From: Psychrobacter sp. DM4
GTDB taxonomy: Bacteria; Pseudomonadota; Gammaproteobacteria; Pseudomonadales; Moraxellaceae
Direction of reading: 5' to 3'
Length of the DNA: 32,000 bases
Assembly (NCBI RefSeq): GCF_051307035.1
Contig: NZ_CP195536.1
Span: forward strand, 1,170,001-1,202,000
Part shown: one piece after another, positions 1 to 32,000 of the stretch
Numbering within the stretch: position 1 is the first letter of the stretch
Layout: each line of letters starts with the position of its first letter
Notes under the pieces: model-generated
The model's input: the letters and a program-made list of their open reading frames with translations, nothing else
Databases searched by the model: none
What the model was told of the DNA's origin: nothing
Made by a program: the position numbers and the translations under genes

Positions 1-1284
1 ATTCCTTGGTCATTAATGGTATTCCAGCAGCGTAACGGTCGTATTGATCGCTATGGTCAAACGCAGCAACCTCTGATTCGTTATTTACTGACCGATAGCA
101 GTAACCAAAAGATTAAGGGCGATAATCGCATCCTAGAAGTGCTTATCGAAAAAGATGCTCAGGCTGGCAAGAACATTGGTGACCCCAGTGAATTTAACAA
201 AGAAGAGGGCGAGGCGATTACCGCGGAGCTGATAGAGCGTGATAATAACATCGATGATTTGGATGATCTGCTAGGAGACTTTTTTAGTGGTACAGATGAC
301 GGTGATAGCGAGCCTGTAGATATTGTTGAGGCATTCACCCCAACCAACGAGAGCTTGGCAGTTGATGAGATGCTGGGTATCCGCCCACAGATATTCGATA
401 ACGATATGGACTATGCTACGGCCGCAGTTAATTGGCTACAAGAAGATGCGAGTGTTGCGCTACAAGTTAGTATTGATGGCGATATGCTGCGCTTAACTGC
501 GCCTAGTGACCTCAAGCAGCGCCGACGCTTTTTACCAAAAGAGGTGTGGCCGCAAGACGATCGCTTTGTATTAACTAGCGACAGTCAAAAAATCAGTGAT
601 GAGCTCAAGCGTTGCCGAGAAGAAGACACCCCTTGGCCTAATATTCACTATCTGTGGCCCCTTCATCCTGTTGTGCAGTGGCTATATGATCGCTCGCTCA
701 ATGCGTTTGGTCGTCATACGGCTCCTGTCATCCGTATTCCGCAGCAGCTGGAGCAAGATGAGCATTGGTATGTGCTACATGGCGGTTTCCCCAATCGCCG
801 CGGGCAGGTACATCTACAAAGCTGGTGTGCCGTGCATATCAAAGACAATCAAGTTACTGACAGCTGCGATTTGGAAGAGTTCTTACAGCGGATAAACCTA
901 AATAAGCTGGTTAACCCAGGTCGCAGTAGTGATACCAGTGCGTTATCTAAGCTGTTACCTATAGCTATAAACCACGCCAAGCAACAGCTGGAGCAAGAAC
1001 GTATACAGTATGAGCAGACCAGTAATGCTGTATTAGAGAAACAAATAGACGCGCTAAATACGCTAAAGAGCAAGCACATTAGCCAGTTGGAGCTTGACCT
1101 AGAAGGCTTGAGCGGTAGCAAGCAAGATACAAAACGCTATAGCCGCGAAAGTGAAATTAATCGTATTTTTGATGATTACTTTGAATGGTTAGAAAATACG
1201 CAGCTCATTGAAAAACAACCTTACATACAAGTCGCCGCAGTCTTTACTGGCATGCCCCATCAGGATACAGGAGCCGTGCTATGA
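1..1284 (+). CDS. drmD: SNF2/SF2-family helicase, C-terminal part (5' end lies outside the window); DrmD-like member of a class 1 DISARM-like locus
   Basis: Frame 1 is open from nt 1 ([20 protein letters not shown]...), so the Met at 16 in the ORF track is internal. QxxGRxxRxGQ is helicase motif VI. The stop overlaps the next start (ATGA at 1281-1284). The DrmD label rests on context: it is adjacent to a giant N6-MTase, with a DUF1998 helicase downstream. Confidence 0.7.
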
Positions 1285-4200
1285 ACTTAACCGGAATCAG
1301 TAATGAGAACGAATTTTATAGCCAACACTATATGGCAGAGATATTTGCCGGTGACAGTGATGTAAAAGGGCTTCAAGACAGCTGGCAACAGCAAGAAACT
1401 AAAGCTCGCGAAGCGGCACTGACTGAGCAAGATAAGAAAAATGCTTGGCGCACGCCTTGGAATCAAATGAGCAGAAATGCTCGAGAGACGTTGTTGCTAC
1501 TTGATGAATATGGTCACAAGCAAACCGCTATAGACAGACTAACCTTGGGTCGTGAGGTATTGCGTAGCTTGCTGTCTACCTTTGAGTTGCCTTATGCACC
1601 TCGTGCACAATATGTTGAGCATACCCAAAGTTATGTACCGCTACTGGGCGAGATAAAAAACAGCCAAGGCGAGCCGCTGTTATGGATTTTAGAAGCTCAG
1701 GCACTAGGCAGTGATTATGATGCTGATAGCGATCCACTGGCATTGCCTCTGCATTCGGCACAGATGAAAGGCTTAGAGGGTTATCCATCATTCGAGCAAC
1801 AGTCAGAGCAAGAGTCAGAAGACAACTGGCAAAAACTGCTATCTAGTACGATATTTAGCCAAACCCTGCCTCCACGCTGGGTCATTCTCGCCAGCCCATA
1901 TCAGTGGCTATTAATTGACCGCAGTAAATATGCTCAAAACCGTTTAATCCGCTTTGACTGGAAAGAGGTATTCAGTCGCCGTGAGTTAGATACTCTAAAA
2001 GCAGCCACTGTGCTGCTGCATAAAGAAGCTCTGTTAGATGCCAAGGGTCAAACGTTACTAGATACGCTTGATGAAAATGCGCACAAACATGCTTATGGCG
2101 TATCAGAGGATTTAAAATATGCACTGCGTGAGTGTATTGAGCTATTAGGTAATGAAGCATCACAGCAGCTGATTGCCAAAGCCAGTCAGAATAAAAAAGG
2201 GATTTTTAGTGGTAAAAACCAACTAGACCCTGATGAGCTGTCTCGCCAATGCTTGCGTTATATGTATCGATTGCTGTTTTTGTTCTATATCGAGGCGCGT
2301 CCTGAGCTTGGCTATGCGCCAACTGGTAGTGAGGTATATCTAAAAGGGTATTCATTAGAGCACTTGCGCGAGCTTGAGCTGATGCCGCTGACCAATGAGC
2401 AAGAGCGTCAAGGTCGATACTTTAACGATTCGCTGAATATTCTGTTTGCATTGGTATCAGAGGGTACGCCTGAGCAACAGCATGGTGATATGTTTGGCGC
2501 AGCGCAGCAGACCGGCCGTGATGCCTTTACCATGACCGCGCTCAAGTCGCACTTATTCGATCCCAAAAAGACTGCGTTACTAAGTAAGGTTGTCTTCCCG
2601 AACCATCTATTACAGCGTGTGATTCAGCTGATGTCGTTGAGCCGTCCGGACAAAAGCAACAAGCGTCGCCGTGGTCGTATCTCATACGCACAGCTGGGCA
2701 TTAACCAATTGGGTGCGGTCTATGAGGCATTATTGAGCTATCGCGGCTTCTTCGCTAACGAAGACTTGTATGAGGTAAAAAAGGCGGGCGATAAATATAA
2801 TATCCTAGATACTGGCTATTTTGTTAATGCTGAGGCATTAGAGCAATATAAAGACGATGAGAAGGTCTATGAAAAAGAGGCCGCTGACCAATACGGCAAT
2901 AAACAGCTGAAAAAATACGCTAAGGGTACGTTTATCTACCGTATGGCCGGCCGTGACCGTGAGAAGTCTGCGTCTTACTACACCCCAGAGGTGTTGACCA
3001 AAAGCTTGGTGAAATATGCGCTAAAAGAGCTGTACGCTCAGCAGCTTGAACCTCTGGCCAATGACCGTGAACGGGCTGAAAAGCTATTGCAGTTTACGGT
3101 GTGTGAGCCAGCGATGGGTAGCGCGGCGTTCTTAAACGAGGCAATCAACCAACTGGCTGAGAAGTATCTAGAGCTGATGCAAAGCGCAAACGATGAGCGT
3201 ATTGCCCAGCAAGACTATGTTAAAGAGCTACAAAAGGTCAAAATGTATCTGGCCGACAACAACGTCTATGGTATTGACTTAAACCCAGTGGCGGTAGAGC
3301 TGGCAGAAGTGTCATTGTGGCTAAACGCCTTGTCGGCAGACCGATTCGTGCCTTGGTTTGGGATGCAGCTGTATAACGGTAACTCCTTGATTGGGGCGCG
3401 CCGTGAAGTGTATAAGCTGACTCAGACCGGTGCCAAAAAGAACGACTCTAAGCAGTGGCTACAAAACGCCCCAGAAGCGGTTGCGATGAGCCAGCCGCGA
3501 GCGGAAGATGAGATTTGGCACTTCTTACTGCCTGCAGAGGGCATGGCCAATTATAAAGATAGGGAAGTAAAGAGCTTACATCCTAAGCAGTTTGATACCA
3601 TCAAAGACTGGCGCAAAGACTTCTTAAAGCCGTTCAATGGTGATGAGCAGCGCCGTCTAATGGCCCTTAGTGAGAAGGTTGAGGAGCTGTGGCAGCTGCA
3701 CACCAGAGAGCAGCACAATATCCGTCAAAAGACCACGGACCCTTACGATATCTACGGCATGCCCAGTACAGGCCGTACCCAGACCTCACTGGATTATAAA
3801 GATCAGGTATTGACCCAAGAGCTATATGCCGAGGGTCTAAGCAACAGTAGCGCCTTTGGTCGTCTCAAGCTGGCGATGGACTATTGGTGTGCGTTATGGT
3901 TTTGGCCGATTGAGCAAGCGGATGAGCTGCCAAGCCGTGATGAGTGGTTGTTTGAGTTAGAAAGCTTACTGTTGGGCGATACCATCGGGGTGCAGACAGG
4001 CAATCAGCAAGACTTGTTTGCAGAGACGCAGAACTTAGAGGAGGGCAAGCGCTTTGTCAGTAAATACGGCGTGGTCGATACCAAGCTGCTTAAGCAAGCC
4101 TTCCCGCGTTTGGGATTGGTTGAAGAGCTAGCTGATGAGCATAAGTTCTTCCACTGGACACTACAGTTTGCGGATGTGTTTGCGAAAAATGATGGTTTTG

Positions 4201-6260
4201 ATTTGATGCTGGGTAACCCGCCTTGGTTGAAAATTACATGGAACTCTGGTGATGTATTAGGCGATTTTGAACCACTTCTAATTTTGAGAAAGTTTACCGC
4301 TCCGAAAATGGCGAAGTTACGAGATGCAATATTTAATAGAAATCCTGATCTTACTAAGAGCTGGTTGAAAGATTATGAACAAAGTGATGGTGTATTAAGT
4401 TACTTAGGTGATGTAAGTAACTTTCCACTATTGCAAGGCGTTCAAACAAATCTCTATAAATGTTTTTTACCTCAAGCATGGAGCTATACTAATATTTGTG
4501 GAATAAGTGGGTTTCTGCACCCTGAGGGAGTATATGATGATCCTAATGGGGGTATCTTAAGAGAAGCAATATACAGGAGGCTTAAGGCGCACTTTCAATT
4601 TCAGAATCAACACATGTTATTTCCAATAGGTCATAGGAATAAATATAGTACTAATGTCTATGGAACATATAAAAAGAGTCCCTGGTTTAGTAATGTCGCA
4701 AATTTATTCTCGCCTAAAACAATAGACTTATGTTTTGATCATGATGGAAGAGGTATTGTTGGTGGAATCAAAGATGAAGAAACAAATAACTGGGACGAGT
4801 CAGGTCATGCTGACAGAATTATAGATATTACGGAAAAAGAGTTAGAGCTTTTTTCTAAACTCTATGATGAGCCAGGAACTAAAGCTTCAGCTGCACGTTT
4901 ACCTGCTATTCATGCTAAACAATTCCTAACTGTTTTAGAAAAATTCGCATCCCAACCTAAGCAACTTAGTGATATACAAGCAGAGTACTTTTCTACGCAA
5001 TTTTGGAATGAATCTGCTGCCCAGAGTGATGATACTATAAAGCGTGAAACGAAGTTTCCTAGTGATAACAATGAACTTGTTTTAGCTGGACCACACCTGT
5101 TTACAGGAAATCCTTTATATAAAACCCCAAGAGTAATATGCACTGAAAAAGCACACTATGACTGTCTTGATTTGATAACTCTACAGGATGGCTATCTACC
5201 TAGAACTAACTACGTACCTGCATGCGGTGTAGACTTATATAAGAGTAAGATACCTACCGTTAGTTGGGTTGATTACGGCTTCCAAAAGGAAAGAAAGGTT
5301 ACGGATTATTATCGTTTAGCTTTAAGAGCTATGATCAGTATAGGTGCAGAAAAGGGATTGGTATCAGCTTTAGCTCCTAAGGGTGTAGCGCATACAAATG
5401 GAGTAAGAACTTATGCTTTCAAGTCTAGCGAATTATTAGTAGCAATTTCAGGAGTATGCTTTTCAATAGTATATGATTTTATGATGAAGTTATCTGGTAG
5501 AACTAACTTGCATCAAAGCATTGAGGATTATGCTTTACCAGAAAAAGTTGTCAATAACCCTATGTTTGAAATTAGGGTTTTAGGATTATCATGTATTACT
5601 ACGAGCTACAATGAGCTTTGGGATGATTGCTGGGACTCAGATTTCAATGAACAAAGTTGGAGTATTGGCTCTGATAGCAATCACCCCGGTGCAAACGTCT
5701 TACCACAAGACTTCTTTAAGGAATTAACTCCTGAATGGCAACGTGATTGTGCTTTGCGTAGTGATTACTCCCGCCGGCAAGCACTGGTAGAGATTGATGT
5801 GCTGGTTGCACAAGCGCTTGGATTAACACTAGAAGAGCTGCTGACCATTTACCGCGTGCAGTTCCCAGTGATGCGTCAATATGAGGCGGACACTTGGTAT
5901 GACCAAAATGGCCGTATTGTGTTTACACCAAGCAAAGGGTTAGTCGGTGTTGGCTTACCACGTACCGCTCGTAAGTCAGACTTAAATGACGGCATTAGCT
6001 ACGCCATTACTCAATATGCCGACACTGATGATGAGGGCGGTAGCAAATCAATCAAACGCCAAGAGAGCGGTATTGCTTTAGGTTGGAATGACATTCAAGA
6101 TCTAAAAGCAGGCGACACCGTAAGCAAGACCTATATGGATGATACCCAACCTGGCGGCCCAGTAGAGCGCACCATTGTGTACGAAGCGCCCTTCTTTAAG
6201 CCTGATCGTGAAGAAGACTATGCGATTGCATGGACGTTCTTTGAAGAAAAGGGGGAGTAA
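1281..6260 (+). CDS. drmMI: Very large (1659 aa) N6-adenine DNA methyltransferase, Eco57I/type IIG-like; DrmMI-like
   Basis: SAM-binding motif I-like [15 protein letters not shown] (about 3100-3140). Catalytic motif IV NPPW at 4215-4226 ([10 protein letters not shown]). Its start is coupled to the upstream helicase (ATGA) and its stop to the next ORF (TAATG at 6258-6262). Size and neighbours match the class 1 DISARM methylase. Confidence 0.85.
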
Positions 6261-6937
6261 TGGACATTAGAAAAATACCACATATTCTCGAACAACTGGC
6301 TGACGTAAATGAGCAGTTAGTATCTTTATCGGATGATATTTGGCTGGGCATCGATCATCGTGATAATGAGTCAATTATCGAGGGCTCTCAGTTTATTCAA
6401 GATTATAATTTGGCAACCAGTCAACTGAGTAAGGCTGCTGCTGCTGTTGAACTACAACTTCTAACGTATTTTAAAAACGATATAGAAAGCGTACAGCCAG
6501 TCATTGAGCATGGCAATGATGACACGATAAAAAACCAGCGTATGATAAAAGAGTTGGATCGTAGCAAGGCTTACTCGCTAAACGATAACTTCACTTATAA
6601 GCGTCCCTATGGTTTTGTGCTAAAAGGTATCGCTTATACCAATATCACTACTTGGAAAGCAGTTTATCTAAAAGTTTTACATGCTCTTTATAAAGAAAGT
6701 CCTGCAGCATTTTCAGCATTGGTGACTGATAAACGCTTCATTAGCAAACGAGGAAATCCTTTATTTACAGAAGATCAAAAAAAGTTACGGGTAGCTCAGT
6801 CTTTGCCTGCTGGTTTTTATACCGAAGTGAATATGTCTGCCAATAGTATTAAGGATACGCTTTTACAAGTTCTTGCTTATTTTTCAATTGATGAAAAAGA
6901 GATGAAGATATATTTGCGCGAAGATCGAGATGCTTAG
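6260..6937 (+). CDS. Hypothetical protein (225 aa), translationally coupled to the methyltransferase
   Basis: The ATG overlaps the MTase TAA (TAATG). A purine-rich SD (AAGGGGGAG) lies just upstream, inside the MTase 3' end. I recognise no motif. AT-rich coding sequence. Confidence 0.6.
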   Translation: MDIRKIPHILEQLADVNEQLVSLSDDIWLGIDHRDNESIIEGSQFIQDYNLATSQLSKAAAAVELQLLTYFKNDIESVQPVIEHGNDDTIKNQRMIKELDRSKAYSLNDNFTYKRPYGFVLKGIAYTNITTWKAVYLKVLHALYKESPAAFSALVTDKRFISKRGNPLFTEDQKKLRVAQSLPAGFYTEVNMSANSIKDTLLQVLAYFSIDEKEMKIYLREDRDA

Positions 6938-6942
6938 CTGTT

Positions 6943-6975
6943 AGAAGAACAAGGCTGATTATTAGTTATTCTTCT
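6943..6975 (+). terminator. Weak AT-rich hairpin after the 225-aa ORF
   Basis: AGAAGAACAA (6943-6952) pairs with TTATTCTTCT (6966-6975), 9 of 10 bp, with a 13-nt loop and only TT after it. Weak as an intrinsic terminator. Confidence 0.3.
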
Positions 6976-7007
6976 TTAAGCTTAGCTATTTTTTTAAGCT
7001 TAACTAT
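6976..7007. repeat. Imperfect tandem direct repeat TTAAGCTTAGCTAT / TTAAGCTTAACTAT
   Basis: 14-mers at 6976-6989 and 6994-7007 differ at one position. Each contains the palindrome AAGCTT. They lie in the AT-rich spacer upstream of the GTPase gene. Confidence 0.4.
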
Positions 7008-7080
7008 GAAAATAATTATTTTATCAACTGAAAATTTTTAGAAAAAGAAATATCGAAAATAAATCTTACAACTTCTAAGC

Positions 7081-7114
7081 AGTAGTATTTCTTATAAATA
7101 TAAGAAGTAGTATG
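7081..7114 (+). promoter_or_regulatory. Candidate operator/promoter for the GTPase operon
   Basis: Perfect inverted repeat TTCTTATA-AA-TATAAGAA (7089-7106) is flanked by direct GTAGTAT copies (7082-7088 and 7107-7113). It contains -10-like TATAAA/TATAAG hexamers about 55 nt upstream of the ATG at 7160. Confidence 0.3.
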
Positions 7115-7159
7115 TACTAAGTGCTTATAAATTTTAACTATTTGAGGATCGAACTAAAT

Positions 7160-9595
7160 ATGTACGAATTGGATACTAATTTATTACGTGATGAAGCACA
7201 ACGTTTATTAAAACAAGAGATTAAAGTATTAGAGCAAATTCAAAGTACACCGAACCTATTAGTTCAAACAAACCAGGAAAACACTCAAACCCTTGATTCT
7301 GAATCTATTGTAGAAGCTATTAAGCGTTTAGAGGATGAAAGTTATAAGCTTAATAACCTTGAATTAGTCATAGCTGTAGTGGGAACAATGAAGGCAGGCA
7401 AGTCAACTACTATCAATGCTATTGTTGGCATGGAGGTCTTACCGAATCGTAATAGACCAATGACTGCTTTACCCACATTGATTCGTCATACTCGAGGAGT
7501 TACTGAGCCGCGTTTAATTTTTCAGAATACAGCACCTGTTAACACCCTAGTCAATGAGTTGAGTGAAAAATTAAAAAATGCGCCTAACAGTCTATTAAAG
7601 GAGCTTAACGAAAATGATGACATGCAAGAGCTGCTAGAACAGGTTAGAAGAAAACAATATTTTTCGGAAAACCACGAAGGTAGCGATGCAATTTTTAACT
7701 TTCTTAAAAGCTTGAATGACTTAGTTCGCTTATGTACAGAGCTTGAAGTAGATTTTCCATTTTCTGCTTATAGCCGTATTGAGAGTTTGCCTGTTATTGA
7801 GGTTGAGTTTATTCATTTAAGCCAGATGGGTCATATGCAAGGCCGTTTAACTTTACTTGATACTCCTGGTCCTAATGAAGCTGGTCAGAGTCATCTGCGA
7901 CCTATGCTTCGTGATCAACTCAAAAAAGCGTCTGCCATTTTGGCTGTGCTAGATTACACCCAGCTAAAGTCTGATGCTGACAATGAAATGCGTGAAAACT
8001 TAGAAGAAGTTGCAAGTGTAAGTGGCGAACGCTTATACGCACTAGTTAATAGATTTGATCAAAAAGATAGAAACAGTGATAGCTCGAATGAAGTGCGTAA
8101 ATACGTGTCGAGTAATTTAATGAAAGGGCTGATTCCTACTAATCGTGTATACCCCGTATCAGCAAGGTACGGTTATTTGGCAAGTCAAGCTAAGAATGAG
8201 CTTGCTATAAATGAATGTCTACCTAGTCACGACACTCATGAGTGGGTTACTGACTTTGCTAAAATAGCAATAGGTGGCTTCCGCTGGAAAGACCAAATTA
8301 ATGATATTGAGACAGTTACTGCTGCAGCTAATTATTTATGGGAAGAGTCGCAGTTCAACGAACCGCTAGAACATGTGATTCGTCAAGCTTACAGTAAGGC
8401 AGCTATTCTTACTATTGATTCCACAGCATCAAAAATGGTTGAGATTGCAGAGAATGCAAAAAATTTCTTAGGTACTCGTAAACAAGCTTTTAAGAAGAGT
8501 GTTGATGAGCTTCAACTTAGAATTGTCTCGCTGCAAGATAATATAGATTTTATTCAGAATAAGGAAAAGGCTGTTAGTAAGGATACTAATTCTGCTTTAA
8601 ATGACGTACGAAAAGGTATTCAAATCGCAGGTCAAGTAGCTCAAAAAGAAACACTGTCTATTCTTGAGACGTACTTTAAAGAAGGTAAGCGTATTGAGCG
8701 GACGAAGCAAAAAGAAAAAAAGAAAGGGCGTAGTACAAAACCTAAAAAAAAAGGTACTGAAAGTCCGATGCAAGAACTTGTGAAGCGAATTAGCTTAGGT
8801 GGCTATTCTAGTACTTCAGATAGAGAAGAAGACGCTCAAGACTTCGAGTTTAATGACAAACCACTTAAGTTCAAAGACCAAAATGAAGCTGAAGAGCTAC
8901 TCAACCGTATTGAAGCATCCATTGAGGCAGCAAGTAAAGATGCTGAAGAGACTTTACGTAAGGAGGTCCAGCAACAAATACAATCTTTCAGTGAGAGCTT
9001 TCAAGGTTATGTTGATGAAACTAAAAAAGTAATTGACAATATCAAAAAGGATATGGGTGACTTTGACTTAATTATCCGTTTACCAGATGTAAAAGACTTA
9101 CAGCTAGGCTTTGCTATCGATGAAGTATTAGATGATGCAACACAGAAAAGAAAAGAAAAAGAGACTCGCTCGCGTAGAAAGAGTGGAACATGGGGGAAAA
9201 TTTGTAGTTGGTTCAATACAAATGATTGGGGATGGGAAGACTATTCAGTCGACGTAGACGTATATTATGTTGATATAAAATCTATCAAGGCGCAAGTCAA
9301 AAAAGGAATTGGAATAGCTTTTAGCGACTTGGAGAAGACTCTTGGTTCAACAGTTGAAGCACAGTTAAATGAACAAGCTGATAGCTTTTTTACTGCTCTG
9401 ACAGCAAAGGTTGAGCATATTCGTGGCGACTTAATAGCTAGTATGGATGATAGGAAAAAAAGTCAAGAAGATCAGAGGCTACTACTAAATAGTTTAGAAG
9501 AATTAGAGAAACCTATTCCTCATTTATTGGGCGATAGCGAGGCTATCTTAAAAGATGTACGTGGTCTATTGCTAGGCGTAGGGATAGTAAAATGA
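7160..9595 (+). CDS. Bacterial dynamin-like GTPase (about 811 aa; YjdA/CrfC/LeoA-type large GTPase)
   Basis: G1 P-loop GTMKAGKST (7382-7408), G3 DTPG (7859-7870) and G4-like NRFDQKD. A long helical, charged C-terminal half contains a Lys-rich tract (KQKEKKKGRSTKPKKKG). Preferred start is ATG 7160 with GAGGA upstream; the ORF track's GTG at 7121 is an alternative. Confidence 0.8.
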   Translation: MYELDTNLLRDEAQRLLKQEIKVLEQIQSTPNLLVQTNQENTQTLDSESIVEAIKRLEDESYKLNNLELVIAVVGTMKAGKSTTINAIVGMEVLPNRNRPMTALPTLIRHTRGVTEPRLIFQNTAPVNTLVNELSEKLKNAPNSLLKELNENDDMQELLEQVRRKQYFSENHEGSDAIFNFLKSLNDLVRLCTELEVDFPFSAYSRIESLPVIEVEFIHLSQMGHMQGRLTLLDTPGPNEAGQSHLRPMLRDQLKKASAILAVLDYTQLKSDADNEMRENLEEVASVSGERLYALVNRFDQKDRNSDSSNEVRKYVSSNLMKGLIPTNRVYPVSARYGYLASQAKNELAINECLPSHDTHEWVTDFAKIAIGGFRWKDQINDIETVTAAANYLWEESQFNEPLEHVIRQAYSKAAILTIDSTASKMVEIAENAKNFLGTRKQAFKKSVDELQLRIVSLQDNIDFIQNKEKAVSKDTNSALNDVRKGIQIAGQVAQKETLSILETYFKEGKRIERTKQKEKKKGRSTKPKKKGTESPMQELVKRISLGGYSSTSDREEDAQDFEFNDKPLKFKDQNEAEELLNRIEASIEAASKDAEETLRKEVQQQIQSFSESFQGYVDETKKVIDNIKKDMGDFDLIIRLPDVKDLQLGFAIDEVLDDATQKRKEKETRSRRKSGTWGKICSWFNTNDWGWEDYSVDVDVYYVDIKSIKAQVKKGIGIAFSDLEKTLGSTVEAQLNEQADSFFTALTAKVEHIRGDLIASMDDRKKSQEDQRLLLNSLEELEKPIPHLLGDSEAILKDVRGLLLGVGIVK

Positions 9596-10506
9596 GCCAG
9601 AACTTACAACCGATAACTCCTGATTGTGTTTTACTAAAAACGCTAACTTCAATACCAGAAAAATTTATAGTAGATTTTGCAAACAGTATTGATGTTACTC
9701 GCGATCACTCAGAGGTACAGCGTGAGAGAAACAAGTTTTTTGCTCGCTGTTTTGATGGTTTTACAGGTAAAGATGTAAGACGTCAAAATGAAATTAATAC
9801 TAACTTAACTAATGCTGTTGAATGTTCATTGACATGGCTAACCGAGCTTACCCAAGACTTAGCTCATACTAATAATGCTATAACACGCGTCAATGAACGA
9901 GTTACTAAGTTAACTAGTCAGGTAACATACCTTGCACAGTATTCAGAAAATACTCGTCATAGATTAGATGAGTTGTCGCAAAATCTCAACGATCGCATGC
10001 TATGTTTAGATGAAGAGGTTATGCGAATTGGTTTTAATCAAAAAGTAATACTGCATCTTGACCAAGTTTTTAATAAATGGAGGGCTGGGCGTTTAGTAAG
10101 TTATTCGCCTGCTGGTCGTTGCTACGCAGCTATAGAAGAGTTACGGTGGGGTGCATTTGGTGATTTCTGCCTCAGTCATACAGGCTCTGAGAGAGATAGC
10201 TTTATGCAGCAAGCAGTAGATCGTGCAACTGCACAGCTAGCAACAGATGCAGAAATTAGCACTAGTACTAGATTGAGTTTTTATAGTGGTTGGTTGCAAT
10301 TGCCTCATAATACTAATCAAGATGACGACTGGCATCAGGCACTAAAGTATTTGGCGAATGGCTTTACTACGGATAAAGCGCCTTTAATTACAACTATTAC
10401 GCAAAAACTACCAGAAAGGCTAGGAGAGGTTCCTTTATTAGCAAATGCATCACGAATAGCTGAGACAATTGTTGATGAAGTATTTGCGGAGGAAAGTTAT
10501 GTCTGA
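9592..10506 (+). CDS. Hypothetical coiled-coil protein (304 aa), partner of the dynamin-like GTPase (possibly YjcZ/RdcB-like)
   Basis: The start overlaps the GTPase stop (ATGA at 9592-9595). The stop overlaps the patatin start (ATGTCTGA at 10499-10506). The central segment looks like heptad-repeat coiled coil (LTELTQDLAHTNNAITRVNERVTKLTSQV...). The YjcZ analogy rests only on the E. coli yjdA-yjcZ gene-pair architecture, not on sequence I could verify. Confidence 0.6.
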   Translation: MSQNLQPITPDCVLLKTLTSIPEKFIVDFANSIDVTRDHSEVQRERNKFFARCFDGFTGKDVRRQNEINTNLTNAVECSLTWLTELTQDLAHTNNAITRVNERVTKLTSQVTYLAQYSENTRHRLDELSQNLNDRMLCLDEEVMRIGFNQKVILHLDQVFNKWRAGRLVSYSPAGRCYAAIEELRWGAFGDFCLSHTGSERDSFMQQAVDRATAQLATDAEISTSTRLSFYSGWLQLPHNTNQDDDWHQALKYLANGFTTDKAPLITTITQKLPERLGEVPLLANASRIAETIVDEVFAEESYV

Positions 10507-11527
10507 ACAAATGAAGGTAGGTTTAGTACTCTCTGGTGGCGGTGCTAAAGGAGCTTATCAAGCTGGTGTCCTGCGAGCTTTACAAGAATTAGGTACTCAG
10601 ATTGATATGGTGTCAGGCGCTAGTATTGGGGCGCTTAATGGTGGGATACTAGCCAGCGCACCAACACTTATTGAAGGTATTGAGAGAATTGAAAAACTTT
10701 GGAGTATTTTGGCTGAAACCTCTCCTATTCAGTTAAATTCAATGAGTTATATAAAGCTTGCAGTATCTGCAGGAGCTACATTAGTACCTAGCGCCCGTTA
10801 TCTGATGTTAGCCCTCGGTGTATATGACGAGGCGATTCTATCAGATACGCCCTTAACAGAGTTAATGAATGAGTATCTTGACACCAATGAGCTCGCTAAG
10901 GGTCTTCCTCTTTATGTGTCGGTTTATAGAAGTTTAGGCGCAACAATAGATATTGGCCGCTGCTTTTTAGCTGCAACTGAATTAAAAGATACTCCAGACT
11001 CTGAGTTTTTACATGTTCAGTCATTGCCTAAAGATGAGCAGCGTAATGCTTTATTAGCATCAGCAGCACTACCTAAGCTTTTTAAAGCACGAAAGGTGTT
11101 AGGTCATAAGTATACTGATGGGGGTCAAGGTGGCTGGTCAAAAGCACAAGGTAATACACCAATACAGCCTCTGATAGATGCAGGTTGTAATCTTATAATA
11201 GTAACTCACCTTAGCAACGGTTCTTTTTGGAGCCGTAACGACTTTCCTGGGGTAACAATTCTTGAAATTCGTCCTCAGGCAACTATGGCTAGAGCTACGG
11301 GGCTAATGGGAGGTGCTAAAGATTTGCTAGGCTTTGATACAAGCAAAATCCCATCGTGGGTAGAGCAAGGATACAATGATACTTTACATTGCATAGGCCG
11401 AGTAAAGAAAGTAACACAGACTAGGGAGGCACTCAAAGCATCTAAATCTACTTTTGAGGAAAGTGAAAAATATGGAGCAGAAGTTGATATAGCTTTAGAT
11501 GAGATCTTATCAAGAATGAGAGAGTGA
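10499..11527 (+). CDS. Patatin-like phospholipase (342 aa)
   Basis: Oxyanion-hole motif GGGAKG (10535-10552), nucleophile elbow G-A-S-I-G (10616-10630, Ser codon at 10622-10624) and catalytic Asp in DGG (11117-11125). Preferred start is ATG 10499, preceded by GGAGGA. The ORF-track start at 10469 lies inside the upstream gene. Confidence 0.85.
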   Translation: MSEQMKVGLVLSGGGAKGAYQAGVLRALQELGTQIDMVSGASIGALNGGILASAPTLIEGIERIEKLWSILAETSPIQLNSMSYIKLAVSAGATLVPSARYLMLALGVYDEAILSDTPLTELMNEYLDTNELAKGLPLYVSVYRSLGATIDIGRCFLAATELKDTPDSEFLHVQSLPKDEQRNALLASAALPKLFKARKVLGHKYTDGGQGGWSKAQGNTPIQPLIDAGCNLIIVTHLSNGSFWSRNDFPGVTILEIRPQATMARATGLMGGAKDLLGFDTSKIPSWVEQGYNDTLHCIGRVKKVTQTREALKASKSTFEESEKYGAEVDIALDEILSRMRE

Positions 11528-11631
11528 AAATAGTTCTAATGTACTGTTTATAACAGAGTTATGGTTGAACTAAAAGAATGTAGAGATTTAACCCAAGGTC
11601 AAATTAAAATAGCGAATTCGAATATAAAAAA

Positions 11632-11670
11632 CACCTAACTATCTTATTGAAAAATAGTTAGGTGAATTTT
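11632..11670 (+). terminator. Rho-independent terminator-like hairpin closing the GTPase/patatin operon
   Basis: Perfect 11-bp stem: CACCTAACTAT (11632-11642) with ATAGTTAGGTG (11654-11664), 11-nt loop, followed by AATTTT and preceded by an A-run, so it may act in both directions. Confidence 0.6.
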
Positions 11671-11760
11671 AAATGCTTATTTTATACGATCACTGATATC
11701 TAATTAAAATGCTATCTATTCGCCACTTACCTAATTAAAAGCCAGTAAAAAGGACTATCA

Positions 11761-14700
11761 ATGCTTCCTTCGTCAATTGCTCGTGAAATAAAATCTGAGC
11801 TAGAGAACTTTTTATCCAGTAGTTTTCCAATGACTACTGCTGGTTTTCAAGGGCACGGAGAGCAGGGATTGATGGAGCAGTTTTTACGAGATCCTAATCG
11901 GCCAAACAACCTGCTGAAAGGCCCTTGGCTTGAGGTGAAGCTGCCATTTCGAACAGCCAGCCACTCAGCTGAGTCGCCATTAACTGAGGTCAAGCTTGGC
12001 TTTGCCCCTTATATGCACCAGCAGCGTGCTTTTGAACGATTAGCTACCTTGCAGCCGCAGTCGACACTGGTGGCAACCGGTACTGGATCTGGTAAGACAG
12101 AGTGCTTTTTATACCCTATTTTAGATTATTGTTTGCAAGAACGCCGCAAGGGCATCAAGGCTATTATTATCTACCCTATGAACGCATTGGCCACCGACCA
12201 GGCGCGCCGTTTTGCCAAAGAAGTATCGAGTCTGACTCCAAAGCTTACAGTTGGCCTGTTTACTGGTGATGGTGGCTCTGACTCTAGAGTGATGAGCCCT
12301 GACCAAGTCATTACCAATCAGGATACCTTGCGTGATAATCCGCCAGACATCTTATTAACCAACTATAAAATGTTGGACTTCTTATTAATGCGTCCCAAGG
12401 ACCAAAGGCTGTGGAAGCATAACCTCAAGACTCAGGATTTGCTGCGCTACCTCGTAGTGGATGAGCTGCACACTTTTGATGGGGCACAAGGGACAGACCT
12501 TGCCTGCCTGATTAGACGGCTGCGTGACAAGCTGCATCTACGAGATAACTTGGCCTGTGTAGGTACTTCAGCGACTATTGGTGGGGAAAGTGCACGTAAG
12601 CAGCTAGCTGAATATGCCAGTGAGGTTTTTGCTACTAGCTTTGGCTTAGACAGTATCATCCTTGAAGACAGGATTACGGTTGAAGAGTATGTTGAGCAGT
12701 TTCGCGAAAACTCTTTACTTAATGCAGAGCAAAAACCAGAGATTATTGTCGATTGGCCAAAAGCACTTGAAAAAGAACTGCTTCCAGGCGCACTGACGCA
12801 AGGGGTCTATTTACGTCGCCAAGCCAATTTATGGTTCAGTGTCGATCTTGCTTTGGATGTTGATGACCATGATTCCCATGAGTACAAAGCGGCCTGCGTT
12901 GCTTTGGGTGAGTATTTGCATCAGCACACGGCCTTTTTGAGCCTATTACGAGCATCAAACCAGATAGCAGACTTGCGTCAACTGGCTGAGCAGTGGCAAC
13001 AAGACTTTAATCTAAGCAGCACTGATTATACGCTGGCTTTACTAGACAGCTTAACTGCATTGGTTTCTACAGCACGTATCTGGGCGGACGATTCACAGCA
13101 AAAAGTCCGTCCATTTTTACAAGTAAGGGTACAGCTATGGTTGCGTGAGCTAAGGCGTATGTTGGCCAGTGTTAGCCCTGAGCCAAGACTGGTACACTCA
13201 GATGACTTGATTGACTCTACATCACCACTGCATTTACCTATCTTACATTGCCGTGAATGTCATTCTGCCGCTTGGGGTGCCATGTTACCTCAGGGAGAGC
13301 ATACGATTAACCCAGAATTACAACGATTTTATGCGGGCTGGTTCTCCCAATCACCAGACTCAGTCCTACTTTATCCCATTGCTGATAATGAAGAAACCCT
13401 AGATCAGCAGCAAGCTCGAGAAGTGTTCAAATTATGTACCGAATGCTGCGAATTGAATACGGTGCAACATAATCAATGCCAAAACTGTGAACAGCCCTTG
13501 CTCAAAGTATGGATCCCTAATCTGGTCAAACAAGTTGAGCGCGCTGGTCAAACCAAAAATATCCGCACGGATGACTGCCCGCGTTGTGCCGCTAGTGGCA
13601 GCTTGATGATATTGGGTTCACGAGCAGCAAGTTTGGCCAGTGTGGCTATCAGTCAAATCTATGGCTCTCACTGCAATGATGACCATAAATTAATTGCCTT
13701 CTCTGATTCAGTACAGGATGCAGCGCATCGTGCTGGTTTCTTTGGTGCACGCACTTATATGCAGACGGTTCGTCAGGCACTGGCTCATGTGGCTCGCAAT
13801 GAAGGTGATAATATGGCGTTGTCACGGTTTATTGATGAAGTGCCAAAATACTGGCAACGAGAGTTCAATAATGATGCAGGCTTTATTGGCACCTTTATAG
13901 CCCCCAATATGCAGTGGCTGTCTGGTTATCAGGATTTAATAGAGTCTAAAGGTGCAGTCGTTAGTAAGTCTCTACTTGAATTGGTTGCTCAGAGGCTTCG
14001 ATGGGAGGCACTAACTGAGTTTGGGCTGCGTTCAAGAATAGGACGCACATTAGAGCGCTCCTCGGTGGCAGTGATTCAACCTGATCCAGATGCGTTAGAA
14101 GATTGTATAAATCAGATATTGCGTCACTGGCAGGAGGAGTTAGAGCAGTTTCGTTATTTAAAGGTAGAGCAAGTTCGAACTTTCTTATTGGGTTTTCTAA
14201 ATCGATTGCGTCAACAAGGTGCCTTTTATGATCCAATCTTAGACAGCTATGTAAGAGAGGGTGGCACAACCTATCTGTTGTCTCGTATTCCTTGGTTACC
14301 AGGCTTTGGTTTTTCATCAAAACCGCCTGCAGCACTAACCTTTACACCCGTTAATAACAATTTCCAAAACCTAGTAGGTAGAGGTTCTCAGTGGTATCAA
14401 GATTGGTTCAATAAGACAATAGCTTTCGACAATATATTAGCCTCTGCTGAGTATGAACAAGCGGCACGTATTTTAATCAATACGCTTAATCATCATGACT
14501 GGTTGATAGAGAAAGACACAATCAAAGGGGAGGGTGCTTGGTTATTAAATACCGAATATTGGCAAGTAGTAACCTCGGTTGCAACGATTGCTTGTAATTG
14601 CTGTGGTAGCCGTCAAACAATCTCACTACAGCATCAAGCTAATTGGAATGGCATGCCTTGCCTACAAAGTGACTGTAAAGGCTCTTATGTACCCGTGAAT

Positions 14701-17700
14701 AGCGGTCAGATAGGGCAGTTGGCTTATCGGACTTCACCCAAGCGTTTGGTAACCAGTGAACATACAGGACTGCTAGAAGGCAAGGATCGTTTGGCTATTG
14801 AGCAATCCTTTATTTATGGAGAAAACGCTTGGGACGTTAACTTGCTATCGGCAACACCCACCTTAGAGATGGGTATTGATATTGGTGATTTATCCGCTGT
14901 ATTGCTATGCTCTGTGCCCCCTGCGCAAGCCAACTACTTACAGCGCATTGGTCGTGCTGGTCGTAGTAATGGCAATGCGTTAGCACTCACTATAGCCAAT
15001 GGTAGTAATCATGATAACTACTTTTATGAAGACCCATTAGAGATGATTCAAGGGGATGTTGCTACCCCTGGTATCTTCTTAAATGCAATGGCGGTATTGG
15101 AACGTCAACTCATTGCCTATTGTTTTGATCGGTGGGTCGCAACAGGAGTCAGTGAAGATGCGATCGCTCCAACGATGGGCTCGGTGTTAAACAGTTTGCA
15201 AGGCAAAGGAAAAAATACAAGCAATGGATTGGCCATCCAGAGATTTCCTAATAATCTGCTTAGTTTTATCGACGAGCATCAAGAGCAGATTTATAGTAGA
15301 TTTATTCAGTTGTTTAAAGAGCTGGACGAAGAGGGGCAAGCACACTTAAAGGATTTCATTGGCTTACAATACTCAGGCAATGGGCAGGGAAGAAAATCGC
15401 TATCTGGAGAACAAGCAGAGCATACGCCGCTAAGCTGGCGTATCGTTAATAGGCTAAAAGAGTTATTAGACAGCCGTGAGAGCCATAGAAAGCGCGCTGC
15501 AGATCTGAAGAAGAACTTTGAAGTGCTATCAAAGCAGCCGGCAGACGATGCACGAGATCAGACGCTTGGGGACTTAAAACGAGAACGTGATGCATTGCTA
15601 TCATTAATGGGCAGTATTAATAAACAGCCAACGCTCAGCTTCTTTACAGATGAAGGGTTGTTACCGAACTATGCGTTCCCTGAAGAGGGTGTTACCTTAA
15701 ACTCAGTCATTGTGCGTAAAGTCGACCAAAAAGACAGGACTGGCTCTGATAAGTCTTCTGAGAAAAACAGTTATGAGCAAGTCTCTTTAAAATTCCAGCG
15801 CTCAGCACAAGCTGCGCTCAATGAGTTGGTCCCCGAAAATGTCTTCTATGTATCTGAACATAAGATTAGTATTGAGCAGATCGATCTGCGGTTGTCTGAG
15901 CCTAGTGAATGGCGGATGTGTCCTAGTTGCCACTACACTGAAGATATAACTTTATCGGGTGATAAGCACAGTGCATGTCCGCGTTGTGGTGATCCTTATT
16001 GGGCGGATATCCAGCAAAAGCACAATCTGCTTAAGTTACGCCAAGTTTATGCACGTGCTAACTCTCGCTATGACCGTATTAGTGATGACAGTGATCAGAG
16101 AGAGCCTAAGTTCTTTCAGCGTCAGTTATTGATTGATATTGATCCCATAAACTGTCGCAATGCCATGCGTATTGATAACCCTGAGCTACCTTTTGGTTTT
16201 GAATACGTCAGCACAGCTACTTTTAGGGAAGTAAACTTTGGCGAGCAGTTTGGAGAGTTTAATAGCTTCTCTGTCGCTGGTAAGAGCAGCTCAAGAAAAG
16301 GTTTTCAGATATGTAAGTATTGTGGCATGGTGCGTCGTAAAAAGCTTAAGAAAGGGCAGTTTGCTCATGCTTTAGATTGTAGGCTGGCACGTCCTGGTGC
16401 TATTGAGTCTGAAAATGACTGGTTTGAAAGCCTTTATTTATATCGTGAGCTTAAGTCAGAAGCCATCCGCATTTTATTACCTTTAGCTGACGTAGCTGAA
16501 TCAGAACAGGCAAGATTGTCTTTCATTGCTGCTATTAATTTGGGGTTAAAAGAGTATTTCCATGGCGCGGTACAGCATCTTGAAGTTACTGAAATGCGAG
16601 AATCGAGTTTATCTGGTAGCAAACAGTACTTGGTGATTTATGATCGTATCCCTGGCGGTACAGGGTACTTAAAGCAGTTAATGGTATCTCCCACAGCTTT
16701 ATTTACAATGTTGGAAAAAGCGCTGAACCATCTAAGTACTTGTAAGTGTGTGAATGATGAGAATAAAGATGGCTGTTATAGCTGTATTTTGGCTTATCGC
16801 AATAGTCATCATAGACAGGATATCTCACGACAGGCTGCGGTTAAGCTACTGACACAGATTCTGCATAACAAAGATAAGTTAGTGCCTATTGATGCTTTAA
16901 ATGAGGTACCGACCAATCATATCTTAGAGAGTGCTTTGGAAGAGAGGTTTGTTCAGGCGCTGGGCAAGCAGTTTAAAGTGATAAAAGAGCGTATCAATAA
17001 TAAGCCTGGCTATCTTATTGATACGGGATCAAGTATGTGGCAACTAGAGCCACAGGTTGAGTTTGGTAAAGATGATGGGGTGTTAGAAACCCGTGCAGAC
17101 TTCGTGTTGCGTCCGCTCAAAGAAGCAGAACGTACTCAAGATAACGAGCTGATTATTTATACCGATGGTTATGAATATCACAGAGATATTGTGACAGACG
17201 ACTTGCGGAAAAGACTCAGCTTATTACGCTCTGGTCGAAAAGTCTGGGTACTTACTTGGGATGATTTGGACAATGAAAGTACGACCAAAACAGTCAGCCA
17301 GCCACGTCTACTATTAGATTGTACAAAGGAGTCTAGCCCAGGTTGTCGATTATGGAATACGATTGCTCCGAGGCACTCATGGAGAAACTTAAAAGAAATC
17401 CGTGGCTTATTAGAGCAAGGAAATTTTGAATGGCTGAAAGCATGGCTCACAAACTCGAAACAAACATGGCAAGAGCTGACCGAGTCTGCATTATGCTTGT
17501 CTTTCCTACAGCTGGTACCACGTCGACCACAGTTGGATGAGTTTGTTGCGAATCAGATAGAAAACAATACCAATTGGTATGAGGCAGTTGTCGACAGCTT
17601 ACCGAGTGATCCTAGTAACTGGGGCGTTGTTGCAGATAGAGATAACCATTCGAATGCTTGGCATCTGCTCAGTTATATTGAAAAGGATCATATAGAGTCA

Positions 17701-18243
17701 TTAAAGACCGACCAGCCAATGTTACACATTTTTATGAGTATCAATGATGCTGTATTCAATAGTCAGCATTCTAAAGAAGTAAAAGAAACGTGGCGACGAA
17801 TTTGGCAGGCTTATAACGTCTTACAGTTTGCGCCAAGATTTCATCCAGTCACAGAATCAGGTCTGCAAGTTGGCTTATTTACGGATTTACTGGGAATGGG
17901 TACGGAGCATCAAGAATCTATCGGAAGCACTACCGCAAGTTATGATGTAAATAGAAGTGCTTTAGATAAAGAGTGGGTTGATATTCGTGAGCTCAGCGAA
18001 TTAACGAATGATGAGATTATGTCTTTACAAAACCTTATAACAGTAGCGCCTGAAGTGGGAATTGACTTAACGAATGAAGAGGGTGCCACAATAGGTACCG
18101 CTGAATTAGCATGGTTTGATCGTAATATTGCTGTATTTATTGAACCAGTTGATGAGTTGCCAGAGTTAAAAAATTGGTTACTTATTTCATTAGAGTCTGA
18201 CAACTGGTTAGAGCAGTTAGAAACGGCGCTAGGCGCTAATTAA
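11761..18243 (+). CDS. 2160-aa DExH-box SF2 helicase fused to DUF1998/MrfA-type Zn-ribbon region and a C-terminal DUF559/Vsr-like fold; DrmA+DrmB-like (alternatively DruE-like)
   Basis: Motif I GSGKT (12085-12099), motif II DELH (12460-12471), motif III TSAT and motif [11 protein letters not shown]. RecA2-type motifs appear only after a roughly 700-aa insertion carrying CxxC pairs. The DUF1998-like part shows CPSCHY...[21 protein letters not shown] and CKC...DGCYSC. AAGGA SD lies 8 nt upstream of the ATG. Confidence 0.85.
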
Positions 18244-18253
18244 GGAGTAGAGT

Positions 18254-20440
18254 ATGGCTAAGGTACAGCCCAAAGTAGCGTTAGGGGACGGCTTTCTTCA
18301 GGCTTTTGCGAGCATTCCTCGTAAAAAGCAAAAAGCAGTAATGAACTTTGTCAGTAAGTTTCGTGCTGATCCTCGAGCATCAGGCATTAATTATGAATTG
18401 ATACGAAATGCTCGAGATCCCAACTTTCGATCTGTACGTATTGATAGAGACTATCGCGGCATTGTACTTAGCCCAGAGCAGGGAAATGTTTATATCTTAC
18501 TATGGGTAGATAATCATGATAATGCTTATACCTGGGCGGTGCGGCATCGTTGTCAGATTCATCCAAAAACAGGATCTCTACAATTATTTGAGGTGGAGCA
18601 TGAATTAGAGAGTGTTGAGGAAGATGCACAACCCCCTGTTGTAGAAGCTAATGCTCTACAAAACCAGGCTGAAAAGGTGAGTGCAGCTGTTGACGCAGCA
18701 CCATTGTTTGATTTAGAAGACGATGTGTTATTAAGGATAGGTGTCCCGCAGGAGCGCTTAGCACTAGTACATTCTTTGACTAGCGAAGTGGAGCTAGAGA
18801 GAGTAGAGCGCCGATTACCTATTGAAGCATTTGAGGCACTATATCTATTAGCAGCAGGGACGCCCTTAGAGGATATTGTTCAAGAATACTCGGTCTTGAA
18901 GTCCAAAGAGCCTGTAGACACGGAAGATTTTGAGAGAGCATTAGATAACCCAGCGACACAGCGTCGATTCCATGTTCCTGAAGATGAGCAGGAGCTAGGT
19001 CGTATGCTTAATGCACCTTTAGAGCGCTGGAGAGTATTCTTACACCCTTCACAGCGTCAGCTGGTAGAGCGAAACTGGAATGGTCCAGTACGAGTTCTAG
19101 GGGGTGCTGGTACAGGTAAAACGGTTGTTGCTATGCACCGTGCACGCTGGTTAGTTTCTCAACCAGATTGGCCAAAAGATGCTCGTCTGCTGTTTACCAC
19201 ATTTACGAGTAATTTAGCTTTAGATATTGCAGATAATTTACGCAAGATATGCACGCCTGAGCAAGCCCAGCGCATTGAGGTAGTTAATCTTGATGCATGG
19301 GTCAGTCAGTTTGTTAAGCGTAATGGTTATCAATCTACCATTATTTACCCTGGTGGCAGAGATAGACACTATGAAAACTGCTGGAGCAAGGCAATGGCTT
19401 TAGTTCCTGGCGAGCTTGACTATCCTGATAGCTTTTATAAAGAAGAGTGGCAGCGGGTTATTTTGTCTCAGCAAGTGCGTAGTCGTCGAGAGTATTTTAA
19501 TGCTAGTCGTATTGGTCGAGGTGTTGCGCTAAATAGGCGACAGCGAGCAGATATTTGGCCTGTTTTTGAGGAGATGCGAGAGCAGCTGGCGAGAGGTGGG
19601 TTTGTCACTGTAGAAGATGCAATGCACCATGCCCTAGATTTAATGCAAAGTGGTGGTGATAAACGTAGTTATCGTGCTGTCGTCGTAGATGAAGGGCAGG
19701 ACTTTACATCTGAGTCATTAAAACTGTTACGCGCACTGGTTCTAGAGAATCAGAATGATATGTTCATCGTTGGGGATGCGCATCAACGTATCTATCAACG
19801 TAAAACAAGCTTTAGTCAGTGTGGTATTAATATCATAGGGCGTGGTCGTAAGTTGAAAATTAACTATCGTACTACAGAACTAATTCGTCGTTATGCGACT
19901 GCTTTATTAGAAAATGTAGATATCGATGATCTAGATGGTGGTATCGATAGTACAAATGACTACCGCTCATTGGTATTAGGCCAAGAGCCTGTTGTTCAAA
20001 ATTTTACAGATATTGATAGTGAGATACAGTGGTTAGTACAGCAGATTGAAAAGTTAAAAAATGAAGACGTTTCTCTTTCAGAGATATGTTTTGTTGCACG
20101 TACGAATCAATTATGCAAATCGTATGCAAATATTTTACAAAGTCACGGAGTGCCTACTCATACACTTTCTCGCCAAAAGTCAGACGATCGATCTAAAGAA
20201 GGGGTACGTCTAGCTACCATGCATCGTATTAAAGGGTTGGAGTTTAGATGCGTCATGATGGTGGGTATTAATAAGGGGGTAGTGCCATTAAACATTGCAA
20301 TAAATGCATCGGAAGATGTAGTAGAGCAGCGTCTATCAGATGTTAATGAAAGGGCTTTATTTCATGTTGCAGCAACTCGTGCCGTTCGATATTTATATAT
20401 TTCTAGCCATGGTACGCCGAGTGAGTATTTAGGTGGTTGA
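18254..20440 (+). CDS. UvrD/Rep-like SF1 helicase (728 aa) with N-terminal RelE/ParE-like domain
   Basis: Walker A GGAGTGKT, motif II VVVDEGQDF, motif III VGDAHQRIY, motif IV NYRTT, motif V TMHRIKGLEF and motif VI FHVAATRAVRYLYIS. N-terminal residues about 10-95 (FRSVRIDRDYRGIVLSPEQGNVYILLWVDNHDNAY) match the RelE/ParE toxin-fold pattern. AAGGAG SD lies 10 nt after the preceding stop. Confidence 0.85.
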   Translation: MAKVQPKVALGDGFLQAFASIPRKKQKAVMNFVSKFRADPRASGINYELIRNARDPNFRSVRIDRDYRGIVLSPEQGNVYILLWVDNHDNAYTWAVRHRCQIHPKTGSLQLFEVEHELESVEEDAQPPVVEANALQNQAEKVSAAVDAAPLFDLEDDVLLRIGVPQERLALVHSLTSEVELERVERRLPIEAFEALYLLAAGTPLEDIVQEYSVLKSKEPVDTEDFERALDNPATQRRFHVPEDEQELGRMLNAPLERWRVFLHPSQRQLVERNWNGPVRVLGGAGTGKTVVAMHRARWLVSQPDWPKDARLLFTTFTSNLALDIADNLRKICTPEQAQRIEVVNLDAWVSQFVKRNGYQSTIIYPGGRDRHYENCWSKAMALVPGELDYPDSFYKEEWQRVILSQQVRSRREYFNASRIGRGVALNRRQRADIWPVFEEMREQLARGGFVTVEDAMHHALDLMQSGGDKRSYRAVVVDEGQDFTSESLKLLRALVLENQNDMFIVGDAHQRIYQRKTSFSQCGINIIGRGRKLKINYRTTELIRRYATALLENVDIDDLDGGIDSTNDYRSLVLGQEPVVQNFTDIDSEIQWLVQQIEKLKNEDVSLSEICFVARTNQLCKSYANILQSHGVPTHTLSRQKSDDRSKEGVRLATMHRIKGLEFRCVMMVGINKGVVPLNIAINASEDVVEQRLSDVNERALFHVAATRAVRYLYISSHGTPSEYLGG

Positions 20441-20569
20441 AGTCTAAGATAGGTTGTCTTACGGTTAAAACCCAAATATGAATCATGCCACCTGAATCTT
20501 ACTAAAAATAGTAGGAATACGATAAATCGTGTCAGAAAATATTTAATTAGCTTTTTATAAATAATGTAG

Positions 20570-20737
20570 GATAACGTGCGTATCCATAGTGATTTCAACG
20601 AGTCACTCTTTAATGAGGACGGTTCTGCAAAAGATGTTCTTGATAAAGAGTACCACCTATTATATGTTGCCATGACTCGCGCTAAGAAGAAGCTATATGC
20701 CACTAATATCGCTAAAGTAATCGGAATCATACAGTAA
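20570..20737 (+). pseudogene. C-terminal remnant of a second SF1 (UvrD_C-type) helicase
   Basis: A short frame opens after TAG 20567-20569. From GTG 20576 it reads VRIHSDFNESLFNEDGSAKDVLDKEYHLLYVAMTRAKKKLYATNIAKVIGIIQ*. LLYVAMTRAKKKLY is a textbook SF1 motif VI, but no upstream helicase motifs exist in any frame of 20441-20569. Its stop abuts the SD of the next gene. Confidence 0.55.
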
Positions 20738-20747
20738 GGGTAACGAG

Positions 20748-21959
20748 ATGGCGTTTGTTTGCTTAAAAGACAATCAGACTATTTATAGTTTTCATTACGC
20801 CTTAAAGGACTGGATTGCTTTGAAAGAGGATAAGCACTCTTCTTTCAAAATGTCTTGTTGCAACACGCCCGCCATCCTTAAAACAAGTAAGCTTGGCACA
20901 CAGTTCTTTTCTCATAAAGCCAAGCCTACCGATACAGATTGCTCAAGCGGTGGTGAAACGGCTGAGCACATACATATCAAGTACCTGGTCAGTAAAACTC
21001 TGTTCGAATGTGGTTGGAATGTGCAAGTCGAAAAACGTGGTGTATCAAGCAAGGGCGAGGAATGGATAGCGGATATCTATGCCACTAAAGGCAAGGCTAA
21101 GATCGCCATTGAGGTGCAGTGGAGCCCGCAAGCATTTATTGAAACCAAACGTCGTCAACAGGTTTATAAAGACTCAGGTGTTAGAGGCTTATGGCTGCTT
21201 AGAAGTGGCTCAATCAAAGATAGAAATGCCATTACCGGTGATTACTTGTATAAAACCAAGGATGTGCCAGTATTTTCGGTCTACAAAAACAAAAAAGAGC
21301 CTGGTAGCTCCTACAAGGTTTTCAATGTCAATCAGGAAGATACCGAGGAGGGTTTGATTTATGAGCGTTTTGAGCCGATTGCGTTGGATTTAGGGGATTT
21401 CATCTCTATGATGATGTCATCACAGATAAAGTTTTATGCAAAATACAGCCGTAGCACAGAGTTGTTTTTAAAAATCATTAAGCAAAAATGTTGGGCTTGT
21501 AAGAGAAGCATGAATAGCGTGGCCAAGGTTGTTTATAGAAACACCAATTATGGTGTGCCTTACGAGGATCGTCGTTATAGCGGTCATATAACAGATTGTG
21601 ACAGTGACACCATTCAGGTTATCAATAACAACCTTGCTCAGACTTATGGGTTTGCGCCTCTAAAAAGCATGTATAGCAAAACAATGGGCGGCAGCTTCGT
21701 GTCTAACTCATGCCCGCATTGTGGTGTTTTGATGGGTAACTTCTTTACTGAGCGAGCATTCATTGAGGCCCGCTACCATAACCGCGTCATACAAACAGAT
21801 AGTATCAATATTTCTAGAACACCAGTCATCGTAAATGGCAAAGAAATGGAAGTCGACTTTGAGCGCGGTGAGTGGGTACTACTTAACACCTTGCCTAAAC
21901 AAACCCCGATATCATTCAGGCTACCTAAGAATTTTGTAAAACTGACAAAGCCCTGTTAA
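20748..21959 (+). CDS. CoiA-like nuclease-fold protein (403 aa) with C-terminal Zn-ribbon
   Basis: The N-terminal pattern FKMSCCNTPAILKTSKLGTQFFSHKAK resembles the CoiA CxxC...HFAH motif. It is followed by ETAEHIHIKYLV...WIADIYATKGKAKIAIEVQWSPQ...RRQQVY...GVRGLWLL, which is the PD-(D/E)XK-like D...E-x-Q core of the CoiA family. The C-terminal half carries CWAC...CPHC. Confidence 0.65.
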   Translation: MAFVCLKDNQTIYSFHYALKDWIALKEDKHSSFKMSCCNTPAILKTSKLGTQFFSHKAKPTDTDCSSGGETAEHIHIKYLVSKTLFECGWNVQVEKRGVSSKGEEWIADIYATKGKAKIAIEVQWSPQAFIETKRRQQVYKDSGVRGLWLLRSGSIKDRNAITGDYLYKTKDVPVFSVYKNKKEPGSSYKVFNVNQEDTEEGLIYERFEPIALDLGDFISMMMSSQIKFYAKYSRSTELFLKIIKQKCWACKRSMNSVAKVVYRNTNYGVPYEDRRYSGHITDCDSDTIQVINNNLAQTYGFAPLKSMYSKTMGGSFVSNSCPHCGVLMGNFFTERAFIEARYHNRVIQTDSINISRTPVIVNGKEMEVDFERGEWVLLNTLPKQTPISFRLPKNFVKLTKPC

Positions 21960-22218
21960 GCGTTTGCTATTATAGCCTAGCAGGGTTTCTTTGTGCCAAA
22001 TCGTACTAGGCGCATATCACTCTACTCTATGAATACTGATAATGCGATATCCTAAAAAAGGACAGAATAGTCACCTGATGAGTAAGAGGAAATTAAACAT
22101 CACCTTTATAAGTTGTCAGTCACTCGTGATCAATATCGACTCAAAATATCGCATAACCTAGAAAAAAATTACTAGGTAATCTACTATACTTGTCTTAACG
22201 ATAATCACTGATGAGCGA

Positions 22219-23094
22219 GTGAACATGACAGCTATTTTAATTGATGAGGATGAACCTCTTATTGAAACAATAGCCCATGCCTGCGCCATTACCTTTAAAG
22301 GCAATGCCAGCAACGGACTACAACAAGACGCATTTTTCTTCTTAGATCACTGGTATCAAGAGGATTTAGGAGTGATGCCAGCGACCCAAGTTGTTGCTCC
22401 ATTTTGCCTTGCCGTATCGGACGGTGTCGGTAGTTCTAACCAGTCACAGCACTGTTCAAAGGCAGTTGTCAAAGCAATTAGATCACTATGGAATGACGAT
22501 CAAGTAAACGTCCGAAACATGACCTCAGATCGTATCTATCAACAACTGAGCCAAACCAAGCACACCAAAAAACGCTATGGTGCTGCGTCAACTCTCGCAA
22601 TGATCATCGGCGCGCTGAATGATGACGACTCAATCAATATAGACATCACTCATGTAGGTGACAGCCGTGTGTACTTGCTAACAAAAGAATCAAAAGAATG
22701 GCAATGCTTGACTCGTGATCATAATCTGCTTAATGAGCTGGTAGATGAGCAAGCGAAAGATGAAGATCGCCAAGTAGAGTTTACGGAGTACAATCGCACA
22801 GGTATGGCAGGCAGCTTATATAGCATTACTGAATGCTTTGCTTTAGCAGTAGATAGTGATGACCCAAGCAGCGAGCCACCTAAAAGTATAAGGCAAAACA
22901 TCACGGTACAATCAGGCAATAGTCTCATTGTCTGTACTGACGGTGTTCATGACTTAGTGCCAAGTAATGAATGGGCGCGTATCGATAATCAAACGGATTT
23001 ACAGGAGTGGCTACAGTCGCTTAGGAATCAAGTGTATGACTCAGATGGTCATGCTTATGATAATGGCACGGCGATTGTGGTGCGGTTTGATTAA
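22219..23094 (+). CDS. PP2C-family Ser/Thr protein phosphatase (about 290 aa)
   Basis: PP2C signature blocks are present: AVSDGVGS, HVGDSRVYL, VCTDGVHD and DNGTAIVV. The start could be GTG 22219 or ATG 22225. Confidence 0.8.
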   Translation: MNMTAILIDEDEPLIETIAHACAITFKGNASNGLQQDAFFFLDHWYQEDLGVMPATQVVAPFCLAVSDGVGSSNQSQHCSKAVVKAIRSLWNDDQVNVRNMTSDRIYQQLSQTKHTKKRYGAASTLAMIIGALNDDDSINIDITHVGDSRVYLLTKESKEWQCLTRDHNLLNELVDEQAKDEDRQVEFTEYNRTGMAGSLYSITECFALAVDSDDPSSEPPKSIRQNITVQSGNSLIVCTDGVHDLVPSNEWARIDNQTDLQEWLQSLRNQVYDSDGHAYDNGTAIVVRFD

Positions 23095-23161
23095 CCTTTT
23101 TATAAGAGCCTACTTTTAAGATGACAGTTTGATAGATTCTATAACCTATAGAGTAGCTTAT

Positions 23162-24250
23162 ATGTCTACACACCCAATCGCAACCTACAAAAAATCAGCC
23201 CGTTTGTTTGCGCTCTATCAGCGCTTGCCACGTAGTAAAGACAAGGCAATATCACTCACAGAGCTAATGAATGTTTATGGCAATAATCCTAACCATTACG
23301 CAAACGAGCGCAAAAATTTAGAGAACGATCTAACAAGTCTCAATCAAATATTCAATGACGTTTTTCACAGCGATGCTTTAATGCGTCTGCCAGCTTGGGG
23401 ACGGAATATCAGCGGACAGACGGCAAGGTTTTATATTGAGCCAAGCTTTAGTATTGATGTCATTAATGAGCAAACGGTGTTCTTTTGGCAAATGCTTGAT
23501 AAATATACCGCAAACTATTTACCAACGTCTTTCAAGCAAAGTATTAGTGAAAAGCTTGCCCAGTTAGATCGTCAAGATAAGACCAGCTTCAATCAAAGCA
23601 GACTAGGGCAGTGGCAAAATCATCTCATTACCCTGCCAAGTATCGTACAAGCACCAAAGCTTGATAGTGACGTGCTCGCTAGTATCCATCAGGCGTTATT
23701 ACACAACAAGCAGCTTCAAATCAGCTATCAAAACAAATGGCGTAACAGTCCTACAATCAGGGTAATCTATCCTAAAGGACTTATTTTTATCGACAATATG
23801 ATCTATCTTACTGGGTTTAATCCAACGAGTGATCATATCGGTGATAACGTCCTGTTGAAGGCACATCGTAATTTTGCAGTTAATCGTATTGAAGCAGCTG
23901 AAGTAACAGAGCAGTTGGTACCGGACTGGGTAGTGCGCAATGCTTTTACTCTTGAGAATCTACGTAAGCTAGGAAAGTTGGAATTGAATAATGGTTTAAA
24001 AATCGGACTGGTTCTAAAGGTGCAAAAATATGCCTGCCAGCATTTATATGAGCGGCCGTTATCATCTACTCAAACGATTACGGTTATCGATGACACTTGG
24101 AACGAAGTGCGTGCAACAGTTGCCAATACGCAGCGCTTGCAAGACTGGCTGGTTAGTATGTCGCAGTTGGCAGTGGTGATTGAGCCTAACGAGTTAAAAG
24201 CAGTAATTTTAGAGCGCCTAGAAAGTGGAATGAAATTATATACAAAATAG
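23162..24250 (+). CDS. WYL-domain transcriptional regulator with N-terminal wHTH (BrxR/CapW-like architecture)
   Basis: N-terminal HTH-like ARLFALYQRLPRSKDKAISLTELMNVYG. WYL-type block LQISYQNKWRNSPTIRVIYPKGLIFIDNMIYLTGF. Preferred start is ATG 23162; the ORF-track start at 23129 is a non-ATG extension. Confidence 0.7.
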   Translation: MSTHPIATYKKSARLFALYQRLPRSKDKAISLTELMNVYGNNPNHYANERKNLENDLTSLNQIFNDVFHSDALMRLPAWGRNISGQTARFYIEPSFSIDVINEQTVFFWQMLDKYTANYLPTSFKQSISEKLAQLDRQDKTSFNQSRLGQWQNHLITLPSIVQAPKLDSDVLASIHQALLHNKQLQISYQNKWRNSPTIRVIYPKGLIFIDNMIYLTGFNPTSDHIGDNVLLKAHRNFAVNRIEAAEVTEQLVPDWVVRNAFTLENLRKLGKLELNNGLKIGLVLKVQKYACQHLYERPLSSTQTITVIDDTWNEVRATVANTQRLQDWLVSMSQLAVVIEPNELKAVILERLESGMKLYTK

Positions 24251-24317
24251 CTGATCAAGAGTTTTACCAAAATCACTCAAACACAAATACATTTTTTAAT
24301 TTAATCAAGGGGCTAGA

Positions 24318-25343
24318 ATGACCACACCTAACTTATTTAAATTTGCCACCTCTGAATTATCACAAGACGCTTTTATTTGTTGGCTTCTTTCTTGGGCAGA
24401 CCAAGACTATCAGACAGGAAGCGATAAGCATAGAGCGCTAAATAGATTAGCAACCAGTGTGTTGGCGTTATTCTTCAAAAAAGCGGGTAAATCGCTACCA
24501 AGTCGTATTGATAAAGTAGTAGTAAAACGTCAGGTGAGTAATATTGATGTTCTTTGTATTGTTAATGACACTTACTGTGTATTAATCGAAGATAAAGTAG
24601 GTAGTTTGCAGCATTCCGATCAGTTGGTTCGATACAAGCAGTTTATGCTTAATGGACACGCTCAAACCTTTACAGAAGATAAAATCATTCCTATTTATTT
24701 GCAAACGCATGATCAAAGCAACTACAAAGCTGTGTTAAAGGACGGTTTTTATCCAGTAACTAGACAAGATTTATTAGACCTCTTTAATAGTGAACAAAAT
24801 GCGGCACTGCAAGAGAGTGATATATATAGCGATTATCATAACCATCTGCAGTCTATTGAAGAAGCGGTGCAAAGCTTTAAGTCAAAGCCTGTCAACGAAT
24901 GGAAAAAACGCGCTTGGATTGGCTTTTTTCAATATTTACAGTCTTACTTAGGAGAAGGCAATTGGGGTTATGTTGCTAATCCTTCGGGCGGCTTTATGGG
25001 CTTTTGGGGTTTGGGTCATAGAGTAGAAAATAATATAGATATTTACTTGCAAATCGAGCAAGAGAAAATTTGCTTTAAAATGTCTGTTCCTGCTAAGGAA
25101 GGACGAAGTAAGATTAGGAATGAGTTTTATAAACTATTTAAGATAGAAGCTTCTGATTTTGATTTAAAAGTGACTAAGCCAAAGCGCTTTGGTTCAGGTA
25201 GGCATATGACCTTTGCTGTATTAGACACAGATATATTTGATGGTAAAAGTTCAATAGATCTGCAACAGGTAGATAGGCTAATGAATGAAGTGCAAAAATT
25301 CATTAACCATGCCGTAAATCAGTATAAAAATAAAAACGAGTGA
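24318..25343 (+). CDS. PD-(D/E)XK nuclease-family protein (PDDEXK_4-like, 341 aa)
   Basis: N-terminal NLFKFATSELSQDAFICWLLSWAD and core NIDVLCIVNDTYCVLIEDKVGSLQHSDQLVRY give the D...E-x-K arrangement typical of this family. AAGGGG SD lies upstream. Confidence 0.6.
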   Translation: MTTPNLFKFATSELSQDAFICWLLSWADQDYQTGSDKHRALNRLATSVLALFFKKAGKSLPSRIDKVVVKRQVSNIDVLCIVNDTYCVLIEDKVGSLQHSDQLVRYKQFMLNGHAQTFTEDKIIPIYLQTHDQSNYKAVLKDGFYPVTRQDLLDLFNSEQNAALQESDIYSDYHNHLQSIEEAVQSFKSKPVNEWKKRAWIGFFQYLQSYLGEGNWGYVANPSGGFMGFWGLGHRVENNIDIYLQIEQEKICFKMSVPAKEGRSKIRNEFYKLFKIEASDFDLKVTKPKRFGSGRHMTFAVLDTDIFDGKSSIDLQQVDRLMNEVQKFINHAVNQYKNKNE

Positions 25344-25383
25344 TAGTCGCAGTGTCATAATATTTAAAGTAATAAAGGGTCTA

Positions 25384-26028
25384 ATGATGAAATATCAGCT
25401 CGATAAATCGAAAGTAGATGACATTCCATGTATCGCTTTATATCGACCAAATAAAGGCCATTATTCGCCATCTGTTATCGCATGTTTTATCCTCAGTGAT
25501 GGTTGGAATGAGCTGGCATTGCTAAAGCTAAAAGAGAAAGCAGAGGCTGATATTTTAGTAGGCTTACAAACAGATGATCATGAGTATGAACGCTTAGATA
25601 TCATAGAAGGGGTTATTAGATGTCAGCTAGATGAAGTAAACGATGTCATTAGACTGCTTGATGTTAATTCAGCCAGTACGCTTATCGGTATAGACGTTAT
25701 AGATATCGAAAGCTTGTTCAAGCGTGGTTATTCATTTCAGTTTGTCCAAGCAATTGCCACAGGTGAGCCTGAATCAGATATGATAAAAACAGCTACATAT
25801 AAGATGATTGGTCTACTTACCAACGCTCGTAATACTAAAGGGGTGCTTATTGGGACGCAGAGCGTGCAAAGTCTTCCACTGGAAGCCTTTGCTTATATAT
25901 CAGATGCTATTGAGGAGTTGTTGTCTAATGATAATGCATTTACTTATCTCAGCTCAAGTATGACTGAAGAGCCTGACTGTTTTCGTTTAAAGGCGGTTTA
26001 TGCTGAAGAAAAACAAAGCCACACGTAA
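25384..26028 (+). CDS. Hypothetical protein (214 aa) with a FtsZ/tubulin C-terminal-domain-like region
   Basis: Residues about 97-200 (LIGIDVIDIESLFKRGYSF...ATGE...KGVLIGTQSVQSLPLEAFAYISDAIEELLSNDNA) follow, by eye, the FtsZ T7-loop and C-terminal-domain pattern. No GGGTGTG nucleotide-binding N-domain is present. AAAGGG SD lies upstream. Confidence 0.5.
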   Translation: MMKYQLDKSKVDDIPCIALYRPNKGHYSPSVIACFILSDGWNELALLKLKEKAEADILVGLQTDDHEYERLDIIEGVIRCQLDEVNDVIRLLDVNSASTLIGIDVIDIESLFKRGYSFQFVQAIATGEPESDMIKTATYKMIGLLTNARNTKGVLIGTQSVQSLPLEAFAYISDAIEELLSNDNAFTYLSSSMTEEPDCFRLKAVYAEEKQSHT

Positions 26029-26043
26029 TAAACGTATGGCTTT
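26018..26043 (+). terminator. Small hairpin overlapping the stop codon of the 214-aa ORF, between convergent genes
   Basis: GCCACACGT (26018-26026) pairs with ACGTATGGC (26032-26040), 8 of 9 bp, with a 5-nt loop, followed by TTT. Confidence 0.35.
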
Positions 26044-26070
26044 GGCTGCTACTATCGATTGAGGCTAGTT

Positions 26071-26391
26071 CTATTTGCTAATAGAGTCTCCGCGCCACAT
26101 AGCATGCTCACATACTGCACAAAACCAACTCTCTTTTGCCCGCATATAAGCAATATCGGCAGGTACTTCAATAGGACAGGCGTTTCCGCAATATTCACAA
26201 CACACATCATCTAAGCAAGCGTAGCATTGGCTTACGGTTTCAAATAATGTATGGGTACTAATGCTATACTTTTGACAAAGTAAACTAACATAATCCACAT
26301 AGCTGATTTTATGATCATAGGCCCAATAATCCTCACAGACCCGTTTGTCCCAAGCGTTTTGTGTCATGCTCCATTCAATGCTGATGCCCAC
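26071..26391 (-). CDS. Cys-rich hypothetical protein (106 aa), likely Zn-binding
   Basis: This is the only minus-strand gene in the window. Its GTG start is preceded by a strong SD on the minus strand (AAGGAG, 6-nt spacer). Cys clusters: CYACLDDVCCEYCGNAC and CAVCEH. Confidence 0.6.
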   Translation of the reverse strand: MGISIEWSMTQNAWDKRVCEDYWAYDHKISYVDYVSLLCQKYSISTHTLFETVSQCYACLDDVCCEYCGNACPIEVPADIAYMRAKESWFCAVCEHAMWRGDSISK

Positions 26392-26604
26392 AACGTACTC
26401 CTTTTTAATGACCGATACCTATGATTAGCGTTACCTTTTTATAATAATGATATCTATCGAACCAGTCGCACCTATCATCATTAGTGAGCTATTGAGCAGC
26501 AAGATAGGTATATGACATAATAAAGCGTTAGTCAGCATAAAATAGTTTTTGACGGAAACTTAGTTATTGCCAACGAGTATTATTCTAGCAGAAAAGTAGT
26601 CACT

Positions 26605-26625
26605 GGCAAGTATTTTTTACTTACC
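26605..26625 (+). promoter_or_regulatory. Candidate operator upstream of the XRE HTH gene
   Basis: Imperfect inverted repeat GGCAAGTA-TTTTT-TACTTACC (7 of 8 bp) ends 4 nt before the AAGGA SD (26629-26633) of the HTH gene. Confidence 0.3.
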
Positions 26626-26640
26626 AATAAGGATTTTATT

Positions 26641-26853
26641 GTGATTTTTTGTAATCTCCCTGTGCTTTTAGCAGAAAGACGACTTCGAGTTGCTGATTTA
26701 GTAAGGATGACGGATATTAGTAAATCAACACTTCATAGGATTTATAACGATGAGACGACTCGTATAGAGTTCGACACCTTGAATAAGCTATGTCAGGTAT
26801 TAGAAGTCACCCCAGGGGATATTTTGAAGTATATTCCTGATGAGAATGAATAA
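26641..26853 (+). CDS. Small XRE/Cro-C1-type helix-turn-helix transcriptional regulator (70 aa)
   Basis: GTG start has an AAGGA SD 7 nt upstream. Sequence LLAERRLRVADLVRMTDISKSTLHRIYNDETTRIEFDTLNKLCQVLEVTPGDILKY matches the short HTH_26/XRE regulator pattern. Confidence 0.75.
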   Translation: MIFCNLPVLLAERRLRVADLVRMTDISKSTLHRIYNDETTRIEFDTLNKLCQVLEVTPGDILKYIPDENE

Positions 26854-26923
26854 GACTAAGCTTGATAGGAAGGTCGACTGAAATAATACGTTAACTTCCT
26901 CACCTAACTAAAATTGAAATTTT

Positions 26924-26972
26924 AAAATACTCTTTAGCCTTTATTGCTTATAGGTTAAAGAGTATTTTTTTT
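26924..26972 (+). terminator. Strong rho-independent terminator
   Basis: AAAATACTCTTTAGCC (26924-26939) pairs with GGTTAAAGAGTATTTT (26953-26968), 15 of 16 bp, with a 13-nt loop. It runs into a T8 tract ending at 26972. Confidence 0.7.
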
Positions 26973-27104
26973 GCTTAAAAAATTGATTACAGATCAATAT
27001 TTAAGTTATCTAAAGATAAAAATATAACAGCAATATTAAAGGCTTTACAATCGATAAGTTATAACATATCATAATTAGTATGATTCACTATTAACTATAT
27101 CAAA

Positions 27105-27674
27105 ATGAATATTATTCATCTAAAGCCTGCTCAGAAGTTTATAACTTTCAGTAAATATAATTTGGTTGTTCATCAAGATGCGCAAAAGCCATTGTTGATA
27201 TGGCATCAATTTAGGCCAAGAATAGCTAGTATAAATATGGCTAGCTTGAATGATTATTATCGACCACCACTACGTTTGGTAAATGATAAAAACGAGACTT
27301 ATTATTTTTTTAATGAGTTTAGAAGGTTTGATGAAATTCTAATAGAAGAGATGAGTTTACGTCAGCCTTGCTTAGTTGCCGCTGAAAGCCTGAGAGATAT
27401 TAAGTGCTTAGCTTGGAGTGAGGTTGTCCGGCTGGCCTTCTCAAGGGGAATTAATCATCCTGAATTTCTAAAGGCTTTAAGCTCTAGTGCACCAAAAAGC
27501 ATTATTTGCGAACTCATGAATATTGATCGCCTGACGGTAGACAATTATTGTAGGTTTGCTGGTATCAGCCAAAGTGCTTATGAGTATCAGCAGGGCAAAG
27601 CGGCTAATGATGAGATGATGCTAGGTCTGCCCAAAAGTCTGAATTGGATGGACGCCTCTTATGGGTCACACTAA
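27105..27674 (+). CDS. Hypothetical protein (189 aa), first gene of the recombinase operon
   Basis: Its 3' end overlaps the next ORF's start by 14 nt (ATG 27661, TAA 27672-27674). There is no clear SD, so the start is uncertain. Possible HTH-like stretch LTVDNYCRFAGISQSAYEYQQGK. Confidence 0.45.
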   Translation: MNIIHLKPAQKFITFSKYNLVVHQDAQKPLLIWHQFRPRIASINMASLNDYYRPPLRLVNDKNETYYFFNEFRRFDEILIEEMSLRQPCLVAAESLRDIKCLAWSEVVRLAFSRGINHPEFLKALSSSAPKSIICELMNIDRLTVDNYCRFAGISQSAYEYQQGKAANDEMMLGLPKSLNWMDASYGSH

Positions 27675-29973
27675 ATTATTTAATGATGTGATCGACAGGC
27701 AAGTGTTGAACAAGCTTATCCCAATAGGTTCACCACATCACATACAAATGCGTCAGCTCGTGATGGATGTAATCAGTCTGTTGCCAGATGATGATATTGA
27801 TTTACTACCCTCAACACTAGAGTCTAATATTGCAGACTTTACTGGCATAGACTGCACTGAGGTAATGACGCAAATCATTCGGGAAGGTAAAACTGGAGAG
27901 TGGGCGGTCAGCTATATGCTCATTGTCTTTTATCAGGAGTATGGTGCGATAGACGTTAAGAGTAATGCTTGGCGGTTTATGAGCGGCTACTTAAAAGTGA
28001 TATTTATGATCACAGCACGCCATGATAAACACTTTGCTAAAATAGATAAGCTTGGTGTGCGTGTTCGTATGGCCCTAAGACCTTCTGATCCACAACGTGG
28101 CATTCTCGACCAGTTAATTAGCATTCACGATCAGTGCGATAGCTTGTCCTCATGCTTATCTTATATCAGACAATATGAAGCGAGCGTTAAACAGAAAGAG
28201 GCAACAGGTAAAACAGCGAACCAATATCTTGGTAGTAAAATCGGTCAAATCAGGCTGGCTTATGAGGTAGCAATTAATAATAAAACCTTTATTGGCAAAA
28301 CTTATACTGGGAGCACCAAACGCGTAAAGTCGGCTCAAACCGTCATCAAGACAGTGGTGAGTACTGACAATGAGCCACTACAAAGTATTGTGTTTGGTAC
28401 GAAACAATCAAACAAGCAAAGTAACGTGGCAATCGCTGAAAATATTGCTGATGACGACGAAGTACCTTTGCTAGACAATGACTTTAAGCCAGCCACACAA
28501 ATTGCTAAATCTTCTGAGCTACAGCAGTGGCGATTAAAGAACAACCACCAACACGCCCGCCGTAATCAGTTTCATTTCCCAACCAATCATCGTCAGCTAA
28601 GCATTACCGGATATCAGATGCTATTTGCCACGCTTTGGCAACGCTTTATGAGTGTTGATAAAGAGGGAGGCACTGGGTATGCCGTTTTAATACTATCACT
28701 GTTAAGCGGTCTTAGTATTGATAGCATCATTGCTGATTGGCAATGCAGTCGCAGTCAACGGAAGTATTTCGTCTATGACCGTGTCCGTAAAGTTAGTAGC
28801 ATTGCCATCACGATTGATGTGACGACCAATACTCGAAGTCATCTTCTTGCCCACAGACAAAGTTATGGCAGTACCTTTTATCGTGCAATTCCTGAAGCTT
28901 TACAAGTTATGCTTGAGGATAAAATTACCGTTTCATCCGATACTGTTAAAGACGCTATCTCTTATGCTAAAGATCTGCTTAACCTACCAGCACTGAGTCC
29001 GCAGTATATTGAAGTAGGCCTATTTATCCTCATCAAAAACGAGCTTAATAAGCCCTTATATGCTGACCTGATCACAGGTGTTGATGTACGGCATAGCTCT
29101 TCGCTGTATTACCTTAGCACTAAAACGGTAGAGCTAGAGCAAACTTATCTAAAAGCGGTACAGCTGATAACTGAATATTGCAATGATGAGCAAAAAGCAC
29201 TTTTAATAGATGAGTGTAGCGTACCGATGAACGGGCATAGAAGCCACATTGGTAGTGATATGGCACTAAAGACCACAATGTGCCAGCAGTTCTTTAATCA
29301 ACTGGCTGTCAGTGCCGAGAGCTTTAATGGCAAGCTAAAATCCAACATGGATCGCTATATTACGCAGTTTAATAGCTATAGCATTTGGCTATGGCATATT
29401 GTTATGATCCAAACGGGTATCCGGCCAGTCAAGCACGCACCAGGCTTGCTACACCAGTTTGACTTTAAGCGGCGCATGTTATGGGTATCGGACAAAGAAG
29501 AGCGTCATGCGCAATCTGATGGCAGGCTCATTCCTCTTAGCAAGTTTTTGATAACGGCTATAAAAAACTATATGACTTATATTGAGCAATTTGCCGCTAT
29601 CTATAATCCATTATGTCCAGCAGCGCCTTATCCCATCAATGCCATCTTGCAATCAGAACAACCCCTCATTCAAATTTACCAAAAAAACCCAAAAGGCTTC
29701 GCCAGTATTACGCCAAGCCGAGTCCGTTATCAGTTGCAAGACTTTTTTAGTCATCAGGATAATTGGCTGCGTCATCAGCTGAGATCCATGCTTACAGGGC
29801 GCGTACCTGACTATCTAATTTGCGCGCTTTACGGTCACGAGCATCCTGATCAGGAGTTCATGCACCCGATGTCATCAAGCTCTATCAATCAGCTGCACCA
29901 GCTCAGCCCTCATTTAGATGCGATCGCTACAGATCTTCACTTAAAACAAATTGAGGTTCGTCTATATGGATAA
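27661..29973 (+). CDS. Large tyrosine-recombinase-like protein (770 aa)
   Basis: C-terminal catalytic-domain blocks: IQTGIRPVKH (box I Arg), RLIPLSK, LRHQLRSML (HxxR) and ALYGHEH (His/Trp III). The position expected for the Tyr nucleophile reads EFMHP. Confidence 0.6.
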   Translation: MGHTKLFNDVIDRQVLNKLIPIGSPHHIQMRQLVMDVISLLPDDDIDLLPSTLESNIADFTGIDCTEVMTQIIREGKTGEWAVSYMLIVFYQEYGAIDVKSNAWRFMSGYLKVIFMITARHDKHFAKIDKLGVRVRMALRPSDPQRGILDQLISIHDQCDSLSSCLSYIRQYEASVKQKEATGKTANQYLGSKIGQIRLAYEVAINNKTFIGKTYTGSTKRVKSAQTVIKTVVSTDNEPLQSIVFGTKQSNKQSNVAIAENIADDDEVPLLDNDFKPATQIAKSSELQQWRLKNNHQHARRNQFHFPTNHRQLSITGYQMLFATLWQRFMSVDKEGGTGYAVLILSLLSGLSIDSIIADWQCSRSQRKYFVYDRVRKVSSIAITIDVTTNTRSHLLAHRQSYGSTFYRAIPEALQVMLEDKITVSSDTVKDAISYAKDLLNLPALSPQYIEVGLFILIKNELNKPLYADLITGVDVRHSSSLYYLSTKTVELEQTYLKAVQLITEYCNDEQKALLIDECSVPMNGHRSHIGSDMALKTTMCQQFFNQLAVSAESFNGKLKSNMDRYITQFNSYSIWLWHIVMIQTGIRPVKHAPGLLHQFDFKRRMLWVSDKEERHAQSDGRLIPLSKFLITAIKNYMTYIEQFAAIYNPLCPAAPYPINAILQSEQPLIQIYQKNPKGFASITPSRVRYQLQDFFSHQDNWLRHQLRSMLTGRVPDYLICALYGHEHPDQEFMHPMSSSSINQLHQLSPHLDAIATDLHLKQIEVRLYG

Positions 29974-32000
29974 TATAAGTGCTCATAAACTGCGACAGCT
30001 TAATAGAGAAGAATCCAAAAAAAGTGTTAAGCATGACGCTAAAAAATTAATCGAAGAATATATCAATCAAAATTCTATGCAGCCGCCTTGTGAGCTGCAG
30101 TATCATTATTCAGCAATTAACCAGTTGCTAGAAGGGACGTTCGACACCGCTCAAAACTTCCAATTGGCTCGGCGTGGGTTTTTAGAGTTTGTTCGTGATT
30201 ATAATAAAACGCATCAGATATATCTTAATGAGCCTGTGGTACCGATACTGGCAACTCGTGAGCGCTTGACCATTAACTATGATTGGTTTGTGAATGGACG
30301 TGCTGTGGCAGACAGTAGTACGACAATGATAGAGGTTTGGCAACGAAAACGGCGTTTCTCAGTAAACGACTTGGTTGAAGGGGTGTTGTATTGCAGCATC
30401 ATGTATGGTGGTATTAATGACATTGAGGTACTAAGAGCGTTATACGATTGGCTGTTTGGTGAGCGTCAGATGTATCAGATTGACATGCCAGCGACTGATG
30501 AAAAAAGTAGGGCAGAGTCAGTGGCTGTGATACCGCTTAGAGTGCGTGATGATAATTATGGCTGCGCGGCTGATGACAGTGAAAGCTTACACCGTTTTGT
30601 TGATTATATTCCTGATGATATGAGCTTGTGTTTTTTATATGCTCTAAAGGATAAAGAGTTAAACACGGCCAAGATAAAGTCATTTAATACCATAATTAAC
30701 GATATTTCAAAAACGCTTAAGCTCACCAATAAAGATAGTGAGCGCCCGCAGCACTCATTGCTTATCAAATATGCCAACTATCACTGGCGGCAAATAGAAG
30801 GTAGCCTGATTGATGGTGCGCTTACTGTGGTAAAACAAGGTGGTCTCAAAACCACGGGGCTATCGACTGATAAGCTTATCCATTATAACCGAGAGGACAT
30901 TAAGTCAAATCCTGTACCACTAACGTGGTCTGAACTGTTTAATGCCAGCTATCCATCACCAATAAAGTCGAATAGCCAAGGCGGTACCATAAACTACCCT
31001 AGTTTTAGTAAAAATCTGATCAAAGAAGTTCAAGAGGTACTTAAATCAACCAGAAATGACGCTATTTCCACTATCACAATATTAAAAACAGTCGCTAGCC
31101 AGCCCAATGCGAAGCGTTTGCTTAGTTGGGCGTTATCGCTGCTTGATGATCATAGCATTCGGCTTAATACCATCAGTAAATACATCGGCTGCATTGGTCG
31201 CGACTGGCTAATGCTAACAATGGATGAGGAAATTAATCAATGGGAGGGTGATGATTTTGAGGAAATCTATGAGCAAATTATTCAAAGTAAGGTTAAAGAT
31301 GGTCGGAAAAATTCAATCTTAAATAAATCATCTGAATTTAACCGGAGTACTGATGATACAGAAGATGAAGCCAACACACTAGTCGATTCTATTGAACAGA
31401 AAGCAGAGCGAAATACTTCTACGCTAGATCATTTAAAGGATAACCAAAAATTCACTTATGGTCGTCTGCGAGCATTTCATGATTATCAGCGGGCGCGTTT
31501 CGATGCACCTTATGTGTATTTTCCATGGGGCAATAACCGGCAAGTGGTTAAAGCCGAAATGGTGTCACCGCGTGTATACCAAGCAATGCAAAATTATATT
31601 AAAACATCAGAGTTAGAGGTTGAGCAACAGCAGCTATGCCTAATTGTTTTGGCACTTGCTTATCGGACTGGTATGCGTATTAACGAGATCATTGGTATTA
31701 AGGTCGGCGATATTGCAGATATAAGCAGTATCAATGGCTATGTCATTGAGAACCCTAAAATTATCCTCAGACCTAACCATTATCGCAGACTTAAAAGCAG
31801 CAGCGCTAAACGAGTGATACCGATAGATAGCTTGCTGAAAGCAGATGAGCTAAAGCAAGTTATTTCGTATTATCATCAGCAGCGTAGACTAAAAAGAAAG
31901 TATTTATTTTCGCAAGGTTCAGGTGATCAACCACTGCCGCCTGTGTTTTTTAGTAATATGATGAAGATAATTTGGGATCACTTATTAAGCAATCATAGCT
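29966..32000 (+). CDS. Second large tyrosine recombinase/integrase, 3' end outside the window (at least 678 aa)
   Basis: ATG 29966 overlaps the upstream stop (ATGGATAA). I translated the frame by hand to nt 31999 with no stop. Box I-like LALAYRTGMRINEIIGIKVGDI and KRVIPIDS lie near the window end. It is absent from the ORF track only because it is open-ended. Confidence 0.7.
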   Translation, partial: MDNISAHKLRQLNREESKKSVKHDAKKLIEEYINQNSMQPPCELQYHYSAINQLLEGTFDTAQNFQLARRGFLEFVRDYNKTHQIYLNEPVVPILATRERLTINYDWFVNGRAVADSSTTMIEVWQRKRRFSVNDLVEGVLYCSIMYGGINDIEVLRALYDWLFGERQMYQIDMPATDEKSRAESVAVIPLRVRDDNYGCAADDSESLHRFVDYIPDDMSLCFLYALKDKELNTAKIKSFNTIINDISKTLKLTNKDSERPQHSLLIKYANYHWRQIEGSLIDGALTVVKQGGLKTTGLSTDKLIHYNREDIKSNPVPLTWSELFNASYPSPIKSNSQGGTINYPSFSKNLIKEVQEVLKSTRNDAISTITILKTVASQPNAKRLLSWALSLLDDHSIRLNTISKYIGCIGRDWLMLTMDEEINQWEGDDFEEIYEQIIQSKVKDGRKNSILNKSSEFNRSTDDTEDEANTLVDSIEQKAERNTSTLDHLKDNQKFTYGRLRAFHDYQRARFDAPYVYFPWGNNRQVVKAEMVSPRVYQAMQNYIKTSELEVEQQQLCLIVLALAYRTGMRINEIIGIKVGDIADISSINGYVIENPKIILRPNHYRRLKSSSAKRVIPIDSLLKADELKQVISYYHQQRRLKRKYLFSQGSGDQPLPPVFFSNMMKIIWDHLLSNHS

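Follow-up and report, generated by a model that had tools for sequence, protein, structure and literature searches.

A 4.8-kb cassette of three genes, encoding a dynamin-like GTPase, an RdcB/YjcZ partner and a patatin phospholipase, occupies positions 6937-11745 of the window (the whole 32,000-nucleotide stretch of Psychrobacter sp. DM4 DNA analysed here) and is exchangeable cargo within a large Psychrobacter defence operon of restriction-like type. The cassette is recurrent across hundreds of distantly related bacteria and is best read as a self-contained, horizontally mobile and probably anti-phage system of the abortive-infection type. The anti-phage reading is favoured because the trio is a conserved unit, because it is mobile, because it is swapped precisely against other cargo and because the slot that it fills is otherwise occupied by known defence systems.

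The cassette, a discrete insertion flanked by spacers of its own, has its borders almost exactly where the preliminary description of this DNA had placed them (6938-11760). Apart from the strength of the terminator call, the sequence details of that description were all correct on rechecking. The left spacer (6937-7159; this and all features below are on the plus strand) has 23% G+C, begins where homology to relatives stops (6936) and contains a candidate promoter/operator and the ribosome-binding site GAGGA; a consensus scan of 6937-7159 identified no sigma-70-like site. The candidate operator palindrome claimed upstream of the genes was located in this spacer at 7083-7112, as an inverted repeat (I5) with 14-nt arms, 86% complementarity and the core TTCTTATA-AA-TATAAGAA. 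The palindrome is kept in one relative, where the entire spacer is 93% identical, so that its conservation is uninformative about selection. The GTPase reading frame as called mechanically opens at GTG 7121 and the ATG start is at 7160. The junctions between the genes, ATGA at 9592-9595 and ATGTCTGA at 10499-10506, are both present as claimed. The right spacer (11528-11745) has 27% G+C, with homology to relatives restarting at 11746, and contains a hairpin at 11632-11664 with 11 perfect pairs (CACCTAACTAT/ATAGTTAGGTG). As to the terminator with an 11-bp stem attributed to the cassette, the stem is perfect but the coding-strand tail is weaker than claimed: the T-run was scored on the minus strand by the scan and the plus-strand tail is AATTTTAAAT, so that a terminator belonging to the cassette is plausible at less than the strength first given to it. 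The G+C spot counts were reproduced exactly (18/60 at 8521-8580 and 35/60 at 12481-12540), and the conclusion that the cassette is more AT-rich than the flanking helicase gene extends to whole genes, with 38.9% G+C in the trio (GC3 0.26-0.29), 44.4% in the methylase (GC3 0.43) and 44.0% in the helicase (GC3 0.40).

The first gene (7160-9595) encodes a dynamin-like GTPase of 811 aa, a paralogue of RdcA/YjdA/CrfC (Pfam Dynamin_N, 1.6e-20). The NCBIfam CrfC model NF007368 matches it with 571 bits over positions 9-737 of 742, below the NCBI equivalog cut-off of 1146 bits at which the same function as CrfC is expected. Identity to E. coli RdcA is 49% over residues 49-461, 57% across the core and 15% across 571-804. 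The G1 motif GTMKAGKST, with the P-loop Lys81 encoded by AAG at 7400-7402, and the motifs DTPG and NRFD were all found as described, and the G1, switch-I Thr, G3 and G4 residues are conserved at 95% or more among 58 GTPases of related loci. The residues altered in the E. coli alleles K82A and T103D are K81 and T102 in the window protein. Neighbour-joining places E. coli RdcA within the clade that the trio GTPases form, beside the Serratia and Budvicia trios, so that the E. coli c-di-GMP regulator RdcA/RdcB looks like a derivative of the trio that lost the lipase.

The second gene (9592-10506) encodes a partner of 304 aa that had been described as a coiled-coil protein. It is a bona fide member of the YjcZ/RdcB family, matching Pfam PF13990 at 7.1e-65 over positions 1-272 of the 272 in the profile. 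Its AlphaFold2 model (pLDDT 77.9) consists of a helix of about 105 residues followed by a compact helical C-terminal domain. The protein is 24% identical to E. coli RdcB, and neither a fold nor a sequence relative was found in the PDB. The third gene (10499-11527, from ATG 10499) encodes a patatin-like phospholipase of 342 aa (Pfam Patatin, PF01734, 4.6e-28). The motifs GGGAKG, GASIG and DGG were located as reported, with Ser42 encoded by AGT at 10622-10624 and the catalytic Asp being residue 207, so the Ser-Asp dyad is intact. Residues G13-G15 (GGG), GxSxG with S42, and D207-G209 (DGG) are invariant in 20 orthologues and at least 95% conserved in 80. The protein shows the Gly-rich oxyanion loop, GxSxG and DG[GA] on a patatin fold that define the patatin-like phospholipases (PF01734). 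Its AlphaFold2 model (pLDDT 77.3) carries a C-terminal helix of 60 residues (281-341), and the best Foldseek matches were PlpD (1.7e-10), the VipD-Rab5 complex (5.9e-7) and CapE/CapV (about 1e-6).

The three genes are one translationally coupled, co-evolving unit conserved across phyla. Scanning species genomes with the patatin alone as query recovered 80 loci. YjcZ precedes the patatin, in conserved order and strand, at 68 of the 80, and the GTPase is present as well at 64 of the 68, with a 4-nt overlap of GTPase and partner genes in 36 of the 64. The loci span Proteobacteria, Cyanobacteria, Acidobacteriota, Spirochaetes and Bacteroidales, and the pairwise-identity matrices of the three proteins are correlated (r = 0.85-0.90). 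Most copies are chromosomal, and almost none are found in phage genomes. The YjcZ-like marker gene was identified in 44 plasmid records, and the one examined, the enterobacterial plasmid pAW1.7_2, has all three genes, located between IS5 and IS30. Among 5426 complete E. coli genomes the full plasmid trio is present in five, always plasmid-borne, and a sixth contains a 236-nt fragment.

The preliminary description had considered that such trios might occur mostly in conserved housekeeping contexts. This is not the case: the flanks are non-syntenic, only 8 clusters recurring in at least three loci among 860 flank ORFs, and the slot described below otherwise holds defence systems. The defence setting proposed for the trios does not extend to every copy, with chromosomal trios in non-defence settings in Yersinia (beside arsRBC) and Klebsiella (amid efflux and fatty-acid genes); many trio loci border housekeeping genes. 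A WYL regulator was identified at 16 of the 68 trio loci, directly upstream on the same strand in 8, and none adjoins the cassette of the window. Integrases, type I RM, MADS, SoFic and PDC candidates are also found near trio loci, and in an aggregated census, which has no matched control, the flanks were judged to be rich in WYL regulators, in integrases and in genes of defence systems.

Five further genes in the window belong to the host operon. The C-terminal part of an SNF2 helicase (16-1284), truncated by the window edge, has weak DrmD matches in PADLOC; the full-length gene in a relative (L082) encodes a 965-aa protein that contains the SNF2 and helicase domains of Pfam. It is followed by an Eco57I/MmeI-type methyltransferase of 1659 aa (1281-6260; Pfam Eco57I; PADLOC type IIG REase-MTase 939 bits, DrmMI 187 bits) and by a 225-aa protein that precedes the cargo slot (6260-6937) and has no Pfam, PADLOC or NCBIfam match. 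The latter is kept in four relatives where the slot contains PDC-M09 (L170, L171, L173 and L174) and in one with Zorya II (L094), and is missing in L172. Beyond the slot are a DruE-like DEAD/DEAH helicase of 2160 aa with MZB (DUF1998) (11761-18243; Pfam DEAD, Helicase_C and MZB; PADLOC DruE 315 bits, DrmA 62 bits) and a UvrD-family helicase of 728 aa (18254-20440; Pfam UvrD-helicase and UvrD_C; GajB-like and NERD+UvrD matches in PADLOC). The term DISARM-like, applied earlier to this operon, holds loosely, the best match of the helicase being DruE and that of the methylase type IIG. DISARM is formed by DrmA, DrmB (DUF1998) and DrmC (PLD), with DrmMI and DrmD in class 1. Here the DrmD match on the SNF2 protein reaches 30 bits, DUF1998/MZB is fused to the helicase, and the PLD gene is absent, a UvrD helicase following instead.

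Psychrobacter operons whose DNA is 94-97% identical have PDC-M09 A/B in place of the trio, the breakpoints being 6936 and 11746. The gap could be resolved in 37 related operons: in 8 it is empty and methylase and helicase abut, and in 29 it is filled. The identifiable cargo comprises Zorya II, Eleos, JukAB, Septu, PDC-M09, PDC-S27, HEC-05, HEC-07 and an MkoA-like cassette, and some of the filled slots contain uncharacterised cassettes. The trio occupies the slot at no fewer than 10 further loci beyond the window, sometimes beside Zorya II or JukAB. The suggestion that the trio is an insertion into a defence operon is therefore borne out by the homology breaks at 6936 and 11746 and by the uninterrupted methylase-helicase junction in 8 relatives. 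Guilt-by-embedding has been put forward as a way of discovering defence systems (Payne et al., bioRxiv 10.1101/2024.01.29.577857), and the arrangement that it looks for is found here: the trio is nested among co-oriented host genes and the homologous sites are empty or contain other systems. Embedded defence systems, the classic case being PrrC inside a type I RM locus, are like the trio co-oriented, nested and alternating at the same site; the embedding host differs, apparently being neither Hma, BREX, canonical DISARM nor type I RM.

The trio is not a named system, in agreement with the initial claim: PADLOC v2 has no model that fits either the GTPase or the partner, no NCBIfam antiphage model covers the trio, and it was not found among the HEC or PDC models of PADLOC v2. 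A literature search found neither a description of it as a defence system nor a published phage test. It can be called undescribed as a three-gene unit, but not in its parts: two of these, the YjcZ/RdcB partner and the GTPase as a paralogue of RdcA/CrfC, come from a named and studied pair. In E. coli that pair (YjdA/YjcZ, CrfC) activates the diguanylate cyclase DgcE; it is homologous to the first two genes of the trio and matches them in gene order and 4-nt overlap, the trio having both the CrfC-type GTPase with G1-G4 and the coupled PF13990 partner directly downstream. RdcA is described as a switch that responds to GTP, is recruited to the membrane, activates an effector through its C-terminal domain and requires RdcB (PMC13463826, PMC6510439). 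The E. coli pair differs in lacking a patatin, proP following rdcB, in having an effector-binding C-terminal half just 15% identical to the window GTPase, and in being core, chromosomal and part of flagellar-regulon control, whereas the trio is rare mobile cargo. No GGDEF-family match was identified among the scanned window ORFs, which are most, not all, of those of at least 150 aa. RdcA and RdcB of E. coli, the sole studied relatives, are physiological c-di-GMP regulators and not immune proteins, which counts against defence.

Eleos (LeoA/LeoBC or LeoA/B/C) is an anti-phage system also based on dynamin-like GTPases, and fills the same slot in several relatives (L107, L125 and others). Membership of the trio in Eleos was rejected: at E <= 0.001 neither the GTPase nor the partner of the window was matched by the LeoA, LeoB and LeoBC models of PADLOC, whereas scores of 308-808 bits were obtained for true Eleos cassettes found in that slot, and their GTPase cores are 19-26% identical to that of the window, which is outgroup level. 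Eleos also has neither a YjcZ protein nor a lipase. The CBASS patatins CapV and CapE share fold and Ser-Asp dyad with the window patatin at 14-15% identity, and their role as membrane-destroying abortive-infection effectors is the parallel proposed for it. A CBASS with patatin effector was likewise rejected, as the cassette contains no cyclase and the CBASS-type lipase models of PADLOC match weakly and N-terminally (residues 4-68, 21-28 bits); NCBIfam CBASS_lipase, for which the cut-off is 200 bits, gives 26. In CBASS the lipase is activated by a cyclic nucleotide, whereas the trio patatin would be activated by a protein partner. A patatin bound to a GTPase has been solved in Legionella VipD with Rab5 (PDB 4kyi), among the closest folds to the window patatin. 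VipD is a secreted effector that targets eukaryotes, it binds a small Ras-like GTPase of the host, and the homology is limited to the patatin core. Binding of Rab5 activates VipD.

The trio is most likely an anti-phage system in which a GTPase switch would control a membrane-degrading lipase. By analogy with E. coli RdcA/RdcB, the dynamin-like GTPase would be a nucleotide-state switch, held off while GTP-bound. GTP hydrolysis, falling GTP or another cue linked to infection would move it to the inner membrane, where it and the RdcB-like partner may assemble into higher-order structures. The divergent C-terminal half of the GTPase, effector-binding in E. coli, would then recruit or activate the patatin, for which the long C-terminal helix is a possible contact point, and hydrolysis of membrane phospholipids would leave the infected cell yielding no phage. 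In many relatives expression is probably restrained by the WYL-domain regulator encoded upstream. The GTPase-less variant of two loci (L083 and L084) is not explained by this switch model. A bolder version is put forward tentatively, as possible but doubtful: a nucleotide-pool-sensing immunity in which the GTPase, as a trigger enzyme, would detect a phage-caused fall of GTP or rise of (p)ppGpp, assemble with RdcB at the membrane, unleash the patatin and kill the cell, E. coli RdcA/RdcB-DgcE being the immune module minus the lipase, rewired to c-di-GMP.

Four other readings were weighed against an anti-phage cassette. The trio may be a physiological stress module in which the GTPase reads GTP/(p)ppGpp at entry into starvation and the lipase remodels or recycles membrane phospholipids, as in stationary-phase or cold adaptation. 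The only experimental data for the family concern a GTP/(p)ppGpp-sensing regulator of stationary-phase physiology, the Yersinia and Klebsiella trios stand in non-defence contexts, and near-absence from phage genomes fits any host function. Such a module is nevertheless unlikely, as a patchy, rare distribution (five E. coli genomes, on plasmids) is unexpected for housekeeping and as IS-flanked copies, non-syntenic flanks, precise-border exchange with PDC-M09 in a slot otherwise filled with defence systems and frequent WYL-regulator pairing all argue against it. The same lipase could instead serve membrane repair rather than suicide, the dynamin-like protein sealing or remodelling lesions made by phage entry or lysis proteins and the lipase trimming damaged lipids locally. 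Membrane protection against phage of the DynA type (B. subtilis) is a known idea, the GTPase belongs to the dynamin family (Pfam Dynamin_N) and any anti-phage role fits the genomic context. Repair is quite improbable given reports that RdcA has no known membrane-binding paddle and acts as a signalling switch, not a remodeller, and given that the nearest folds to the patatin are the cell-killing effectors CapV, CapE, ExoU and VipD. Genomic context does not separate membrane repair from abortive infection.

The trio could also be non-autonomous, an accessory effector arm working only within the SNF2-methylase-helicase-UvrD system. It does recur between methylase and helicase in host relatives 35-48% identical (L055, L056, L060, L116, L123, L124 and L155), always co-oriented with the host genes. 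That it depends on them is very improbable, since the host system was present in just 3 of the 80 patatin-fetched loci, the trio stands alone between IS elements on plasmids and has its own spacers and hairpin, and the slot may be empty or contain systems that are unrelated and work by themselves, for example Zorya II and Septu. Equally hard to credit is a selfish addiction or competition module, where the lipase would be a toxin checked by the other two proteins, stabilising carrier elements and islands. Location on plasmids between IS elements, and the potency of patatins as toxins elsewhere (ExoU, VipD), would suit it; the copies are mostly chromosomal, neither an antitoxin-like small gene nor a secretion-system context was seen, and an 811-aa GTPase with fully conserved catalytic motifs would be an unusually elaborate antitoxin.

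If the trio is protective against phage, it would represent a widespread type of defence, shared by many phyla and by clinical enterobacterial plasmids, with a dynamin-like GTPase as sensor and a lipase as effector. It would also offer a biochemical handle on a bacterial dynamin that controls an enzyme, with mutant designs ready from E. coli (K82A and T103D), and RdcA/RdcB would be recast as an offshoot, without the lipase, of a family that usually acts through a phospholipase. The methylase-helicase junction of the host operon is a compact, precisely bounded cargo site, and nearly all its identifiable inserts are defence systems, so the unidentified cassettes located there are ready-made candidates.

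The cassette comprises three forward-strand genes encoding a dynamin-like GTPase (811 aa, 7160-9595), a YjcZ/RdcB partner (304 aa, 9592-10506) and a patatin (342 aa, 10499-11527). ORF analysis gave the same three frames as the preliminary description, joined by the same overlaps, ATGA at 9592-9595 between GTPase and partner and ATGTCTGA at 10499-10506 between partner and patatin. The motif codons also lie where they had been placed: AAG at 7400-7402 for Lys81 in the GTMKAGKST motif of the GTPase and AGT at 10622-10624 for Ser42 in the GASIG motif of the patatin. Partner and patatin correspond to exact Psychrobacter sp. DM4 proteins, WP_435980441.1 (annotated as 'RdcB family') and WP_435980442.1.

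The GTPase matches Dynamin_N of Pfam (1.6e-20) and aligns end to end with the NCBI CrfC model at 571 bits, half of the equivalog cut-off, a full-length match that marks it, judged by sequence, as a paralogue of E. coli RdcA/YjdA/CrfC. The 304-aa protein, formerly described as a coiled-coil partner, is a full-length YjcZ/RdcB protein (PF13990, 7.1e-65); its structure model consists of a helix about 105 residues long plus a compact helical domain, for which no relative was found in the PDB. The patatin (Pfam match 4.6e-28) has glycine loop, serine and aspartate all intact, and its model combines a core resembling PlpD, VipD, CapE and CapV with a 60-residue helix at the end. Among the related loci G1, switch-I Thr102, G3, G4 and the patatin dyad are conserved at 95% or more. 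Two further features of the GTPase are a lysine-rich low-complexity stretch, KRIERTKQKEKKKGRSTKPKKKG, located between both halves at residues about 505-560 (8672-8839), which failed to align with E. coli RdcA, and a DWG motif close to residue 690, whose G691 is conserved at 95% or more and which that protein shares.

The trio lies between the Eco57I/MmeI-type methylase (1281-6260) and the DruE-like helicase (11761-18243) of an operon that also encodes SNF2 and UvrD helicases. Psychrobacter relatives with a UvrD-like protein at least 90% identical contain the same operon, with a pair of 283 and 475 aa replacing the trio; this pair is PDC-M09 A/B (its homologues in L089 scored 381 and 649 bits). 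DNA identity to the PDC-M09 relatives, 94-97%, ends at 6936 and restarts at 11746, so that the cassette is delimited to 6937-11745, almost exactly the borders proposed from the sequence (6938-11760). Whole-gene G+C is 38.9% for the trio, 44.4% for the methylase and 44.0% for the helicase, with GC3 of 0.26-0.29, 0.43 and 0.40, respectively, and the earlier spot counts of 18/60 and 35/60 were exact. The host operon resembles canonical DISARM only loosely: a PLD gene was not found, and the best-scoring models were DruE for its helicase and type IIG for its methylase. The 225-aa protein before the slot (6260-6937) has no family match and its start codon abuts the methylase stop codon; its gene, with 37% G+C and GC3 of 0.31, is below the host genes. 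It is kept in relatives with the trio, PDC-M09 or Zorya II in the slot (235 aa in L094) and missing from Psychrobacter sp. Ps2 (L172).

The upstream spacer (23% G+C) contains a palindrome at 7083-7112 which is kept in the related locus L082, a comparison that says nothing on conservation because the entire spacer is 93% identical. A promoter scan gave a match frequency not above that of shuffled sequence and zero matches in the upstream spacer. The hairpin of the downstream spacer (11632-11664) does have the 11 perfect pairs attributed to the cassette's own terminator; its better T-run is on the non-coding strand, and as a terminator it is therefore plausible without being a textbook case.

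A search of metagenomes with the C-terminal part of the methylase recovered 80 related operons from more distant relatives, 37 of which include the end of the methylase as well as the start of the helicase. The slot is empty in 8 of the 37 (gap of -46 to 192 bp) and filled in 29, with 1.8-9.5 kb and at least 15 different cassettes. Where the cargo could be identified, it was nearly always a defence system, either known or candidate: Zorya II, Eleos (as three genes or as two), JukAB, Septu, PDC-M09, PDC-S27, HEC-05, HEC-07 and a MkoA-like cassette. The junction of methylase and DruE-like helicase is a precisely bounded cargo hotspot (window 6260-11760; L086-L165 and L170-L175 among the relatives). 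The trio occupies it in the window and in L082/L086, L087, L055, L056, L060, L116, L119, L123, L124 and L155, and adjoins Zorya II or JukAB in some of these loci. Zorya II is the commonest cargo (at least 12 loci); it was found embedded only once by Payne et al. (bioRxiv 10.1101/2024.01.29.577857), who used 'guilt-by-embedding' for finding and validating new systems and do not mention the trio. The placement of the trio is such a 'guilt-by-embedding' situation. Other cassettes of the slot are candidate new systems since they are embedded in the same place: L143 (11989-14231), with two septin/AIG1-like GTPases (382 and 366 aa) and no PADLOC match; L113 (3498-9362; the same in L128), a three-gene cassette in which a 738-aa protein is flanked by dynamin-domain proteins of 579 and 636 aa and the resemblance to Leo proteins is only faint; and those of L096, L117, L147, L150 and L154.

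The wider distribution of the trio was surveyed by searching a single genome for each species with a patatin-only alignment, which gave 80 loci. In 68 of them the patatin comes after YjcZ, with order and strand preserved, and the GTPase is also present in 64 of these, with the 4-nt overlap of GTPase and partner in 36. The trio loci belong to Gamma-, Beta- and Alphaproteobacteria, Cyanobacteria, Acidobacteriota, Spirochaetales, Bacteroidales and Neomarinimicrobiota. GTPase, partner and patatin have correlated pairwise-identity matrices (r = 0.85-0.90), and the flanks are not conserved, only 8 clusters being shared by three or more loci among 860 flanking ORFs. A strict association of the patatin with GTPase and partner was rejected, the other 12 loci being related stand-alone patatins, mostly of Synergistaceae, which align only up to about residue 300. 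A YjcZ-like gene marks the trio in 44 enterobacterial plasmid records; in pAW1.7_2, the one record inspected, the complete trio lies between IS5 and IS30. The full plasmid trio was identified in only 5 of 5426 complete E. coli genomes, always on plasmids, and a sixth has a 236-nt fragment. A phage-borne origin was rejected, with zero tblastn matches in 50,697 phage records and only 2 loci in the 2.9 million contigs of IMG/VR. The trio is an old and mobile unit. No tRNA gene was found within the window that could mark an integration site.

Some loci depart from the common arrangement. The variant of L083 (3199-6483) and L084 (69-3353) encodes, before YjcZ and patatin, a 449-aa protein without GTPase domain which has only its first 26 residues in common with the GTPase; this variant too is embedded, right behind the host methylase, and PDC-M09 and a GmrSD-type gene come after it. 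In L069 (4930-6525) and L046 (5321-6589) another dynamin-domain gene, of shorter length, lies immediately upstream of the trio GTPase; these extra genes are tandem duplications, as the closest tree relative of each is its own neighbour GTPase. The patatin of Psychrobacter okhotskensis (L044) is only about 42% identical to that of the window and the contexts are unrelated, the former trio having a WYL regulator and a HEPN-like gene and the latter being embedded in the host operon, which suggests that the genus acquired trios more than once, independently.

WYL-WCX regulators of the BrxR/CapW kind were identified in 16 of the 68 trio loci, and in eight, from Beta- and Gammaproteobacteria, they are immediately upstream on the same strand (L005:4234-5271, L006:5454-6533, L014:5707-6639, L044:5530-6447, L050:5520-6440, L069:3999-4901, L071:5439-6497 and L079:882-1817), which suggests a four-gene form. 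No copy adjoins the trio in the window, where a WYL-WCX protein (23129-24250), 25% identical to the L071 regulator, is encoded downstream of the host operon. Directly after the patatin, four loci (L005:10452-11315, L044:11089-11766, L048:11104-11763 and L054:11109-11765) encode a protein of 218-287 aa that has no Pfam match and whose Rx4H motif (LRNQLVHGG) recalls HEPN RNases. Further island-type genes downstream of the host operon in the window (20748-29973) encode a CoiA-like nuclease (20748-21959), a PP2C phosphatase (22219-23094), a PD-(D/E)XK protein with weak PDC-S26 matches (24318-25343), a small HTH protein (26641-26853) and a 770-aa protein (27661-29973). The last has no match in Pfam, PADLOC or PDB; a homologue, 41% identical, is found near the trio of P. 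okhotskensis (L044:3-1568).

Known systems did not account for the trio. Eleos was rejected (no Leo model match, core identity of 19-26%), as was CBASS (no cyclase, lipase-model matches weak and N-terminal only). None of the antiphage models of PADLOC v2 and NCBIfam (June 2026) covers the GTPase or the partner, in agreement with the expectation that no existing model would match. The claim that the trio is not a named system also held in full-text searches of the literature, where it was not found described as a defence system; its genes came up just once, in passing, as part of an E. coli O118 genomic island (PMC13182975). Equivalence to RdcA/RdcB was likewise rejected, the GTPase score being below the cut-off and the C-terminal half different: the GTPase half is 49% identical to that of E. 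coli K-12 RdcA, whereas the C-terminal half is only 15% identical, and the partner is 24% identical to RdcB. The gene after rdcB in K-12 is proP, not a lipase gene; the trio has the patatin there. In a neighbour-joining tree of the GTPase core E. coli RdcA groups within the trio clade, with the trios of Serratia and Budvicia as its neighbours, so that the E. coli pair looks like a derivative after lipase loss, which is kept as a lead because the tree has no support values.

E. coli RdcA is inactive while GTP-bound and goes to the membrane upon GTP hydrolysis or depletion; its effector, DgcE, is bound and activated through the C-terminal domain, RdcB contacts both RdcA halves and is required for the active higher-order complex, and (p)ppGpp modulates the switch (PMC13463826, PMC6510439). 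The non-hydrolysing E. coli allele T103D, which is locked 'off', corresponds to T102D in the trio GTPase, and K82A to K81A, a change that prevents GTP binding. The main alternative for the trio is a physiological role in lipid remodelling controlled by GTP/(p)ppGpp, which we regard as unlikely. The 277 genes within three genes of the trio, counted in aggregate per family, include WYL (14), PDC-S24 (3), SoFic (3), PDC-S04 and JukA, besides Cas3-like helicases, MADS, type I RM, AbiEii-like ATPases and integrases, with ordinary housekeeping genes at island borders. The chromosomal trios of Yersinia and Klebsiella have non-defence accessory surroundings, and the association with defence in this aggregate census is therefore strong and not universal.

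The trio is one coupled, co-evolving and catalytically intact unit acting as a defence-slot cassette. Its simplest reading would be an RdcA-type switch with a different output, the patatin, because the GTPase half is conserved, the effector-binding half is divergent and the operon also encodes a lipase from which a helix protrudes. The GTPase switch would recruit or activate the patatin at the membrane, and lipid hydrolysis would lead to abortive infection; the cue for the switch during infection might come from nucleotide pools, a perturbed membrane or a protein of the phage. Binding of Rab5 activates VipD. The VipD-Rab5 complex (PDB 4kyi) is a structural precedent for a patatin bound to a GTPase. 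The switch model leaves the control of the GTPase-less variant of L083 and L084 unexplained. That the trio is a defence system working roughly in this way is, in our judgement, reasonably probable. The preliminary observation was confirmed and its interpretation supported, with corrections of naming. The trio is a candidate, in a crowded field, for a defence cassette that pairs a sensor with a lipase and is based on a dynamin-like switch; support for the case is good, it can be tested at once, and it carries an unexpected link to a studied regulator of E. coli.

Follow-up and report, generated by a model that had tools for sequence, protein, structure and literature searches.

Inspection of the open reading frames at 22219-26028 of the window, the 32,000-nucleotide stretch of Psychrobacter sp. 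DM4 DNA that was analyzed, identified four closely spaced, co-directional genes for a PP2C phosphatase, a WYL regulator, a PDDEXK_4 nuclease and an FtsZ-like protein (g1 to g4; Table 1). The g1 reading frame spans 22219-23094 with GTG 22219 as its first codon, while gene callers elsewhere pick ATG 22225; that of g2 spans 23129-24250 with TTG 23129 as its first codon, and ATG 23162 is the start kept over 71 distinct upstream sequences. With these corrected starts, the g1-g2, g2-g3 and g3-g4 spacers measure 67, 67 and 40 bp. All of the reading frames and the short spacers listed in a preliminary description of this DNA were recovered. The Shine-Dalgarno sequences which that description gave to most of the genes are clear before g3 (GGGG) and g4 (AGGG), but weaker at g1 and g2. 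The hairpin across the g4 stop codon is likely the terminator common to g4 and a convergent 106-aa gene, and nucleotide-level similarity to distant loci stops near it, at about 26004-26017. An open reading frame running off the right end of the window is an integrase, judged by a matching locus (L007). The layout is best explained as a probable single operon that starts with the operator/promoter (22153-22190) and ends with the hairpin (26014-26044).

Table 1. Genes and regulatory features at the locus, in coordinates of the window.
Feature	Description	Position	Strand	Basis or remark
Palindrome	imperfect, ATAACCTAGAAA-N4-TTACTAGGTAAT, core ACCTAG-N10-CTAGGT	22153..22180		candidate WYL operator
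TATACT hexamer	-10-like, ~35 bp before g1 ATG	22185..22190	+	nearly invariant in alignment of upstream regions
g1	PP2C-type Ser/Thr phosphatase, 289 aa	22225..23094	+	Pfam PP2C_2
g2	WYL + WCX regulator, 362 aa	23162..24250	+	Pfam WYL, WCX
g3	PDDEXK_4 nuclease, 341 aa	24318..25343	+	Pfam PDDEXK_4
g4	compact FtsZ-fold protein, 214 aa	25384..26028	+	AlphaFold2 model + Foldseek
Hairpin	13-bp stem, across g4 stop codon	26014..26044		terminator-like site in scan

The palindrome ahead of g1, whose 12-nt arms are 83% complementary, occurs once in the window (none expected by chance) and is the best-conserved non-coding stretch 5' of the PP2C gene among 17 divergent loci. Exact copies were present in 25 of the first 66 loci fetched, about 65-70 bp ahead of the PP2C start. 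Its conservation makes it a candidate operator for g2, within the region (21960-22218) where the preliminary description had anticipated a WYL site. A second site anticipated at 23095-23161 is represented by a half-site, but only close relatives keep it. A promoter probably lies at the TATACT hexamer, where a consensus promoter scan called no full sigma-70 promoter. Because the palindrome covers the -35 region of this promoter, which has no good -35 hexamer, g2 could activate transcription instead of repressing it.

Both the WYL (1.6e-11, residues 181-259) and WCX (3e-9, residues 294-365) domains of g2 exceed the Pfam cut-offs, and the protein also matches the PADLOC model 'WYL' (3.8e-22). Orthologues share 65-80% identity within Psychrobacter and 42% in Moraxella-type loci. 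The N-terminus looks helix-turn-helix-like by eye. No Pfam model matched residues 1-140 even at E-values up to 10, and comparison with the solved BrxR, CapW, DriD and PafBC proteins gave no sequence or profile match except a weak one to the WYL region of PafBC (E 1.2).

The phosphatase g1, which by its sequence belongs to a PP2C lineage separate from Stp1/IreP, matches Pfam PP2C_2 at 3.8e-11 (43.4 bits; cut-off 24) and can be aligned with Stp1 (2pk0) and 6ihs with its motifs matched. As reported in the preliminary description, all metal-binding blocks are present; QED/QQD, SDGV, TDGxHD and DNxT do not vary among orthologues as distant as 51% identity, and g1 is predicted from these invariant Asp motifs to be catalytically intact. 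The description also listed no kinase, vWA/TerY or FHA partner, and our domain scan agrees, finding none in the non-shadow open reading frames of at least 100 aa lying wholly inside the window. Similarly, no kinase or vWA gene occurs in the conserved part of the related loci, nor adjoining the module in those that were annotated or clustered, with L065 as the sole exception; there, a TerD/vWA-TerF gene lies on the opposite strand and is not a module member. Assignment of g1 as a Stp1 orthologue was considered and rejected, the NCBIfam Stp1/IreP model (NF033484) scoring 70.1 bits against a cut-off of 230.

The nuclease g3 matches Pfam PDDEXK_4 (1.8e-8, 35 bits; cut-off 22.3), with a D...E-x-K motif, NIDVL...LIEDK, assigned by eye in the translation. 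Its best match to PADLOC PDC-S26 (2.7e-10) is partial, covering residues 60-158 of 341, while a 385-aa neighbor in another locus (L022) matches PDC-S26 at 2.5e-132. Across loci, the slot between the WYL and FtsZ-like genes is empty (L023, L024) or holds one of two BLAST-unrelated PDDEXK_4 types, a DUF1810 gene or a second (LRR-)FtsZ-like gene, and nucleases of the g3 type are found without the module in a Vibrio island and an Endozoicomonas prophage. The nuclease is variable, optional cargo of the module. The four-gene cluster of the preliminary description does not hold as a fixed unit, since what fills the nuclease position varies; the conserved association consists of PP2C and WYL together with a single FtsZ-fold protein or a pair of them.

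No Pfam, PADLOC or NCBIfam model matches g4, and its identity comes from structure prediction. The AlphaFold2 model (pLDDT 87.6, pTM 0.84) retrieves FtsZ as all of the top 50 Foldseek matches in the PDB (best E 1e-10; most of the best-ranked with TM 0.59-0.65), and phage FtsZ/tubulin proteins on top in a viral structure library. The protein had been described as FtsZ-C-like; the FtsZ assignment was right, but the predicted structure matches the whole FtsZ fold, beyond the C-domain alone, and the GTP signature is missing. The family is rare, comprising 71 clusters among 1.84 billion representatives, and a search with its profile retrieved neither a PDB sequence nor, from those 1.84e9 representatives, any canonical FtsZ. 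GGGTG[ST]G, the GTP-binding signature, occurs in none of 35 members; glycine is scarce in the family and the GG dipeptide almost missing. A T7-loop-like motif, LIGIDVIDI, occupies residues 100-108, and hhalign places g4 94-195 on E. coli FtsZ 199-300 with 70.6% probability, D104 and D107 falling on FtsZ D209 and D212 (the FtsZ sequence was entered by hand). The first T7-like position is D, N or E in 31 of the 35 members and the second D or E in 30, suggesting that the family has kept the T7-like acidic residues while losing the GTP-binding loops. Among ten multidomain members, eight carry LRR arrays and one an FtsK domain.

To assess how these genes are associated elsewhere, we examined 36 Psychrobacter genome loci anchored on g4 with enough upstream flank. 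The WYL gene was complete in 28, a remnant in four and absent in four (gene or remnant in 32/36), and the PP2C gene was full-length in 21, a remnant in eight and absent in seven (29/36). Conversely, PP2C-anchored metagenome loci of the Psychrobacter type contain WYL in 37/39 and the FtsZ-like gene in 27/39, with about six of the 39 PP2C-WYL loci having roughly 4-5 kb of downstream sequence and no FtsZ-like gene, while all eight Moraxella-type metagenome loci contain the FtsZ-like gene. The order in Psychrobacter is PP2C, WYL, [slot], FtsZ-like; in Moraxella osloensis it is PP2C, FtsZ-like (often two copies), PDDEXK_4 or a 222-aa protein, and WYL, with PDDEXK_4 identity between the two genera at 41-43% and WYL identity at the 42% given above. 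Other arrangements include a convergent WYL gene (65% identical to g2) and FtsZ-like gene (23% identical) in Psychrobacter sp. FDAARGOS_221, a WYL, PDDEXK_4 and LRR-FtsZ-like fusion series (L055), and a plasmid-like Moraxella locus with PP2C, two FtsZ-like genes, SIR2 and DUF262. Four genomes carry two copies each.

The distribution is narrow, covering only Psychrobacter and Moraxella. More than 100 further loci bring these families together again, and their clustering is therefore not due to chance. The preliminary description had allowed that the adjacency might be random, with no co-occurrence in other genomes; the families do co-occur, even reordered in another genus. We consider it likely that the g1-g4 families form one conserved functional module, although PP2C and WYL are often broken where g4 is intact, a pattern not readily expected if every component strictly needed the others.

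The setting is that of a defence island, as the preliminary description had implied. Both flanks are hypervariable and include BREX, DruE-like (Druantia-like), Wadjet-like, GmrSD, McrBC, type I RM and CBASS genes as well as integrases; in three loci (L004-L006) the WYL gene lies directly 3' of BREX genes. Pseudogenes are frequent in the module itself, and PADLOC, run on the window, recognized no known system at g1-g4. Of the uncharacterized system suggested earlier, the recurring module is confirmed; a defence function is what we infer. In the best explanation, the locus belongs to an accessory module that has not been described before, is confined to Moraxellaceae and moves within defence islands and on plasmids.

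LRR fusions, swappable effector-like partners, pseudogenes, duplicates and hypervariable defence flanks are hallmarks of conflict systems. We propose, with confidence balanced at the midpoint, that the locus is a conflict or defence module gated by its WYL regulator, PP2C and an FtsZ mimic being its core. In the mechanism that we infer, a dimer of the WYL protein would bind the palindrome before the PP2C gene and set operon expression, and its WYL domain would respond to single-stranded DNA from phage attack or DNA damage as a ligand, as in CapW, DriD and PafBC, turning the operon on. The FtsZ mimic would then engage a tubulin/FtsZ-type polymer, its presumed target being host FtsZ or a phage tubulin. 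FtsZ filaments should be capped by a protein with only one polymerization face; the mimic, with its presumed T7 face and lacking a nucleotide pocket of its own, might cap or poison the filament and arrest division, a step that we regard as rather doubtful. The nuclease would attack DNA, and PP2C could serve as an off-switch or threshold, presumably with the FtsZ mimic or the mimic's target as its substrate. Enzymatic cargo occupies the variable slot, PDDEXK_4 here and the other PDDEXK_4 type, SIR2 or DUF1810 elsewhere. The presumed outcome is an anti-phage effect.

Some of the same features would also suit a DNA-damage or stress checkpoint borne on a mobile element, in which a WYL regulator sensing single-stranded DNA induces an FtsZ-mimic division inhibitor, the nuclease processes DNA and PP2C resets the system. 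There is published precedent for an ssDNA-sensing WYL regulator that turns on a cell-division inhibitor (PMC9186387, PMC4211646), g4 is FtsZ-like with T7-like residues, the palindrome is placed where an activator could stand in for the missing -35 element, and one WYL and FtsZ-like pair lies among ordinary chromosomal genes. Such a checkpoint seems unlikely, however, for an accessory module which in nearly every locus sits between restriction, BREX, CBASS and integrase genes and is often duplicated or pseudogenized, and whose LRR fusions and SIR2 partners are features typically met in immunity rather than in repair.

A further reading dispenses with joint function altogether, the locus being a PP2C-WYL pair, a single-gene PDDEXK_4 and an unrelated FtsZ-like gene assembled as independent cassettes at a recombination hotspot of a Psychrobacter island. 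The lone g3-type nucleases, the variable and sometimes empty slot, the match to PADLOC's single-gene candidate PDC-S26 and the partition of nucleotide similarity into separate blocks (22152-24232, 25372-26009 and 26072-26843) are consistent with this, but only four families occupy the slot, whereas the outer flanks take up any defence system. Moreover, PP2C, FtsZ-like, PDDEXK_4 and WYL orthologues occur together in Moraxella in a changed order, with PP2C and the FtsZ-like gene usually a few to about 20 bp apart in Moraxella-type loci with enough flank. The reordered co-occurrence and tight spacing suggest that the genes have a function, and not just an insertion site, in common, and make independent cassettes improbable. 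Maintenance of the element or plasmid, with the FtsZ-like protein acting in segregation or exclusion in a TubZ/TubR-like manner and the WYL protein binding DNA as its partner, would accord with the ParA gene adjoining the module on plasmid-like Moraxella contigs, with the three-gene recombinase set a few kb away in Psychrobacter and with the use of tubulin/FtsZ homologues to segregate plasmids and phage DNA (TubZ, PhuZ), but is very improbable: GTP-driven filament dynamics are unlikely given the absent GTP signature and the glycine-poor family, neither LRR fusions nor partners such as a nuclease or SIR2 would be expected in a partition system, and the module is often decayed while the element persists.

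On the proposed reading as a conflict or defence module, the locus resembles several known systems in part. The PADLOC candidate PDC-S26 consists of single-gene PDDEXK_4 proteins and g3 is likewise PDDEXK_4, but its match is partial and weak and it shares its operon with three further conserved families. The TerY-P triad (PP2C, Ser/Thr kinase and TerY/vWA) also places a PP2C in a defence-island setting, whereas its kinase and vWA components are missing from the window reading frames scanned. FtsZ inhibitors and cappers include SulA, MciZ and engineered one-faced FtsZ mutants, and SpoIIE, a PP2C that binds FtsZ, provides precedent for a PP2C-FtsZ link; to our knowledge, no member of this group is an FtsZ homologue whose gene accompanies those of a PP2C and a WYL regulator.

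With the FtsZ/tubulin superfamily, g4 shares a predicted whole-protein fold match and probably T7-like acidic residues, yet no FtsZ sequence model finds it. GGGTG(S/T)G is retained by both FtsZl1 and FtsZl2 (Makarova and Koonin 2010), while in FtsZl1 the T7 and C-terminal part is missing (PMC2875224); g4 shows the opposite pattern, without the G-box, with a T7-like motif and C-domain apparently kept, and only 214 aa long. FtsZ/tubulin domains, which are rare in this role, and FtsK and MinD domains have been described as effectors of conflict systems (Kaur et al., 2020; PMC7159879). The BrxR/CapW family comprises wHTH-WYL-WCX proteins that regulate BREX, CBASS and defence islands. Its members bind inverted repeats in their own promoters, about half of BrxR homologues are found with defence systems, and CapW senses single-stranded DNA (PMC9122601, PMC11662680). 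They resemble g2 in WYL and WCX domains, similar length and defence-island setting, and the 11-bp repeats of BrxR (PMC9122601) are comparable to the conserved inverted repeat, a candidate site, at the promoter of the g2 operon; unlike them, g2 is second rather than first in its operon, its HTH is not detected by models, and its PP2C and FtsZ-like partners belong to no known system. Finally, DriD-DidA of Caulobacter, in which a WYL activator induces a division inhibitor on ssDNA, follows the same logic as the present WYL regulator coupled to a protein that plausibly acts on cell division. Its inhibitor DidA, a small membrane protein, targets late division proteins (PMC4211646), whereas here the regulator is joined to an FtsZ-fold candidate in a mobile accessory module with a PP2C attached.

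The window carries a novel family predicted to have an FtsZ fold, in an association with phosphatase and regulator genes that is robust and narrow in host range. The four co-directional open reading frames named in the preliminary description are all present, and encode a PP2C phosphatase (g1), a WYL regulator (g2), a PDDEXK_4 nuclease (g3) and a 214-residue protein (g4). With corrected starts the intergenic spacers measure 67, 67 and 40 bp, and Shine-Dalgarno-like runs are clear ahead of g3 and g4. The phosphatase aligns with Stp1-type enzymes and, judging from its sequence, is probably active, because the Asp-containing motifs of PP2C are invariant among orthologues down to 51% identity. As already remarked in that description, the scanned ORFs of the window include no kinase, vWA or FHA partner. 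A match of g1 to the PADLOC model PDC-M21C (E 6.7e-4), on which we found no literature, was judged too weak for membership.

An AlphaFold model of g4 based on a shallow alignment of Psychrobacter sequences only was poor (pLDDT 59), and its top PDB matches were already all FtsZ. Only 71 related clusters emerged when 1.84 billion representatives were searched exhaustively with a profile, and the model from the alignment deepened with these is confident (pLDDT 87.6, pTM 0.84). Its top 50 PDB matches are all FtsZ (E down to 1e-10), with TM 0.59-0.65 and an rmsd of ~5 Å for most of the best ones, and phage FtsZ/tubulin heads its matches in the viral library. Because the PDB matches are all FtsZ and the structural alignments all span ~220 columns, the model indicates that the whole of g4 is a compact FtsZ fold; the original label, FtsZ-C-like, was right as to FtsZ and wrong in restricting the likeness to the C-terminal part. 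Searched against the sequences of solved structures, the g4 profile matched nothing even at E 10. A profile-to-sequence alignment (70.6% probability) places g4 residues 94-195 on residues 199-300 of E. coli FtsZ, and its LIGIDVIDI on the FtsZ T7 loop LMNVDFADV. Among 35 family members, the first T7-like acidic position is D, N or E in 31 and the second D or E in 30, and the nucleotide-binding signature GGGTG[ST]G occurs in none. As modelled, g4 belongs to the FtsZ superfamily by structure but fails its defining sequence signature.

Ten family members are multidomain, eight with N-terminal leucine-rich repeats (LRRs) and one with an FtsK ATPase. Fusions with LRRs N-terminal to the FtsZ-like domain recur, and a Moraxella FtsZ-like domain carries a C-terminal FtsK/SpoIIIE ATPase fusion, whose gene adjoins that of a second WYL regulator only distantly related to g2 (21% identity). 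The fusions of both kinds together are P0241, P0252-P0254, P0257, P0261, P0264, P0294, P0291, L029 2623-3627 and L140 1-1560 (minus strand).

A genome scan anchored on g4 returned 45 loci, 44 of them titled Psychrobacter. The remaining one (L010, CAXBKC010000028.1) comes from a MAG named 'uncultured Oleiphilus sp.'; the contig is identical to a Psychrobacter-type ENA record, and the label probably reflects a binning error. The best 120 matches listed for g4 and for g1 in protein searches were likewise all Psychrobacter where named, and the taxonomic range beyond this genus comes from the exhaustive profile search and a PP2C-anchored metagenome scan (80 loci). Of the 36 g4-anchored loci with enough upstream sequence, 28 have a complete WYL gene, 4 a remnant of it and 4 none, and 21 have a full-length PP2C gene, 8 a remnant and 7 none. 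Anchored on PP2C, the 39 Psychrobacter-type metagenome loci that have 2.5 kb or more of downstream sequence contain WYL (37/39), FtsZ-like (27/39) and PDDEXK_4 (19/39) genes. Frameshifts, splits or internal deletions affect the PP2C gene, the WYL gene or both, beside intact FtsZ-like genes, in L009/L010, L035, L041, L044, L046, L050, L021 and L033; in the last two, the deletion spares the promoter and the palindrome described below and joins the remnant to WYL. Four Psychrobacter genomes hold two copies of the module (PP2C, WYL and FtsZ-like genes) on different contigs, usually with different inserts between WYL and g4 (L011 and L025, L022 and L036, L026 and L048, L019 and L051).

The metagenome scan also revealed a second clade, with PP2C ~50% identical, which was assigned to Moraxella osloensis and M. 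tetraodonis via cluster names. Here the FtsZ-like gene, often as two tandem paralogues, usually lies a few to ~20 bp 3' of PP2C, with orthologues of WYL (42% identical) and PDDEXK_4 (41-43%) further downstream. Neither the Moraxella-type locus nor its PP2C gave anything useful when searched against plasmids. In Psychrobacter sp. FDAARGOS_221, WYL is convergent with the FtsZ-like gene and PP2C is missing, the 289-aa gene adjoining WYL not being a PP2C; another arrangement runs WYL, PDDEXK_4, LRR-FtsZ-like fusion. Membership is thus kept though gene order is shuffled, which is a classical sign of functional linkage and argues for it among the module genes. A plasmid-like variant in M. osloensis runs ParA (minus strand), PP2C, FtsZ-like gene, FtsZ-like paralogue, SIR2 and DUF262 (L065 4597-7958; L140 4977-9654), with SIR2 substituting for the nuclease.

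Between WYL and g4 lies a variable slot, occupied by a g3-type PDDEXK_4 in 9 loci, a 415-aa PDDEXK_4 in 10, a g4 paralogue (28-31% identity, sometimes with LRRs) in ~20 and DUF1810 (Rv1873-like) in 23, and empty in L023 and L024. The 415-aa nuclease is not similar to g3 by BLAST, so the two are not one type and represent separate recruitments. Together with a 385-aa form between PP2C and WYL (L022 5240-6397; PADLOC PDC-S26, 2.5e-132) and a 316-aa form upstream of WYL (L055 594-1544), four PDDEXK_4 forms have been recruited to the module. DUF1810 (PDB 2jek), for which we found no functional literature, usually sits just ahead of the last FtsZ-like gene (L001 9456-9905 and 23 other genome loci). 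Since g3-type nucleases also stand alone, in a Vibrio island and an Endozoicomonas prophage, the nuclease of the window is best seen as exchangeable cargo; the four-gene unit first proposed survives as a recurring association, without g3 as a fixed member. Unlike the slot, the outer flanks are open to defence systems of nearly every kind, among them BREX, Wadjet-like, GmrSD, McrBC, type I RM and CBASS, and to integrases.

Of the two intergenic regions suggested earlier as WYL-binding sites, the one at 21960-22218 contains a palindrome that is a candidate operator. It is unique in the window (0 expected by chance), its distance to PP2C is fixed in other loci, and a conserved TATACT follows on its 3' side. 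The other region, 23095-23161, offers only the half-site ATAACCTA at 23141-23148, a second copy 14 bp ahead of the g2 start and found only in close relatives; as a second operator it was rejected, its 8-mer count in the window being reached by 34 of 100 shuffles and the site being kept in only 10 of 71 distinct upstream sequences. Regulators of the BrxR family recognise inverted repeats at their promoters, about half of these regulators being located with defence systems (PMC9122601); CapW, DriD and PafBC sense ssDNA (PMC11662680, PMC9186387, PMC11804915). Two of the three domains of the BrxR/CapW architecture fit g2; for the third, the N-terminal HTH, no model gave a match. Nucleotide similarity to distant loci extends from ~22152 to ~26010, with the slot as a separate block, and the stop codon of g4 lies within a hairpin at 26014-26044. 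Identity to loci in which BREX replaces the CoiA-like gene begins at 21900, 60 bp ahead of the CoiA-like stop codon; that ORF therefore ends in shared module-flank sequence, and ~21900 is probably a recombination junction.

Features of the defence island in the window
Feature	Position	Strand	Remarks
DrmD/DpdE-like helicase, C-terminal part	within 16-6937		runs into window start
Type IIG restriction-modification enzyme, 1659 aa	within 16-6937		upstream of g1; PADLOC 1e-282
225-aa protein	within 16-6937		after type IIG enzyme; no family
Dynamin-family GTPase (824 aa), YjcZ-like protein (304 aa), patatin phospholipase (352 aa)	7121-11527		co-directional, overlapping or abutting
DruE-like helicase, 2160 aa	within 11761-21959		MrfA Zn-binding domain
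UvrD/GajB-like helicase, 728 aa	within 11761-21959		after DruE-like helicase
UvrD_C fragment, 53 aa	20576-20737		
CoiA-nuclease-like protein, 403 aa	within 11761-21959		after UvrD_C fragment
Palindrome ATAACCTAGAAA-N4-TTACTAGGTAAT	22153-22180		most conserved non-coding element ahead of PP2C
g1, PP2C phosphatase, 289 aa	22225-23094	+	ATG 22225, gene callers' choice on identical contigs; Pfam PP2C_2 3.8e-11
g2, WYL regulator, 362 aa	23162-24250	+	ATG 23162, conserved; Pfam WYL 1.6e-11, WCX 3e-9
g3, PDDEXK_4 nuclease	24318-25343	+	Pfam 1.8e-8
g4, FtsZ-like protein, 214 aa	25384-26028	+	no match in Pfam, PADLOC or NCBIfam
106-aa gene	within 26071-32000		convergent; downstream of g4
XRE regulator	26641-26853		after 106-aa gene
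Three-gene set: 189 aa, 770 aa, ~1050-aa Phage_integrase protein (large tyrosine recombinase)	within 26071-32000		after XRE regulator

The whole window is a Psychrobacter defence island, whose closest genome locus is in Psychrobacter sp. PP-21 and which has identical contigs in marine metagenomes; the region has no nucleotide match among the plasmids and E. coli genomes searched, and tRNA and Rfam searches within the window gave nothing. The dynamin, YjcZ and patatin trio may form an uncharacterised system of its own; PADLOC lacks models for dynamin and YjcZ and matches patatin to generic 'Effector' models only. Since no DruH-type partner for the DruE-like helicase was seen at 11761-21959, that segment is not an obvious complete Druantia. 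The 26071-32000 block lies 3' of g4 in 29 fetched loci, and in several of these g4 is separated from the 106-aa gene by an insertion of several kb that carries restriction genes, which marks a second cargo slot.

We favour the reading that this is an accessory operon of Moraxellaceae, gated by WYL, which combines PP2C, one or more FtsZ mimics and swappable cargo against phages or other mobile DNA. Control at the palindrome would respond to ssDNA; the FtsZ mimic would present a T7 face without a GTP pocket, capping or poisoning a polymer of FtsZ/tubulin, or would serve as a decoy; the nuclease would be the executor and PP2C the reset. That the FtsZ-fold proteins are division-protein mimics used in immunity, as one-faced cappers or as decoys, we consider unlikely. 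Cappers would stop filaments of host FtsZ or phage tubulin (PhuZ/TubZ-type); decoys would bind phage-encoded FtsZ inhibitors and report infection, with LRR fusions widening recognition, PP2C setting the threshold and PDDEXK_4 or SIR2 executing. Rival readings are a checkpoint for DNA damage like that of DriD and DidA, independent cassettes gathered at a hotspot, and a function in element maintenance. Three observations speak against a strict system: PP2C and WYL have often decayed beside an intact g4, some PP2C-WYL loci lack the FtsZ-like gene, and PADLOC calls no system at the module.

If the module functions as proposed, it would add to the FtsZ/tubulin superfamily a compact branch without GTP loops and with the T7 face kept, link either phage tubulins or the bacterial division apparatus to immunity or to a checkpoint for damage, and give the kinase-less PP2C a concrete candidate partner. 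A true capper or decoy would be the first defence module built on a GTP-loop-less FtsZ homologue, and a natural one-faced FtsZ would be a tool to probe filament polarity. The module would also exemplify WYL-gated control in Moraxellaceae, which include clinically relevant Moraxella and Acinetobacter relatives; should the proposal be wrong, it stays a well-documented conserved gene neighbourhood.

Among known systems, the TerY-P triad differs from the module, which has neither a kinase nor a vWA partner and is therefore not such a triad. Our literature search found no paper linking WYL, PP2C and FtsZ-like genes, and the FtsZ/tubulin effector domains that Kaur et al. mention are only 'rare' ones, from conflict systems of other kinds (PMC7159879). 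We rate a WYL-controlled defence-island operon as a known kind and the PP2C and FtsZ-like core as undescribed. FtsZl1 and FtsZl2 retain the GGGTG[ST]G signature that g4 lacks, and FtsZl1 is without T7 and the C-terminal part (PMC2875224), so that g4 is a different, reciprocal kind of reduction.
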